A DNA stretch of 64,000 bases from NCBI GenBank assembly GCA_020050435.1, contig JAGVKQ010000010.1, positions 55,355-119,354 on the forward strand, given 5' to 3'. This DNA comes from Candidatus Caenarcanales bacterium (lineage in GTDB: Bacteria; Cyanobacteriota; Vampirovibrionia; 2-02-FULL-35-15). Position 1 is the first letter of the stretch. Each line of letters starts with the position of its first letter. Shown here one piece after another: positions 1 through 64,000 of this stretch. The notes below the pieces were generated by a model. The model did not search any database. It had not been told where the DNA came from and saw only the letters and a program-made list of their open reading frames with translations. A program made the translations under genes and the position numbers.

Positions 1-1
1 T

Positions 2-487
2 GAACTTACTGCTTATGACATTATAAATCACTATAGAGAGGAGGAGATTGCTGACATTATCTATAAGTACGGTGAAGATAGATTTTCCCGGAGAATAGCC
101 AGGAAGATCGTAGAAGTAAGGAAAAAGACAAAATCTATTAAAACTACTATTGAATTATCTAATATTGTTTTATCTTGTTATCCGAAGATCAAGTGGTTTA
201 AAACTCATCCAGCTACTAAAACTTTTCAGGCTTTAAGAATAGTAGTTAATAAAGAGCTAGAGGTACTTGACAAATCTCTTCGTTTTATTCCGGAACTACT
301 TTATGAGAAAGTCCGACTATCAGTGATATCTTTTCACTCATTAGAGGATCGGATTGTTAAAAACTTTTTTAAAGGTTGTGAAGAACTTAAAATCATAACC
401 AAGAAGCCAATCACTCCAACTGAAGATGAAATAAGAGATAATCCAAGAAGCAGAAGTTCAAAATTAAGAGTTGCGGAAAAATTATAA
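2..487 (+). CDS. rsmH: 16S rRNA (cytosine-N4)-methyltransferase RsmH/MraW, C-terminal part (5' end outside window)
   Basis: Open frame from the window edge. The translation ...LSVISFHSLEDRIVKNFF...DNPRSRSSKLRVAEKL matches the conserved RsmH C-terminus. It is followed by ftsL-like and ftsI genes, as in dcw clusters. Confidence 0.8.
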   Translation, partial: ELTAYDIINHYREEEIADIIYKYGEDRFSRRIARKIVEVRKKTKSIKTTIELSNIVLSCYPKIKWFKTHPATKTFQALRIVVNKELEVLDKSLRFIPELLYEKVRLSVISFHSLEDRIVKNFFKGCEELKIITKKPITPTEDEIRDNPRSRSSKLRVAEKL

Positions 488-520
488 ATATAAGACAATA
501 AAGAGCTGAATATTTAAAAC

Positions 521-997
521 ATGAAAAACATAGAAACCATGCAAAAACCTATTTTAAGTTCACTAGTAATTAATACACCATATAAATTTGATGGAAGCAC
601 TACTTCTCCTAGAATAGGCAAAGTATTTTCATTGCCATTTGGATTAAGAGCAGATGCCCTTGAAATCTTTAAAACAAGCTTTCAATTTATTTTCTCAGTA
701 TCATTATTTATGGCTATTTCATCTATCTTTATAATGAGCCTTTATTTGCCATTACAAGCACAAAACAATTCAATGCTAAAGAGTGCCAAAAGCTTAACTA
801 ATAAGAAATTTAACCTTCAAGCCAACCTTCAAGAAACCTCAAGCTATACAAAATTATATACAAATGCAGAGGGTCTTTCTCTTAAGGATTCTGAAGAAGT
901 GATTCATGTGAATAATTTATCCCCTATCAATACTGAAGAAAAAGAAAATCTAATTACATTCAACAAATACCCTACGCTCCAGTTCGCTGGGTTTTAA
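521..997 (+). CDS. Bitopic membrane protein, possible FtsL-like division protein
   Basis: Single hydrophobic helix (FIFSVSLFMAISSIFIMSLYL) followed by a polar, coiled-coil-like stretch. It occupies the canonical ftsL position between rsmH and ftsI. No sequence motif confirms the call. Confidence 0.35.
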   Translation: MKNIETMQKPILSSLVINTPYKFDGSTTSPRIGKVFSLPFGLRADALEIFKTSFQFIFSVSLFMAISSIFIMSLYLPLQAQNNSMLKSAKSLTNKKFNLQANLQETSSYTKLYTNAEGLSLKDSEEVIHVNNLSPINTEEKENLITFNKYPTLQFAGF

Positions 998-1008
998 ATT
1001 CTTATAGT

Positions 1009-1076
1009 GTCATTCCCATGAAAATGGCAATCCAGAACAAACGTAATTTCTATATTCCCGCTTTCGCGGGAATGAC
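1009..1076. repeat. Two inverted copies (one degenerate) of a GTCATTCCCGCGAAAGCGGGAAT-type palindromic repeat
   Basis: gtcattcccatgaaaatggcaatcc spans 1009-1033. attcccgctttcgcgggaatgac spans 1054-1076, with an 8-bp GC-rich stem. Confidence 0.7.
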
Positions 1077-2799
1077 ATTAATCCTCAATTTGTTAGCACA
1101 GCTGATTAGCTATAATAAGTACGTGCTGATTAAATACAAATATCGCCTTTATTTCCTTCAGTTGATAATACTTTTCTTATTTATTCTGATTTGGGTTCAG
1201 CTATTTAATTTACAAGTAATTAAATCTCAGGGCTTAGTATCTAAAGCTGAAAAACAGTTCTATGAAAAACCGGTAGCACTAAGAGGAGATATCAGAGACA
1301 GATATGGAAATCTGCTTGTGCTTGATGTAGTCAATTATGATTTATACCTTAAAGCAAAATCTATTCAAGAGATAAAAGATGAAAAAATAAAAGAACTTGC
1401 TGAAATTCTTAAAACTGACCCTGTAAAATTCAAACAAAAAATCTCAAATACTCGTATAAATAACAGAATATTTTCTGGTATCACTGAAATTGTAAATAAT
1501 AAAATCAAGAAAAATAATTTTGATTTTGTTTATCTACACCCTGTTGTTAAAAGAGTCTATCCACATAAAAGAATGGCTGCACAGGTAGTTGGTTTTATTA
1601 ATAATGATAGAGAAGGTCAACATGGCGTTGAGTATGCTCATGAAGATCTTTTAACTAAAATCTCTGAAAGAAATAGTAGGAATTCCCTATATCAAAAGGG
1701 TTCAGATATTGTGCTTACAATTGATTCTGCTCTACAAGAATATGCAGAAGAAGAGCTGGCTAAAGCTGTTTCAGAATCTAGGGCATCAAAAGGAGCAATA
1801 ATCGTAATTTCGCCTAAAACTGGTGAAATCTATGCTTGGGCTGTGCAACCAAACTATGACCCTAATCAATTCTTTAAAGAAAAAACAATTAAAAACTGGT
1901 CTATTACTGATATCTATGAGCCCGGATCAACTTTTAAAATTCTTACTATTGCAGGCGCTCTTGAAACAATGTCCATCACAGCAAATAGCACTTTCTATGA
2001 TCCAGGATTTTTGAAGGTAGGAAAAAGAACTATAAAGAACCATAACCAGGGTAAAGCTCAACAAATTAATCTTCTTGAATTATTTAAACAATCTAGCAAT
2101 GTCGCTAGTGCACAAGTTGGATTGAAAATGGGACCTGAGAACTTTTACAAGTCAATTAAAAAATTTATGATAGGTAAAAAAACTGGAATAGACTTGCCGG
2201 GTGAATCACAGGGATTATTATTAGACTTTCGTAAATGGAAAGAGATTGACTGTGCTACTACAGGGTTTGGTCAGGGTGCTGTTTCTGTTACCCCAATCCA
2301 GCTTGTCTCAGCAATTTCTGCTATTGCAAATCATGGACTTTGGATACAACCTCATATTCTGAAAGGCACCTGGGAAGGTGAATATAATCTTATAAATGAG
2401 ACCCCTATGCAAATTAAGCAAGAACAAGCAGTGTCAAGTGAAGTGGCAGACTATGTGTCAGATCTTTTAAAGCAAAGCGTTCAAGAGAATGTTGAGGCTA
2501 TGGCATATATAGCTGGCAATGTACCTGGCTATAATGTAGCAGGTAAGACTGGTACAGCTCAAAAACTTAGACCGGATGGAAGAGGTTATTGGGGAGGACA
2601 TACAGTAGCTTCATTTATAGGTTATTTACCAGCTGAAAATCCAGAAATATTAACTCTAGTTGTAATTGATGATCCTAAAACAGGTGGTGGATGGGGAAAC
2701 ACAGTTTGTGGACCCGTTTTTAATAATGTTGCAAAGGTAGCAGCTCAAATATTTATAGAGAAGAAGATTAGAAAGGATGAAAATGTCAATGAAAACTAA
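1018..2799 (+). CDS. ftsI: Class B penicillin-binding protein / peptidoglycan D,D-transpeptidase (FtsI-like)
   Basis: SxxK (GSTFK), SxN (SSN) and KTG (KTGT) transpeptidase motifs in the correct order, with an N-terminal TM anchor. The start is uncertain: the first 18 codons are read from a palindromic repeat, and an in-frame ATG at 1072 is an alternative. Confidence 0.85.
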   Translation: MKMAIQNKRNFYIPAFAGMTLILNLLAQLISYNKYVLIKYKYRLYFLQLIILFLFILIWVQLFNLQVIKSQGLVSKAEKQFYEKPVALRGDIRDRYGNLLVLDVVNYDLYLKAKSIQEIKDEKIKELAEILKTDPVKFKQKISNTRINNRIFSGITEIVNNKIKKNNFDFVYLHPVVKRVYPHKRMAAQVVGFINNDREGQHGVEYAHEDLLTKISERNSRNSLYQKGSDIVLTIDSALQEYAEEELAKAVSESRASKGAIIVISPKTGEIYAWAVQPNYDPNQFFKEKTIKNWSITDIYEPGSTFKILTIAGALETMSITANSTFYDPGFLKVGKRTIKNHNQGKAQQINLLELFKQSSNVASAQVGLKMGPENFYKSIKKFMIGKKTGIDLPGESQGLLLDFRKWKEIDCATTGFGQGAVSVTPIQLVSAISAIANHGLWIQPHILKGTWEGEYNLINETPMQIKQEQAVSSEVADYVSDLLKQSVQENVEAMAYIAGNVPGYNVAGKTGTAQKLRPDGRGYWGGHTVASFIGYLPAENPEILTLVVIDDPKTGGGWGNTVCGPVFNNVAKVAAQIFIEKKIRKDENVNEN

Positions 2800-3613
2800 A
2801 GAATTAGTAGAACAGTTTTTAAAAAAGGAAGAAGAAACAATTAAATCCTTAAGAAAAGAAAAAAATAATCTTATTGAAACCATTAATGAAATAAGCAAAA
2901 GAGTAAATAAAAATGGAAGAGTAGTTTACATAGGAGCTGGGACCAGTGGGAGGCTTGGAATCTTGGATGCAGTAGAATGTAAGCCTACATTTAATACAGA
3001 TTTATTTCTTGGAGTAATTGCTGGGGGAAAAAAGGCCATTTTTAAATCTAAAGAAGGTGCTGAAGATGATGAGAAGCTTGGAATTAGTGACATAAAAAAA
3101 ATCAAATTAAAAAAAAATGATGTAGCCGTTGGAATCTCTGCAAGTGGAGAAACACCCTACACAGTTTCAGCTATCAAATATGCAAATAAAATTGGAATCC
3201 TAACGGTAGGAATTGCTTCAAATCCAAAATCCACATTAGTGAAAATATCAAAATGTAAAATTGCGCCATTAATTGAAAGAGAAATAATTCAAGGATCAAG
3301 CAGATTGAGTTCAGGAACCGTACAGAAAATTATATTGAATATGATCAGTTCAATCTCAATGATTAATGCTGGTAAGGTCTATGGCGACTTAATGATAGAT
3401 GTTCAGCCGACGAATAAAAAACTGGTTAAAAGGGCTGTTAATATTATTGCCATTATATGTAAAATTCCTTTTGATAAAGCCTTGATTCTATTTAAACAAT
3501 CAAATAGAAATGCAAGAGTAGCTATTATTATGCATTACAAAAAATGTGACTTAAACACAGCAAAAAAGCTATTATCAAAACCAAACTTTAACTTAACCTC
3601 AGTAATCGCCTAA
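2777..3613 (+). CDS. murQ: N-acetylmuramic acid 6-phosphate etherase (SIS domain)
   Basis: IGAGTSGRLGILDAVECKPTF and SASGETPY motifs are typical of MurQ/SIS-domain etherases. Length is about 278 aa. Confidence 0.8.
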   Translation: MKMSMKTKELVEQFLKKEEETIKSLRKEKNNLIETINEISKRVNKNGRVVYIGAGTSGRLGILDAVECKPTFNTDLFLGVIAGGKKAIFKSKEGAEDDEKLGISDIKKIKLKKNDVAVGISASGETPYTVSAIKYANKIGILTVGIASNPKSTLVKISKCKIAPLIEREIIQGSSRLSSGTVQKIILNMISSISMINAGKVYGDLMIDVQPTNKKLVKRAVNIIAIICKIPFDKALILFKQSNRNARVAIIMHYKKCDLNTAKKLLSKPNFNLTSVIA

Positions 3614-3830
3614 ATGGTGTAGAAAAATCATAAACTTTCATTTCAACAGGACTTAATTCTTGGTGAGTTAATCATTGTTTTGGGAATAGCCTTTATTAAG
3701 CCGTAGTTTAAAGGACTTGAAATGATTTTAATAAGCCAAATATTTTTAGTACTCTCAATATTAGTGTTAACTATTGTTTTTATATTATTTTTTGAATCAA
3801 GAATGGATGAGTTTGATAAGGTAGAAAATT

Positions 3831-4037
3831 ATGAATGATGAATTAGATATATTATTTGATAGAGATTATAATGAAAATGATTTTAGGATGGCTTTAAACT
3901 ATCCTATTATTGAAGAGAAGCCAATTCGTGCACCTGGCTCAATTTCGAGAGAAGAAGTGAAGAAAATATTTAATGTACAAGCACTTAGAGGTGCAGTATG
4001 CTTTTTAGCAACTAATTTTTCATTGCCAAACGGATAA
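3831..4037 (+). CDS. Hypothetical 68-aa protein
   Basis: ORF only. Its ATG overlaps the stop of an unlisted 38-codon hydrophobic ORF (3722-3838). No recognisable motif. Confidence 0.25.
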   Translation: MNDELDILFDRDYNENDFRMALNYPIIEEKPIRAPGSISREEVKKIFNVQALRGAVCFLATNFSLPNG

Positions 4038-4074
4038 CCTAAGTTATAAGTTGCCAGTTTAAAGTTTCATGGAG

Positions 4075-4156
4075 AACTTGTAAGGTTAAAGTTTTAAGTT
4101 GTAAGTTTCAATGAGGAAATAGGAATTTTTCCTTGAAACTTTAACCTTGTAACTTG
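4075..4156. repeat. Nested imperfect inverted repeats built from AAGGTTAAAGTTT / GTTTCAA / CTTGTAACTTG units
   Basis: AAGGTTAAAGTTT (4082-4094) pairs with AAACTTTAACCTT (4136-4148). The inner GTTTCAA (4105-4111) pairs with TTGAAAC (4133-4139). Confidence 0.6.
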
Positions 4157-4161
4157 TGACT

Positions 4162-4181
4162 GGGCTCATTGCAATGAGCCC
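4162..4181. repeat. Perfect 20-bp palindrome GGGCTCATTGCAATGAGCCC beside tRNA-Lys
   Basis: Read directly. It lies 8 nt from the 3' end of the minus-strand tRNA cluster, and no U-tract follows. Confidence 0.7.
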
Positions 4182-4189
4182 CTACAATG

Positions 4190-4261
4190 TGGGCCACATG
4201 GGATTCGAACCTATAACCTAACGCTTAAGAGGCGTGTGCTCCACCATTGAGCTAGTGGCCC
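4190..4261 (-). tRNA. tRNA-Lys (anticodon CUU)
   Basis: The reverse complement folds as GGGCCAC/GTGGCCC acceptor, GCTC/GAGC D stem, anticodon loop CTCTTAA and TTCGAAT T loop. There is one mismatch each in the anticodon and T stems. No encoded CCA. Confidence 0.75.
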
Positions 4262-4265
4262 TAAA

Positions 4266-4345
4266 TGGGCGATAGAGGACTTGAACCTCCACGGTTGCCC
4301 ACATGATCCTAAGTCATGCGCGTCTGCCAATTCCGCCAATCGCCC
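4266..4345 (-). tRNA. tRNA-Leu (anticodon UAG), long variable arm
   Basis: Reverse complement is GGGCGAT..CATGA CTTAGGA TCATG..long variable arm..GGAGG TTCAAGT CCTCT ATCGCCC A. This is a class II tRNA architecture. Confidence 0.85.
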
Positions 4346-4441
4346 ATACTAAAGAATTAGAGAATAAAAAACTAAAGAATCAGAAAAAACAAAAATTCTA
4401 TTTTCTTCCTCTCTAATTTTTAGTCCCCTTTTTCTAGAATG

Positions 4442-4514
4442 CGCGCTCGAGACGATTCGAACGTCCGACTGACCGCTTAGAAGGCGGTTGCTCTATCCAC
4501 TGAGCTACGAGCGC
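4442..4514 (-). tRNA. tRNA-Arg (anticodon UCU)
   Basis: Reverse complement is GCGCTCG TA GCTC AGTGGATA GAGC A ACCGC CTTCTAA GCGGT CAGTC GGACG TTCGAAT CGTCT CGAGCGC G, a clean cloverleaf. Confidence 0.88.
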
Positions 4515-4786
4515 AAAAAAATAGAAACATTAAAAGAACGCATCTATTTGACAAAATACACCATATTATAATAATGCTTTCCTTAACCAAATGAGGAGAA
4601 ACTTAATAAAATAAATGAAATTTTGGTTTCTGTATTAAGGTCATAACATAGGTTAAGAACTTAATTTTAATTCCTTTTTCTATAGAGAAAATTCTTGCAC
4701 ATTAAAGCCTTAATTTATATACAATATATCTGTACGCTTATGTGTATATATTTTAGACTAGTATAATCTAACATTACGTAATTTAT

Positions 4787-6907
4787 ATGGCAGACTCCTC
4801 AGTAGCAGCAGTTTCTCATGGGCCGACTTCACATAAAAGTGTTGCCGGTAGTTCTAATTTTAGTAAACGTCAGCCACCTAACTCAGAAATTGATATTAAA
4901 AAAACAGCAGAAGATAAAGCTTCAGAAGTTAAAAGCTCAAGATTATTATTGAGTGGAGTGGCAGGTCTAGCTGGATTAGCAGGATTTGCTTTCAAAGATG
5001 GTTTAGATAATGGATTTGAAAAGATAGGGAAAACGGCTGAAAGCATAAGCAATGCAGTTTCTGTACCATTCTCTATACTTTTTCCTTTTATAACTTTGAA
5101 GAATGAGTATGAGAATCTTCAGGGAAAAACTAAAACTGAAGATGACAATCTTTTAAATAGAATGGTTTATAGCTGTGCTAGTGTAGGATTTGCGCCACAG
5201 ACATTTGCAGAGCCTATCCTGGCAATTACAAAGGGCGGATTACACAAATTCGCTACTATAGCAAACTTACCACATCTTTTCTTTACCTTATTTTCTTATA
5301 CGGGTGGAAGAGCTATGGGTGCTATAACCTCTTTCAGAAGAGCTTTTACAAAAGATGAGGCTCAAAAATATAGATTAGAACAAGAGTTTAATTCTCTCTA
5401 TAATCTGGGAAATATTGGTAGTGCTCATGCATCTGTTTGTGTTATGTCTGAGAACTTTGCCGATGGTTGGAAAACACTAGGAGATATTTTTACAGGTGAT
5501 TTTGGATCAGCATATGAACGATTTAGAGAAAAGCCGTTAGCCATAGGATTAGGCACTTTATTTAACAGTTGGTTATTTCCATTTGAATGGGCTGCAAAGT
5601 TTTTTGATACCAGCATTAGGTGTGCTGAAAATGTAGATAATTTTAGAAATGCAATTGGTAATAATTCAATAATAGTAAAAGGACTAAACAAATACAAAAA
5701 CTTCTGGGCAGAAAATTCTAATAATAAAGAGTCCTTATTGGGGAAAACTTTATATTATGGAAGAGAATTTGCAAAAGTAGAGTCACTTCTTGTTCCACCG
5801 ATAGGCATGGCAACAGTGGTCTTGCCTGCTTATGATAAGTTCTTACGTGGTGATTTCTTTAATAAAGAAGCTCAGGAAATAGGTGGAAGTATAGGATTTT
5901 TTGATAAGGTTACTAGTGCTATTGCCTTTTTGGGACATACTTTTCACACAGGCTTATATGGCTTAACTATTAGACTCCCCCAAACAATTACTACAGCTAC
6001 TTTTTATCTAACCAATCTACGAAATAAAATAAAAGGTGTAAAACATGGAGACAAAGGATACGTAGATCCTATAGATGTAAGGGATAAAATATTTAATAAG
6101 AAATTGTTAAATAAACTTTCAAATTGGGCTGAAGGTAAATTAAATAAAATTGAAGAGGAGTTACATGGTGACAAATCTCAAAAAGTTGATCCTGTGACAA
6201 AAGAATCTAAATATATTAGAAGTTATACAACTATTATGGCTCAGGAAGTAGTCTACGAGCAAATAAAAGAAAAATATTTCTCAAGAATGGTTGAAGAATT
6301 GAATGGCGTAAAACCAGGACAAAAAGAATGGGGTGAATATTTACAAGTAAATAAACCTCAAATACTAGAAGAATTTGAACCTAAATTGGAAAAATATTAT
6401 AGAAAATCTGAAGTATTTGATGAAAAACAGATTTCATATATGAAGTCTGGAAAAGGAAAAGAATATTGGAATAAGATAATTTCTTCTGCAACGGAAATGC
6501 TTGATCAAGAAATTAGTACATGCTTAAGTTCTGATGAATCTAAAGGAGAAAAACATACTCCTAATAATGTAAAACTCCCTGATACGTTCTTAGGTCTATT
6601 GTCTAATCCTAAAGCACTTTTTGAAGTGGCAAAGCTACGTACTTTCCATGTAACAAATTCTGTTTTACCTATGTTTATAAAAGGGTTTGTAAATGTAGTA
6701 GATTTTGGTAAAAAAGATGACCCCTTCTGGCTTAGAAATCACTTGGCTCAAAAAACTGGTATTGCTGAGGGAGATTTACGTCAGGCTACCGATAGAGAAG
6801 CTTGCCCAGTATTTTGGCTTAATTTCCAAAATGCAGGAAAAGGATTAGCTAAAATTCATAATTGGTTCGTGGCATTATTTGGAGGAAAGCTTAGTTTTTC
6901 AGGCTAA
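4787..6907 (+). CDS. Large orphan protein (706 aa) with hydrophobic segments, function unknown
   Basis: Long uninterrupted ORF. A polar N-terminal 60 aa is followed by a Gly/Ala-rich hydrophobic helix (LLLSGVAGLAGLAGFAF) and further hydrophobic stretches. I recognise no catalytic motif. Confidence 0.5.
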   Translation: MADSSVAAVSHGPTSHKSVAGSSNFSKRQPPNSEIDIKKTAEDKASEVKSSRLLLSGVAGLAGLAGFAFKDGLDNGFEKIGKTAESISNAVSVPFSILFPFITLKNEYENLQGKTKTEDDNLLNRMVYSCASVGFAPQTFAEPILAITKGGLHKFATIANLPHLFFTLFSYTGGRAMGAITSFRRAFTKDEAQKYRLEQEFNSLYNLGNIGSAHASVCVMSENFADGWKTLGDIFTGDFGSAYERFREKPLAIGLGTLFNSWLFPFEWAAKFFDTSIRCAENVDNFRNAIGNNSIIVKGLNKYKNFWAENSNNKESLLGKTLYYGREFAKVESLLVPPIGMATVVLPAYDKFLRGDFFNKEAQEIGGSIGFFDKVTSAIAFLGHTFHTGLYGLTIRLPQTITTATFYLTNLRNKIKGVKHGDKGYVDPIDVRDKIFNKKLLNKLSNWAEGKLNKIEEELHGDKSQKVDPVTKESKYIRSYTTIMAQEVVYEQIKEKYFSRMVEELNGVKPGQKEWGEYLQVNKPQILEEFEPKLEKYYRKSEVFDEKQISYMKSGKGKEYWNKIISSATEMLDQEISTCLSSDESKGEKHTPNNVKLPDTFLGLLSNPKALFEVAKLRTFHVTNSVLPMFIKGFVNVVDFGKKDDPFWLRNHLAQKTGIAEGDLRQATDREACPVFWLNFQNAGKGLAKIHNWFVALFGGKLSFSG

Positions 6908-6916
6908 AATACTTAA

Positions 6917-8224
6917 GTGCCAAGAACATTACACTTATCAAGTCTATTAATAGTCAATGAAATTTTCTTTATTGAAGATGGTGCTTTATTGATTGAAGGT
7001 TCTAAGATTATTAAAGTAGGCTCTAGATTAGATTTTGGTGATTTGAATAATTATGAAATTGTTGATCATGGACAATCTTTAATTTGTCCTGGCTTTATTA
7101 ACCTACATAGCCATTTACTTTATTCAAAGTTTGAAAAAGAAAACACTTCAGATGGCTTATTCCCCTGGCTTGAAAACCTATTAGATAAGATTCAAATAAC
7201 TGATGAAAATACTTTTAGAGACTCTGTTAATCGTGGAATTGAAGAAGCCTTATCTACTGGAACAACATATATAGTGGAAAATACACCATCTGTTTTAAGT
7301 ATTGAAGAGCTTTTAAAATCTCCGATTAAATCACTTGTTGGAATAGAAGTATTTGGATCAGATGAGGAAGAAGCAGAGAGTGTGTTTAATGATACGATGA
7401 CGGCAATTCATGAATTGCCGTTACAGAAATTGCCGCTACGAGAATCGACTCATCTTGAGCTCACGCTCTCCCCCCATGCAGCTTATGATGTAAGTAGTCC
7501 GCTGTGGAAGTTATTGGTTGGCTGGGCTGAAAAAAACAATAAGCCACTTCTTACCCACTTAGAAGAATCACCAGAAGAAAGATTTTGGTGGCAAGAGAAA
7601 AAAGGTGAAGGAGTTAATTTTTGGAAAAAAATCAATAAACTTGATTCAAAACTAAAATACTGGAAATCTTATAGGTCAGGGGTAGATTTTTTAGACCAAA
7701 ATAATTTACTTTCAAAGAATATGATTGCTACTCATCTATGTCAGGCTTACAGGAAAGATATTACTGCACTGAAAGAAAATAATGTTTCACTTGTTCATTG
7801 TCCACGAAGTAATTATTACCTCTCAAATGGACTTGCTAACATTGCCTTGTGGGATGAACTCGGTATTTTATGGGGGTTGGGAACAGATAGTTTAGCCAGT
7901 AATGATAATTTAGATTTAATCGAGGAAGTTAAATTTACAATTAACCATCAAAATTTATATAACGGTTATAAAATCTCAGATTCTTCAGCTTTTAGTGCAA
8001 TAACATCAAAATCTGCCAAAATATTACATAAAGATATAGGGTCTTTAAAAGATGGATATTTTGCAGATTTTTTGGTTTATGATATTTCAGGTAAGGATTC
8101 CAGTAAGCTTGCAGATCCGTATCATTTATTGATTTGGGAAATGAGAAATAAAATTGACCTTAATAAAGTTTATATAAATGGGGAAAATGTCTGGTCTAAT
8201 AATCGCCGAAAGGAATTATGTTAG
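6917..8224 (+). CDS. Metal-dependent amidohydrolase (nucleoside/MTA-SAH or aminofutalosine deaminase-like)
   Basis: HxH motif (NLHSHL), later HL..., CPRSN and GTDS motifs follow the amidohydrolase-1 superfamily pattern. GTG start. Confidence 0.65.
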   Translation: MPRTLHLSSLLIVNEIFFIEDGALLIEGSKIIKVGSRLDFGDLNNYEIVDHGQSLICPGFINLHSHLLYSKFEKENTSDGLFPWLENLLDKIQITDENTFRDSVNRGIEEALSTGTTYIVENTPSVLSIEELLKSPIKSLVGIEVFGSDEEEAESVFNDTMTAIHELPLQKLPLRESTHLELTLSPHAAYDVSSPLWKLLVGWAEKNNKPLLTHLEESPEERFWWQEKKGEGVNFWKKINKLDSKLKYWKSYRSGVDFLDQNNLLSKNMIATHLCQAYRKDITALKENNVSLVHCPRSNYYLSNGLANIALWDELGILWGLGTDSLASNDNLDLIEEVKFTINHQNLYNGYKISDSSAFSAITSKSAKILHKDIGSLKDGYFADFLVYDISGKDSSKLADPYHLLIWEMRNKIDLNKVYINGENVWSNNRRKELC

Positions 8225-9240
8225 CAGCAACATATGACAAGCTTAAAAGATTAAAGATTACAGATGTCCCTGTTCCTGAAATTAATAATGATGAAGCACT
8301 TTTAAAAATAAATGTATGTGGTGTTTGTGGTTCAGATTTAGTTAAAATGAAAAGCAATTTAGTAAGTGAAGGTACTGTGCTTGGACATGAAGTTGTTGGT
8401 ACTATTGTTGAGATTGGTAGGCATATAAAGACCTGGTCTGTAGGTCAAAAAGTGGTAGTTGCTCATCATGTTCCTTGTATGGGATGTCACTTCTGTAAAT
8501 GTGGAAATTACTCCATGTGTAGTCAGTTTAAGAATACAAATATTACTCCTGGTGGATTCTCTGAGTTTATAAAAGTAAGTAGGGAGCATCTCGAACAAAC
8601 TACTTTTTTAATCCCAAAGGGTACTGTCTCTGACTATGAAGTTGCATTGACTGAGCCTCTTGCATGCTGTTTAAGAGCTGTACAAAGAGCACAAGTCTCA
8701 ACTAGTAACCTGATTTTAATTTGTGGACTTGGCTCTATTGGAATTATGATTGGTAAACTATGTATTCAAAAAGGTGCGCATACTTTTGGAATTGATTTGT
8801 TTGAAGATAGAATTACTGTTTCAAAAGAAATGAATGCTATTCAGGACGGGATACTGGCAAATAGTAATAGCCTGAATGAGTGGGTCTCTGATAAGACAGA
8901 AGGAAGAGGATTTGATACTGTATTTTTGGCTAGTGGCAGTGAGAAGAGTTTAGCTGATTCCTTGAAGTATGTAAGAGCTGGTGGGAAAATTGTCATTTTT
9001 ACAAGTGTATTTAATAATGAAAAAGGATTTCCAAATAATGAAATTTACTATAGAGAACTTACAGTTCTTGGCAGTTATTCCCCGTCTCCAATTTGTTTAA
9101 AAGAGTCCTATCAAATGATAATTACAGGGAAGATTAAATTGAAAAACTTGATTACTGATATTGTTAAATTGAATGATCTACCAAAAGAAATTGATAAATG
9201 TTTTAATAATAAGTCGTTAAAGATGATGGTAGAACCGTAA
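8218..9240 (+). CDS. Zinc-dependent medium-chain alcohol/polyol dehydrogenase
   Basis: CGVCGSDL and GHEVVGTIVEIG zinc-binding signatures, a structural-zinc Cys cluster (CMGCHFCKCGNYSMC) and a GLGSIG Rossmann motif. Confidence 0.75.
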   Translation: MLAATYDKLKRLKITDVPVPEINNDEALLKINVCGVCGSDLVKMKSNLVSEGTVLGHEVVGTIVEIGRHIKTWSVGQKVVVAHHVPCMGCHFCKCGNYSMCSQFKNTNITPGGFSEFIKVSREHLEQTTFLIPKGTVSDYEVALTEPLACCLRAVQRAQVSTSNLILICGLGSIGIMIGKLCIQKGAHTFGIDLFEDRITVSKEMNAIQDGILANSNSLNEWVSDKTEGRGFDTVFLASGSEKSLADSLKYVRAGGKIVIFTSVFNNEKGFPNNEIYYRELTVLGSYSPSPICLKESYQMIITGKIKLKNLITDIVKLNDLPKEIDKCFNNKSLKMMVEP

Positions 9241-9241
9241 A

Positions 9242-10771
9242 TTACTTATAAAAAATCAACAATGCATTAGATACTTTTCTCTCATGATGTTCACTCAATG
9301 TATTAATGATTTGTCCATCTGCGACTAGAGTGGTAGAGCCGCCCCCATCCAGGTTAATAGCATCTTTTAAATCAAGTTTTTTTAAAATCCTAGCGAGTTC
9401 TTGGAAAGTTACACCTACAGAGTAGCCATTATGTCTACCATCTACAGCAATTAAAAACAATTTTTTATTTTTTCCAATTCCAATTGCACTCCTTGGAGCA
9501 TACGTATCTTTACTACCAAACTTAAATTTTTGTGCAGACTCATCTACAAATATCTCCCCACCTTTTATAAGATAGGGACCACCACTTACTGCTTCAGTAA
9601 CATTAGCCCATCCGGAAGGATTATTTACCCAGTCTACTCTTAAACAATCCTTTCTTTTCAACTTGTCAAAATGATAAACATCACTGGAAAGCAGTACGTA
9701 ACCATCTTCTGGTACCTCGATCTTTCCACCATCAATTTTTTTTATACAACCTTCTTTAATTATGAAAGCATCCTTATGTTTAGGAATCCTAAGTTCAGTA
9801 TCAAAATCAGTAGTAAAGTAGCCAACTTTTTTATAAAGCCCAAAAGGTGTATTTAAACCATCAATTTCAAACATTGAAACAACTTTTTTTCGAAATCCTC
9901 TTATCACAGTAACATTGCCTGTGAGCATAGCTTTGTCTATAAAGACTTTCTTATCTTCTGTGAAACCGATTGCAACCCTATCATAAATGGGACCTGTAAC
10001 CCATACCCCATCAGTAATTAAAGCTCCTAAAGGATTTCCGGCTTTTACATCAAAAAAATTAGCATTAATTCCAGCGAAAGCTTTTTCATCCTTTACCAAA
10101 GTAGTTAAAGCCTGCTTAGCTTTAATTCTTTGTTTGTTTGGCATTCCAACTTTTACTGAAATATTTTCATTTTCAAGATCAATTTCTAAAGCATTTGCAA
10201 CAATTGGACCTCTTTCAACTTCGGCTCTAATAAAATGTTTAGTAATACCTGGTTTTAATGAAGATGACTCTTTAATAAAATAATTTCTTGGGAATTCTAA
10301 AACCAAAAGATTTTTATAGTTTACCCTTTTGAAATTCCCAGGACTAAAATGCTTTCTTTTAATCTCAAAGCTAGTGGTCTTTCCATTTGTAATCCAGCTT
10401 ATACTAGTTAAAAATGCATTTCCTTCCTCTGGTACTATTTCATATCGAACCTGACCATTTGAATCGGTCTTTTTAATTTTTGTATGGGCAGGTTTCAAAC
10501 CAGCCCCTTCTTCTGTTGGCTCCTCAAAAGGAGTATCTAAATCAAAAGTGACAGTTTCAAGGGTGCTCATTAATGAAGGGGCTTTATCTGTGTATTTGGA
10601 AAGTTCAATAAATAATTGAGATTTGTCTCTGTCTTGAGAAATATCTACATTGATAATTTTAAGAGGAATTTTTTCTTCACTCTCTGCATCTTGAAAGGTA
10701 AACCTCATATCATCCAAAGCAAAAGCAGGGGGTGAAGATAAAAGAATAAAAAGAAAAAATAAAACTATCAT
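9242..10771 (-). CDS. Secreted phosphodiester glycosidase-family (DUF2233/NAGPA-like) protein
   Basis: N-terminal signal peptide. The C-terminal ...PRSAIGI...LIAVDGR...GVTFQELA...AINLDGGGSTTL is typical of phosphodiester glycosidase domains. Confidence 0.55.
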   Translation of the reverse strand: MIVLFFLFILLSSPPAFALDDMRFTFQDAESEEKIPLKIINVDISQDRDKSQLFIELSKYTDKAPSLMSTLETVTFDLDTPFEEPTEEGAGLKPAHTKIKKTDSNGQVRYEIVPEEGNAFLTSISWITNGKTTSFEIKRKHFSPGNFKRVNYKNLLVLEFPRNYFIKESSSLKPGITKHFIRAEVERGPIVANALEIDLENENISVKVGMPNKQRIKAKQALTTLVKDEKAFAGINANFFDVKAGNPLGALITDGVWVTGPIYDRVAIGFTEDKKVFIDKAMLTGNVTVIRGFRKKVVSMFEIDGLNTPFGLYKKVGYFTTDFDTELRIPKHKDAFIIKEGCIKKIDGGKIEVPEDGYVLLSSDVYHFDKLKRKDCLRVDWVNNPSGWANVTEAVSGGPYLIKGGEIFVDESAQKFKFGSKDTYAPRSAIGIGKNKKLFLIAVDGRHNGYSVGVTFQELARILKKLDLKDAINLDGGGSTTLVADGQIINTLSEHHERKVSNALLIFYK

Positions 10772-12051
10772 CAGTCCTTATAAACTACTTTACCTGAGAC
10801 TATGGTATAAACTGCTTTACCTTTTAAGTCTCTCTTATGGAATGGTGTGTTCCTTGATTTTGAGAATGATTTACTACTGTCGAATTTCCATGTCTTTTCT
10901 GGATCAATAATAGTGATATCAGCAATGTCACCTATAGAAATAGATCCTCTTGGAATACCCATAACTTTTGCAGGATTAGTTGTAAGTCTTTTTATAAACT
11001 CAATTGGTGTCAACTTTCCACTGTGATAAAAAATCTCCATATAAAGTGGTATGGCTGTCTCAAAACCAATAATTCCAAATGGAGCCTCCATCATTGATCT
11101 TGATTTTTCTTCATTAGTGTGAGGTGCATGATCAGTAGCAAATGTATCTAAAGTTCCATCTACAACACCTTCAATCAAAGACTTTCTGTCTTCTTCAGAT
11201 CTAAGTGGCGGATTCATTTTTTTATTTGGATTATAGTCCTGTAAACATTCATCAGTAAGAACTATATGATGAGGAGTGACTTCAGCAGTGATGTTTAAAC
11301 CTTCTTGTTTTGCAGCTTTTATTAATTTAACGGCTTCTTTTGTGCTGATGTGAGCAAAATGAATTTTTCCTTTTGTTTGTCTGACAAGCTCAATTTCTCT
11401 GCTTACACAAACTGCTTCACTCGATGAAGGAATACCAGGAATACCTAGTTTATAAGACCAAAAACCTTCATGAACAGCTCCACCACAACATAGAACTGAA
11501 TCTTCTGCATGGCTTACAATGTTGGCATCAAGCATCTTTGCATATTCAAGAGCATGTCTTAAAAGTTTTAAATTTTCAATAGGTCTCCCGTCATCTGAAA
11601 ATCCAATTGCTCCTGCAGATTTCAATTCTTCTAAAGGAGAAAGTTCTTCCTGTTTAAGTCCTTTGCTTACAGAAGCAATCTGAAAAATATTTACACAACC
11701 GATTTTTTCATTTGTTTTTTGAACATATTCAATTAATGCAGCATTATCAATTACTGGTTTTGTATTTGCCATGGGACATATACTGGTAAAACCACCAGCA
11801 GCAGCAGCTTTTGTTCCACTTTCAATGGTTTCTTTTTCTGGGAATCCAGGGTCTCTTAAATGACAATGTATATCAAGTAAACCCGGGACTACCCATTTAC
11901 CATTGGCATCAATTGTTTCAGTAGAATCACTAACCTTTATTTCTTTTTTTAGATCAACAATTTTTCCATTTTCAATAAGAACATCTAAATTTTCATCAGT
12001 ATTAGTTTTGGGATTTATATATCTACCGTTTTTTATGAGGAGTTTAGCCAT
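10771..12051 (-). CDS. pyrC: Dihydroorotase
   Basis: DIHCHLRDPG metal-binding HxH motif, ...HISTKE..., and TDHAPH near the C-terminal third. Length 426 aa. Confidence 0.85.
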   Translation of the reverse strand: MAKLLIKNGRYINPKTNTDENLDVLIENGKIVDLKKEIKVSDSTETIDANGKWVVPGLLDIHCHLRDPGFPEKETIESGTKAAAAGGFTSICPMANTKPVIDNAALIEYVQKTNEKIGCVNIFQIASVSKGLKQEELSPLEELKSAGAIGFSDDGRPIENLKLLRHALEYAKMLDANIVSHAEDSVLCCGGAVHEGFWSYKLGIPGIPSSSEAVCVSREIELVRQTKGKIHFAHISTKEAVKLIKAAKQEGLNITAEVTPHHIVLTDECLQDYNPNKKMNPPLRSEEDRKSLIEGVVDGTLDTFATDHAPHTNEEKSRSMMEAPFGIIGFETAIPLYMEIFYHSGKLTPIEFIKRLTTNPAKVMGIPRGSISIGDIADITIIDPEKTWKFDSSKSFSKSRNTPFHKRDLKGKAVYTIVSGKVVYKD

Positions 12052-12099
12052 AATTTATTAAATATTATCATGTTAAACAATTTCCAGAAGGTACAATAA

Positions 12100-13266
<1,167 letters not shown>

Positions 13267-13274
13267 TAAATATA

Positions 13275-14681
13275 ATGAAATATAAAATTTTACTTATTAT
13301 TTTTATTGCTCAATATTTATTTTTCCCATTGAATACTTTTGCACAAATTAGTGAAAATAAAATCACTTCTATTTCTTTTGAAAATAATGCTTTAACAATT
13401 AATACTTTAGGTAAAATTACGTATACAGAGTCCAGATTGAAAGATCCAGATAGGCTTGTATTGGATATATTAAATTGTTCTTTAGAAAGTGAGAGTCTGC
13501 AAAGAGATTTCAGAAGCCCTCTTGATGAAAATGTCTCTGTTGCTGAGATAGCTAAAGGGCATGTTCGAATTTTGTTTTTTGGTAGAGCGTCTATAAATAG
13601 AAAATCTTTTCTCTCAAATAATGACAGAACTCTTGTAACAAAAATTGCAAGAATAGATGCCGAACCAGATAAATCAGATGAGAATAATCAGCAAACATCT
13701 CTAGAGAGAGAACTCCCCGGAAAACTCAAAGATATATTGATAGAGCATAAGAGTGATGAGAGTGAAATCCAAATTACTACATCTAAATCAACGAAATTTA
13801 ACACTTATTTTTTAAAGAATCCAGACAGGTATGCTATTGATCTCTTAAATGTTTCCCCACCAGAGAAGCCTCTTCCACAATTTAGCTCAACTCCACTTAT
13901 TTCAGGGCTTAGAGTTGGGAGAGCTGCGAATGGGGTTGATGCCACAAGGGTTGTAATTGATTTATCCAAACCAGATCTTGAATGTAATGTTAGCTCTACG
14001 TTGATAGGGAATAAAATAAAAATAAAAGTTAAAGCAAAAAAACAAAAAGAAGGAAGCGCTAAGAGTTCAAATATAAAAGTAGTTATTGATCCCGGGCATG
14101 GTGGATATGATACGGGAGCTCAATATGGTGGTTTTGATGAAAAAGATATTACTCTAAGTATTTCAATGAAATTAAAAAAAGAATTAGAAAGTAGAGGGGT
14201 AAAAGTTTTTATAACAAGAGAGGAAGATAGCTTTTTATCTCTGGCTGAAAGAGTGGATATTACAAACAGTGTTAAACCTCATGTCTTTGTAAGTGTTCAT
14301 GCTAATGCCATGAAATCAACAAGAACAATTAGAGGGGTAGAAACTTATTACTGGACAAAGGGCAGTCAAAAGCTAGCTTATTACATACATAAGAGTATTT
14401 TAAATGATATAAACATTCCTGATCATTTTATTAGAAGAGCACAATTTTTTGTAATAAAACACACTTCTGTTCCTGCAGTTTTATGTGAACTTGCATTTCT
14501 AAGTAATCACGATGATAGGAAGCTTTTAACATCTTCAGCAATGCAAGAAAATTATGCAAAAGCAGTTACTGATGGTATTTTAAAGTTCTTAGATATTGAT
14601 ACAAGACCGATAGAAATAAAGAAACCTGTGCCAGAAAAAGAAGCTCCTAAGAAAAAAGAGGATAAGAAATCTAAGGTTTAA
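13275..14681 (+). CDS. N-acetylmuramoyl-L-alanine amidase with N-terminal AMIN-like domains
   Basis: Signal peptide, two repeated beta-rich modules (DRLVLDILN / DRYAIDLLN), and an Amidase_3 core (IDPGHGGYDTGA ... SVHANA). Confidence 0.8.
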   Translation: MKYKILLIIFIAQYLFFPLNTFAQISENKITSISFENNALTINTLGKITYTESRLKDPDRLVLDILNCSLESESLQRDFRSPLDENVSVAEIAKGHVRILFFGRASINRKSFLSNNDRTLVTKIARIDAEPDKSDENNQQTSLERELPGKLKDILIEHKSDESEIQITTSKSTKFNTYFLKNPDRYAIDLLNVSPPEKPLPQFSSTPLISGLRVGRAANGVDATRVVIDLSKPDLECNVSSTLIGNKIKIKVKAKKQKEGSAKSSNIKVVIDPGHGGYDTGAQYGGFDEKDITLSISMKLKKELESRGVKVFITREEDSFLSLAERVDITNSVKPHVFVSVHANAMKSTRTIRGVETYYWTKGSQKLAYYIHKSILNDINIPDHFIRRAQFFVIKHTSVPAVLCELAFLSNHDDRKLLTSSAMQENYAKAVTDGILKFLDIDTRPIEIKKPVPEKEAPKKKEDKKSKV

Positions 14682-14682
14682 T

Positions 14683-15459
14683 ATGAATTCAAATGCACCT
14701 ATTTGTTTGTTTGACTCAGGAATCGGTGGCTTAACCGTTTTAAAAAAACTAGCTAATGCATTTCCAAATGAAAATTATATTTATTTAGCTGATTTAGCTA
14801 GAGTACCTTTCGGGGATAAATCTAAAGAGGAATTAACAAATATAGTAAATGAAATAGTTTCATGGCTAGAGAAGTTTAATCCTAAAGCCATTATTACTGC
14901 CTGTAACACCAGTGCGGCTTTGCTGGCTGATCAACAATCCTCCTTAGTTAGCATAATAGATCCAGTGGCAAAAGAAATAGCTTTATCTGAATATAAAGAG
15001 GTGACTGTATGGGCTACGAAGTTTACCATTGAAAATAGTGCTTACAAAAAAGCTATAAATAAAATAAACCCAAATGTAAAAGTTCAGGAAATATCATGTC
15101 CTAAACTAGTACCTGTAATAGAAAATCTAGAGTGCTCAATAGAAGAAAAAATAAAAATTATAAATGAATATATGGATCAAATCTCACCTTCTTCGGATGC
15201 TCTTATTTACGGCTGTACACACTACCCACATATAGATGAAATGGTAAAGAAATTAAGAAATATCAAAACAATAGATCCAGCGGATGCTGTGGTGAAAGAA
15301 ATCTTTAGTAGAGACGTTGCGCGCAACGTCTCTACAGATAGAACCCCTTCCATTTCTCTCTACACAACAGCCCATAAAGAAAAACTAGAAAAATTCTCAA
15401 AATTATATTTATGTGGTGATTATAAGGTGGAGTTGGTTACGTTAAAAGCTTTAGTTTGA
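14683..15459 (+). CDS. murI: Glutamate racemase
   Basis: FDSGIGGLTV, ACNTS and GCTHYP catalytic-Cys motifs. It contains a 28-bp perfect palindrome in frame (see findings). Confidence 0.85.
   Translation: MNSNAPICLFDSGIGGLTVLKKLANAFPNENYIYLADLARVPFGDKSKEELTNIVNEIVSWLEKFNPKAIITACNTSAALLADQQSSLVSIIDPVAKEIALSEYKEVTVWATKFTIENSAYKKAINKINPNVKVQEISCPKLVPVIENLECSIEEKIKIINEYMDQISPSSDALIYGCTHYPHIDEMVKKLRNIKTIDPADAVVKEIFSRDVARNVSTDRTPSISLYTTAHKEKLEKFSKLYLCGDYKVELVTLKALV
15308..15335. repeat. Perfect 28-bp palindrome GTAGAGACGTTGCGCGCAACGTCTCTAC inside murI
   Basis: Read directly. It is translated in frame as ...SRDVARNVSTD... Confidence 0.85.
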
Positions 15460-16236
15460 TTTAAATGACTTCGCAAAACTCTTCAATTTACCCATAGAAT
15501 TACCATTTGAGCTTTCTAATAACTTAATAATGGCACTTCCTACTACCACCCCATCAGCACCCATTTTTAAAACTTCTTTTGCCTGAGTCGCATTGCTAAT
15601 ACCAAAACCTACTGCAATAGGAATATCTGAGAAAGATTTAATTTCTTTTATTTTGCTTTTTAAACTACTGGAAAGCTTTTTCCTAACTCCAGTAGTCCCT
15701 GTGACTGACACAAGATAAATAAAGCCTCCATTGTGAGGCATGCCATGGCATGCCTTTACGATTTTACTTACCTTATTTTTATTTGTGTTAGGAGCGATTA
15801 ACAAAATTAAATTTAATTTATATTTTTTAAATAATGGTAGATATTTTTCTGCTTCTTCTAAAGGCAAATCAGGAATAAGTACCCCATAAAAAAGTGGTTT
15901 AGGTAAATCTTTTAATAATTTTTCTAATCCATAGTTTAGGACAGGGTTTAGGTAAGTGAAAAGGATTAGCGGTTTGATTTGTTGAGACGTTGTATACAAC
16001 GTCTGTACGCTGCGTAAAGTTTGCACTATCCATTTAAGCGATACCCCATTTTCCAGAGCAGCTTTAGAGGACATTTGTATAGTAGGCCCATCAGCTAGAG
16101 GATCAGAATGAGGCACACCTACTTCTATAAAATCAGCACCATTTTCAGATAGTGTTTTTAAGATAGGTAAAAATAGCTTTTTAGAAGGAAAACCTGCTGT
16201 TATATATGGGATAAATAGTTTTTTTGATTTAGTCAC
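15451..16236 (-). CDS. trpA: Tryptophan synthase alpha chain
   Basis: YITAGFP, IEVGVPHSDPLADGPTIQ and GFGIS motifs. No trpB is adjacent. Confidence 0.85.
   Translation of the reverse strand: MTKSKKLFIPYITAGFPSKKLFLPILKTLSENGADFIEVGVPHSDPLADGPTIQMSSKAALENGVSLKWIVQTLRSVQTLYTTSQQIKPLILFTYLNPVLNYGLEKLLKDLPKPLFYGVLIPDLPLEEAEKYLPLFKKYKLNLILLIAPNTNKNKVSKIVKACHGMPHNGGFIYLVSVTGTTGVRKKLSSSLKSKIKEIKSFSDIPIAVGFGISNATQAKEVLKMGADGVVVGSAIIKLLESSNGNSMGKLKSFAKSFKSN
15985..16016. repeat. 20-bp palindrome AGACGTTGTATACAACGTCT plus adjacent TACGCTGCGTA hairpin inside trpA
   Basis: Read directly. It is translated on the minus strand as ...LRSVQTLYTTSQQ... Confidence 0.85.
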
Positions 16237-16276
16237 AGGATTATTATAACTTGTAAATAGGTGTAAAATATATTAA

Positions 16277-17017
16277 ATGATTGATAAAGAAAAAATCAAA
16301 GATGCTAAAAAGAAAAAAGATGGTTGGTGGGCATCCTTGTTTAGTGGACCAGCTGCGAATTTACTTTTACCTTACGTCGCTGAAGTTAAATGGATTACTC
16401 CAAATTGTGTAACTACTTCTTCTTTGTTTCTTTGCTTCATTGCTGCAGCATTTATTGCTACCGGAGTTTCTAGTTTTTTAATAATAGGAGCCATTTTAGT
16501 TCAACTTGTTTTTATTTTAGATTGTTTGGATGGACAATTAGCACGATATCGCAAAGCCGGTACTAATTTTGGTGCTTGGTATGACAGAGTTACAGATAGA
16601 GTTAAAGATTTTTGTATTTATTTTTCAATTGCATTAGGGCACTATAAAGTCTATGAAGATTGGCTTATATGGCCACTAGCCATGGGAGCATTATTTTTTG
16701 TTTATCTTTTTGATTACTATGTAAATCAAGATGTGAAATTGCTGCCAAGAGAAGAAAATTCTGTTGAAGGTAATCCCAAGAGTTCGCAAACCACCAATAA
16801 AAAAGCATTATTAAACAAGATGTTTTCACTGGGTTCTACAGTCTATAAATCTTGTCCATTACTTCAATTTCATATAGGTGAACAATATTTTTTAATTTCA
16901 TTTTTCTTATTGTTCAATCAAACAAGATTGTTTTTATATATGGTTATAATGCTTGGTTTCTTTTATGCTTTTTATTGGCCTTTAGCCCAGTACTATGGAA
17001 AAAAGCCCAATGCTTAA
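16277..17017 (+). CDS. CDP-alcohol phosphatidyltransferase family membrane protein
   Basis: DxxDGxxARx8Gx3Dx3D signature (DCLDGQLARYRKAGTNFGAWYDRVTD) and several TM helices. Confidence 0.65.
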   Translation: MIDKEKIKDAKKKKDGWWASLFSGPAANLLLPYVAEVKWITPNCVTTSSLFLCFIAAAFIATGVSSFLIIGAILVQLVFILDCLDGQLARYRKAGTNFGAWYDRVTDRVKDFCIYFSIALGHYKVYEDWLIWPLAMGALFFVYLFDYYVNQDVKLLPREENSVEGNPKSSQTTNKKALLNKMFSLGSTVYKSCPLLQFHIGEQYFLISFFLLFNQTRLFLYMVIMLGFFYAFYWPLAQYYGKKPNA

Positions 17018-17109
17018 TATGTATTATTAGAGAAATTTAATATAAAAAATAAGCTAAATACCTTTTTTAATAGTAGAAATTTAGATTAGAATTAGTTTTC
17101 TTAAAAATT

Positions 17110-17475
17110 ATGATAGCAGTAAATTCAATCTATTTAAGTACAGTTACTCCAAGGGCAGTGCGCCAACAATTACTTGCCTTTGAACATGAGGCTGAAATTC
17201 AAGCTATTAGAGCTTTAGGAGTTAAGCCAAGCACTTCTTCATTATTTGCTTTAAGAAGCTATTTAAAGGGTGCATTTTACCCAGAAGTAAAAATAGAAGC
17301 AATTAAGCAAATAGGTGAAATCTTATTGAATCATGGTGGAGAAATCTCTACATTTGATTATGGGTTATCAATAGCAGCTTTAAAACTATTAGTTCATCAG
17401 AATGAGAGAGTCCCTGTTATTAGAGCGGCAGCTGTTGAATTAAATAAGTTAGGTGCTGAAATTGAATTTAAATAG
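17110..17475 (+). CDS. Small HEAT/PBS-lyase-like repeat protein (tentative)
   Basis: Two helical repeats with the pattern EVKIEAIKQIGEI / PVIRAAAVELNKLG. Weak similarity only. Confidence 0.3.
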   Translation: MIAVNSIYLSTVTPRAVRQQLLAFEHEAEIQAIRALGVKPSTSSLFALRSYLKGAFYPEVKIEAIKQIGEILLNHGGEISTFDYGLSIAALKLLVHQNERVPVIRAAAVELNKLGAEIEFK

Positions 17476-17842
17476 ATTGACCAAGCTTAATACCAATAGT
17501 AAAAACCAAAAATCCTACTATTACACTTAAAAGTATATTTATAAATGCTCTTAAAGTATCTCCATCTTTAATGAGGTTATAGCTTTCATAAATAAAGGTA
17601 GAAAATGTAGTGAATGCCCCACAAAAACCTACCATGAAAAGTAATCTGAGATTGGCGTTTAAGACTATTTTTTCATCCATGAAGCTGGCAAAAAATCCTA
17701 CTAAAAAACAACCTAAAATATTTACGGCAAAAGTACCATAAGGAAAAGTAGTACCAAGTACTCTATAAATCCCCCCAGAAATAAGATATCTGGCTAATGT
17801 GCCAAGAATTCCACCGAGAACTAAATTTAGTATTTGAATCAT
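17468..17842 (-). CDS. crcB: Fluoride ion channel CrcB/FluC
   Basis: 124 aa with four TM helices. GGxLGTLARY and GFCGAFTTFSTF motifs are characteristic of CrcB. Confidence 0.85.
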   Translation of the reverse strand: MIQILNLVLGGILGTLARYLISGGIYRVLGTTFPYGTFAVNILGCFLVGFFASFMDEKIVLNANLRLLFMVGFCGAFTTFSTFIYESYNLIKDGDTLRAFINILLSVIVGFLVFTIGIKLGQSI

Positions 17843-17843
17843 A

Positions 17844-18860
17844 TTATGCCTTTGGATCTAAAACATCTCTTACTTTATCACCCACTAAGTTAAAACAAAG
17901 CACTGATATGAAAATGCATGAAGCTGGAATTAAAAGTAACCATGGTCTGACAATCATATTTGATAATTCTTTCCCATCAGCTAAGATGTTTCCCCAGCTA
18001 GGGTCTGGCTGTGTAATTCCTAATCCTAAAAAGCTAAGTGCACTTTCACCTATTATAAAGCCAGGAATAGATAGTGTGGCTGCAATGATTATGTAACTGG
18101 TCGTTTGTGGAAGTATATGTTTAACAATAATTTTTAAGTCATTCATGCCTATTGCTTTTGCTGATTGTACAAACTCTTCTTCTTTAATAGCAAGAACCTG
18201 ACCGCGAATGACTCTGCTGAGCCCAGCCCAGCTTACAAAGGATAAAATAACTGTAATAAGTAAAAATCGCTGCGAGTTAGAAATGTTTGCTGGAAGAATG
18301 CTAGCTAATACAACAATTAAATAAAAGTAAGGAAGGCTCATCATTGCTTCAGCTATTCTCATCATAAAGTTATCTATAGAGCCGCCAAAATAACCAGATA
18401 TTCCTCCATAAATTAATCCAAGTGGAAAAACGATTAAAAGGCCGATAAATCCTATGGTTAAGCTAGGTCTGCCGCCATGTAGTATTCTCGAAAAAATATC
18501 TCTGCCATTTTTATCTGTCCCAAAAATATATATTCTTTGCCCTTCATCAGTACCAAATAAATGAAAATCACTGGTGAAAAATCTTATGTAATATTTTTTT
18601 GATTTATCCTCGATAATCTTTTTAGTGAATGTGTTTTCATCAAAGGTGTAAGAGCTTTTGTAAATAAAAGGGAAGTCTAATTTCCCGTCTTCAAAAATAT
18701 AAATTTTAGATGGTGGCATATAGCTGGATTTTGGATCTCTGGCATTAGGGTTATATGGAGATATAAAGTCACAGAAAGAAATTGAAAGATATAAAATAAC
18801 CAATAAAGATAAACTTATTCTTGTAATTGGATCTTTTAAGATAGCTTGTAATATATTCAT
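17844..18860 (-). CDS. ABC transporter permease, OppC/DppC type
   Basis: BPD_transp_1 EAA-type loop (...AKAIGMNDLKIIVKHILP...) and an N-terminal OppC-like segment. It lies directly downstream of the OppB-type gene. Confidence 0.8.
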   Translation of the reverse strand: MNILQAILKDPITRISLSLLVILYLSISFCDFISPYNPNARDPKSSYMPPSKIYIFEDGKLDFPFIYKSSYTFDENTFTKKIIEDKSKKYYIRFFTSDFHLFGTDEGQRIYIFGTDKNGRDIFSRILHGGRPSLTIGFIGLLIVFPLGLIYGGISGYFGGSIDNFMMRIAEAMMSLPYFYLIVVLASILPANISNSQRFLLITVILSFVSWAGLSRVIRGQVLAIKEEEFVQSAKAIGMNDLKIIVKHILPQTTSYIIIAATLSIPGFIIGESALSFLGLGITQPDPSWGNILADGKELSNMIVRPWLLLIPASCIFISVLCFNLVGDKVRDVLDPKA

Positions 18861-18863
18861 AGT

Positions 18864-20180
18864 TTAATTAAATTGAATCCTTGGGTCAGATACTTTAAGT
18901 AAAATATCAGCTATTAAATTTCCTGCAATAAGCATAATTGCTCCAAGCATTAAAGATGTCATGGTCAGGTTTACATCAAGCTTTCTGGCAGCTTCTAGTG
19001 TTAATGCTCCTAACCCAGGGTAAGAAAGAACAGTTTCAGTAAGAGCTGCTCCACTAAGAAGAGAGGCAAACTCAAATCCAAAAATTGTAATCAATGGATT
19101 TATTGCATTTCTAAGTGCATGTTTATAAATCACTTTATCTTCTGGTAAGCCTTTAGCAATCGCTGTTTTAATGTAGTCTTGTTTTAAGACATCGAGAAGA
19201 TTGGCTCTCATTTGTCTTTGAAGTCCAGCCAGGGAAATGATAGTTAGAATAACCGTCGGTAAAATTAAATGCTTGATAATATCTAAAATCTTTTCAAAGA
19301 AGTTAAGATCATAAAAATAAACACTTGTTAATCCACCCACAGGGATAATTTGTGTATTCAATGCAAAAAGCAATCCAAGAATAGCTAATACAAAAGTAGG
19401 TACTGACATTCCGCAAGAAGTAAAAATAGCTAAGGATTTATCAATTAATTTGTCTTTGTTAATTGCTGCCCAGATTCCTAAGGGGATTGCAATTAACCAA
19501 GTAAAAAATAATGTACAAAGGCTAAGAAGCAAAGTATTCAATATAGGTCTTTTCATTACTTCTGCAACAGATTGGTTTTGTTGTGTTATACCTAAGTCTC
19601 CGTGAAAAATACCCTTTACCCAGAGTAAATATTGAATATGCCAAGGCTCTTTCAATCCAAGTCTTTTTTCTTCTTTATCTAAAACCTCTTTGCTTATTGA
19701 AGGATTAAATCTTAATTCTGCTAAAGGGTCACCTGTTTTTAAGACAATTTCTTTAATGGGAAAATTTAATGGAAGATTGTTTGCTGTAAAAGTAGAAAAA
19801 GTAATGAGGGAGATTAAAACAATGATTTGTGGGGTGTAACTGGATTTGCTTATAAAAGACTGCAACCAATAAACTCCCATTAGTGCAAAAATAAAGAGAA
19901 AGTTTAAGAGAAAGCCAAAAGGCAATATTAGAAACCCAGCCAATGAAAATGAAAATATTAAGATTGAAAAAAGAGAAGTAACTCCGAGGAAATACCAATT
20001 TTTAACTTTTAAAAGAAAATAAAACAAAATCATGGCAATTATAGGAAAAATGAAAAGACTCAGATTTATATTTTTAATTGTGATGTTCAGTCTTATAATG
20101 GCAAAGCTAATTACTGATACTATTAAAAGCAGGGGTATTGAAGCTAAAAATCTTTTTAGAATATAAGATCCTGTACCCAT
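18864..20180 (-). CDS. ABC transporter permease, OppB/DppB type, with about 117-aa hydrophobic insertion after TM1
   Basis: Classic OppB N-terminus (YILKRFLASIPLLLIVSVISFAIIRL) and core (YIKTAIAKGLPEDKVIYKHALRNA). An extra multi-TM block sits before the GDP motif. Confidence 0.75.
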   Translation of the reverse strand: MGTGSYILKRFLASIPLLLIVSVISFAIIRLNITIKNINLSLFIFPIIAMILFYFLLKVKNWYFLGVTSLFSILIFSFSLAGFLILPFGFLLNFLFIFALMGVYWLQSFISKSSYTPQIIVLISLITFSTFTANNLPLNFPIKEIVLKTGDPLAELRFNPSISKEVLDKEEKRLGLKEPWHIQYLLWVKGIFHGDLGITQQNQSVAEVMKRPILNTLLLSLCTLFFTWLIAIPLGIWAAINKDKLIDKSLAIFTSCGMSVPTFVLAILGLLFALNTQIIPVGGLTSVYFYDLNFFEKILDIIKHLILPTVILTIISLAGLQRQMRANLLDVLKQDYIKTAIAKGLPEDKVIYKHALRNAINPLITIFGFEFASLLSGAALTETVLSYPGLGALTLEAARKLDVNLTMTSLMLGAIMLIAGNLIADILLKVSDPRIQFN

Positions 20181-20212
20181 GAATCTATTATAATAGAAAT
20201 TATTGAGAAATT

Positions 20213-21079
20213 ATGAAAAAGGATTTATACTCCAAAAAAACAAATAATCGAGGCAGATCTAGGCAAGTAGAGAATAGTGATAAAAGAGATTTTGATATTG
20301 CGGAAGAGGTCTCTACCAAAATTATTCCTGTAAAAGATGACATTTCTGAAATCAGATTAAATAAACGAATTGCAATGTCTGGTCTTGCTTCCAGGAGAAA
20401 TGCAGATGAATTAATTAAATCTGGGAAGGCAAAAGTCAATGGAAAGATTATAAATGATCTTGGTTTCAAGGTTTCTTTAAAAGATAAAATTGAGGTTGAT
20501 GGGAAAGCTTTAGATATAAAAACTTTCAAATATCTACTTTTTTTTAAGCCTAAAGGCTATATAACCACGGCTAAAGACGAGCATGATAGAAAAACAATAT
20601 ATACTCTTCTTCCAAATGAATATCATAATTTAAAACCTGTTGGTAGGTTGGATAGAGATAGTGAAGGACTTTTATTACTTACCAATAATGGTGATTTTAT
20701 AAATAAAATTTCTCATCCAAAATATAAAATCCCCAAAACTTACCTTGTTAGCATTGATAATTTCAAGAAAGAAAACTTGAAAGAAATTAAAGAAAAGCTC
20801 TTAGAGGGCGTAATTTTAGATGGAGAATGTCATAAAGCTGATAAGATTGACCAAATTCATAAGGATAATTCGTATAAAGGGAAACAATGGAATTTCGAAA
20901 TCGTCATACATGAAGGTATCAATAGGCAGATTAGAAGGATGTTTCAGAATATTGGTTACAGTGTCACTGCCTTAAAAAGAATAAAGATAGGATCATTAAA
21001 TTCATATAAGCTTGAGAAATTTAGAAAGCTTTATGAGGAAATAGACGAAAAAGAAGCATATGACATTTTTGAATGCTAA
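20213..21079 (+). CDS. Pseudouridine synthase, RsuA/RluB family
   Basis: S4 domain (RLNKRIAMSGLASRRNADELIKSGKAKVNG) and catalytic motif VGRLDRDSEGLLLLTN. Confidence 0.8.
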   Translation: MKKDLYSKKTNNRGRSRQVENSDKRDFDIAEEVSTKIIPVKDDISEIRLNKRIAMSGLASRRNADELIKSGKAKVNGKIINDLGFKVSLKDKIEVDGKALDIKTFKYLLFFKPKGYITTAKDEHDRKTIYTLLPNEYHNLKPVGRLDRDSEGLLLLTNNGDFINKISHPKYKIPKTYLVSIDNFKKENLKEIKEKLLEGVILDGECHKADKIDQIHKDNSYKGKQWNFEIVIHEGINRQIRRMFQNIGYSVTALKRIKIGSLNSYKLEKFRKLYEEIDEKEAYDIFEC

Positions 21080-22307
21080 ATATAAAATCAATGATCAAAA
21101 CTTGGTTGAAGACAGTTCCCTCCTACTAGAAGTTGGGTTTATATTAAAAAATGAAAGAGAGAAAAGAGCATTAACATTAAAAGATATAAAAGAGCGTACT
21201 TGTATTCCTGTTCATCATATATTGGCTATTGAAAATGGACTAAGGGAAACACTACCAGAGGATCTTTTTTTAATTGGATTTCTTAAAAGTTATGCAAAAG
21301 CTTTAGGATTAAATGACAGTAGTATAACGAATATGTATTCTAGAAAAACTAAATTTGTAAAATCACATAATGAAAATGATGATTTTGATTTATTATTTGA
21401 TGATAAAGGGAGAAATGACTTTAATTTGAATTTACCAGAAAGAAAAGAAAAAGAGTCCTTTGAAAAAGAAAAAAGTTTTTTTAGCATTTTTCATTTTTAT
21501 TTTTTTATAGGCGTTTTAGTTTTTATTTCAGTGTTTTATCTTGTTTTTAATATCATTGTAAATGGACCATATGATTCTAAAAATAAGACTTTTAAGCAAG
21601 TTATAGTTGACAATGAAGAAAATTTTGAAGATGAGGAAGATCTTAATAGTGCTGTAAGTGAATATGATGAAGATATTCCTGAATCGCCTGAAACTGCCAA
21701 CCAAATCAGCCAAGATGTTCTTAAAGCTGGTGAGGCTGTAGTCAGTAATGATGCTGAGGTTGAAAATGAGGTAGAGTCAGATCTTGATCTTCCAGAGCTA
21801 GTTGTAACTCCCCCCAAAAACACTATTAAGCAAAATCAAAAAATTGTTTCAAAGCCAATTAAAACTGAAAAACCTATTGTTATTCAAAAACCAGTCATCG
21901 CTCACAAGCCAGTTGTTGCTCAAAAGATAGTAATAGCACAAAAACCGAAGCCGCAAATCATTGCTATGAGTAGTGTGAGTTCTGTTAAGCCAACATCAAG
22001 TAAACCAGCTAAAACTTTCTGTGCAGTAAAAAAACAACCAGCACCGGTTAAAGTAGCTACTAAACCAGTCGTAAAACCAGCGATTGTATCAAAACCAATT
22101 GCTGTGAAACCAACAGCAAAACCAGTAGTAAAAATAGAAAAGAAACCGGTCGTAGAAACTCAAAAAGTTATTGCTAAAGCACCGGAAGTTAAAAAAATAC
22201 AAGCTGCTGCTTCTACACCAGTTCAACACAAAGCTGCTAAACCAGCAGAAATTAAACCTATTGTAGATGATGAGATAATGCTAAGACCATTGAGAGTGAT
22301 TGAGTAG
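21060..22307 (+). CDS. RodZ-like HTH membrane protein with Lys/Pro/Val-rich repetitive C-terminus
   Basis: N-terminal XRE-type HTH plus GFLKSYAKALGL motif, one TM helix, an acidic linker, then degenerate KPVxAxKP repeats. Confidence 0.55.
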   Translation: MTFLNAKYKINDQNLVEDSSLLLEVGFILKNEREKRALTLKDIKERTCIPVHHILAIENGLRETLPEDLFLIGFLKSYAKALGLNDSSITNMYSRKTKFVKSHNENDDFDLLFDDKGRNDFNLNLPERKEKESFEKEKSFFSIFHFYFFIGVLVFISVFYLVFNIIVNGPYDSKNKTFKQVIVDNEENFEDEEDLNSAVSEYDEDIPESPETANQISQDVLKAGEAVVSNDAEVENEVESDLDLPELVVTPPKNTIKQNQKIVSKPIKTEKPIVIQKPVIAHKPVVAQKIVIAQKPKPQIIAMSSVSSVKPTSSKPAKTFCAVKKQPAPVKVATKPVVKPAIVSKPIAVKPTAKPVVKIEKKPVVETQKVIAKAPEVKKIQAAASTPVQHKAAKPAEIKPIVDDEIMLRPLRVIE

Positions 22308-22311
22308 GTTA

Positions 22312-23325
22312 TCAAGCCTTACTAGCAATATAATTTGCAATTTCAAATAAGTTCTCTTTTAACTCTTTATCAGTTACGAAATCTAAACTTTCTTTAGCTT
22401 TATTTAAATAATCATTAGCTAGCTCTTTTGCTCTGTCACAGCCGCCTAATTCAAATATAAGTCTTATTGCTTTTTCAAAATCTTCTTCACTTTTATTATT
22501 AAATCTACTTTCTATTAGTGATTTAATTTGTTTTGCTCTTTCATCTTTACTCTCAAGAGCAAAAATCACAGGAGCAGTCACAATTCCTTGTTTTAAATCT
22601 GAACCTACTTTTTTGCCGGCTTCTTTTGTGCTTTTTGTGAAATCTAAGGTGTCGTCAATAATTTGAAAAGCAATGCCAAGATATTTTCCATAGTTTTCAG
22701 ATTTTGTGATAATTTCAGGAGATTGATTGTTTAAAATAGCTGCGGATTTACAAGCTGCTGAAAAAAGACTTGCAGTCTTACTATATGACTTTTGAATATA
22801 GTAGTCCCATGAAATCTCTGTATTAAATCTCATAGCATATTGGTCTATTTCACCAGCACAAAGATCACTTAAAACCTGTGCATAAATTTTTACTATTTCA
22901 GTGTTTTCAAGTTGTCCTAATCTAATAGATGCTTCTGCAAATAAAAAATCTCCTGTTATTACTGAGATTTTGTCGTTCCAAAGGTTGTTTATTGTTTCTT
23001 TTCCTCTTCTAAGACTTGCTTCATCGATTATGTCATCGTGAACCAGACTGGCTGTATGGATAAGTTCAGTAAGCTCAGCAAGAATAATATGTTTTTCATT
23101 TAAATCTCCTGTGGCTTTGGCAAATAATAAGCTTAAAGCTGGTCTAACTCTTTTACCACCACTTTCAAAAATATATCTAATAATTTCTGATAGTAGCTTA
23201 CTTTGCTTTGAAAGTTTATTTATAAGGTTGTTTTGTACTAATAGCAACTCAGTATTAATAGGGCTAAAGAAGCTTGGCCACTTGTTTGAATCTTCTTTTG
23301 ATAGCTTTTCTATAACTTGTTTCAT
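22312..23325 (-). CDS. Long-chain polyprenyl diphosphate synthase
   Basis: First and second Asp-rich motifs (LVHDDIIDEASLRRG and QIIDDTLDF). Length 337 aa. Confidence 0.85.
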   Translation of the reverse strand: MKQVIEKLSKEDSNKWPSFFSPINTELLLVQNNLINKLSKQSKLLSEIIRYIFESGGKRVRPALSLLFAKATGDLNEKHIILAELTELIHTASLVHDDIIDEASLRRGKETINNLWNDKISVITGDFLFAEASIRLGQLENTEIVKIYAQVLSDLCAGEIDQYAMRFNTEISWDYYIQKSYSKTASLFSAACKSAAILNNQSPEIITKSENYGKYLGIAFQIIDDTLDFTKSTKEAGKKVGSDLKQGIVTAPVIFALESKDERAKQIKSLIESRFNNKSEEDFEKAIRLIFELGGCDRAKELANDYLNKAKESLDFVTDKELKENLFEIANYIASKA

Positions 23326-23333
23326 TTGAATAC

Positions 23334-24485
23334 TTAAATATTTGCTTTTGATTTTACTTGATTTTCAAATAAAGTTTTATATTTTAAATCTGTATTAGTA
23401 AACTCTTCAATGAAATACTGTATTGTTTCTTCAATTCGACCTACTTTTTTATACTTTTTAATAAAATTTGTAGACTCATTCCCATTTTCTAATGTGTCTA
23501 AGATTGGGGTTAAGTATTCAATAATTCCTAGTTCATTAGCTAAAGGGCTTAATGATGAATACAGAGACTCAATTACTTCAGAACACTTTTGTTCTGTACT
23601 ATTTCTCCAATTCCAAATTTTTGCATCTAAGCCATCTTTTGCAACAATCTTTTCTTGTTCATTTAAAAGGTTTTCTAATGAATCTAATTCATTTTTTGAT
23701 TTAGACAATATTTTTGGCCAATTACCACTTCTTATATAACTTTGAATTAAGCATTCTATTAATGCCACTATTGAAATAACTTTTTTTATATCGGAGGTAA
23801 AATCACAAATCCTGATTTCTATTCTGTTTAATTCATTTGGTCTATGTGGTCCATTAGGTCTAATGCTGCTCCACAAGTGCCTTTCATTAAACATTGTTTT
23901 TGTTTTAACTTGATTATTAAACCATTCTATATATTCATTGTGGCTAGTAAAAAAGGGAATGAAAGTTGGTGTTTTGGGGAATGAATGCCATCTAAACGAT
24001 TTATATCCAGTAACTTTCCCATCGTGAAAACAGGAAGACGCACTAAGTGCTAAAAATAATGGGGTGTCAAGTCTTATTGCTGATAAAAGCTTAAAAAAGT
24101 TTTCATTATTATCAACTCCAATGTTTATATGAATACTGGTAGTAACAATATCTGTTTTATATGTAGTAAGAATAAACCTATGATAGTCATCGTCTGGTTT
24201 TGAAGGATAAACTACTTTTTCAAATGCAAGTGGCATTGTACTTCCAGGTATAAGCGTCAGGTCTTTACTACTAAGATAATTTCTTATTTTTATTCTTGGA
24301 ATAATTAATTCTTGAAATAAAGATTCATAGCTTGTTGTTGGACTGGTTATATATTCAAAATTTCTTTGATCGGGTTCTTGGGAAAGATCTGGGAAAACAC
24401 TCAATAATTCGCCGGATAAAGGAAGAACATTTCCGTCCTTCTTCCCAGCAAACATTTCAATTTCTAAGCCTTTTTTTAACAACAT
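23334..24485 (-). CDS. gshA: Glutamate-cysteine ligase family 2 / cyanobacterial-type GshA (carboxylate-amine ligase)
   Basis: The length and the N-terminus MLLKKGLEIEMFAG... plus ...RIEIRICD... resemble the GCS2/cyanobacterial gshA family. The call is from memory of that family, not a search. Confidence 0.5.
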   Translation of the reverse strand: MLLKKGLEIEMFAGKKDGNVLPLSGELLSVFPDLSQEPDQRNFEYITSPTTSYESLFQELIIPRIKIRNYLSSKDLTLIPGSTMPLAFEKVVYPSKPDDDYHRFILTTYKTDIVTTSIHINIGVDNNENFFKLLSAIRLDTPLFLALSASSCFHDGKVTGYKSFRWHSFPKTPTFIPFFTSHNEYIEWFNNQVKTKTMFNERHLWSSIRPNGPHRPNELNRIEIRICDFTSDIKKVISIVALIECLIQSYIRSGNWPKILSKSKNELDSLENLLNEQEKIVAKDGLDAKIWNWRNSTEQKCSEVIESLYSSLSPLANELGIIEYLTPILDTLENGNESTNFIKKYKKVGRIEETIQYFIEEFTNTDLKYKTLFENQVKSKANI

Positions 24486-24577
24486 AATTATAGATTTCTT
24501 GACTTTTATAAATTACATAAACTGTTATTCCTGTCTCTAAATTCACGCAGTGTTACAGTCCTCAGTTCTTACCTTAT

Positions 24578-25306
24578 ATGTTACTATTTGATAAGAAAAA
24601 ATTGTCTATATTCTGGAGGAAAACTACAAAAAACATGAAAATAACAAAAAACTACTCTAAAATCTCATATTTCATAGCTTGTTTTATTTTTTCAATTGCT
24701 CTTAGTGGTTGTAAAGAAAAGGAAAGCCTAAAAACAGCATTTTATGGATTGCCAGAATCTAGTTTCGTCCAGGAGGCAAAGACTTCAATTCAAAATAAAA
24801 AGCCTATAGCTATTGCTTTTACTGCTGAGTGGTGTCCTCATTGTAAGCAATATAAACCAATTTTTAATGAGGTTAAGGAAATTTATAAAGATCAAGTGAC
24901 ATTTATTAGCATTGATGTTGATGATGAAAAAGGTGGAGATATATCGGATAGATTTCAAGTTAAGGGAATTCCTACGTCAGCTTTTGTTAGGGGCGATGGA
25001 TCAGTTTTTAAAGTAGAAGTTGGAGAATTAGATAAAGAAAAATTAAAAGTAGTAATTACTGAACTAATAGCAAGTAAAAAAAGAGGAAAAGATGAACCTA
25101 TGGCTCCATTTCCTCTTGAAAAGAAAGCTGATGTAAAGGCAGGTTTGAAACCTGCCTCTCCACCAGCAGCAGAGAAGCCAGTAGAAAAAGATGTTCAACC
25201 ACAAGAAATAATTAAAGAGGATACTGCCCCAGATGAAGTTGAGGTTCCTGAATTAGATATTCATGAATTAGATATTCCTGAAGAAGAAGCAGACTTACAA
25301 AGATAG
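24578..25306 (+). CDS. Thioredoxin-fold lipoprotein with acidic/Pro-rich tail
   Basis: Lipobox LSGC, thioredoxin active site WCPHC. The real start is probably the internal MKITKNY... at 24638. Confidence 0.7.
   Translation: MLLFDKKKLSIFWRKTTKNMKITKNYSKISYFIACFIFSIALSGCKEKESLKTAFYGLPESSFVQEAKTSIQNKKPIAIAFTAEWCPHCKQYKPIFNEVKEIYKDQVTFISIDVDDEKGGDISDRFQVKGIPTSAFVRGDGSVFKVEVGELDKEKLKVVITELIASKKRGKDEPMAPFPLEKKADVKAGLKPASPPAAEKPVEKDVQPQEIIKEDTAPDEVEVPELDIHELDIPEEEADLQR
25137..25157. repeat. Palindrome AGGCAGGTTTGAAACCTGCCT inside the thioredoxin-lipoprotein tail
   Basis: 10-bp arms around a single central nucleotide. Translated as KAGLKPASP. Confidence 0.8.
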
Positions 25307-25307
25307 A

Positions 25308-27800
25308 TTAAGCAACTTCTTCTGGTTTAAATCTTCCAGAACCATATTTTTCTAATTCTTCTTTAGTAGGTTCACGTTTATAACTGCACTCTTTGGGTTT
25401 TGTACACTGTATTTGAGTGATTTTTGTTGTTTCTTTGAGAGTTAAGTGTGATTTGCATTCAGGGCATTTTTCAGGTATTGGTTTAGTCCAGAAAACTGCA
25501 GTACATTTTGTTTTTGACCAGCTAGAGCAACCATAGAAAGTTTTGCCAAATCTAGATCTCTTCTCAACAATTTCTCCATCACAGCCTTCATTTGGGCATT
25601 TTATTCCTGTACTTTTCACTACTGAAACTGTATGTTTACATTCTTCACTAGTGCACTGTAAATATTGACCATATCTTCCATGTTTTAATAACATTGTACT
25701 TTCACACTTTGGACATTTTTGGTCAGATTCTTTTGCTGGTGGGAGTGGATCTCCTTCTTTATTTAAGTTTAAAACAGTTTTACATGTAGGATAGTCAGAA
25801 CAACCAAGGAAAGGTCCAAATCTTCCACCTTTAAGTAGCATGTGTTTACCACAGACTGGACAGTTGTGTTCAGATTTAATTTCAATATTTTGAAGATCAG
25901 CCTGTGCTTTTTTTAGATTTGCACTAAATGGTTCATAAAATACTGAGAGCATTTCATCCCACTTTTGTTTTGCTTCTTCAACGTCATCAAGGTTTGACTC
26001 CATCTTAGCGGTGAAATCATAATCCACATATTTTGGGAAATGATCTACAAGAAGTCCAATAACTGCATCGCCTAATTTAGTAGGTGCCAATGCTTTTTTA
26101 TCAATTTTAATAACATATTTTCTATCTAATATTGTGCTGATTGTTGCTGCATATGTACTAGGTCTACCTATTCCAAGCTCTTCTAACCTTTTAACCAAGC
26201 TCGCTTCATTAAACCTACTTGGTGGTTCAGTAAAATGTTGTTTTGGATCAAATTGATTTAGTTTAACTTTATCTTTTACTTTAAGCAGTGGAAGTTCAGA
26301 GATCTCTTCATCTAAAACTTCGCCAGTATTTTTTTCTTCTTCTTCCTCTTCTGCGATAGCTTCATCTGAACTTACATCAAATGCTTTAAGGAAGCCATAA
26401 AAAGTGATTTTTGTAGCACTGGTATGAAACATAGCTTTGCCAGCCTTAATTTCTACTGAATTTGTGAGTAGTTTACTGGATGCCATTTGACTTGCTAAAA
26501 GTCTTTCCCAAATTAATCTGTAAATTTTATACTGATCTGTACTTAAATATTGTTTTATTTGTGAGGGGACTCTAAGAATACTAGTTGGTCGAATAGCTTC
26601 GTGAGCGTCTTGTACATTTTTACTTTTTGATTTGAAAACCCTTGCTTCTTTTGGGTAGTATTCTTTTCCAAATGTATTTAGAACATACTCTTTACATTCA
26701 TCCTGGGCTTCTTTAGATATTCTTATACTGTCAGTTCTCATGTAGGAAATAAGACCCACTGGACCTTCTTCACCAATTTCAATACCTTCATAGAGCTCTT
26801 GTGCTATCTTCATTACTTTCTTTACAGGGTATCCAAATACATTTGCTGCTGCTCTTTGAAGAGTACTCGTTATAAATGGCGGGAATGGATTTTTTTGACT
26901 TTCTCTTTCCTCAACATTATTTACGATGAATGGCTCATCTTTTATTTCTTTAACAATGTCATCTACTGTTTCTTTATCTCTGAGAACCATGTTTAACTTG
27001 GTCTCTTTACCTTTTGCAGTAATAATTGTTTTTCCATTGTAGCTATGAAGATTTGCAAGGAATGAAATCTTATCTTTTTCTAATTCAGCATGAACTGACC
27101 AATACTCTTCTTTAATAAAAACATTTATTTCTTTTTCTCTTTCCGCAATAAGTCTTAAAGCAACACTTTGAACTCTGCCTGCAGATTTACCACCTATTTT
27201 TCTCCAAAGAATAGGACTTATTTTATAGCCGACTAATCTGTCTAGAATTCTTCTGGCTTGTTGGGCAGCTACTAAATCTTTATCTATTTCTCTAGGGTTG
27301 TTAATGGCATTTTTAATAGCATCTTTTGTAATTTCATTACATACAATTCTAAATGTCTTTCCAGGTTTTCCTAAAATCTCAGATAAATGCCATGCAATCG
27401 CCTCTCCTTCTCTATCAGGATCGGGTGCTAAGTATATTTTGTCTGATTTCTTTGCTAATTCTTTTAATTCTTTTACAACTTTTTGTTTGTCCTCAAGGAT
27501 TTCATATACAGGCTCAAAACCATTTTTTACATCAATCCCTAGTCCTTTTGCAGGCAAATCTCTAACATGTCCAATACTTGCTCTAACAACATAGTTCTTC
27601 CCAAGGAATTTGCTAATAGTTTTAATTTTTCCAGGAGACTCTACGATTACAAGTGACTTTTTTGAAGATGGAGAAGAATCTTCTTCTTCTATTTCCACTT
27701 TCTTAACTGTTTTTTTGAGACGTTCTACTGGGGCGTCTGTCTTTTTCTTCTTGACTACTTTTTCTTTAGTCTCTTTAGTCTTTTTTGTTTTTGGTTTCAT
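25308..27800 (-). CDS. topA: DNA topoisomerase I with Lys-rich N-terminal extension and multiple C-terminal zinc ribbons
   Basis: Toprim (VIVESPGKIKTISKFLG, DPDREGEAIAWH), catalytic-Tyr region (ISYMRTDS), and four CxxC...CxxC modules at the C-terminus. Confidence 0.9.
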   Translation of the reverse strand: MKPKTKKTKETKEKVVKKKKTDAPVERLKKTVKKVEIEEEDSSPSSKKSLVIVESPGKIKTISKFLGKNYVVRASIGHVRDLPAKGLGIDVKNGFEPVYEILEDKQKVVKELKELAKKSDKIYLAPDPDREGEAIAWHLSEILGKPGKTFRIVCNEITKDAIKNAINNPREIDKDLVAAQQARRILDRLVGYKISPILWRKIGGKSAGRVQSVALRLIAEREKEINVFIKEEYWSVHAELEKDKISFLANLHSYNGKTIITAKGKETKLNMVLRDKETVDDIVKEIKDEPFIVNNVEERESQKNPFPPFITSTLQRAAANVFGYPVKKVMKIAQELYEGIEIGEEGPVGLISYMRTDSIRISKEAQDECKEYVLNTFGKEYYPKEARVFKSKSKNVQDAHEAIRPTSILRVPSQIKQYLSTDQYKIYRLIWERLLASQMASSKLLTNSVEIKAGKAMFHTSATKITFYGFLKAFDVSSDEAIAEEEEEEKNTGEVLDEEISELPLLKVKDKVKLNQFDPKQHFTEPPSRFNEASLVKRLEELGIGRPSTYAATISTILDRKYVIKIDKKALAPTKLGDAVIGLLVDHFPKYVDYDFTAKMESNLDDVEEAKQKWDEMLSVFYEPFSANLKKAQADLQNIEIKSEHNCPVCGKHMLLKGGRFGPFLGCSDYPTCKTVLNLNKEGDPLPPAKESDQKCPKCESTMLLKHGRYGQYLQCTSEECKHTVSVVKSTGIKCPNEGCDGEIVEKRSRFGKTFYGCSSWSKTKCTAVFWTKPIPEKCPECKSHLTLKETTKITQIQCTKPKECSYKREPTKEELEKYGSGRFKPEEVA

Positions 27801-27936
27801 TTAAATTTGTTTATTCTTAATTTCTATACCTTCATATTAAACTAAAATAACACAAGTTAACAATTTAACATATAACCATGCTAATTATGAGTTTTGTTTA
27901 TTTCGCTAGAATGGACAGATTATCTACTTGCTTATA

Positions 27937-28881
27937 TTATTTCGTAATAATAAAAGAGTTTTTTACAGTTTCATCAGCATTTGTCCAAATAATTGCTTCA
28001 GATTTATCAAAAATCCCAAGAGGTTTAATCTCAGGTTTTAGTAAGATGTTGTATTTTTCTAGAGCAGCTTGCTGTAATTTACTAATTAGTTTACAGACAT
28101 CGTGTGAATTAGCATTTCCTAAATTGATAACAAAGTTTGCATGTTTACAAGAAACTTGTGCCGAGCCAATTGCCCAGTTTTTAGCACCAATTGAATCTAG
28201 AATCTTTCCAGCGGGGATATTTAATTCAATTGGATTTCTGAATGTACAACCTGCACTAGGATCTTTTATAGGTTGACTTTTTTGTCTTGCAAGATTATTT
28301 TCTTTCATTCTTGATCGTATAGCTTCTTCAGTATCTTTTGTAAGTCTGTATCTGGCACTTAAAACTATTTGTTCTGTTGAATTGATAGATGACATTCTAT
28401 ATCCAAAGTTAATATCTTTTGGAGTTAAAATGTCTAATCGCATGGTTTTTAAATTTAATATTGTTACTGTTTCTAATATTTGATGAGTACTCCAACCATG
28501 AGCACCTGCATTCATTACAACTGCACCACCAACTGTTCCTGGTATTCCTTCATAAAATTCCATACCTGAAAGCCCAAGCCTTGAAGCATATGCTGAAAGT
28601 CTCGGTAATCTGACCCCAGATCCTACAACTAATAAATCAGGACCAGGGTGCTCTATCCAATTTAAACCTGTTGTGCAAATAACCGTTCCTGGTATTTCAT
28701 CTGAAGAAACTAATACGTTTGAGCCCCCGCCTAATAATGACCAAGGTTCGTTTTTGCTTAAAACTCCATCCATCAAGTTAACTACTTCATCTGTGGAAGT
28801 CGGAAAACAAATCTTATCTGCAACTCCACCTACTCTCATCGTGGTGAATGGCGCTAATTCAGTTTTTTCTAATATTTTCAT
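27937..28881 (-). CDS. murB: UDP-N-acetylenolpyruvoylglucosamine reductase
   Basis: FAD-binding pattern (FTTMRVGG...LGGGSNVL) and the C-terminal MurB domain (SAGCTFRNP). Confidence 0.85.
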   Translation of the reverse strand: MKILEKTELAPFTTMRVGGVADKICFPTSTDEVVNLMDGVLSKNEPWSLLGGGSNVLVSSDEIPGTVICTTGLNWIEHPGPDLLVVGSGVRLPRLSAYASRLGLSGMEFYEGIPGTVGGAVVMNAGAHGWSTHQILETVTILNLKTMRLDILTPKDINFGYRMSSINSTEQIVLSARYRLTKDTEEAIRSRMKENNLARQKSQPIKDPSAGCTFRNPIELNIPAGKILDSIGAKNWAIGSAQVSCKHANFVINLGNANSHDVCKLISKLQQAALEKYNILLKPEIKPLGIFDKSEAIIWTNADETVKNSFIITK

Positions 28882-28984
28882 TTGGTAGCACTTTCATTAT
28901 AATTTAAATCTATATTATAGAAGTCATATCTTATATATTAATTGTTCCCTGATTGGCTTAGGGTCTAATGATCTAATGCCTCGA

Positions 28985-30367
28985 TTAAACAGCCCTTAAC
29001 AAAGCAGGTCCTAGATTGGTGATATTACCAGCACCCATTATAAGAACAGTGTCACCGGGTTTAATAAAGTCTTTAAGTTGACTATTTATCTGGTCTAAAT
29101 CTCCTGGAAGATACTTCACATTTGTATTGTTTATCTCTTCCACTAACTTTTTACTGTTTATTCCGTCGATCTGTGACCCTCTTGCTATATAGGTTTCAGT
29201 TATGAATGTAGGGGAATCAAGATCTTTAAATACATCTTTAAACTCATCCCAAAGATCCTTTAACCTGGTCGGTTGATGTGGCTGAAATACGATAACCAGT
29301 CTATTTGGATTTAACTCTTTAGCTGCTTTAATGGTTTCTCTTACTTCTGTAGGATGGTGAGCATAGTCATCCACAAACGTTATATTTTCTTTTATTCCTA
29401 AAACTTGAAATCTTCTTTTAACCCCTTGATATTTTTCTAGGGAAGCTTTTATCAAGTTGGCATCTAGCTTTAAAAGTATCCCTACCCCAAAGGCAGCAAG
29501 AGCGTTTAGTACATTATGCTCACCTGGTTTTTGTAACTTGAAAGAAGTTAACAATTTTCCATTATAAAAAACATCCCAAGATTTAGAATTGTTTAATCGT
29601 GCATTTAATTTAAAATTTTCTCCATTGATTCCATAAGTAATCAAATTCTCATCTTTTAAATCAAAGTTATTACTAATTAGATCTCTTGTTATTTTATCTT
29701 CAAAGCAGCAAACTCTCCCATTCTTAGCTTTTTTTGCAAACTCTAAAAAAGATTTTTTTATTTCTTCAATTCCACCAGGATAATTTTCAAGATGGTCTGC
29801 TTCAATGTTTGTAATTACTGCAATTTCTGGAGTCCCTTTTAGAAAACTCTTATCACTTTCGTCTGCTTCTATTACAAAATATTCTCCAGTGCCAGCCATA
29901 GCATTGGTGTTTGTTGATACTAAAAGTCCACCTAAAATTGCACTAGGGTTTAAATTACAACTCAATAGAATCTCGCTGACCATAGAACTAGTGGTGGTTT
30001 TTCCGTGAGTACCAGAAACTGAAATTAATTTCTTTTCATCTGTTAATTTTTCTAAAAGCTCTGATCGGTGAAGTATGTTTTTCTTTTTTTCTTTTGCCCA
30101 GGTTACTTCTTCATTGGTCCCAAGCACAGCAGTAGAGTAAACGACATAATCAGGATTAATCTTCTCAAGCTCCTCTTTTTTATGTGGAGTCCAAATATTT
30201 TTAATTCCTTCACTTCTTAAATCATTTAGAAAGTCAGAATCTTCTTTGTCTGAACCAGACACAGGAATATCACGAGCATTTAAAAGCCTGGCTAAGGCAC
30301 TCATACCTATACCACCGATGCCTATAAAATGAAATTTGGAATCTTGTAAATTCTTATTTAGACTCAA
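28985..30367 (-). CDS. murC: UDP-N-acetylmuramate-L-alanine ligase
   Basis: HFIGIGGIGMSALA, GTHGKTTT P-loop, and DDYAHHP motif. Confidence 0.9.
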   Translation of the reverse strand: MSLNKNLQDSKFHFIGIGGIGMSALARLLNARDIPVSGSDKEDSDFLNDLRSEGIKNIWTPHKKEELEKINPDYVVYSTAVLGTNEEVTWAKEKKKNILHRSELLEKLTDEKKLISVSGTHGKTTTSSMVSEILLSCNLNPSAILGGLLVSTNTNAMAGTGEYFVIEADESDKSFLKGTPEIAVITNIEADHLENYPGGIEEIKKSFLEFAKKAKNGRVCCFEDKITRDLISNNFDLKDENLITYGINGENFKLNARLNNSKSWDVFYNGKLLTSFKLQKPGEHNVLNALAAFGVGILLKLDANLIKASLEKYQGVKRRFQVLGIKENITFVDDYAHHPTEVRETIKAAKELNPNRLVIVFQPHQPTRLKDLWDEFKDVFKDLDSPTFITETYIARGSQIDGINSKKLVEEINNTNVKYLPGDLDQINSQLKDFIKPGDTVLIMGAGNITNLGPALLRAV

Positions 30368-30623
30368 GGGTTTTCAACCATTTAGAGATTGTACTTTTTT
30401 TCCTTGCAGCATTATTAATATGAATAACATCTTTAAACTGAGCTCTGTCTATTAAAGCAAATGTTTTTTGAGCAGCTTCTATCGCTAACTTTGAATCCTT
30501 TTTAGCTACAAGTTCAGATATAGATTTCATTGAAGTTCTAATTTGTGACTTATACACGATATTGTGTTTTCTGTTTCTTTCGTTTGTTTTTACTCTTTTA
30601 ATTGCAGATTTTGTACGTGGCAT
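30354..30623 (-). CDS. rpsT: 30S ribosomal protein S20
   Basis: MPRTKSAIKRVKTNERNR... is the canonical S20 N-terminus. Length 89 aa. Confidence 0.85.
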   Translation of the reverse strand: MPRTKSAIKRVKTNERNRKHNIVYKSQIRTSMKSISELVAKKDSKLAIEAAQKTFALIDRAQFKDVIHINNAARKKSTISKWLKTLESK

Positions 30624-30713
30624 GTATTTCCCTCTCGCTGAATGCTAATAGACTAGTTATTTTATCATTCCTCGCTATTTTTATTTTGTATAGTTATTCT
30701 GGTTTCAAGCTTT

Positions 30714-30759
30714 AAGTTACAAGTTTCAAGTACTCTTTTACCCTTGCAACTTGTAACTT
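30714..30759. repeat. Inverted repeat AAGTTACAAGTT ... AACTTGTAACTT (12-bp arms, 22-nt loop) downstream of the pilin gene
   Basis: Read directly. It shares CTTGTAACTTG and GTTTCAAG units with 4075-4156. Confidence 0.6.
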
Positions 30760-30767
30760 GCAAACTC

Positions 30768-31253
30768 CTATTGTGCTCCGCCATTATCTAAAGAAATAAT
30801 AACGTCTGGCATGCCCATTACAATTCCAAAACCTGTAAGTACGAAACCACCAATAGTTTCTTGTGTTTGAACTTCCATACTTTTACCAAGTACAAATGGT
30901 TCAGCCAATGTGACATCTGCTAAATAGCAAAGATCTCCAGCCATTTCACCTTCAGTCCCATCTATTAATACTGCTGGTTGTTGTGTGAAAGGGTTAATTA
31001 AATTTTTTGCAAGTCCAAGTTCAGCAATTTCATTTACATCAGCAGGGACAATGCCACCCATATCCACAGTAGCAATTGCTATGTTAGATCTCAATGCTTG
31101 AATGTTTGCATTAACGCTGGCATTTTTTGCTCTGTCTTGAGCACCAATTAGGTTTGGTACAGCAAGGGTAATCAGTATACCTATAATTACAACAACAACT
31201 AATAATTCAATCAATGTAAACCCGTATTCATTTCTAAGATTTTTCAATTTCAT
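30768..31253 (-). CDS. Type IV pilin / pseudopilin (prepilin-type N-terminal methylation domain)
   Basis: G|FTLIELLVVVVIIGIL prepilin peptidase site and a hydrophobic alpha1-N helix. Confidence 0.75.
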   Translation of the reverse strand: MKLKNLRNEYGFTLIELLVVVVIIGILITLAVPNLIGAQDRAKNASVNANIQALRSNIAIATVDMGGIVPADVNEIAELGLAKNLINPFTQQPAVLIDGTEGEMAGDLCYLADVTLAEPFVLGKSMEVQTQETIGGFVLTGFGIVMGMPDVIISLDNGGAQ

Positions 31254-31340
31254 TTTTATCTCTCCAAAAAATTTATAATAAGGAAGTTCAAAACAATTCT
31301 AACTCAAATTTTAAACATGAGCAATTATGAAAGGTAAAAC

Positions 31341-31790
31341 ATGCAAAGAACTTTTTTAGCAATTAAACCAGATGGTGTTCAAAGAGCACTTGTCGGAAAG
31401 ATTATTTCAAGACTTGAAGAAAGAGGATTTAAATTAGTAGGTCTTAAGCTCATGAAAGTAAGTGTAGAGCTTGCTGAAAAACATTATGGAGAGCATAAAT
31501 CAAAGCCATTTTTTAAGGGATTGGTTGATTTTATAACCTCAGGCCCGATAGTAGCTATGGTATGGGAAGGTAAAGATGCCATCAATTCACTTAGAAAAAT
31601 GATGGGGAAAACGAATCCTCTTGATGCTGAGCTCGGAACGATAAGAGGAGATTTTGCTATTGATATAGGTAGAAATGTAGTACATGGTTCAGATGGTCCA
31701 GAAAGTGCAGAAAGAGAAATTGGTTTATTCTTTAAAAATGAAGAACTTATTGAATGGAATCCAGATATACGTAAATGGATATATGAGTAG
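31341..31790 (+). CDS. ndk: Nucleoside diphosphate kinase
   Basis: [12 protein letters not shown]-like start and active-site NVVHGSD. Confidence 0.9.
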
Positions 31791-31890
31791 GAGAGGTGCC
31801 TTATCTGGGCGTCTGTACACAATGACGTGTTCACATGTCTCTCTTCTTACGATATAATAAAACCCCTAACAAGAAAAAGGAAATTTATAA

Positions 31891-32115
31891 ATGCTTCGTA
31901 TTAGATTAACTAGAAAAGGTAAGAAAAAAGCCCCATTTTATAGAATCGTTGTAACCGATAAAAGAACAAAAAGAGATGGCGCACCATTAGAAGAAATTGG
32001 GACCTATAACCCAAAAACAAAAGAATTGATAGTAGATAAAAACAAAGCTGATTCCTGGATTAAAAAAGGTGCTCAACCTTCTGAAACAGTAACTTCATTA
32101 CTTAAGAGACCTTAA
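31891..32115 (+). CDS. rpsP: 30S ribosomal protein S16
   Basis: MLRIRLTRKGKKKAPFYRIVV... is the canonical S16 N-terminus. Confidence 0.85.
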   Translation: MLRIRLTRKGKKKAPFYRIVVTDKRTKRDGAPLEEIGTYNPKTKELIVDKNKADSWIKKGAQPSETVTSLLKRP

Positions 32116-32140
32116 AACTTTTTTTTATACATGGACTTTT

Positions 32141-32168
32141 TTTTCTAAGGTTAGATTTTCTTAGAAAA
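32141..32168. terminator. AT-rich hairpin TTTTCTAAG-N10-CTTAGAAAA between convergent rpsP and the 32187-32972 gene (weak terminator candidate)
   Basis: 9-bp stem. A T-run precedes the stem on the plus strand rather than following it, so this is not a canonical intrinsic terminator. Confidence 0.25.
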
Positions 32169-32186
32169 GTAAATTTAATATTTTAA

Positions 32187-32972
32187 TTAACCTTCAGCCT
32201 CTGAGTAACGTTCTGCTTTTACTTCTTTTCCACCAAATCCAAATAAAGCTAATAGAGCTAGGGATAACATAGTTAAAGTGTCAAAGCTAAACTTAACTTG
32301 TTCTGTGAATGGATCAAATACATTTGTAAAGTGAGAAATTGCTGCAACTGTACCGGATGCTAAAAATCCAATACCTGATAAAACAAGTGCTAGAGAAGGA
32401 CCAGAGTTTTCAACTGGTGCTATAGCTACTTCAGCTTTTTCTACTGATTGTGCAGATGATTGTTGAAAAGGGATTGTTGCAGGAGGTTCAGTGGGGGGAC
32501 CAGTCCTACTCCCATCATCACCGCCACCCTTTAATTGTTTATCAATAACACGGTCTGCTTCAGGGGGGAATAATACTGGATTATCGCCTGGTAATTGTGG
32601 GGCTGCTGAGCTTGTTAATTCTGATTCATCAAGGGTAAGAAGATTTCTTTGATTTCCTTGTTCATCAAAAGGACCTTGTTGATCTTTTATCCATGCTTTT
32701 GCCGTTTGAGATTCTGAACTTTCAGCTACACCTGGAAAAAGAAAAGTGGCTGGACCGTCATAAGGGGCTTTAGTTTTCCCTTGTTGTCTATCAATGACTG
32801 CTTGTGCTTTTGGATTAATTGCTGTTTGTGCTATTTGTTCATTTGTTTGTAATGCAAGTGAACCCTCAATGCGTGAATTAGAAGCACCACGTGACTGACT
32901 TCTTTGGTTTGCAGCCTGTTGGTAACTTAATATTGTAGGAGTTGTTGTTATAGTTTCAATTGAAAGTGGCAT
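32187..32972 (-). CDS. Orphan Gln/Pro-rich protein with two C-terminal TM helices
   Basis: ORF preceded by a strong Shine-Dalgarno (AGGAGGG, 4 nt before the ATG on the minus strand). No recognisable domain. Confidence 0.45.
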   Translation of the reverse strand: MPLSIETITTTPTILSYQQAANQRSQSRGASNSRIEGSLALQTNEQIAQTAINPKAQAVIDRQQGKTKAPYDGPATFLFPGVAESSESQTAKAWIKDQQGPFDEQGNQRNLLTLDESELTSSAAPQLPGDNPVLFPPEADRVIDKQLKGGGDDGSRTGPPTEPPATIPFQQSSAQSVEKAEVAIAPVENSGPSLALVLSGIGFLASGTVAAISHFTNVFDPFTEQVKFSFDTLTMLSLALLALFGFGGKEVKAERYSEAEG

Positions 32973-33206
32973 TTTCCCTCCTAAAAGAATACAAATACTT
33001 GCATATCTTTTGGATTTATAATTGACTACAGTCTAATACCTTTTTTCTCTTAGAAAATAATCCTAAGAAAAATTTAATCTTTAAAGATATAATTAGTCTG
33101 CTGTGTTGCCTAGATTAGAATATTTTAATATTTAAAGGGCATATAGTCAAATAAATGAGAGGAATGAGTAAATAAATATTTACAAATAAATCGTAAAAAA
33201 TAAGGA

Positions 33207-34577
33207 ATGAAAATGAGAAATTTACTAACTAATTTAATTATCAAATATAAAAAGCAAATAGATTATCTTGAAATAAGAATTGAAAAAAGTGAAATATTTA
33301 GAATTAGTTTTCAAGGCCAAAACTTAGATAATATTGCACGTTCATGTAACTTAGGTGGATCTGTTAGAGCTATGTATAAGGGTGGTTGGGGATTTGTTAG
33401 CTTCAACAGCTTAAATGAATTAGATGAAAAAATCTCATTAGCAATTAGACAAGCAAAAATAGTCGGGAAAATAAATTTAAAAATCCCAGAGAGTGTTCTT
33501 ACAGAAGCAGTGGTAAAAGTAGATATAAAAAATGATCCTAGGAAGGTTTTATCCAGCGAGAAGAAAAAACTTTTTGAACACTATAATTCCATTCTTCTTT
33601 CTCACTCTAAAAAAATACAATCTTCAGCAGTTTCTTATAGAGATGAAGTCAGTACCACATACTTTGCTAATTCATTTGGTGCTTATATAGAACAAGATAG
33701 ATTGGATGTAGTGGGTACGTTTAATGTCATTGCCAGAGATGAAAATAATGTTAAGCAGGCTTTTGAAAGTGTAAGTAGTAGAGATTCTTATGATGTAGTT
33801 TTAAATTTAGATAAACAAGTTCTGGAAACAGCAGAACGTGCTTTAAGACAGCTCTCAGCCAAACCAGTTCAAGCCGGAGACTATACAGTTATTTTAGATC
33901 CCAAGCTGACAGGTGTCTTTATTCATGAGGCTTTTGGGCATTTGTCTGAAGGTGACAATGTCTATGAAAGCGATAAAATGAAAGAGATTTTAGTCCTTGG
34001 AAAAGAAATAGCAAATCCAAAACTTACAGTAGTCGATAGCTCTGTAATTCCAGGATTGCCAGGAAGTTTTGCTTATGATGATGAAGGGGTGGAAGCTCAT
34101 AAAACCGTATTAATTGAAAATGGAATCTTAGCAAATAGACTTCATTCTAGAGAAACAGCAGCAAAAATGAATGAAAAAACTACAGGAAATGCAAGGGCAC
34201 TTACCACTGGCTTTGCTCCAATTCCAAGAATGACAAATACTTATATTGAAAAAGGTGATGTAAATTTCAAAGAAATGATTTCTGATATAAAAGAAGGAAT
34301 CTATGCGATTCGTATGTTAGGTGGACAAACAAATGGTGAGCTTTTTACTTTTGCAAGTGGAGAAGCTTATATGATAAGAGATGGAAAAATTGCAGAACCA
34401 GTATCTGATGTTACTCTTAGTGGCAATGTTTTTCAAACCTTAAAAGATATTGAAGCTGTGGGAGATGACCTTGAACAATTTAGCGGTAGTTGTGGAAAAT
34501 GTGGACAAAATGGTTTACCTGTAGGTGTAGGTGGACCTCATATACGTATTAAAAATGTATTAGTAGGTGGAAGATAG
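33207..34577 (+). CDS. tldD: TldD/PmbA-family metalloprotease
   Basis: HEAFGHLSEGD (HExxxH) motif and the C-terminal GxC...G pattern of TldD. Length 456 aa. Confidence 0.8.
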   Translation: MKMRNLLTNLIIKYKKQIDYLEIRIEKSEIFRISFQGQNLDNIARSCNLGGSVRAMYKGGWGFVSFNSLNELDEKISLAIRQAKIVGKINLKIPESVLTEAVVKVDIKNDPRKVLSSEKKKLFEHYNSILLSHSKKIQSSAVSYRDEVSTTYFANSFGAYIEQDRLDVVGTFNVIARDENNVKQAFESVSSRDSYDVVLNLDKQVLETAERALRQLSAKPVQAGDYTVILDPKLTGVFIHEAFGHLSEGDNVYESDKMKEILVLGKEIANPKLTVVDSSVIPGLPGSFAYDDEGVEAHKTVLIENGILANRLHSRETAAKMNEKTTGNARALTTGFAPIPRMTNTYIEKGDVNFKEMISDIKEGIYAIRMLGGQTNGELFTFASGEAYMIRDGKIAEPVSDVTLSGNVFQTLKDIEAVGDDLEQFSGSCGKCGQNGLPVGVGGPHIRIKNVLVGGR

Positions 34578-34581
34578 AGAA

Positions 34582-34620
34582 GAGGCGTTGTATACAACGT
34601 CTGTACGCAACGTCTGTACA
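34582..34620. repeat. Intergenic copy of the ACGTTGTATACAACGTCT palindrome followed by a tandem CAACGTCTGTAC duplication
   Basis: gaggcgttgtatacaacgtctgtacgcaacgtctgtaca begins immediately after the tldD stop. Confidence 0.8.
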
Positions 34621-34675
34621 ATTAGTTGTTATTTTTTGAAAAAAAATCTTTTTCTGCCGTTATAATTCTCATTGT

Positions 34676-36622
34676 ATGTCAGAAAATATTTTACAAAATG
34701 CCTGGTTAATAGCAGCTCTTCCTTTAATAAGCGCACTCTTAATAATTTTCTTTTTTAATTTTTCCAGAGTTATTAGTGCAACCTTATCAATAGGCGCTGT
34801 TGCTTATGGCTTAATTCATTCATTATTAGTTTTAAATGCAGTTTATCAAAATCCAGAAAGAGTTTTAGAAGTAAATATTCCTTGGATAGTAGCAGGTAAC
34901 TTTAAACTTTTTGTTGGTTATTTAGTAGATCCACTTTGTGCCATGATGCTAGTAGTAGTTACTGCTGTTAGTTTATTTGTTCAGATTTATACACATGGTT
35001 ACATGAAAGAAGATCCTGGATATAGCAGATTTTATTCATATCTTTCATTATTTACCTTTTCAATGTTAGGTCTTGTTTTTTCTACTAATCTTTTCCAAAG
35101 TTACATCTTTTGGGAATTAGTCGGTGTTTGCAGTTTTCTTCTCATTGGATTCTGGTGGTATAAACCATCTGCTGCCAGTGCTTGTGTTAAAGCATTTGTT
35201 GTAAATAGAATTGGTGATGCAGGACTTTTAGTAGGGATTTTAATTCTTTATTTTGTCAGTGTTTCTTACTGGGATAATCACACTACACTTGCATTTAGTG
35301 AGTTGAAAAATGTGATGAAGGTTTTAGTCGATGGAAATGTTCTTCCTGTAGTTGGAGTGCTTAGTATTACTACAATGGCTCTTTTAATACTCATGGGACC
35401 TATGGCAAAATCAGCACAGTTCCCTTTACATATTTGGCTTCCAGATGCAATGGAAGGACCTACTCCTATTTCAGCATTAATTCACGCTGCTACCATGGTG
35501 GCTGCAGGTGTTTACTTGATAGCTCGTTGTTATCCTATTTATGTTAGTAGTGATGTTGCTATGAATATTGTGGCATGGATTGGAGCAATAACTGCTATTT
35601 TTTCTGCTAGCATTGCTCTTAGCCAATATGATATTAAAAGAACGCTTGCTTACTCTACCTGTTCACAATTAGGTCTTATGGTTATGGCACTGGGGCTAGG
35701 TGCATATTCTGCAGGGCTTTTTCATTTAATGACACATGCTTTTTTTAAAGCAATGCTTTTCTTATGTTCAGGCTCAGTAATTATTGCTTGTCACCATGAA
35801 CAAGATATGAGAGAAATGGGTGGGTTAAAAAAACACATGCCTATTACATCTCTTTGTTGTTTGATTGGTGTTTTAGCAATTTCTGGATTTCCACTTCTAA
35901 GTGGTTTCTGGTCAAAAGATATGATTATTGCAGCAGCTTGGGAGCATAATAAAACTTTATTTGTAATAGCATCTATTACTGCATTTATGACAGCGTTTTA
36001 TATGTTCAGACTTTACTTCATGACTTTTAGCGGCAAGTATAGAGGACATGCACATCCTCATGAATGTACACCAGCTATTACTACCCCATTAATTGCTTTA
36101 GCAATTCCTTCTATATTTATTGGTTTTTTAGGCTCACCACTTATTCCAGGTGGAGATAAGTTCTCAGCATTTATTCATTATGGTGAACACCATGCACATC
36201 ATGAATGGGGTTTTGGTGTATTTATGCATGAGTTACTTTCCATTCAAGGTTTGGTTCCATTGTTCACATTTATTGTTGGCACAGTTTTAGCTTATATGGT
36301 TTATGTGAAAGGACTTGGTTTAAATAATTTCTTTAAAGATAAACTTACTCCTCTATATAAAGGCTCATTTAATAAATGGTATATAGATGAAGCTTATTAT
36401 GGTGTATTAAATAAAGTTATTATGCCTAGCTATCAGTATTTATGGAAAATTATAGATAGAGTAATTATTGATGGATTCTTTGTAAATGGTTCTGCATTTG
36501 TTGCTTCATTTGTAGGTGGAGGACTTAGATATATAGAAACAGGTAGAGGACAATTTTATGCCCTTGTAATGTTTGCATCAGTATTAGTCGGAGTTGTAGT
36601 TTCACTTTTCAGATTCAAATAG
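34676..36622 (+). CDS. NADH-quinone oxidoreductase chain L / NdhF-type antiporter-like subunit
   Basis: About 16 TM helices. Conserved WLPDAMEGPTPISALIHAATMV motif of the NuoL/NdhF family. Confidence 0.85.
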   Translation: MSENILQNAWLIAALPLISALLIIFFFNFSRVISATLSIGAVAYGLIHSLLVLNAVYQNPERVLEVNIPWIVAGNFKLFVGYLVDPLCAMMLVVVTAVSLFVQIYTHGYMKEDPGYSRFYSYLSLFTFSMLGLVFSTNLFQSYIFWELVGVCSFLLIGFWWYKPSAASACVKAFVVNRIGDAGLLVGILILYFVSVSYWDNHTTLAFSELKNVMKVLVDGNVLPVVGVLSITTMALLILMGPMAKSAQFPLHIWLPDAMEGPTPISALIHAATMVAAGVYLIARCYPIYVSSDVAMNIVAWIGAITAIFSASIALSQYDIKRTLAYSTCSQLGLMVMALGLGAYSAGLFHLMTHAFFKAMLFLCSGSVIIACHHEQDMREMGGLKKHMPITSLCCLIGVLAISGFPLLSGFWSKDMIIAAAWEHNKTLFVIASITAFMTAFYMFRLYFMTFSGKYRGHAHPHECTPAITTPLIALAIPSIFIGFLGSPLIPGGDKFSAFIHYGEHHAHHEWGFGVFMHELLSIQGLVPLFTFIVGTVLAYMVYVKGLGLNNFFKDKLTPLYKGSFNKWYIDEAYYGVLNKVIMPSYQYLWKIIDRVIIDGFFVNGSAFVASFVGGGLRYIETGRGQFYALVMFASVLVGVVVSLFRFK

Positions 36623-36631
36623 GAGTTCAAT

Positions 36632-38185
36632 ATGGATTTAGGTAGTTTTTTCTTACAGCATGCATTAAGCACCATCGTAATTCTTCCTATTATTGCTGCT
36701 GTAATAATTGCATTTCTTCCAGATAGAGAACCTCTTTGTAGAGCACTGGCACTCATCTTTTCATTAAATATTTTATTAAATGTATTTGTAATTATCTTTT
36801 CAAAATTCGATCCAACTCTCACATCACTTCAATATGTAGAAAGCTATAGATGGTTTGGAGACACTATTAGATTTAAGTTAGGTGTTGATGGTTTAAGCGT
36901 ATCCATGGTTTTACTTATGGCAATACTTCTTCCTATTACTATTATTGCTAGTGAACCCATAGCAAAACAAAAACCAAAGTTTTATTACTCAATGTTAATG
37001 CTAGTTACTACTAGTGTTATTGGTGTATTTGTAGCACAGGATTTATTTTTATTTTTCTTATTCTGGGAATTAGAACTTATCCCTATGTATTTCTTGATTG
37101 CCATCTGGGGTGGGAAAAACAGAGCCTATGCCTCCATGAAGTTTTTGATTTATACATTTGTGGCTGGTGCACTTATGTTTGCAGCTGTTTTACTTTTATA
37201 TTTTGGAAGTCACTCTACTACATTTGACATGGAAGTACTGGCTAATCTTTCTAAAACCCTTCCGCATTCATTTAAGTTTGCTTGCTTTGTTTTATTCTTT
37301 TTATGTTTCATTATTAAATTACCTTCATTTCCATTTCACACATGGTTGCCTGATGCACACGTAGAAGCCCCTACACCAGTTTCTATGCTACTTGCAGGGA
37401 TTCTCTTGAAAATGGGTGGATATGGTTTGTATAGAATCTGTGCAGGATTTTTCCCTACTATTCTTGCTGAGCTTGGAGTGTTAATTCTGATTTTGGCTAC
37501 AGTAAATATAGTCGGTGGAGCAGTGGCATGTCTTGTTCAGGATGATATGAAAAAAATAATTGCATATTCATCAGTCTCACATATGGGATTTGTTTTATTG
37601 GGACTTGTTTCATTAACAGCAGCAGGATTTAGTGGCGGTATTTTCCAGATGTTTAGTCATGGATTAATTAGTGCAGCACTATTTATGTTAGTTGGTACTT
37701 TATATGAAAGAACACATACAAGAAATGTTGCGGATTATGGCGGTATGACTAAGTACATGCCAAAATGTTTTTATATTTTCATACTAGCTGCTATGGCAAA
37801 CTTAGCACTTCCTGCACTTTCAGGATTTGTCGGGGAAAGCTTAGTATTTTACGGTGCATTTAGTTCACCATTTTTCACAGAGCTTTCCACTGGATTACAT
37901 TTTAATTTTGGACAGATTTGTACTATGTTCTGCTCCATTGGTGTGATACTCACAGCAGGCTACATGCTTTTATTATTAAAAAAAGTTTTCATGGGTCCAG
38001 AAAATACAAAATGGGCAGGTCTTACTGATCTTAGAACTTCAGAACTTGTTGTTTTAGGTACATTGCTAGGTCTTGTAGTTTTATATGGAGTCTATCCCAT
38101 GGCACTTACAAAGATCTATGAGCCTAGCTCAGATGCATTAAATCAAAGTGCTCAGATTGCTAGATTGACTGACGATCAGACTTAA
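36632..38185 (+). CDS. NADH-quinone oxidoreductase chain M / NdhD-type subunit
   Basis: Conserved HTWLPDAHVEAPTPVSMLLAGILLKMGGYG motif of the NuoM/NdhD family. Confidence 0.85.
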   Translation: MDLGSFFLQHALSTIVILPIIAAVIIAFLPDREPLCRALALIFSLNILLNVFVIIFSKFDPTLTSLQYVESYRWFGDTIRFKLGVDGLSVSMVLLMAILLPITIIASEPIAKQKPKFYYSMLMLVTTSVIGVFVAQDLFLFFLFWELELIPMYFLIAIWGGKNRAYASMKFLIYTFVAGALMFAAVLLLYFGSHSTTFDMEVLANLSKTLPHSFKFACFVLFFLCFIIKLPSFPFHTWLPDAHVEAPTPVSMLLAGILLKMGGYGLYRICAGFFPTILAELGVLILILATVNIVGGAVACLVQDDMKKIIAYSSVSHMGFVLLGLVSLTAAGFSGGIFQMFSHGLISAALFMLVGTLYERTHTRNVADYGGMTKYMPKCFYIFILAAMANLALPALSGFVGESLVFYGAFSSPFFTELSTGLHFNFGQICTMFCSIGVILTAGYMLLLLKKVFMGPENTKWAGLTDLRTSELVVLGTLLGLVVLYGVYPMALTKIYEPSSDALNQSAQIARLTDDQT

Positions 38186-38214
38186 GATTTAAATCAATTT
38201 CATATTACTTAAAA

Positions 38215-38610
38215 CTAGTGCACTTGTGCTAAAACAAACTTTGAGTATTCATCAGCTGAAATAAGTTCTTTACTGGAATTCACATCACCAACTACTTCTA
38301 CTTTTATCATCCAGCCTTTTCCATAAGGGTCTTGGTTAACGTATTCTGGGTGATCTAAGAGATCTTTATTTATTTCTAAAATCTTTGCACTAACTGGAAT
38401 GTAGAGATCTGAAACAGATTTAACTGATTCAATAACTCCAAACTTTTCGCCTTCTTTATAAGTTTTTCCAACTTCTGGCATTTCAATAAAAACTACATCA
38501 CCTAATTCACCTGCTGCATATGCTGTAATGCCGATAATGGCTGAATTGTTTTCACTTGTCTTAAAGTATTCGTGACTTTTTGAGTATTTTAGTTCTTTAG
38601 GGATATCCAT
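38215..38610 (-). CDS. gcvH: Glycine cleavage system H protein
   Basis: Lipoyl-lysine motif (VIESVKSVSDLY). 131 aa with the typical YSKSHEY N-terminus. Confidence 0.9.
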   Translation of the reverse strand: MDIPKELKYSKSHEYFKTSENNSAIIGITAYAAGELGDVVFIEMPEVGKTYKEGEKFGVIESVKSVSDLYIPVSAKILEINKDLLDHPEYVNQDPYGKGWMIKVEVVGDVNSSKELISADEYSKFVLAQVH

Positions 38611-38843
38611 GATAATAAGTCTATAAGTAAATGGGTTTACAGGTCAATAGGTGAGGGTAAAAAGTAATCAAATAACTGGTGAAGATAATCGGTTATGACA
38701 AAGCTGTAAATATCTTAAGAATTTCAGGAATAGTATTTTTATTTTTTTGAAAATAAACAATCTACTTGGATCAATAAAAATATTGATTAGTAATTCCTTT
38801 TGTATTTATAAGCCTGGGCTGGTAATGATTGCGGAGAAAGACA

Positions 38844-39014
38844 ATGGGAAAAAAAGATGAAAGGGCTGGTTTGAAACCTGCCCTAACAAAAGAAGAAAAT
38901 TGGTTAGATGATTTGTTGGAAATACAGAAGCATGATTTAGAACAAGAAGAAGAAAAGTTGTCTTCCGTACCTAAAAGAATTAGAACTAAATGGATTGATA
39001 TAGATGATGAATGA
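38844..39014 (+). CDS. Possible 56-aa highly charged protein (tentative)
   Basis: ATG preceded by GGAG at a 7-nt spacing. The ORF includes an in-frame copy of the GGTTTGAAACC palindrome (AGLKPAL). It could be non-coding. Confidence 0.3.
   Translation: MGKKDERAGLKPALTKEENWLDDLLEIQKHDLEQEEEKLSSVPKRIRTKWIDIDDE
38862..38884. repeat. Imperfect palindrome AGGGCTGGTTTGAAACCTGCCCT (same family as 25137-25157)
   Basis: Shares the core GGTTTGAAACCTGCC. One mismatch in the stem. Confidence 0.7.
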
Positions 39015-39200
39015 TAATAGGCTAAAGTAACTTCGCTTTCAAAGAGTATTATCACGAGAGCATTATAATGAATTGATTTTGCTAGATCAAATAATTGATC
39101 ATGAGCAAAATTTGGAACTTCTTTATTTTTAAGACTTCAATTTATGTACTGTTCCCTGTTCTTACTAAATTGTTAGATTCAAGTACTTAAAATTAAAACA

Positions 39201-40178
39201 ATGCTTTTTATAAAAATAAATAAAACTAATATTACCCTTTTTGCGGCCTTGATTCTATCAATATCGTTAGCAGGGCTATGTTTTGCATATGATGATAGCT
39301 CATATCTGGATGATGCCAACAGTAAAATAGTTCAAAATGATTCAGTTGATTATGATTCGACTTTTAACATTGATAGGTTTGAAGCAGGATCTAACTCTAT
39401 ATTTGCTCCGAATGAAAAAGTTTCATTTCCAGCTGTTGTTTTTAAACTCAGCCTTATTACTTTTATTTTTATAAGTGCACTAATTCTTATAAAAATGTAT
39501 CTTGTTAAAAACGCTTCAGAGTATAGCTTTGTTAATTCAAATATGGATTTTTTAAATGTACCGGTTTCTAGTGCTAGTAATCCTTCTAATCAAGCTTCTC
39601 TTATTTCTCAAGGTAACATTTTAAGTAATTTATTTGATAATCCTTTTCAGTCTAATCCTGCCGAGGGCGGACCTTTCTCTACAATCATGATGCCTGATAA
39701 TCAAAACAGTGTCTTGAATACAAAAGGTTTAACCATGAAACAGAGCTTAAATCTAACACCTTCTCAAAGTGTTTATGTCGTAGAGGTGGATGGAAAAAAA
39801 CTTCTTATGGGTTGTACTCAGCAAGGTGGAGTGCAGTTGCTTGCTGATTTGAGTAATCAGCCCATGAATGAACAAAATAAAGCTGTAAATGATGACGATA
39901 AAATTAGTGATGGAATAGTTAGTCTACTTAAGAAACTTGTAGATAAGTCAGAGAAAAAAGAAGAAGAGGAAAAAGTTTCTGAAAGTCCTTTTGTTGCTAA
40001 TGTATCAAGTACTATTTCACCTTCCGAATTTACTGCTGATGCTTCACAGCAAATTATTATTAAAGATGTAAAAGATAATGGAAATGATGTTTATTCTTTT
40101 ACAGATCCTACTCGTAGAAGACCACTTAAGAGAAGAAGTAGTTACAGAGAATCATTGACCGTTTATAGTGTTAGGTAA
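39201..40178 (+). CDS. Membrane protein with a FliO-like segment (tentative)
   Basis: Signal/TM, second TM, then LNLTPSQSVYVVEVDGKKLLMGCTQQGGVQLLADL. This resembles the conserved FliO core (..l.lv.v.g..lLlGvt...v.lL). No flagellar genes are nearby. Confidence 0.35.
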   Translation: MLFIKINKTNITLFAALILSISLAGLCFAYDDSSYLDDANSKIVQNDSVDYDSTFNIDRFEAGSNSIFAPNEKVSFPAVVFKLSLITFIFISALILIKMYLVKNASEYSFVNSNMDFLNVPVSSASNPSNQASLISQGNILSNLFDNPFQSNPAEGGPFSTIMMPDNQNSVLNTKGLTMKQSLNLTPSQSVYVVEVDGKKLLMGCTQQGGVQLLADLSNQPMNEQNKAVNDDDKISDGIVSLLKKLVDKSEKKEEEEKVSESPFVANVSSTISPSEFTADASQQIIIKDVKDNGNDVYSFTDPTRRRPLKRRSSYRESLTVYSVR

Positions 40179-40989
40179 TTAACCCTAAACACAAATCCTC
40201 AATCACAATTCTAGGTTGCATAAAGGCTTTTAATTTACCTTGTGCTTTTGTTAATTCTCTATATAAGCGAGAGTAACTTCTTTGATTTGAATATTTAAGA
40301 TCTTCATACTTTTCTATAGCTATCGTAGTAAGAAATTCTTTTAACTCTATTTCATTGTTTTCAAGTGTTTCTTTAATTAAGTTAGCTTTATCCAAAGACT
40401 CACTTATAGATGATGAAAATAAATCTATATTTGTTTTATCTGTATTTAGTGGAAGAATAGAACCACTAATAATTTTATTTAAGTAAATTAATTGGGATCT
40501 GCTTAGAATTGTAGGAAGTATATTGTTTTTTGATTTATTCCCAAAAATGAAAATTAGTTTTGCTGGGGATTCTTCTACAGTTTTAAGCATCAAGTTACAA
40601 CACTCTGCTGGTAGAGTATTCATATCTGAATCCGGGAAATACACTACTCTATAGCAATCAGTGCTTTTGCTTAGCTCATTTATTAACTCTCTAACCTCTT
40701 CTACTTTTACTTGTCCTTTTTTGCTTTTTTCATCTGGGGTGACTTTAATAAAAGCATGTGGGTGTTCATTCTTTTCAATCCACTTACAGTTTAAGCATTC
40801 ATTACAGGGCTTAGAAAAGCTATTCTTTTGGCAGTTTAGTATCTTTGCTAGTTCAGTAGCAAACAAATAACTATCTTCCTGATTCCTGCTAATTAAAATG
40901 TATGAATTGGCCAATTTTGACTGCTTAATGGCATTTTCAAGGAATTGTACAGGAATGGAATAATCTCTTTTTAAATAGTCTGAAAACAT
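40171..40989 (-). CDS. holB: DNA polymerase III delta-prime subunit (degenerate P-loop)
   Basis: Zinc module CQ...CNECLNC, SRC-like motif (TILSRSQLIYL), and AAA+ clamp-loader layout. Confidence 0.65.
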   Translation of the reverse strand: MFSDYLKRDYSIPVQFLENAIKQSKLANSYILISRNQEDSYLFATELAKILNCQKNSFSKPCNECLNCKWIEKNEHPHAFIKVTPDEKSKKGQVKVEEVRELINELSKSTDCYRVVYFPDSDMNTLPAECCNLMLKTVEESPAKLIFIFGNKSKNNILPTILSRSQLIYLNKIISGSILPLNTDKTNIDLFSSSISESLDKANLIKETLENNEIELKEFLTTIAIEKYEDLKYSNQRSYSRLYRELTKAQGKLKAFMQPRIVIEDLCLGLIT

Positions 40990-41023
40990 TGTGCTTTAAG
41001 TATAATATAAAGATAATAAACCA

Positions 41024-42241
41024 ATGGAAGACCTATACACATTAATCAAAGATTTAAAACCACTCTCTTCAAAGAAAGATATTGGACTTTTAATTCTTAA
41101 TCGATTAACCGCTTTGCTCAAACCAAACTATGCTTCATTTGTATCAAAAGAAAATGACTCATTAAAAGTTATTTGTCAAATTGGTGATGTTACTCCAGGG
41201 AAAAACATTTTTAATAAAGAAACAAGTGAAAATATTTATGATCTTGTTTGTGAGCAAAAAAAAACAACCACTTTGAAATTGGGAGAAAATGATTTATTCT
41301 TTTTTATTCCTTTGATTGATAATGTCCCTGAGTCTGATTATGAGCATGGAATGTTTGTTTTAAATTTCCCTAATGGAGTTCTTAATTTAGATGATGAGAT
41401 GAAAGAAAAAGTAAATTTTATATGTGATCTTGGAAGCCTTGCACTGAGTAGAATATTGATTCCAAGAGAGAAGAAAAAAGATAATGTAAATAATGAAAAC
41501 TCTTCCGAGCTTGATTTATTAAGCAAGGTTCAGGTGGCTATTTCAGGTACAAATCAAAATAAGAAAATTTTATTCAACGTTATAGAAGATGTAAATGCAA
41601 TTGCTGAGGGGAAAACCTGGTGGATTGATGAGCTGGGAAGTGATATAACTCTTGTATTAATTGCAGAAGCAAAATGTGAGGGACTTCCTGCTGCATTAAT
41701 TAATGGATATATTTTAGGTCTAATGAAAGGATTAAAAGGAAAAGCAGAGATAGCATTGAAGCCAGAAGAAGCATTAAAGTATTTAAATAAAGAATTAAAT
41801 CTGGTTTTTAAAGAAGCCTCATTATTAGTGAATGCATGGTACGGAGTCTTTAATTTAGATGCCAGGCGAGTTAGATTTGCAAATGCAAATCACCCAGAAC
41901 CTTATTTAATAGGACCTGAACAACAAGTTACAAGGTTAATAGTAGAAAAAAATAAAAATACCAATTCTCTTGGGTTGAATGTTAACTCAGATTACGCTGA
42001 AGGGAATTTATACATTTCATCAGGATCAAAGCTTGTTATCTTCACGAAAGACTTGTTGGAGAAAGCACAAAGTATAGGTGAAAAGCACGATCCCTATTGG
42101 CTTCCTCAAGTTTTGGAAACTGTTGGAGCTTTGCCTTTATCTGAAATGAGAAAAAGTTTGGACAACATATTATCAGAAAGCGCCTCTGGAACAGCTTTTG
42201 GCACGTCGCGTCTTGCCCTATTGTTAGAGATTCCTTCCTAA
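41024..42241 (+). CDS. PP2C-type (SpoIIE-family) serine phosphatase with N-terminal sensor-like domain
   Basis: The C-terminal half has the SpoIIE pattern (...VLIAEAKCEG..., NANHPEPYLI, ...LVIFTKDL...). Confidence 0.6.
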   Translation: MEDLYTLIKDLKPLSSKKDIGLLILNRLTALLKPNYASFVSKENDSLKVICQIGDVTPGKNIFNKETSENIYDLVCEQKKTTTLKLGENDLFFFIPLIDNVPESDYEHGMFVLNFPNGVLNLDDEMKEKVNFICDLGSLALSRILIPREKKKDNVNNENSSELDLLSKVQVAISGTNQNKKILFNVIEDVNAIAEGKTWWIDELGSDITLVLIAEAKCEGLPAALINGYILGLMKGLKGKAEIALKPEEALKYLNKELNLVFKEASLLVNAWYGVFNLDARRVRFANANHPEPYLIGPEQQVTRLIVEKNKNTNSLGLNVNSDYAEGNLYISSGSKLVIFTKDLLEKAQSIGEKHDPYWLPQVLETVGALPLSEMRKSLDNILSESASGTAFGTSRLALLLEIPS

Positions 42242-42257
42242 TTATAGAAATGGCGCA

Positions 42258-42557
42258 ATGAAAAAACCTCTCTTTGATTATATAGAAAAAGAGTTTGGCA
42301 CAAATGTCCAAACTTTAAATTTCCGCTTTCCAATTGAAACATTGGAAGGATTAATTAAACAATTTTATAAAGACTATGAGAAGACTTCGTTTTTAGTTCA
42401 TGCAAGCAATTCAGTTCCTGAGATTTCACTAAAGAAAATTACTAAATCTTATTTTTTAAATGTGCCTCTTGGCAATACTAATGAGCATTTGTATATTGGT
42501 CTCTCTGAGTTTTTATCATTTTTAATTATTTTTGATGAGCCTAAAAATCAATTTTAA
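42258..42557 (+). CDS. 99-aa ORF in the same frame as the downstream histidine kinase (separate gene or disrupted N-terminus)
   Basis: Only one TAA (42555-42557) and 8 sense codons separate it from the kinase ORF in the same frame. Confidence 0.35.
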   Translation: MKKPLFDYIEKEFGTNVQTLNFRFPIETLEGLIKQFYKDYEKTSFLVHASNSVPEISLKKITKSYFLNVPLGNTNEHLYIGLSEFLSFLIIFDEPKNQF

Positions 42558-42581
42558 AAAGATGAAAGCTCTAGATTTTTC

Positions 42582-43976
42582 TTGACATTTGAGCCTAAAA
42601 TTGTAGCTTCTGTTTTTGATCATTTTTATGAGAATTATTGTGGTGATTTGTCTTCGAAAGAAAAGAAACTCCTTCTGAATCTTAAATCAGTCCAAAGTGA
42701 AGAAATTGATTCTGGTCATGTGAATAAATTCCAGGAAGTTCTTCTTGTTAATGCATTGAATGAAAATAATAAAATAAAACAATTTAAAATTGCTGAAGCT
42801 ATTTCCTATACTGATGAGGCTGTTATTATTACTGATCTTTCTGGACTAGTCTTAGAGGCAAATAAAACGTTTGAAAAATACTTTGGACAACGTTACATGA
42901 AGTCTTCAGTGAAAAACTTGCTTCCAAAAGACTTTATCGAAGAAGCTTTTAGCACTGTCAATTTGAATAGTAGTTGTAAGTCTGAACTAAATCTTAAAAC
43001 CATATATGGTAAAAATCAACTTTTAAATGTAAGTTGTTATTCCTATAGAGATGAATTGAATAGACCTAATGGATTTGTATTTATTTTTAAAGATGTAACT
43101 GATCTTAAAAAACTTGATTATATAAATAAACAACTAATATCTAAATTAAGAGAAAGAAATGTTCAGTTGACTGATGTGAATAAAAGGCTCACAGATGCAG
43201 AAAAAATAAGAATTGATTTACTTTCAGTGATAAGCCATGAATTGAAAACACCTATATCTACGATAATTGGTTTTGGAGAATTGATTTCACAAAGAGAATA
43301 TGATTCAGAAACCATAAAAAACTTTGCCAATCATATTGTAGGTTCAGCCAACTCATTAAATAAGTTAATTTGTGACTATTTAGAAGTAGCAACTAATACA
43401 TTTGGTGTTTCTAAGGACAAATTGCAAACATCTCCAGTTAATGTAAAAGCTTTAATTGATGAGTGCTATAAAGAAGAGTCTAAAAACATTAAGGACTCAA
43501 AAATTGAGTTTGAAATAAGCTCAATTGGTTATGAACCCATAATTTTTAGTGAAGTGGAAAATGTTAAGAAGCTTTTTTCAAATCTCTTAAACAATTCAAT
43601 AAAATTTAGCCCTAATGCAGGGAAAGTAAGTGTTAAGGTTTTAAGTGATGGTGAAAAGGTCACTGTTTCAATTTCAGATGAAGGTATTGGGTTAACTTTG
43701 GAGCAAGCAAAACAAGTCTTTGAACCCTTTTATAGAGCTGACAATTCAATAACGAGACAATTTGCTGGTATTGGGCTAGGACTTTCAGTTTGTAGGAAGA
43801 TTGTTGAATTATATGGTGGCTCTATCTGGTGTGAGCCTGGCGTAGATAAAGGGACAGTCTTTTATGTGACTCTTCCTGTTAATCCGCATAAACCTCAAGA
43901 AATTAAAGAAAATAGTAATCAACTAAATAGCAATCAAAATTTTAATATTGATTTAGAATCAATGATTAAAGACTAA
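42582..43976 (+). CDS. PAS-domain sensor histidine kinase
   Basis: H box SHELKTPIS, N box LLNNSIKFS, G1 DEGIGL, G2 GIGLGLSV, and a PAS-like block upstream. TTG start as listed. Confidence 0.8.
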   Translation: MTFEPKIVASVFDHFYENYCGDLSSKEKKLLLNLKSVQSEEIDSGHVNKFQEVLLVNALNENNKIKQFKIAEAISYTDEAVIITDLSGLVLEANKTFEKYFGQRYMKSSVKNLLPKDFIEEAFSTVNLNSSCKSELNLKTIYGKNQLLNVSCYSYRDELNRPNGFVFIFKDVTDLKKLDYINKQLISKLRERNVQLTDVNKRLTDAEKIRIDLLSVISHELKTPISTIIGFGELISQREYDSETIKNFANHIVGSANSLNKLICDYLEVATNTFGVSKDKLQTSPVNVKALIDECYKEESKNIKDSKIEFEISSIGYEPIIFSEVENVKKLFSNLLNNSIKFSPNAGKVSVKVLSDGEKVTVSISDEGIGLTLEQAKQVFEPFYRADNSITRQFAGIGLGLSVCRKIVELYGGSIWCEPGVDKGTVFYVTLPVNPHKPQEIKENSNQLNSNQNFNIDLESMIKD

Positions 43977-44068
43977 TGTTATAAATATCACCCAAATAAC
44001 CTATAACCTGATATAACAAATCTGGAACTATCCTGTATACTTTTACTCAATAAGAACTAAAGAGTAAT

Positions 44069-45454
44069 ATGCAAACAAGATCAATTACGCCAACAATTGG
44101 TGGAAATTTTAATGTTAATGGATTATTATCTGGACAGTTTGTTTCAGATGAAGCTAGAGATTTGCCTATAAGAGTAGTCAGTACTATAAGTGAGCCCGTA
44201 AAACCAAAAAATGATATTCAAAGAAGTGGTAAATCTTTTTTTACAAAAGCTAAGTATGTAGGAATGGGATTTGGTTATACTGCTTTAGTTGGCTTTGCTT
44301 TAGTTAAAAGTGGTTTTATGTGGGGATTGGCTAACAAAACTGCTCAGGATCTTGGATTCGTTCCTACTCAGCAAACTCAAAGTGTAATTTCAGAAGATAA
44401 GCCCTTATCTGTTTTTAATGAAGATAAAGTCATTTTAAATAAAATCTTGTGGGGTGAAGGTCCTGATCATAAGAATCTATATCAAGGTGGTAGGCCTAAT
44501 TGTCAGGTTATGGGAGGGGTTCAATCAAAACTTTTAACCCCAGAGGGATATAAAGAATTAAAAAGTAGAGTTGAAGTAGTTAATTATAATTTAGATCATG
44601 ACAAATTTTTTATAGATACAGTTGTTCATTTGGCAAATGGCAGAGATGTTTCAGTATCTTATGATGAACTTCTTAAATGGATGAGTCCAAGAGATATTGA
44701 TCCTTCTACTACTACTGATGGTTCCTTAGCAATTCCAATTCTTACTTTTGCTCTGGAGAAAGAACTTACGGATCACTCTGGAGGCGTTCCACCTGCAATA
44801 CCCTCCTCTGTCCCAAATCTTTTAAATAATGAAAACTATTCTTCAGTGGCAATTTCGCCTTTTGTTATAAGTGGTTTCAATGATAGCGAACTAGTAAATA
44901 TTTTAAGCAAAGCTCCAGAAACACCAATTTTTGTATCTAGCTTTGCAAAAATTGCAAATGTAAATGAGTGGTTTAGTCGGGAGACGCCAGAGAAGTTTGA
45001 GTTCTTGCCAGTTTCAGAAGAAAAACAAGCAGCCTTTAAAATCTCAGCAGCAGAAAGAGTAAAACAAATATCAAGTAATCTCCCTGCTCAAAATCCTATT
45101 GTGATTCAAGTTTCTAAGCAAACTACAAATCCTGGTATTGTTGTGGCTAGCCTAGGTCCTCAAGCAGTTGTGGCACATGCTGATCCGGCTCCAGAGCCTA
45201 CTAGCAAATTCCCTGAAAATCATTTTTATGTAGTAAAAGATTTTGATCCAGTAACCCAAATGGTCTCAGTTACAGATTCTCATGGTACTGAATATAAACC
45301 GTTGACAATAAGAGAATTTAAAGAAACAATGACTCTTATTACTTTACCTACAAAAGAAATTCCTACTTTTACACAAGAAACTTTATTAGCATATCTTTTA
45401 TTACTATCGGCTATATCAGGACACGTAATAGTTAGAAGAGCATATAAAAATTAA
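44069..45454 (+). CDS. Orphan membrane-anchored protein, possible papain/calpain-like cysteine protease fold
   Basis: Q-x5-C (YQGGRPNCQ) and H-x18-D (NHFYVVKDFDPVTQMVSVTDSHG) are spaced as in clan CA peptidases. There are TM helices near the N-terminus and at the extreme C-terminus. Confidence 0.35.
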   Translation: MQTRSITPTIGGNFNVNGLLSGQFVSDEARDLPIRVVSTISEPVKPKNDIQRSGKSFFTKAKYVGMGFGYTALVGFALVKSGFMWGLANKTAQDLGFVPTQQTQSVISEDKPLSVFNEDKVILNKILWGEGPDHKNLYQGGRPNCQVMGGVQSKLLTPEGYKELKSRVEVVNYNLDHDKFFIDTVVHLANGRDVSVSYDELLKWMSPRDIDPSTTTDGSLAIPILTFALEKELTDHSGGVPPAIPSSVPNLLNNENYSSVAISPFVISGFNDSELVNILSKAPETPIFVSSFAKIANVNEWFSRETPEKFEFLPVSEEKQAAFKISAAERVKQISSNLPAQNPIVIQVSKQTTNPGIVVASLGPQAVVAHADPAPEPTSKFPENHFYVVKDFDPVTQMVSVTDSHGTEYKPLTIREFKETMTLITLPTKEIPTFTQETLLAYLLLLSAISGHVIVRRAYKN

Positions 45455-45672
45455 TTTTTAATTTTTACTTCAATTTCTTTTGCTAATTCTCTACCGATAG
45501 CAATTTGTTGATTCTTTTTTTGTATAACTATAGGGCCGCCTGGAAGTTTAGTTACTATGTGAATAATTTCTCCAGCTTCAATTCCAAAACGCATTGCTGA
45601 TTCCATGAGCTTACTTTCATTAATTGAAACAATTTCAAGTTCTTGCTTATTTGGGGCTGATTCTAAGTTCAT
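45451..45672 (-). CDS. FeoA-domain (SH3-like) small protein
   Basis: RFGIEAGEIIHIV...GGPIVIQKKNQQIAIGRELAKEIEV follows the FeoA pattern. No feoB is adjacent. Confidence 0.5.
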   Translation of the reverse strand: MNLESAPNKQELEIVSINESKLMESAMRFGIEAGEIIHIVTKLPGGPIVIQKKNQQIAIGRELAKEIEVKIKN

Positions 45673-45737
45673 GCATTAATTATAGAGGGGGGAGATTTGT
45701 ATAACTCATTTTTTACTGTTATTTTCTTTCCCTAGTG

Positions 45738-45743
45738 TATAAT
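45738..45743 (+). promoter_or_regulatory. Candidate -10 element (TATAAT, preceded by GTG) for the tRNA-fMet gene
   Basis: Perfect TATAAT 43 nt upstream of the mature tRNA 5' end. The -35 is poor (TTACTG at 19-nt spacing). Confidence 0.25.
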
Positions 45744-45785
45744 TAGCTTTGTCTTACACTGGTAAGATCGTTCATACAAAAATAT

Positions 45786-45840
<55 letters not shown>

Positions 45841-45859
<19 letters not shown>

Positions 45860-47595
45860 TCTTCTTGAAAGTAACTTAATCTAGATGCAACAGATTCTTT
45901 TGAATCTGAGCTTAAATCTCTGTTATCAATGTGCTTCCACGCTGATAGCGGATCACAATAGGCTTCAATAGTGACACATTTATTAAATGGGTCAAACTCA
46001 ATTCGTTTAATAAAAGTTTGTAAAATTGCTCTCTTTTCTTCATAGTTTGATTCTTCAAATAGACTAACAATGCTTTTAAATCTGTTTGTGAGACTATTTT
46101 TTGATGGAATTACTACAGGTCTTCTTATTCTTGTGAGTTCTTCTTGACAGCTAGATATTGATTTTTCCAATTCCTCTAGTCTAGACAATAGAGCTTGTAA
46201 TGCATTTTGAGGTGGATTTGTTGTTTCTAATGTTCTAAGCAAATTGGCTTTAGCATCTGTATCCAATTCAATTCTTTTTCTTAGCAGATCACAGTCATTT
46301 TTACTGACATTAGGAATATAAGATTTTAAAACCTCATTTATTGATTTTTCTATAATACTTTCATCATAAGTTAGCCCAATGCCTTTTAATACTTCAGCTT
46401 CAATCCAAGTGTAAGGTATGGTGTAAAGTGGTGCTCCACAGACTTTAGCCCCTTTTCTATCATAGGTGCCACACCTGTATCTTTTAGTCTTTCCTATTAT
46501 TTTTCCACCACAACTTGTACAAATAGAATATGGTGTTAGTAAATAAGCAGATTCTGATTTTTGTCTTCCTTGTGGTCTGGTAATTTTATTTGAAGGTTTT
46601 GCCATGTTTTGCAACATTTCATACTCTGATTTTGTTATCAATGCTGGATGTGCACTTTCAACTATTACTATTTCCTTGTCGGGCTTAATTTTTAATCCCA
46701 TTTGTCTTCTGTAACTACTCCAATTATGCTTGTTATAAACTCCTGTTCCTGTAAAACCAACATTTTTAGTAATCTCACAAATTGATGAATCTAACCAATA
46801 AGTTTTACGTGGAGCTGGAAGTTTCAACTCATTTAGATGGTCACGTATCCTATCAAAGCTCATACCCTTTTGTAACCTTAGATCGATTAAAATATAGCGT
46901 GCCCAACCTGCAATAGTTTTGGTTACAGGGTTCCCATCAATGACACAGGTAACAAGCTCATCGTTTTCAAGCCAAATAGTTTTAAGTAATGGGTCGCCAT
47001 TCCTCTTTTTCCCATATTCAATTCTGCCCCTTTTGTATCCATATAAAGGTAAGCCACCATTTTTAAAACACCAGCCAGTATCTTTATCTCTATCTTTTAC
47101 ATTTGTTTTACAACGGCTTAATACTCTTTCAGCGTGTTCAACATTATCAGCTTGTGCTTTAGCTTCCTGAAGAGCATCCATAAGTATTCCCATGGTAGAA
47201 TCTCTATTCTCGATATCTCCATGAACAAATCTTACTTCTATTCCATGTTTTTTAAGCTCATGTTTAAAATTAATACTACTTCTTCTATCCCTACAAAATC
47301 TAGTCTGGTCAAGTTGTAAAAAATATTTTATATCTGGATTAGAACAAGCCATTTCTCTTGATTTTTTAAAAAGCTCAGTATCACCACCAAACTTATATGC
47401 TGAAACAGCTTGTTTTTCTATAAACCAATAAATGTTACCGACATTTAATTTTATGGCAAGTTCTCTAACATTATCTACTTGAGTTTTTAAAGAATTTCTT
47501 ATTTCATCTTCTGAACCTTCAGAAACACGAGCCCTACCTATTGCTCTAATGGTGCTATCTGAAAGGAACTCAATTTCATAATCATTTTCATTCAT
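45841..47595 (-). CDS. Large serine recombinase (integrase)
   Basis: N-terminal resolvase catalytic region (IGRARVSEGSED, Ser25), recombinase domain, zinc ribbon (CTSCGG...RYRCG...CG) and a coiled-coil segment. Length 584 aa. Confidence 0.85.
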
Positions 47596-47609
47596 AATAA
47601 TTTACCTAA

Positions 47610-47792
47610 TTATAAATTAGATTGTTCGTCTATTTTATCTCCATTCTCTAAATCTTGATGTTTTTCTTTGTTTTTTGCTAACTCCTTGGGTATCCAGCCC
47701 ATACGATTAGCCATTATAAAAGCTAATCTTTTTACTGCTGCTTCAAGCTGTTTATCATCAAATGGTGTAAATTCGTATTTAACATTTCCCAC
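47610..47792 (-). CDS. 60-aa island protein, unknown (candidate directionality factor or regulator)
   Basis: ORF immediately upstream of the integrase on the same strand. No motif recognised. Confidence 0.3.
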   Translation of the reverse strand: MGNVKYEFTPFDDKQLEAAVKRLAFIMANRMGWIPKELAKNKEKHQDLENGDKIDEQSNL

Positions 47793-47829
47793 AAAGTTTT
47801 CCTCCTGTAATCCTCTAAACCCCTGATTT

Positions 47830-47853
47830 GGCCTTATTCCTAAGAATTAGGCC
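47830..47853. repeat. Hairpin GGCCTTATTC-CTAA-GAATTAGGCC (10-bp stem, one mismatch)
   Basis: Seen in the 64-nt gap between the 99-aa and 60-aa island genes. No U-tract follows it on the transcribed (minus) strand. Confidence 0.4.
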
Positions 47854-47856
47854 GTT

Positions 47857-48156
47857 TTAAAGATATCCTTTCATTTTGCTGTATCTTGATTTTAAGTATT
47901 TCAAGTCATGGCATTTTCTACAAAGAAGAATATCTTTTGTCTGTGGTTTATAAAGTGTTGCAACTCGTCTTTTACAAGCTGGACAAACAAACCACAATCT
48001 TTCATTTCCAAAGTGACATTTTGTAGAAGTTATATTAATGTCTTGTCCTAAAGAATCAATCTTAGACTTTAACTTTGTTTTCACGAATTCAGATTTGATA
48101 CTTCTGACCAATTCATTTATATTTAATTTTTGGCAATGTTCAATTAACAACTTCAT
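47857..48156 (-). CDS. Zinc-ribbon protein (99 aa)
   Basis: CHFG...CPACKRR...CRKCH gives two CxxC-type pairs. It overlaps the upstream ORF by 17 nt. Confidence 0.4.
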   Translation of the reverse strand: MKLLIEHCQKLNINELVRSIKSEFVKTKLKSKIDSLGQDINITSTKCHFGNERLWFVCPACKRRVATLYKPQTKDILLCRKCHDLKYLKSRYSKMKGYL

Positions 48157-48808
48157 AAAAATCTCCTAAATCATTTGGCTTTAATGATTCTTCTTTATTA
48201 ATAATTTGCTGGTTTTGAGCCAGGTAAGCATTATCAGCATTTACTCGTATATTTAATCTAGGTTGCTTTAGATTTCTTAGAAAAGTCAGTCCAGATTCAA
48301 ACTGCCTACTAGCCAACTCTATGCCTTTATAAAGTTCTTTAGCAACCCTTAGTTTTAAATCATTAAAAGAAAACTTATCAGGCTCTTCTTCAAAGAGCCT
48401 ATTCAGGTAAGATTCGTATCTTATTCCTCTCCAATATGCTGACACTATTCTATCTACTAGCATTAATTCTGAAGTTCCTTGGCATTTGTATTCTTTAATT
48501 AGATCTTGTCTAATCTTTGCTAATCCTTTTGCGTATGAAAGATTATTTACTATTGACTGGAGAAATACCCCATTATTAAGTCCAAAGGTCAAAATAAGTT
48601 CTTTGCCTAAGACTTCTTTTTTTTCTGCTTGTTCTTTTGATAAGTTCTTTAATTTTGAAAATTCATTAAACTCACTTAACCGATCATTTTCATCTAAAGT
48701 GGGAGCACTAAATCTTTCTTTCCAATTTTCAATTTCTGATAGTGTATTTTTAGTTTCGGCAAGTGCATTATTGTTTTTTATTTTACTTATCTTAGTTTTT
48801 TTACTCAT
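48140..48808 (-). CDS. Island protein (222 aa), unknown
   Basis: ORF in operon-like array downstream of the primase-helicase. Predicted to be helical. No motif recognised. Confidence 0.4.
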   Translation of the reverse strand: MSKKTKISKIKNNNALAETKNTLSEIENWKERFSAPTLDENDRLSEFNEFSKLKNLSKEQAEKKEVLGKELILTFGLNNGVFLQSIVNNLSYAKGLAKIRQDLIKEYKCQGTSELMLVDRIVSAYWRGIRYESYLNRLFEEEPDKFSFNDLKLRVAKELYKGIELASRQFESGLTFLRNLKQPRLNIRVNADNAYLAQNQQIINKEESLKPNDLGDFYEVVN

Positions 48809-48855
48809 TGTTTGATTCCTTTTTAATTTCCTATCGTTACAGTGTCGGATTTGCT

Positions 48856-51084
48856 TTATCGGTCAGACTGATTAACTAAATCTGACAGTGTGCGTTGTCT
48901 TTGAGGCAAAGGTAAACCTCTAATCTTTTTACATTCCTCACTTAAAAACCACTCTAGCTCTGAGATAAGCTTTATTTCTTTTTCAGATTCATCAGTAGCA
49001 CTTAAGCTAGAAACATAGACTACACCTAAGATTTTTAATTTTTCCATCTCTTTTAGTGCTGTAGGTTTTGAACATCCAAGAGCAACTTCTATTTGAGTAG
49101 TCTTAAGTTTTCCTTCTTTTTCAAGTAGTTTTCTAATTAGATTTGCTCTTACGTTAGGTGCACTATCAATAGATATTTCTATAGCAAGTTTAAGGTCTTC
49201 ATGATTAATAGATGTTCTTCCACAGGCTAAAGCATGACCCCTACAAAGGTTATATAAAAGCTGGTTTATCCTGTCTGGTTTTTCTATGACTAAGTTTGTA
49301 TGGTCATAGCTTTCACCATTTTGTGAACTATCCTTCCATACATTTATAGTTCCTCTTAGTTTTGCCAGTAGTTTTGCACATCTAGCTATAATCCTTAGGT
49401 TTTCAATATCTTCTTTAGACTTATCCCAGTCAATACCTTTAGGGTATTTATTCCATAGAGAGTACAAGAACTCCTTAGTAGTCTTTTTACACTTATTCTC
49501 TTTTATCTTATAAGAACTACCCATTAACTGATCTGCTAGTTCTGATTCAGACTTATCTTTTGAGTTCATGTTTAAGAAGAAGAGCCTAGCTCCTAGATTT
49601 CCCATTGTTTTCCATACCCTTGGCTGTATTGGTGTAGAACCAGCTACCATCATGAAAAGGTAGTCTCCTACATATTCTCTTTGACCATGGATACCACTAT
49701 CTGTCTGTAGTCCTTCACCATCAAGAACTCTAGTTAGAAGTCCTAAACTTTTTAACAAGTCATCATCTCTTTCACCAAATAGAGGTGCTAAATCTCTAAT
49801 GAGAAAAAGCTTGTATCTAATTCTTGGTAAAAGGTCTATGTCTTTCAATTGGTCTTTTCTAACATTTGTGGCATTAGATACAAATGAAGCTGGTGTAAAC
49901 TTGTCTGTTGAATAAGTTAAGTCTTTTATCTCTGAGAAAAAATTAATTGTAATTGTCTTACCTGCTGAAGGGACATCTATTAAAACTAGTGCAAAGGGAT
50001 TAGTTATATCATTTATAAGTAGCTGAGTAATTGTAGAAAGTATTACTTCTGCTGGGAAAGCACAATCTGGAAAGTTTGATTTTATAATATTTTTCCACTC
50101 TGAGAAAGTAACTTCATTTCTTGGTCTTTTTACCTCTTTTACTCTATTTACATCTTCAAATGAAACCATCTTTTTAACTAAGGATAAAAACTGATCTTTA
50201 GACCTTTTTTCATGAATAAAGAAATCAGTAATATCTTTATGACCTTCTTTCATATCTTCAGGAAGGTTTATTTTAAAAACTTCTGGTGAATCTAAATCAA
50301 CTATTCTTTTTACAAGTTCTAAAGCTGCTTTTTTACCTGGTTCATCTTTATCAAAACAGACTGTTACCTTATCTAAGTTTTTAATGTATTCAAACCACTC
50401 ATCTTTAAAAGTGCTACATCCACCAGTAGAGGTTATAGCTGGAATACCTTGACTGAGTAAAACCAAACAATCAAATTCACCTTCACAAATCATTATTTCA
50501 GAGCTTTCTTTTATGGCTTCTATATTAAAGAGTTGATGTTCAGCTCCTTTTGGATAAACAAGCATTTTAGGACTATCTGAAGTGTCATCTGGAAGTTTTC
50601 TAAGTTTTACTAAAGGATAATTACCATCTATATCTTTTATAGGTATAGTAATCCACTCTTTTCCATAGAAAGTACCAAACCCTAGTTTGAACTTATTTAT
50701 AAGGTCATCTGGAATACCTCTATTATTTAAATAGCTTCTTAAATCAGTAGTTAATGCATTATGCCAACTTTCTACTTGTTCAGGTGTAATAGGTTCAGGA
50801 TTTGAAGATTTCTCCTTCTTGCTTGGCTTGGTTTTATAGGATTTTAACTCATCGCCAAAATGCTTTGCTAGAGTTAAAAGATTTCCTTTACCGTCACACT
50901 TTTTACAGTGATACTGACCAGTTTCAGAGCACATATACATGTGTCTTTCTCCAGGTCTACTATCATCATCACAACCAAAGAGACAAGCTAAAACCAGCTC
51001 ATTTCCTGATTCTTTATACTCTATTCTTTTTTCATTTAGATATTCTTTGGGTGTAGTTTTCATATTAATCTTCCTTATATTCAT
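48856..51084 (-). CDS. Zinc-finger / Toprim primase fused to P-loop helicase-like ATPase with C-terminal winged-HTH
   Basis: N-terminal Cys pairs (CLFGC...HCKKCDG), Toprim (ICEGEFDC...CFDKDEPG), Walker A (DVPSAGKT), Walker B-like (LFLIRDL), and a C-terminal HTH-like segment (TTQIEVALGCSKPTALKEMEKL). Confidence 0.7.
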   Translation of the reverse strand: MNIRKINMKTTPKEYLNEKRIEYKESGNELVLACLFGCDDDSRPGERHMYMCSETGQYHCKKCDGKGNLLTLAKHFGDELKSYKTKPSKKEKSSNPEPITPEQVESWHNALTTDLRSYLNNRGIPDDLINKFKLGFGTFYGKEWITIPIKDIDGNYPLVKLRKLPDDTSDSPKMLVYPKGAEHQLFNIEAIKESSEIMICEGEFDCLVLLSQGIPAITSTGGCSTFKDEWFEYIKNLDKVTVCFDKDEPGKKAALELVKRIVDLDSPEVFKINLPEDMKEGHKDITDFFIHEKRSKDQFLSLVKKMVSFEDVNRVKEVKRPRNEVTFSEWKNIIKSNFPDCAFPAEVILSTITQLLINDITNPFALVLIDVPSAGKTITINFFSEIKDLTYSTDKFTPASFVSNATNVRKDQLKDIDLLPRIRYKLFLIRDLAPLFGERDDDLLKSLGLLTRVLDGEGLQTDSGIHGQREYVGDYLFMMVAGSTPIQPRVWKTMGNLGARLFFLNMNSKDKSESELADQLMGSSYKIKENKCKKTTKEFLYSLWNKYPKGIDWDKSKEDIENLRIIARCAKLLAKLRGTINVWKDSSQNGESYDHTNLVIEKPDRINQLLYNLCRGHALACGRTSINHEDLKLAIEISIDSAPNVRANLIRKLLEKEGKLKTTQIEVALGCSKPTALKEMEKLKILGVVYVSSLSATDESEKEIKLISELEWFLSEECKKIRGLPLPQRQRTLSDLVNQSDR

Positions 51085-51107
51085 AAAAAACTTTGAAGTG
51101 GCTTACA

Positions 51108-51347
51108 TTATTTTTGATAAATTCTGGTTTTAAGAAGTTTTAAGGAATTAAAGTATTTTATTGGACTAACCTTTAAGGTGTCAGACCAATATTTCTCTAA
51201 AACCAAATCAAGTTTGTCGTTTTTGTCATTGCGTTCAAAAATAAACTCTACTCTTGTTGGATCATTCTTTTTTATGGAATAATCAGGACAATAAAGAACT
51301 AAACAAGCTGACAATGCAAGGTCTGTAGTTCTATAGTGATTTTTCAT
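51108..51347 (-). CDS. 79-aa protein, resembles the DUF5659 family seen in phages/mobile elements (from memory)
   Basis: YRTTDLALSACLVL...VEFIFE...Y...F..LK.LK..I is the pattern I associate with DUF5659. Unverified. Confidence 0.35.
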   Translation of the reverse strand: MKNHYRTTDLALSACLVLYCPDYSIKKNDPTRVEFIFERNDKNDKLDLVLEKYWSDTLKVSPIKYFNSLKLLKTRIYQK

Positions 51348-51423
51348 ATTAATTTCCTTTCTTCTTAATCAGTTCAGAAAACAAAAAAGCCAAAGCTTTT
51401 ATACTTTGACTTTACTAAATTCC

Positions 51424-51456
51424 TTGTCTGCTATTGTCTGGCAGATTTCTGGCAGA
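51424..51456. promoter_or_regulatory. Iterated TTGTCTG / TCTGGCAGA sites with 10-11-bp periodicity (operator/iteron-like)
   Basis: TTGTCTGctaTTGTCTGGCAGAttTCTGGCAGA. The two TCTGgCAGA units are each palindromic. They lie between the stop of the 521-aa gene and the DUF5659-like/primase module. Confidence 0.4.
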
Positions 51457-53022
51457 CTAACTCGAATAGTTTCTTATTACACCTTTGTTTTTATATGTTA
51501 GGAGCTCATCATTGGTGTTTAAGATCAATTTTACTTTTTCATTAATTCCTGAAACTGCATTATTTATTTTTTTCCATTGCTTTGGTTCAGGATCATCAAT
51601 TCCTGCTATAGATTCATAAATTTCATCCCAAGAATAGTGTTTTTTAGGTTCTTGCTCAAACATAAATTTGCAGACATAGTATTGATTTGTGTCTTTACCG
51701 AATAAAATAGTCTTGGTTCCTAATATCAGTTCTCCGTTCTCGTTACCATTATCAAGATTAAAACTTATTTCAATGTCTTTTAAAAATACTTTTTCTGTTT
51801 TATGTGGATCAGCTATTTTAATTTTTTCGCTCGGATTAACTAATGCCTTTTCCAGTTTATTAGTATCAGCTACTAATCTTATAAATATGTCATCTTTATC
51901 TGACCATTTTATTTTATAATTACCAATTTGAAGTATCTCTATTAAACCTTCGTATTCTAAAGCACAGACTGTTCTAAGTAAATCAATGTCTGGATCTTTA
52001 ATTGAATTAAAAGAAATAACAATTTGTTCAGTCTTATATTTTCCATATAAGTTTAGAATTTCTTTTATAACTATTTGCTTTTGTGTACTATAGGGATAAA
52101 AGTTATATGCCCAAAGAGCATTTGCATTTCCTTCATGTTGTTTATAATATCTGTTTTCGTTTCTAGAACTTTGAGCATTTAATTTTATTATATCCATTCC
52201 TGCTTCATTTAGCTTTAACTTTTTATCATCATAAATATATTTTTCAATCTCAGTATTTATTTCTTTTAAAATAGCTTCATGCTGTGAAAAAGTTGTAAGG
52301 TTTCCATCATCATCTTCAATATGTTCTTCATTAAAACAAGTTGTATCTATTGCTATATATTCATTGTCAAGTTTTTCGGGAGAATTGTCTAATTCTTCAA
52401 AAAGTTTAAAATTAAAATCATCATCTTTATCCCACAGATTAAAATCATCTGATGTGTTACCCCCAAAACCAATTAAATCTCTAGAATATAAGTCACTTAT
52501 TATGTCCATTATTTGATATAAAGTGTTGTTCTGGAGTGAAAGAGAAGAAAATTCATAAGGGATATCGTCTATGTAATCTGCTTCCACCACTATTTTCATT
52601 TTTAAATAAAGCTCTAAAGATCTAGTTATTTCTTCTCGCTTAACTTCACCCATATAATAATGTAGGCAATCTTTGGTATATATCTTATTTTTGTATAAAA
52701 AAAGCTCGTTATGCAACAAGATTATAGTTAGCTCTTTTTCTAATAGTTTAAATTCTTCAACGTTTAGTTGATAATATAAATTATTTAAGAGTTCTTCTAT
52801 TAATTTAAAGAGTAAGATATGGTCTTTTTTCCCCCTAGAACTTCCTAAATGTTGAAAAACTGATTTAAATAATTCATAGCCAGATTTTTTACTTGAATGG
52901 AATATGCTTTTATAAGCATTTATATCTTTAAGAACTTTTGTTATGTCTAGCGAAGGGAGCCTGTAAAATAGCTCCTTAGTAATTAGATTAAGGTTTTTGG
53001 GGTTAATTAGATGTTTTGACAT
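51457..53022 (-). CDS. 521-aa orphan protein, putative partner of the SIR2 protein
   Basis: Long ORF 100 nt downstream of the SIR2 gene on the same strand. It has an acidic central segment. No Walker A, TIR, nuclease or protease motif is visible. Confidence 0.5.
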   Translation of the reverse strand: MSKHLINPKNLNLITKELFYRLPSLDITKVLKDINAYKSIFHSSKKSGYELFKSVFQHLGSSRGKKDHILLFKLIEELLNNLYYQLNVEEFKLLEKELTIILLHNELFLYKNKIYTKDCLHYYMGEVKREEITRSLELYLKMKIVVEADYIDDIPYEFSSLSLQNNTLYQIMDIISDLYSRDLIGFGGNTSDDFNLWDKDDDFNFKLFEELDNSPEKLDNEYIAIDTTCFNEEHIEDDDGNLTTFSQHEAILKEINTEIEKYIYDDKKLKLNEAGMDIIKLNAQSSRNENRYYKQHEGNANALWAYNFYPYSTQKQIVIKEILNLYGKYKTEQIVISFNSIKDPDIDLLRTVCALEYEGLIEILQIGNYKIKWSDKDDIFIRLVADTNKLEKALVNPSEKIKIADPHKTEKVFLKDIEISFNLDNGNENGELILGTKTILFGKDTNQYYVCKFMFEQEPKKHYSWDEIYESIAGIDDPEPKQWKKINNAVSGINEKVKLILNTNDELLTYKNKGVIRNYSS

Positions 53023-53059
53023 TATAATTCATCTTAATTTAAATCCTAATCTTTAGTTA

Positions 53060-53098
53060 TCTAGAACCTATTCTAGAATAGTAAATGAATATTTTCAA
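53060..53098 (-). promoter_or_regulatory. Candidate sigma70-type promoter TTGAAA-N17-TAGAAT whose -10 lies inside the palindrome TCTAGAA-CCTA-TTCTAGA
   Basis: On the minus strand, the -35 is at 53093-53098 and the -10 at 53070-53075. The 18-bp palindrome spans 53060-53077. The site is about 45 nt upstream of the 521-aa gene ATG. Confidence 0.4.
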
Positions 53099-53121
53099 AT
53101 TTAATCAAATTTTCAGCTCAA

Positions 53122-54291
53122 TTAACATCCTCCGCTTGATTTTTGCACAGGCTTTTTTCTGTTAGGTTGCATTGCTTCCAACAAGTTTTTAAATATTCCT
53201 TCTGTTAGAAAAGAATTGAACCCAGTATTAAAGAATTCTATATTTTTGTATATTTGCTTATATCGGTAGAGCAATTTATTATTACTAACTTTGTTTAAAT
53301 CTACAATAATAACTTTTTTGGGTTGGTTTATAAAACTTGCTCTTTTTAAAAATTGCCACATATGAATATCTGCTAAAGGTAACGAATAGCCAACAAAAAT
53401 TAAATAATCAGATTCTATTATGGAAGAAAATGCTTTCTTCCATAAGTTTGATATTGCGGGAATATCTAGCTTTTTGGATAAGGTTGGAGGGATAATTAAA
53501 ATTCTTGCTGGTTGACTATCTCTTGGGCAAGTTAAGCTTTCTTCTTCAAGATGATCAAATAAAGTTTTTATTTTAAAATCTTTTGGTTTAGGAATGTCAC
53601 ATCCCTGCTCTGGTCTGTTTTCATAGCAAATTCCAAAAGGTATTAATTCGACTGATTTACAATATGGACAATACTTGAAAGATAGGCTGCCATGCAATTT
53701 ATAAATGTCTAATTTGTCTGGGTTGTCATGAGCAGGTTCAATCCACCAGTTAAATGGATCAGACATAATATCTTCATAATTTGTAAAATCTATTCCAAGA
53801 TTTATAGTGGGATTAAAACTAGTGCAGGCATTTTCTAACAATGTATCATAATTCATGGTAATAAAAGAAACCTCAGAAAAGTATAAATTAGACTCTTTTA
53901 TTTGGTCTAAAAGGTTTCTGTATGAATTATATTTGTTATATGAATTAGAGGTATTTATTGCTTCTATTAGGCAGGCAATCAATGCATTTTTTATTTTTAA
54001 GAGATTACTTTTAGAATATTCACTTTTAAGAGGTGCTTCATCATCAGTAGACAAATCAATTAATGCCAAAATATGTTCAAGCGTTGGTAAAGAATGTTTA
54101 TCGCTTAGTGTTTCAGGATCTATATTATAGACATCTTTTAAAAAACTTATAAAAAGCTTTCCAGTTTCTGATTCTTTTAATTTCTTATTTTTTAAGATAC
54201 TAGATAATATCTCATCTTGAAGCGGATACCCTTGTGCATAAGATGCACCAGCACCAAAAATAAAAGATATTTTCTTATGTTGCATATTCAA
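53122..54291 (-). CDS. SIR2_2-family (sirtuin-like, NAD+-binding) protein with Cys-rich insert
   Basis: Rossmann motif FGAGAS (aa 12-17), TMNYD (N147/D149), KLHGS (H200), FVGYSLPLADIH, and CPYC plus further Cys residues between them. This is the motif order of SIR2-like defence NADases. Confidence 0.8.
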   Translation of the reverse strand: MNMQHKKISFIFGAGASYAQGYPLQDEILSSILKNKKLKESETGKLFISFLKDVYNIDPETLSDKHSLPTLEHILALIDLSTDDEAPLKSEYSKSNLLKIKNALIACLIEAINTSNSYNKYNSYRNLLDQIKESNLYFSEVSFITMNYDTLLENACTSFNPTINLGIDFTNYEDIMSDPFNWWIEPAHDNPDKLDIYKLHGSLSFKYCPYCKSVELIPFGICYENRPEQGCDIPKPKDFKIKTLFDHLEEESLTCPRDSQPARILIIPPTLSKKLDIPAISNLWKKAFSSIIESDYLIFVGYSLPLADIHMWQFLKRASFINQPKKVIIVDLNKVSNNKLLYRYKQIYKNIEFFNTGFNSFLTEGIFKNLLEAMQPNRKKPVQKSSGGC

Positions 54292-54376
54292 AATTACTTA
54301 TCTACTTAAAGTTTTCTTCCCAACCCAAAACCCATCTTGGGTTAACTGAAGAAATTATTACATAGGACTTTAAAAG

Positions 54377-54607
54377 TTACTCTAAATCTGAAAGTAATAC
54401 TGAAGGTTTAACTTTTAATGCTTTTGCTATCTTTACAAGATTATAAATAGTAATATTTCTAGTAGCACATTCAACATGACTCATAAACGTACGATGTATG
54501 CCGGCTCTTTCAGCTAGTTCTTCTTGGGAAATCCCTTGCTTTTCCCTTAGCTTCCTTATGGTATAGCCTACAACATGACCGATTTCTTTAGACTTCTTAT
54601 CTGCCAT
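54377..54607 (-). CDS. XRE-family helix-turn-helix transcriptional regulator
   Basis: IRKLREKQGISQEELAERAGIHRTFMSHVECATRNITIYNLVKIAKAL is a canonical HTH_3 sequence. The gene is divergent from mod and upstream of SIR2. Confidence 0.8.
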   Translation of the reverse strand: MADKKSKEIGHVVGYTIRKLREKQGISQEELAERAGIHRTFMSHVECATRNITIYNLVKIAKALKVKPSVLLSDLE

Positions 54608-54630
54608 ACAAGGCAGAATAATCTTCTGCT

Positions 54631-54672
54631 GACTATACGTCTACACTCTAGTCGTAACTAAAATGATAGAAT
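54631..54672. promoter_or_regulatory. Divergent control region: GACTA-N13-TAGTC inverted repeat plus extended -10 (TGATAGAAT) for mod
   Basis: The inverted repeat spans 54631-54653. TGnTAGAAT at 54664-54672 lies 40 nt upstream of the mod ATG. A minus-strand TATAGT (54633-54638) is a possible -10 for the HTH gene. Confidence 0.35.
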
Positions 54673-54712
54673 ACAGTCTTATCTAGATTAAACAAAAATT
54701 AACATTAAAATC

Positions 54713-57238
54713 ATGCCTCGAACTAAGGGAAAAACAAAAAGCAACAAATCCACTAGTTCTGTAAAAGAAGTAGATTCTTATAACCATGAAGGCAAAAAGA
54801 GAAAAAACATTCCACAAGTTGGCCTGGTCTCAAGTGTTACAGATAAGCTAAATGGACGTACTAAATACCAGCATGATCCACACATTGACCCATGTTTAGG
54901 CTGGGCTGGTAAAGCTGAAGGGTTAAGTTTTGAAGTACAAAATGTCAGCCTTCATATACATGAAAGAATAGACCCTAAAAGAGTAATCAAGCAATTTCTA
55001 AAAGAAGAAGAGCAAATTCAAGAAAAACAGCTTTCACTTTTTCAACAACCTAATAACGAACCCCCATTAAATAGGGCTATCGATTTTTATTCACACGACC
55101 AGGACTGGACAAATAGATTAATTGCAGGTGATTCTCTTTTAGTAATGAACAGTCTTTTACACAAAGAAAGTATGGCTGGTAAGGTTCAAATGGTTTATAT
55201 CGACCCACCATATGGAGTTAAATATAATTCTAATTTTCAACCCTTTGTTAATAAAAAAGAGGTTAAAGACAATAAAGATGAAGATTTGCCTACAGAGCCA
55301 GAAACCATTAGAGCTTTTAGAGATACTTGGGAGTTAGGAATACATTCATACCTACAATACTTAAAAGATAGGTTACTGCTCACTAAGCAGCTATTGACTG
55401 AGTCAGGAAGTTGTTTTGTGCAAATCTCTGATGAGAATGTCCACCATGTTAGAGAGATAATGGATGAAGTATTTGGTACAGGTAATTTTATTTCAGTTAT
55501 CCCTTTTCGTAAAACCGTTGGTGCTACTTCCAATATGTTACCCACAGTTAATGATTATATTGTTTGGTATGCTAAATCAAAAAATATGCTGAAATTTAAT
55601 CCTCTCTTTACCGAAAGAGCTAATATTTTGGATTCAAAATTCTCATTGTATGAAAATGAGAAAGGCGATTTAATTTCATTAGAAGGTTTGGATATCAACA
55701 AAATTAAACTGGATAAATTAGTAGCATTAGATGATTTAACTTCTCAAGATCCAACGAAAACAGGCAACTTTCAAATTACTTTTAATAAGAAAACTTATCT
55801 CCCTGGTAGTAACCGACATTGGAGAACTACTAAAGAAGGAATTGACCGTCTCATTGAGTTAAATCGAATTATTGAGAGGGGGGCAAAGATTCTTTATAAA
55901 AGGTATTTAGGAGATTTCTCTTTGCTTCCACTAAATAATTTTTGGTTTGACACAGTAAATAGTTTTGAGAAACGCATTTATGTAGTTCAAACGACTCAAT
56001 TGGTTGTTCAGAGATGCCTATTAATGACTACCGATCCAGGAGACTTAATACTTGATCCTACTTGCGGATCAGGAACTACTGCCTATGTAGCGGAACAATG
56101 GGGTAGAAGATGGATAACATGTGATTCATCAAGAGTCGCTATTACGCTGGCAAAACAAAGACTTATGACTGCCAGATTCGATTACTATAAACTTGCATAT
56201 GAGAATGAAGGTATTAAAAGCGGATTTGAATATAAAAGGGTACCTCATATTACTTTACGTTCTATTGCAAATAATGAGCCCTCTCAAGAAGAAGTATTAT
56301 ATGATCAGCCCAGTTCAGATTCTAAAAAAACTAGAGTTACTGGACCCTTTACAGCAGAAGCTGTGCCTTGTCTTAGAACAAAACCATTTTCAGATGCTAA
56401 TAACCATATAGAAACTAATGGAAATCAAATAGCAAAGCTTGGTGAAACAGGAAATTATAAAGAATGGATGGATGAGCTTAAAGCTACAGGTATAAGAGCT
56501 GCTGGGAATAGGCTTATAAAGTTTTCTAGAATAGAACCTATGCCTGGAACTAGGTTTTTACATGCAGAAGCAGAAGTTTTAGAAGATACAGGAAAAACAA
56601 AAAAGGCTATTGTAAGTTTTGGTCCTGATTTTGGTCCTCTTGAACAAAGGCAAATCGAAATTGCTTTAAATGAAGTTAGAGACTTAAAAGATAAACCTGA
56701 TTTAGTAATATTTACAGCATTTCACTTTGATCCTGAAGCTGCTAAAGATATTGATCACATTGAAATAAAAGGAATTACCGTTCTTAAAGCTCAGATGAGT
56801 GGTGATTTACTTACTGCTGACCTTAGAAAGAAAAGAAGTTCTAACCAAAGCTTTTGGTTAATTGGTGAACCTGATATAGATATTACTAAAAATAAAGATG
56901 GTGCATATAAGGTTAAAGTAAATGGTTTTGATTACTATAATCCTATTTCTGGTGAATTGGAACCTGGTAGTTCAAAGAAAATAGCTATGTGGATGTTAGA
57001 CACTGACTATGATGAAAGAAGTATTTTCCCTGAACAAATATTTTTCCCTATGCAAAATGAAAAATTGAGCTGGGAAAAATTAGCTAAATCTTTAAATAGT
57101 CAGGTGGATGAAGAAAAGCTTGAGGCATTTAAAGGTGTTGAATCACTTCCATTTAAAGCAGGTGTAAATAGAAAAATAGCAGTAAAAATTATTGATGACA
57201 GAGGCATTGAAAGTTTAGTGGTTAAGAATCTACCATAA
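54713..57238 (+). CDS. mod: Type III-like R-M methyltransferase (Mod), N6-adenine/N4-cytosine beta class
   Basis: Motif IV DPPY (aa 164-167, nt 55202-55213) precedes motif I DPTCGSGTT (aa 448-456), which is the beta-class order. About 385 aa lie C-terminal to motif I. Confidence 0.8.
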   Translation: MPRTKGKTKSNKSTSSVKEVDSYNHEGKKRKNIPQVGLVSSVTDKLNGRTKYQHDPHIDPCLGWAGKAEGLSFEVQNVSLHIHERIDPKRVIKQFLKEEEQIQEKQLSLFQQPNNEPPLNRAIDFYSHDQDWTNRLIAGDSLLVMNSLLHKESMAGKVQMVYIDPPYGVKYNSNFQPFVNKKEVKDNKDEDLPTEPETIRAFRDTWELGIHSYLQYLKDRLLLTKQLLTESGSCFVQISDENVHHVREIMDEVFGTGNFISVIPFRKTVGATSNMLPTVNDYIVWYAKSKNMLKFNPLFTERANILDSKFSLYENEKGDLISLEGLDINKIKLDKLVALDDLTSQDPTKTGNFQITFNKKTYLPGSNRHWRTTKEGIDRLIELNRIIERGAKILYKRYLGDFSLLPLNNFWFDTVNSFEKRIYVVQTTQLVVQRCLLMTTDPGDLILDPTCGSGTTAYVAEQWGRRWITCDSSRVAITLAKQRLMTARFDYYKLAYENEGIKSGFEYKRVPHITLRSIANNEPSQEEVLYDQPSSDSKKTRVTGPFTAEAVPCLRTKPFSDANNHIETNGNQIAKLGETGNYKEWMDELKATGIRAAGNRLIKFSRIEPMPGTRFLHAEAEVLEDTGKTKKAIVSFGPDFGPLEQRQIEIALNEVRDLKDKPDLVIFTAFHFDPEAAKDIDHIEIKGITVLKAQMSGDLLTADLRKKRSSNQSFWLIGEPDIDITKNKDGAYKVKVNGFDYYNPISGELEPGSSKKIAMWMLDTDYDERSIFPEQIFFPMQNEKLSWEKLAKSLNSQVDEEKLEAFKGVESLPFKAGVNRKIAVKIIDDRGIESLVVKNLP

Positions 57239-57247
57239 GGATTTATT

Positions 57248-60001
57248 ATGAGTCAAAAAGTAATAGATAAACTAATTATAAATAGTCCATTTGAAGAGCC
57301 TAAGTATTACTGGGCTTATCTTAGAGAAAAACAAGAGTTTGAAAAAAAAGAAGGAAGAAGAAAAGCTGGATACTGGAAATCTTCTGGTGTAGGTAAAGTA
57401 AGTCATGATGACCCAGGTGAGTTTGTAGAAATAAAACTTGTAAATAATATTAGACCAAGGGTTCAGGCATGGGAAAAGAATAATTATCCAAATGTATCTG
57501 GAATAACAAGAAAATTATTGGAACATTGGCACGATAAAAATGTTAGAAATAATCAGTTTTTCTGGTGTCAATTAGAAGCTATTAAAACGGCGATTTGGCT
57601 TACAGAAGCAAGTTCAGCAGATAAGCAAGGGATTCAAATTGGTTCTGATGGTAGTGAATGGCAAAGACAATGCTTAAAATTAGCTACTGGCACAGGTAAG
57701 ACCGTAGTAATGGGAATGTTGATTGCTTGGCAGGTATTAAACAAAATATCTAATCCCACCGACACAAGATTTTCAAAAAATATTTTAGTTATTGCACCAG
57801 GTATAACAGTAAAAGATAGGCTTCAGGTTTTATTACCTGGAGACCCTGACAATGTTTATAACAGTTTTTCTTTGGTTCCTGCCTCTATGTTGGAACAGCT
57901 TAGAAGTGCAAAAATCCTTGTTAAAAATTGGCATGCACTAGCACCAATAAATGAAAATGGTGGACCAAAAGTAGTAAAAAAAGGTCCAGAAAGTGATGAA
58001 TCTTTTGTAAGAAGGATTTTGCCCGACTTTGGCACTTCAAATGACTTTTTAATTATTAATGATGAAGCTCACCATTGCCATAGACCAAAAGAAGATGATG
58101 AAGATATTGAAGAAGAAGATAAAAATGAAGAGGAAAAAGCTACTATTTGGGTTAGTGGAATAGATAAGATTCATAAAGCAAGAAAAGTCTTAAAAGCCTA
58201 TGATTTAACAGCTACACCATTTAAGCCAGGTGGTAGAGGTGGACAAAGTGAAAAACTGTTTACTTGGATTGTTAGTGACTTTGGTCTTAATGATGCTATT
58301 GAAAGCGGACTTGTAAAAACGCCAAAAGTAGCTGTTAGAGATGATTCTAAAATGAGTAAGGATGATTTTAAATCAAAATTATTTCATATTTATCCTCATG
58401 TAAAAGAAGATTTAAATAGAAGAGCTGATAAAGAAGAAGGTTTACCAGACTTGGCAAGGAATGGACTAAATATTCTTGGTACTGATTGGCTAGCAGATAA
58501 AGAGAATTGGGATAAAACTAACCTGGAAGTACCGCCAGTATTAATTGTGATTTGTAATCGTATTGAAACTGCTGCTAGGGTTGAATATTCCTTAATGCAA
58601 GGGCTTACTACTGTTAGTGAGCTAGCAGATAATGATGGGCTACTTAGAATTGACCAAGATGCTTTGGATAAAGTAGAAGCTGGTGATGAAGATTCAAATA
58701 AATCAAAAAAGGATTTAGCTAAAAAACAAAGGGATAAGTTTAATACTGTAGGAAAAAAAGGTAAGCCTGGTCAAGATATTCGGTGTGTTATTGGGGTAAA
58801 CATGCTTTCTGAAGGTTGGGATGCTAGAACAGTTACACATATATTAGGGCTAAGAGCTTTTACCAGCCAGTTACTTTGTGAACAGGTTATTGGTAGAGGA
58901 CTTAGAAGAATCTCTTATGATATTAACGATGAAGGATTTTTTGAACCTGAATATGTAACTGTATTTGGGATTCCATTTACATTTTTACCAATTGAAGAAT
59001 CTTCTGGACCACCTAAAGAAGAAAAGCCAAAAACCAAAATTGAACCTATTCAAGAAAGAAGTTCTTTTGAGATTAAATGGCCTCATGTATTAAGAGTGGA
59101 ATATAAGCTAAGTTATTTCTTGGAATTAGATTGGCATGAGCTAAAACCTCTTACACTATCATCTATGGATTGTCCTACAGTGGTGGATATTGCACCAGTA
59201 ATAGACAATAAGCCAGACCTTACCCAAATTGAAGAAATTAAACTGTTTAAACTTGCAGAAGAAGGAAGATTTAAGTCAGTGAAGCTTCAAGTAATCTCTC
59301 AAATTAGAGAACGTTTAAAAGGGAATTGGAAGGGTGATGCAGGAAGCCAAATATCTCAGCTATTACAAATCGTTGAACAGTTTATTGATTCAGATAAATT
59401 AATTACTAAAGTGCCTAAGTTTGAATATGCTGAATTACTAAGAAAAATAGTTATTTCATTAAATATGCAAAAAATAGTTAACCATATAGCTACTTATATT
59501 AAGGGACAAAGCAAAGAAGCACCTGTCCCAATTTTTGATTATGAAAGACCCGTAAGAAGCACTGCTACATCTGAGACATGGTTTACAAGTAAACCTACAC
59601 AGCCAGTTAAAAAAAGTCAAATAAGCCATATAGTAATAGATAGTGGATGGGAAGCCGTTGGTATTGAGTTTGAAAGAGATAGGATACCTGGACTTATTTC
59701 ATGGGTTAAGAATGACCACATAGGATTTGAAATATTCTATATGTGGGAAGGCTGTGTAAGAAAGTACTATCCAGATTTTCTTCTAAAGTTTGAAGATAAT
59801 AATTACATGATTCTTGAAGTAAAAGGAAAGCATAGAGAAGAAGATAAACCTAAATGGCAAGCTGCTGAAGAATGGGTAAAAGCAGTTAACTCAAATGGTA
59901 ATTTTGGTTATTGGGAGTTTAAAGTTCTAAAAAATCCTACAGATGTATTTGATGTGGTGAGAAAGCCAAAGTTAAAAAAAATAAAAGCTGGGGTAGTATA
60001 A
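57248..60001 (+). CDS. res: Type III-like restriction enzyme Res subunit (SF2 helicase + PD-ExK nuclease)
   Basis: Walker A ATGTGKT (aa 146-152), DEAH box NDEAHH (aa 272-), SEGWDARTV...EQVIGRGLRR motif VI region, and C-terminal PD...EVK (D843, E857, K859). Confidence 0.8.
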   Translation: MSQKVIDKLIINSPFEEPKYYWAYLREKQEFEKKEGRRKAGYWKSSGVGKVSHDDPGEFVEIKLVNNIRPRVQAWEKNNYPNVSGITRKLLEHWHDKNVRNNQFFWCQLEAIKTAIWLTEASSADKQGIQIGSDGSEWQRQCLKLATGTGKTVVMGMLIAWQVLNKISNPTDTRFSKNILVIAPGITVKDRLQVLLPGDPDNVYNSFSLVPASMLEQLRSAKILVKNWHALAPINENGGPKVVKKGPESDESFVRRILPDFGTSNDFLIINDEAHHCHRPKEDDEDIEEEDKNEEEKATIWVSGIDKIHKARKVLKAYDLTATPFKPGGRGGQSEKLFTWIVSDFGLNDAIESGLVKTPKVAVRDDSKMSKDDFKSKLFHIYPHVKEDLNRRADKEEGLPDLARNGLNILGTDWLADKENWDKTNLEVPPVLIVICNRIETAARVEYSLMQGLTTVSELADNDGLLRIDQDALDKVEAGDEDSNKSKKDLAKKQRDKFNTVGKKGKPGQDIRCVIGVNMLSEGWDARTVTHILGLRAFTSQLLCEQVIGRGLRRISYDINDEGFFEPEYVTVFGIPFTFLPIEESSGPPKEEKPKTKIEPIQERSSFEIKWPHVLRVEYKLSYFLELDWHELKPLTLSSMDCPTVVDIAPVIDNKPDLTQIEEIKLFKLAEEGRFKSVKLQVISQIRERLKGNWKGDAGSQISQLLQIVEQFIDSDKLITKVPKFEYAELLRKIVISLNMQKIVNHIATYIKGQSKEAPVPIFDYERPVRSTATSETWFTSKPTQPVKKSQISHIVIDSGWEAVGIEFERDRIPGLISWVKNDHIGFEIFYMWEGCVRKYYPDFLLKFEDNNYMILEVKGKHREEDKPKWQAAEEWVKAVNSNGNFGYWEFKVLKNPTDVFDVVRKPKLKKIKAGVV

Positions 60002-60003
60002 GT

Positions 60004-60462
60004 ATGAAAAACATCATTTTAGTTCTAATTGTTACTTTTATTTCACTTCCATCATTTGCCGATAACCTCAATATGCAACAAATAGGAAACTCTACTTACA
60101 CAAACGGTACTGTTAATGGTCAGCCATATCACACGACTACCCAAAGGATTGGTGGTTTTGAATATACAAATGGAAGTATTGGAAATCAGCCAATTCATAC
60201 AACTAAACAAAACATTGGAAGCTTTGACTATGTAAATGGAAATGTAGGAAATAATCCAGTCCATTTAACGGATCAGCAGATAGGAAACTTTAAATATACA
60301 AATGGAAATATTGGAAATGATACTTACCATACGACTACTCAAAAGATAGGTAATTTTGATTATACAAATGGAAATATTGGTGGAAACTCTATTAATACAA
60401 ATACTCAAAGAATCGGTGGGTTTGATTATACTAACGGTAAGGTAGGCGGGATTGGTGAGTGA
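60004..60462 (+). CDS. Secreted protein made of about 5.8 tandem 22-aa repeats (Q-x-I-G-x-F-x-Y-T-N-G-x-x-G...)
   Basis: Signal peptide (MKNIILVLIVTFISLPSFA), then 66-nt periodic repeats over 60076-60459. The start codon is 2 nt after the res stop. Confidence 0.55.
   Translation: MKNIILVLIVTFISLPSFADNLNMQQIGNSTYTNGTVNGQPYHTTTQRIGGFEYTNGSIGNQPIHTTKQNIGSFDYVNGNVGNNPVHLTDQQIGNFKYTNGNIGNDTYHTTTQKIGNFDYTNGNIGGNSINTNTQRIGGFDYTNGKVGGIGE
60076..60459 (+). repeat. 66-nt tandem repeat, about 5.8 copies, coding
   Basis: The successive units begin caacaaatagg / caaaggattgg / caaaacattgg / cagcagatagg / caaaagatagg / caaagaatcgg. Confidence 0.8.
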
Positions 60463-60510
60463 AAACCAGTTATCATTATTTTATGAAAAAACTCATTTTT
60501 GCTTCTTTAA

Positions 60511-60933
60511 CTAGGTTTTTAATTTCTCCTGCCTAGCTTGAACCAATTTCACAAGATCTTCTTCAAGCTCAAATCCTCTAAGTCTTCCAGTAATTATTCC
60601 AAGTTTATTTAAAACAAATAAATATATCCAATACCCTACTGATGTTATTAAGCATGATAAAAACATGGCTTTATAAAAATCAAAACCTGCTTTTAAAAAT
60701 AATGGTAAAGCAATAAATAGTAGCAATGAAGGTATAACTACCCAAAATATTCCGTGTGAAAGATTAATTACTTTCTGTATATCATGAGTTTCTCTATAAA
60801 GCCATATCAAAGCCAATACAGAAACTAATGGTAGGGAAGCAAATATTGAAGCAAAAAAAGCATATCTTTTTCCTAGCTCTGATACTGTAGCTATTAAGAT
60901 TGCAGAAATTAAAACTTTAATAATAAATTGCAT
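60511..60933 (-). CDS. Small multi-TM protein, DUF3147-like (from memory)
   Basis: IIKVLISAILIATVSELGKR...ASLPLVSVLALIWLY is the pattern I associate with DUF3147. It has an extra charged C-terminal tail. Confidence 0.4.
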   Translation of the reverse strand: MQFIIKVLISAILIATVSELGKRYAFFASIFASLPLVSVLALIWLYRETHDIQKVINLSHGIFWVVIPSLLLFIALPLFLKAGFDFYKAMFLSCLITSVGYWIYLFVLNKLGIITGRLRGFELEEDLVKLVQARQEKLKT

Positions 60934-60940
60934 AAAACAT

Positions 60941-61270
60941 TTACTTTCTAGGAAAGTACATTATTACAGAAACACCAACAAGAGCAATGAAACAACCAAT
61001 AATGTCAAACTTATCTGGCTTAATTTTATCAATTAACCAACCCCAAAGCATAGCCATAACTATAAATATTCCACCATATGCAGAATATGCTCGTCCAAAA
61101 TGTGTTTCTTGAAGCGTGGGAATTATTCCATAAAGAACAAGTAGAGCTGAGCCTAAAACAGCAAATAAAACACTTCTGCCTTCTCTAAGCCATTGCCACA
61201 CAAGATATCCGCCGCCAATTTCACAAAATCCAGCTAAGACTAAGTACCAAAGTGATTTAATTATGCTCAT
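60941..61270 (-). CDS. ynfA: YnfA/UPF0060 family membrane protein
   Basis: [22 protein letters not shown] is the conserved YnfA N-terminal motif. 109 aa with four TM helices. Confidence 0.75.
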
Positions 61271-61315
61271 TATTTCTATCTCATAGGCTAAGTATATTAT
61301 AAGAGAGCCATTAAC

Positions 61316-62329
61316 TTAAAAAGCTCTTGTAATCCCAGTAACTAACTTAACATTTGGTGGACGTTGCTCGCTACTTGTTGCATAGATTGTAGGTAAACCC
61401 GCAGATAAAACCCATATCCATTTTTTGTCATATGAAAATCTTAAACCTGGAGAAAGAAATATAATAGTGCTTCCATGGTTTTTATCTACAAAGCCTTGTA
61501 TTGTATTTGGGTCCTGGGACCATGAACCATTCATTTCAAAAATAATATCGAAATCACACTTATCATTCAAAAATCGTTTTCTCTTATTAAAACTTAAAGC
61601 ACCATCTTTTAATAATCTGTGAGAAAAAGAAAGATTATAATTTACAATATCTCCTAAATTAGAACCTCTACTACCATTTGTTGCAAACTTATAAAGCCCA
61701 TTAGCATCAACCGATATTTTTCCAAGCTGCTTACTTACACTTAACCCTACAAATGGGTCCCAGGAACCTGAGCCAGGTTGTTCATCTACTTCAAACAATT
61801 CACCATCTCTACCCTTAGCCCTTCTAACCCCAGAAGGTATTTTTAAACCACTTACTAAAGCTGCATGAAAATTATGTTTTTCACTTTTTAAAAACCTATA
61901 CTGTCCAAATAAGGTTATATCTCCAACTCCTATTGAGTTTCCTCTCTTAGATACATCTCCTTCATGTACATTCCTCACATCAAACCTAAACACATAAGGT
62001 ATTCTTGTTGCAACAGTTAAATTATCAGTTAATCCATACCCAAGACCAATGCTTGGCACAAAAAGATTTTGAGTGTTGTGAGCATGCTTATGATTTCTTT
62101 CTAATTCTTCTAGTTTACTATTTGAAAAAGTTTCAAAGTTTGTATAATCTGTAAGAAGATTAATAAACTTAAGTCCTTTAGGAAGGGTATAAGCTGGAAT
62201 AGTTATTATTGGTCCAGCAACATTTACTCCTGCAATTCCAGCAGTTGGACTGGATAATCCAACGCTTGTAATTCCTTCTCCGCCATGATGTGCAAAAGCA
62301 TTCAAGTCAACAAAAAAGAAGGCAAACAA
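61316..62329 (-). CDS. Outer-membrane beta-barrel transporter-like protein (MetA-pathway/phenol-degradation-like family, tentative)
   Basis: Alternating beta-strand pattern ending in ...GITRAF (C-terminal aromatic). The start is probably upstream of the listed TTG, where the frame stays open through a K-I-V-L-I signal-like extension. Confidence 0.4.
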   Translation of the reverse strand: MFAFFFVDLNAFAHHGGEGITSVGLSSPTAGIAGVNVAGPIITIPAYTLPKGLKFINLLTDYTNFETFSNSKLEELERNHKHAHNTQNLFVPSIGLGYGLTDNLTVATRIPYVFRFDVRNVHEGDVSKRGNSIGVGDITLFGQYRFLKSEKHNFHAALVSGLKIPSGVRRAKGRDGELFEVDEQPGSGSWDPFVGLSVSKQLGKISVDANGLYKFATNGSRGSNLGDIVNYNLSFSHRLLKDGALSFNKRKRFLNDKCDFDIIFEMNGSWSQDPNTIQGFVDKNHGSTIIFLSPGLRFSYDKKWIWVLSAGLPTIYATSSEQRPPNVKLVTGITRAF

Positions 62330-62379
62330 AATTAATACAATTTTAATAATAAATTGCAGAATTTCCTATTACCCCCTTA

Positions 62380-64000
62380 TTAGCCTTTAACATTAAAAAG
62401 TTTTAAACCGTTGAGTATTACCAAAAGTGCCATGCCAGAATCAGCACCAATAGCAAACTCAAGGCGAGTATATCCAAAAAGTGCCAGAACTAAAAAAACT
62501 GCTTTTACCAAAAGTGAAGCTGTTATATTTTGTTTAATTGTCACTAGGGTTTTTCTTCCGAGCTTTATTAGAAATGGGATATTTAAAAGATTATTATTCA
62601 TTAACGTAATATCTGCTGTTTCAATTGCTATATCAGAACCACCTGCACCAATTGCAATTCCTACATTTGAAGTTGCTAAAGAAGGAGTATCATTTACTCC
62701 ATCTCCAACCATTGCTACTGAATAATATTTCTTCTTTAAATCCTCAATTACTGTTACCTTTTCCTCTGGAAGCAAAGAAGCAAAAACATTTTTTATCCCT
62801 AGTAAACTTGCAACATAATTAGCAGCATGTTGATTATCACCAGTTAACATAGCAGTTTCAATTCCCAGGTTATGAAGTTTAGTTATTGCTTCATTAGACT
62901 CTGCTCTGAGGGTATCTGAAATAGCGAGGATGCCAACTATGTTTTCTTTCTCAGCTACTAAAACAACAGTCTTGCCTTCTTTTTCTAATTTTTCTGCTTG
63001 TTGTAAAACATCCGGTGAAGCAACTGCTGTTTCACTAATAAGTTTAAAATTACCAATATAATGTTCTAAGTTACCACAAACAAGGCAAATAGCTTTACCA
63101 CCTTTACCAGCAATATTTTCAAACTGTTCCATTTTATGTGAGGCTATACCATGCTTATTAGCATAATCTAAAATACTTTTAGCTAAAGGATGAGAAGAAA
63201 ACTGTTCAATCCCTGCAGCATCTGCAATAACTTCTTCTTTAGAATGTCCGCTAAAAGCTATAACATCTAATACCTCTGGTTCACCTAAAGTCAGTGTTTT
63301 TGTCTTATCAAAAGCTACTGCTTTTACTTTTGCTAAGGCTTCAAGATATTTACCGCCTTTTATTAAAACTCCTTTTTTTGAAGCTCCACCTATTGCTGAA
63401 GAAATAGAAATAGGTGTCGAAATTACTAAAGCACAAGGACAAGCAATTACAAGAAGAACTAAAGCCTTATACAACCAAATATTAAAATCAGCACCAAAAA
63501 GAACTGGTGGAATAATGGCTATAAGCAGAGCTAAAACTACTACAGTAGGAGTGTAATATTTTGCAAAGGTATCTATAAACTCCTGATATGGGGCTTTTGA
63601 TTTCTGTGCTTTTTCAACAAGAGAAATAATTTTGGCAAAGGTAGAATCTTTACTTTCTTTTGTTACTTCAATTTCTAAATATCCATTTTGATTATGTGTA
63701 CCAGCAAATACCAAATCGCCTGGCTGCTTGTATTTTGGCACTGGCTCACCTGTAATTGTTGCTTCATCAATTGATGATTCCCCCTCTTTCACAACGCCAT
63801 CAAGTGGAATTAAATCACCTGGACGAACAAGAATAATATCTTTTATTTTAATATCTTCAACTTTTAATTTTTCTCCATTTTTCAAGGTAGCAGTCTGAGG
63901 TGATTTTTTAATTAGGGCTTCAACTGCTTTCTTTGAACGCTCTACACCATAATCCTCAATAGCTTCAGCAAGAGAAAAGAAAAAGATTACTGCTGCAGCT
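62380..64000 (-). CDS. Heavy-metal translocating P1B-type ATPase, N-terminus outside window
   Basis: TGE, CPC (ACPCALVISTP), phosphorylation site as DKTKT, HP (SSHPLA), TGD and GDGVNDTP motifs. The frame stays open from 63885 to the window end, where it reads ...EAIEDYGVERSKKAVEALIKKSPQTATL. Confidence 0.85.
   Translation of the reverse strand, partial: AAAVIFFFSLAEAIEDYGVERSKKAVEALIKKSPQTATLKNGEKLKVEDIKIKDIILVRPGDLIPLDGVVKEGESSIDEATITGEPVPKYKQPGDLVFAGTHNQNGYLEIEVTKESKDSTFAKIISLVEKAQKSKAPYQEFIDTFAKYYTPTVVVLALLIAIIPPVLFGADFNIWLYKALVLLVIACPCALVISTPISISSAIGGASKKGVLIKGGKYLEALAKVKAVAFDKTKTLTLGEPEVLDVIAFSGHSKEEVIADAAGIEQFSSHPLAKSILDYANKHGIASHKMEQFENIAGKGGKAICLVCGNLEHYIGNFKLISETAVASPDVLQQAEKLEKEGKTVVLVAEKENIVGILAISDTLRAESNEAITKLHNLGIETAMLTGDNQHAANYVASLLGIKNVFASLLPEEKVTVIEDLKKKYYSVAMVGDGVNDTPSLATSNVGIAIGAGGSDIAIETADITLMNNNLLNIPFLIKLGRKTLVTIKQNITASLLVKAVFLVLALFGYTRLEFAIGADSGMALLVILNGLKLFNVKG

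Follow-up and report, generated by a model that had tools for sequence, protein, structure and literature searches.

The locus and its host element

Three intact, co-oriented open reading frames lie on the minus strand of the window, by which we mean the whole 64,000-nt stretch of DNA analysed. They encode a 76-aa XRE-type HTH protein (54607-54377), a 389-aa SIR2 protein (54291-53122) and a 521-aa protein (53022-51457). An initial annotation had read this trio as one cassette in a defence-type setting, flanked downstream by a replication module and upstream by a Type III restriction-modification (R-M) system. When the ORFs were checked, all positions and the shared orientation were reproduced, and both flanks were found in place (a Toprim primase and a serine recombinase on one side, mod and res on the other). 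Moreover, the SIR2 gene does occupy a cargo position on a mobile element, with the Type III R-M nearby.

The host is a small integrative element of at least about 14 kb, with a primase and a serine recombinase, inserted beside a tRNA-Met gene (45785-45861, plus strand; ARAGORN). This tRNA marks the end of the element, and its 3' end is overlapped by the reading frame of the large serine recombinase (584 aa, 45841-47595, minus strand; Pfam Resolvase, Recombinase and Zn_ribbon_recom), the element integrase. The core runs, all on the minus strand where coordinates are given, from the 521-aa gene through a gene for a 79-aa DUF5659-like protein (51108-51347; a weak Pfam match, with 33-37% identity to genes of the related loci L092, L094-096, L098 and L113), the 742-aa Toprim primase that serves as the replication gene (48856-51084; Pfam Toprim_2, PHROG DNA primase 2e-29), p222 (48140-48808), p99 (47857-48156) and p60 to the recombinase. 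The ORFs that occupy the corresponding places in L094 share 36% identity with p99 and 40% with p222, and the primase is 44-52% identical to those of L003, L094 and L098. Altogether, the DUF5659-like gene, primase, p222 and p99 are about 34-52% identical to their counterparts in related loci.

On the cargo side, mod (54713-57238) and res (57248-60001) diverge from the HTH gene on the plus strand (54713-60001) and match PADLOC MTase_III (4.8e-154) and REase_III as well as Pfam N6_N4_Mtase and ResIII. In res, the ResIII domain is combined with a C-terminal TnsA-like nuclease region, and the pair forms a complete Type III R-M system. A sister element, L113, is closely related (res 98.5%, mod 78%, HTH 96% and primase 84% identical) and has no SIR2. 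The block that differs between the two, delimited by blastn break points at 51073 and 54351, comprises the DUF5659-like, 521-aa and SIR2 genes and has a GC content of 0.283, compared with 0.325 and 0.339 in its flanks. Primase-plus-recombinase elements such as L094, L113 and L092 resemble that of the window in having a core made of a 521-aa family member or analogue, DUF5659, a Toprim primase, small ORFs and a recombinase, together with a variable cargo side that holds R-M or other defence genes (R-M, DUF4062 and DUF3800 genes among them); they differ from it in that SIR2 is found only in the window's element. Recombinases and several modules are not the same from one element to the next, so the element family is a mosaic.

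The neighbours of the SIR2 gene

The HTH protein (54377-54607, minus strand) matches PADLOC Control_protein at 4e-21 and Pfam HTH_3 at 3e-14, and is 47-55% identical to the controller (C) proteins of plasmid C-REase operons, which adjoin a methyltransferase gene. These similarities identify it as an R-M controller protein. Upstream of it, 23 nt from the ATG, lies a C-box-like operator of the PvuII type (54631-54656, minus strand; TACG-ACT-AGAG-TGTA-GACG-TAT-AGTC), followed by a putative -35 (TAGACG) and a -10 (TATTCT) that ends 7 nt before the ATG. Measured against the published consensus, GACT-N3-AGTC-TGTA-GACT-N3-AGTC (PMC2175313), the right half and spacer (TGTA-GACG-TAT-AGTC) fit and the left half is degenerate (15/20 consensus positions). 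In the candidate C-box, the matching half with its spacer (TGTAGACNNNNAGTC) is found once in the window, where chance alone predicts 0.01 occurrences, and the whole site is invariant across the three loci compared (the window, L113 and L115). In this, the arrangement resembles C.PvuII-type Type II R-M operons (NZ_CP104531, CP128450), in which the C gene likewise has a C-box-like operator with a TGTA spacer upstream, is transcribed away from a methyltransferase gene and is followed by the gene of an effector that could be toxic. It differs from them in that the downstream gene is SIR2 rather than a restriction endonuclease, the adjacent R-M is of Type III and the left C-box half is degenerate.

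What follows the HTH gene varies between loci. In the window it is SIR2, L113 has an unrelated gene for 392 aa there, and in L115 no gene of the same orientation comes next; no restriction endonuclease gene co-transcribed downstream was found in any of the three. HTH homologues elsewhere reach 72-96% identity, in contrast to 43% for the closest SIR2 homologue, and those of 87-96% identity have no SIR2 downstream. The proposal that the HTH belongs to a SIR2 cassette is contradicted by the 96% identical copy that L113 carries without SIR2, and the HTH is independent of SIR2. The 85-nt gap between the two genes holds a conserved hairpin (AACCCAA-N8-TTGGGTT; 54322-54343, minus strand) that forms part of the 3' tail of the HTH gene, a tail also present in L115. 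This gap and its hairpin weigh against co-transcription of SIR2 with the HTH gene; a consensus scan predicted no terminator-like site between the two.

In the case of the 521-aa protein (51457-53022, minus strand), the initial annotation had recognised no motif, and searches of Pfam, PADLOC, NCBIfam and PHROGs agreed in returning no match. Comparison with 5.8 billion proteins gave just three close relatives, at 49-53% identity, to which a profile search adds 377 remote ones. All three close relatives and five remote ones lie upstream of DUF5659 or another small ORF, and a primase and/or recombinase follows these eight wherever the contig extends; a DUF5659-type gene follows the family in most related elements. 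In L094, for example, a Type I/IIG R-M cargo is succeeded by a 647-aa relative, DUF5659, a small ORF, a Toprim primase, ORFs of 221 and 115 aa, a serine recombinase and ftsX, and L092, L098 and L093 are organised in the same way. Small ORFs and a primase come after the relative in L001/L002 and L003 (with a serine recombinase closing L001), and no SIR2 lies within 8-10 kb. Judged by this synteny, the 521-aa gene is an element-core gene at the head of the replication/integration module, and the suggested defence partnership is not supported. The slot itself is variable, since an unrelated 392-aa protein fills it in L113.

The AlphaFold2 model of the 521-aa protein (pLDDT 85.9) indicates several domains. 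Two winged-helix-like C-terminal domains are predicted from the order of secondary-structure elements, and no significant match was found in fold, with Foldseek, or in sequence (an OmpR-type domain scored E=0.68, P=0.02). Its probable role is to bind DNA, as a multi-domain regulator of the element or as an initiator of the element's replication. It may also have a conflict-related role, because some remote relatives, in which domain shuffling is seen, have sub-threshold AbiJ_NTD3 matches. A consensus scan placed a promoter-like site between the SIR2 stop and the 521-aa start (TTGAAA-17-TAGAAT; 53070-53098, minus strand), of a kind no commoner than in shuffled sequence, and a terminator-like hairpin and T-run, by pattern match only, directly after the 521-aa stop codon (51386-51413, minus strand).

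The SIR2 protein and the named SIR2 systems

The SIR2 gene (53122-54291, minus strand) encodes a stand-alone SIR2_2 protein with GAGAS, N147-Y-D149 and H200-G-S motifs and a Zn-ribbon-like C208PYC ... C255PRD. Its ORF begins with TTG, but the true start is likely to be the ATG at 54285, two codons further on, which agrees better with the family alignment. Pfam assigns the protein to SIR2_2 (6.6e-10, above the gathering score) and not to canonical SIR2. In an alignment of 40 family sequences, G13/A14/G15, H200/G201/S202, P269, G301, S303 and D308 are invariant and N147/Y148/D149 are kept in 93-98%. This conservation confirms the motifs noted at the outset and indicates, because they are invariant or nearly so, that they are real and under selection; the residues for NAD chemistry are all intact in the sequence. 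The protein had also been described as short and free of fused domains, and it does have a single SIR2_2 domain in Pfam and an AlphaFold2 model (pLDDT 85.7) consisting of one SIR2 fold with a small insert. We place it in a sparse family of stand-alone SIR2_2 ('sirim'-type) proteins of ~350-390 aa that, as far as the compared loci indicate, lacks a recurrent partner.

Canonical protein-modifying sirtuins have a Zn-ribbon-like feature, and SIR2_2 proteins are said to lack the sirtuin zinc-binding module (PMC12700824). The window's protein shares with the SIR2_2/'SIRim' subfamily its SIR2_2 match and the invariant or nearly invariant NAD-binding GAG, N/D and H residues, but its C208PYC and C255PRD form a putative zinc ribbon, in contrast to the description of that subfamily; a CxxC...Cxx[C/D] motif of this kind is present in about half of the family alignment. 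The SIR2_2/SIRim clade has been reported to be 12-fold enriched near defence genes (bioRxiv 10.1101/2024.09.18.613514). One homologue of 37% identity shares its defence island with DUF4238, an MmeI-like R-M and a SIR2+DUF87 pair, and closer relatives are, like the window's SIR2, on a mobile element or in a defence island. Distant relatives (<=34% identity) lie mostly amid housekeeping genes, as in mnmE-mnmG-rsmG-SIR2 (Ignavibacteria) and HflX-SIR2 (Bacillota), and no defence-gene enrichment was seen among 127 neighbours of distant family members. These neighbourhoods, like the Zn-ribbon-like motif, count against a defence role.

The initial annotation held that the protein fits no named SIR2 system, and this was borne out, the partner or architecture of each being missing. 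Among the ten proteins scanned with Pfam and PADLOC (45841-60001) there is no TIR, HerA-type ATPase, PIWI/APAZ or STAND, in keeping with the partner absences it had listed. The nearest solved relative, a remote one, is the SIR2 subunit of SIR2-HerA (Nezha; PDB 8sub, 8uae, 8w9l, 8yhx), which gave both the top profile match (E 4e-16 to 1.5e-13) and the top fold match (Foldseek E about 1e-12, TM about 0.5-0.6), at an identity of only 15-17%. Like the window's protein, this subunit has SIR2_2 as its one domain, is about 350-430 aa long and carries the GAG, N/D and HGS motifs. In contrast to SIR2-HerA, however, no HerA/DUF87 ATPase lies near the window's SIR2, the scanned neighbours include no P-loop ATPase, the 521-aa protein has neither an ATPase match nor an ATPase fold, and the SIR2 family of the window carries a Zn-ribbon-like insert and is without a conserved partner. 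The top PADLOC match, to the SIR2 associated with long-B pAgo (Aga_SIR2; 7e-12), is partial, covering residues 98-206 only. Aga_SIR2, too, is an unfused SIR2_2 protein, about 350 aa in length, but no PIWI, MID or APAZ match of the kind expected for SPARSA or long-B pAgo-SIR2 was found nearby, nor does the 521-aa protein have such domains.

DSR1/DSR2, ThsA, SPARSA, KomC and Avs5 have the SIR2_2-class NAD-binding core and catalytic residues in common with the window's protein, with weak fold and profile matches, and none of the sensors of DSR1/DSR2, ThsA, SPARSA and Avs5 (SLOG, Macro, HEAT-like CTD, APAZ, STAND) is fused to it. Thoeris differs in that no ThsB TIR occurs among the ten scanned proteins, the SIR2 lacks SLOG/Macro and the ThsA profile match is only E 0.005-0.14. 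DSR1 and DSR2 are about 1000 aa long, compared with 389 aa, and DSR2 fold matches are limited to the SIR2 core (E about 1e-6 to 1e-7). Avs/STAND-SIR2 proteins differ from this single-domain protein, which has no STAND NTPase or sensor. For Kongming (KomABC), the KomC match is only E 1e-3 to 4e-3, and PADLOC found no KomA, KomB or other Kongming family match among the scanned neighbours.

Readings of the locus

The proposal that the HTH, SIR2 and 521-aa genes, or at least the last two, make up one new anti-phage system, with the 521-aa protein as sensor or partner of a SIR2 effector, came with conserved neighbourhood set beforehand as its check. The genes are adjacent, co-oriented and intact, the SIR2 and 521-aa genes share the AT-richer block that differs from L113, and the domain shuffling and weak AbiJ_NTD3 matches of remote 521-aa relatives would suit such a role. 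The pair is not syntenic, however. Family HMMs found no relative of the 521-aa protein in 87 loci with SIR2 homologues, relatives of the HTH are equally absent from those 87 loci, and an HMM search found no SIR2 in 128 kb covering 14 orphan- or HTH-related loci. The 521-aa family is, instead, consistently tied to the downstream DUF5659/primase/recombinase module, and the promoter-like and terminator-like sites around its gene hint at a separate transcript. Synteny, HTH identity and the core position of the 521-aa gene all contradict a single cassette, and we regard the one-system proposal as largely refuted on these comparisons and very improbable. The three genes are real, yet they are not one system; three independent modules meet on a small integrative element, where adjacency gave them the look of an operon.

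In light of these comparisons, the reading we favour, as somewhat more probable than not, is a junction of a C-protein HTH, an element-core 521-aa gene and a solitary SIR2 cargo gene that acts as an NAD+-consuming defence gene. From its context, SIR2 is most likely a solitary NAD+-consuming defence or abortive-infection gene read from a C-dependent promoter, and is at most a single-gene defence candidate. The HTH module would be a C protein with its own C-box and promoter that travels with the divergent Type III R-M and occurs elsewhere without SIR2. Because no terminator-like site is predicted between the HTH and SIR2 genes, SIR2 would probably be transcribed by read-through from the C-activated, autoregulated promoter, in which case its expression would start late after entry of the element into a cell and stay below a ceiling, as that of a restriction endonuclease does. 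The protein would then work by itself, probably assembled into a homo-oligomer, and abort infection by consuming NAD+, adding its effect to that of the neighbouring Type III R-M.

Alternatively, the SIR2 could modify proteins in the manner of sirtuins, by deacylation or ADP-ribosylation, with a protein of the host or of the element as its target, and its place among the cargo would be incidental. The Zn-ribbon-like motif in about half of the family, the conserved housekeeping neighbourhoods of many distant relatives and the weak, partial PADLOC SIR2 matches speak for this. We nevertheless consider it unlikely, given the Pfam assignment, the higher rank of antiphage SIR2s over sirtuins in structural and profile matches, and the mobile-element or defence-island setting of the window's SIR2 and its closer relatives. 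A toxin-antitoxin pair of the Xre-RES type, with an XRE antitoxin and an NAD+-degrading toxin stabilising the element, would account for a small XRE HTH ahead of a putative NADase, and the HTH is weakly similar to HipB/HigA-type antitoxins (NCBIfam). The HTH genes of 87-96% identity that have no SIR2 downstream, the R-M-type C-box and the 85 nt, rather than an overlap, between the two genes make such a pair very improbable.

PrrC is a back-up suicide module for EcoprrI that is released when the R-M is inhibited. The window's SIR2 might likewise be coupled to the Type III R-M through the shared C protein, as a back-up suicide module upon R-M inhibition or as a second effector timed like a restriction enzyme. 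Its layout (mod/res <-|-> C -> SIR2) mirrors that of the plasmids (M <-|-> C -> REase), and fusions with a RAMA domain (Restriction Enzyme Adenine Methylase Associated) occur among relatives of the clade, for example in P0008 and the L022 protein. The same R-M and C module is present without SIR2 in L113, however, and a homologue of this HTH was not found next to any other SIR2 relative, which renders the coupling improbable. A bolder version of the solitary-cargo reading would make this short protein, which retains a putative zinc ribbon, a self-sufficient immune effector that senses infection and consumes NAD+ partner-less, timed by the C protein like a restriction enzyme and perhaps backing up the Type III R-M; this strikes us as conceivable though doubtful.

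To our knowledge, the well-studied SIR2 NADase defences all need a fused sensor or a partner (TIR, HerA, pAgo or STAND). Phage protection by the lone SIR2, if it occurs, would extend these defences by a minimal architecture with no partner, and would indicate that C-protein switches are reused outside R-M systems. The comparison also yields two by-products: the 521-aa protein and its 377 remote relatives form an uncharacterised, domain-shuffled family heading the elements' core, and the elements themselves, small and built on a primase and a recombinase, form an uncharacterised family in which defence genes (R-M, DUF4062, DUF3800 and SIR2) gather on the cargo side.

The three genes and their surroundings

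The three minus-strand ORFs of the initial annotation are present exactly where it placed them: an HTH gene encoding 76 aa (54607-54377), a SIR2 gene encoding 389 aa (54291-53122) and a third ORF of 521 aa (53022-51457). So are the replication module and Type III restriction-modification (R-M) system said to flank them. The 521-aa gene is followed downstream by a DUF5659-like ORF, the gene for a 742-aa Toprim primase, three small ORFs and the gene for a large serine recombinase, whose end overlaps a tRNA-Met (45785-45861); upstream of the HTH is a complete, divergently transcribed Type III mod/res pair. A search for the element's far end found no direct repeat of the tRNA-Met 3' end, as expected given that the integrase is a serine recombinase.

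The proposal that HTH, SIR2 and 521-aa protein form a single new multi-gene anti-phage system was not upheld, since SIR2 and the orphan show no synteny (87 + 14 loci) and the HTH occurs independently of SIR2. Instead, three modules would meet in the apparent cassette: an R-M/C-protein module, one SIR2 gene carried as solitary cargo, and the start of the element core. This leaves a single-gene defence candidate, based on context, together with an uncharacterised element family.

The HTH protein and a sister element

In Pfam the HTH matches HTH_3 (3e-14), and in PADLOC it scores best against 'Control_protein' (4e-21). The nearest homologues on plasmids (47-55%) head HTH-to-REase operons that lie beside a methyltransferase and are preceded by canonical C-boxes, the operators of R-M controller (C) proteins, for which the published consensus is GACT-N3-AGTC-TGTA-GACT-N3-AGTC (PMC2175313). 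In the window, a C-box-like site (TACG-ACT-AGAG-TGTA-GACG-TAT-AGTC) ends 23 nt before the HTH ATG, and the 64 kb contain the pattern TGTAGACNNNNAGTC a single time, where 0.01 occurrences are expected. The site is followed by a -35-like TAGACG and a -10-like TATTCT ending 7 nt before the ATG, an arrangement that we take to resemble the leaderless pvuIIC promoter. This operator and promoter are invariant in the window, in the sister element at L113 and at a further HTH-bearing locus, L115, including where the DNA upstream of them has diverged. Many HTH homologues are 72-96% identical, far closer than any SIR2 homologue, and the one at L115 (87%) has no same-strand gene downstream. By these sequence criteria, the HTH is a predicted R-M controller protein with no tie to SIR2. 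A hairpin (AACCCAA-N8-TTGGGTT; window 54322-54343, L115 about 660-700) with a 3' tail of about 70 nt accompanies the HTH in both contexts, and could serve as a terminator, processing site or recombination site.

The sister element (L113/L114) carries an HTH homologue 96% identical to that of the window, along with res (98.5%), mod (78%) and primase (84%). Beyond its HTH come a 392-aa protein, DUF5659, primase, further ORFs and a serine recombinase. The 392-aa protein is not a SIR2, nor does it detectably belong to the 521-aa family. Break points from blastn define window 51073-54351, which contains the DUF5659-like gene, the 521-aa gene and SIR2, as the block that differs from L113; its GC content is 0.283, compared with 0.325 and 0.339 in its flanks.

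On the cargo side of the sister element, mod and res are followed by four genes absent from the window (L113 428-3407, GCA_900206355.1), which lie between res and a repeat-protein gene and mark a second variable defence slot. These encode a DUF4062 protein, a family described as a TIR-like NADase defence (bioRxiv 10.64898/2026.05.01.722283), a 170-aa ORF, a Hypoth_Ymh protein with weak PADLOC matches to PD-Lambda-3_B and Aga_HEPN, and a DUF3800 protein matching PADLOC DUF3800_VII at 1e-25. The start of the repeat ORF is conserved just beyond this extra cargo. In the window it is a 152-aa ORF (60004-60462) with a hydrophobic, signal-peptide-like N-terminus and five 66-nt (22-aa) tandem repeats (60091-60446) of the type ...QxIGxFxYTNGxxG..., and could belong to the element or mark a second cargo hotspot after res.

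The 521-aa protein and the element core

We found no match for the 521-aa protein in Pfam, PADLOC, NCBIfam or PHROGs, nor in the PDB by sequence and profile searches. An AlphaFold2 model (pLDDT 85.9, pTM 0.67) predicts a helical N-domain (residues 1-147), an alpha/beta domain (158-245), a disordered linker (268-305) and two C-terminal domains (311-395 and 419-517) with a winged helix-turn-helix-like order of secondary structure. From this order we suspect, purely by inference, a C-terminal domain of OmpR/PhoB type; the AdeR DNA-binding domain (E=0.68) was not a significant match, and an hhalign P of 0.02 against a four-sequence alignment seeded with PhoB was also counted as not significant. 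Since sequence profiles and a Foldseek search with the full-length multi-domain model against PDB and BFVD gave nothing significant, a DNA-binding role is likewise something we infer from the model.

Close relatives number only three (49-53% identity) among 5.8 billion proteins, and no relatives at all turned up among GTDB species representatives or in IMG/VR. A profile of four family sequences recovered 377 remote relatives among 1.84 billion representatives, several with weak, sub-threshold AbiJ_NTD3 matches. It is built of modules: the N-terminal ~400 aa reappear in proteins of 650-790 aa, and the last ~110 aa form the C-terminus of many 200-260-aa proteins. Among remote relatives (P0067, P0070-P0078), the C-terminal domain is swapped between two types, one ending ...RNY and the other a 'FPHKLPAGT...YKKQKE...' domain, and N-terminal extensions differ among members.

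Neighbourhoods place this family with the replication genes. At L001/L002 a relative is followed by a 61-aa ORF, a ParB-methylase, primase, further ORFs and a serine recombinase, and at L003 by two small ORFs and a Toprim primase; the 8-10 kb around these close relatives contain no SIR2. Five remote relatives are placed much as in the window. At L094, a 647-aa relative precedes DUF5659, a 65-aa ORF, Toprim primase, 221-aa and 115-aa ORFs and a serine recombinase, with Type I/IIG R-M cargo, HTH_17 and a 186-aa ORF to the left of this core and ftsX-ftsE-prfB beyond the recombinase. A 654-aa relative at L092 lies directly beside a divergent mod/res-like pair, with DUF5659 next; DUF5659 also follows the relative at L098, and small ORFs that at L093. 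Between the window and the remote relatives' loci, the DUF5659-like gene, primase and small core ORFs p222 and p99 share 34-52% identity. Gene order and homology thus assign the 521-aa protein to the element core and not to SIR2.

The SIR2 protein and its possible role

The SIR2 ORF opens with TTG, and an ATG at 54285 fits homologue N-termini better. Its 389-aa product, by sequence a member of the SIR2_2 class (Pfam, 6.6e-10), gave an AlphaFold2 model with pLDDT 85.7 and pTM 0.87. The proposed catalytic motifs were confirmed in a 40-member family alignment, where G13/A14/G15, H200/G201/S202, P269, G301, S303 and D308 are invariant and N147/Y148/D149 are 93-98% conserved. A single-sequence PDB search returned only noise. 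The best PDB fold matches were the SIR2 subunits of SIR2-HerA/Nezha (E about 1e-12, TM 0.5-0.6, 15-17% identity), ahead of DSR2, sirtuins, SPARSA and KomC, and a profile search agreed. The protein nevertheless lacks the defining features of all six systems tested, namely Thoeris, DSR, SIR2-HerA, SPARSA/long-B pAgo, Avs and Kongming, which bears out the view that it fits no named SIR2 system. It is a candidate stand-alone short SIR2 behind a C protein.

No partner emerged from its relatives. We detected 62 homologues (the best two at 43% and 37% identity) and, in a scan of GTDB representatives, 284 more, all at or below 34% identity, from many phyla including archaea. The 87 SIR2 loci held no match to HMMs built from close or remote members of the 521-aa family, and the 14 orphan- or HTH-related loci (128 kb) held none to a SIR2 HMM. 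No SIR2 relative has a homologue of the HTH beside it. Clustering of neighbours across the 87 loci yielded no cross-phylum partner, and a Pfam scan of 127 neighbours no recurrent family. The only recurrent neighbours are housekeeping genes (mnmE, mnmG, rsmG, a SIS-domain gene and HflX), a recurrence that reflects lineage synteny: Ignavibacteria and Melioribacteraceae show the order mnmE-mnmG-rsmG-(SIS)-SIR2, and some Bacillota have HflX as the neighbour.

Most likely, the SIR2 is a partner-less NAD+-consuming abortive-infection effector, predicted to be read from the C-dependent promoter. This reading draws on its SIR2_2/SIRim class, for which a 12-fold enrichment around defence genes is reported (bioRxiv 10.1101/2024.09.18.613514), on an active site that is intact and on a cargo-side place in a defence-collecting element family. 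The closer homologues also occur in conflict-type settings: P0007 in an island beside an IS element, with MmeI-like R-M, a SIR2+DUF87 pair, a trypsin-like protease and DUF4238, and P0012 adjoining a CHAT protease and an Nmad3 protein. The strongest alternative is that SIR2 modifies proteins, as a sirtuin-like enzyme with no role in immunity. In favour of this are the housekeeping contexts of distant relatives and a Zn-ribbon-like C208PYC...C255PRD, with CxxC...Cxx[C/D] present in roughly half the family; such a motif is unusual here, since published descriptions of SIR2_2 proteins give them no zinc module (PMC12700824). Less likely are a coupling of SIR2 to the adjacent Type III R-M, which the sister element carries without SIR2, and an Xre-toxin pairing with the HTH.

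Across L012-L020 (Ignavibacteria, Melioribacteraceae and related Bacteroidota-type MAGs), SIR2 homologues 31-34% identical to that of the window come last in mnmE-mnmG-rsmG-(SIS-domain)-SIR2, a conserved housekeeping array that speaks against the family as a whole serving in defence. Some relatives from the SIR2 clade, such as P0008 (528 aa) and L022 7617-9074, have a RAMA domain (Restriction Enzyme Adenine Methylase Associated) fused at the N-terminus, which hints at a recurrent link with DNA-modification systems.

Elsewhere in the window, where GC is about 32%, a P-type ATPase ORF (62380-63885) has its TTG start inside the actuator-domain region (MKNGEKLKVEDIK...) and may be truncated or frameshifted, since the N-terminal metal-binding and transmembrane part seems to be missing. 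A weak hint at the host's lineage, alongside this GC value, is that the topoisomerase I gene (25308-27800) matches the NCBIfam model 'DNA topoisomerase I/SWI domain fusion protein', which is typical of Chlamydiae, at 710 bits, below the cut-off of 868.
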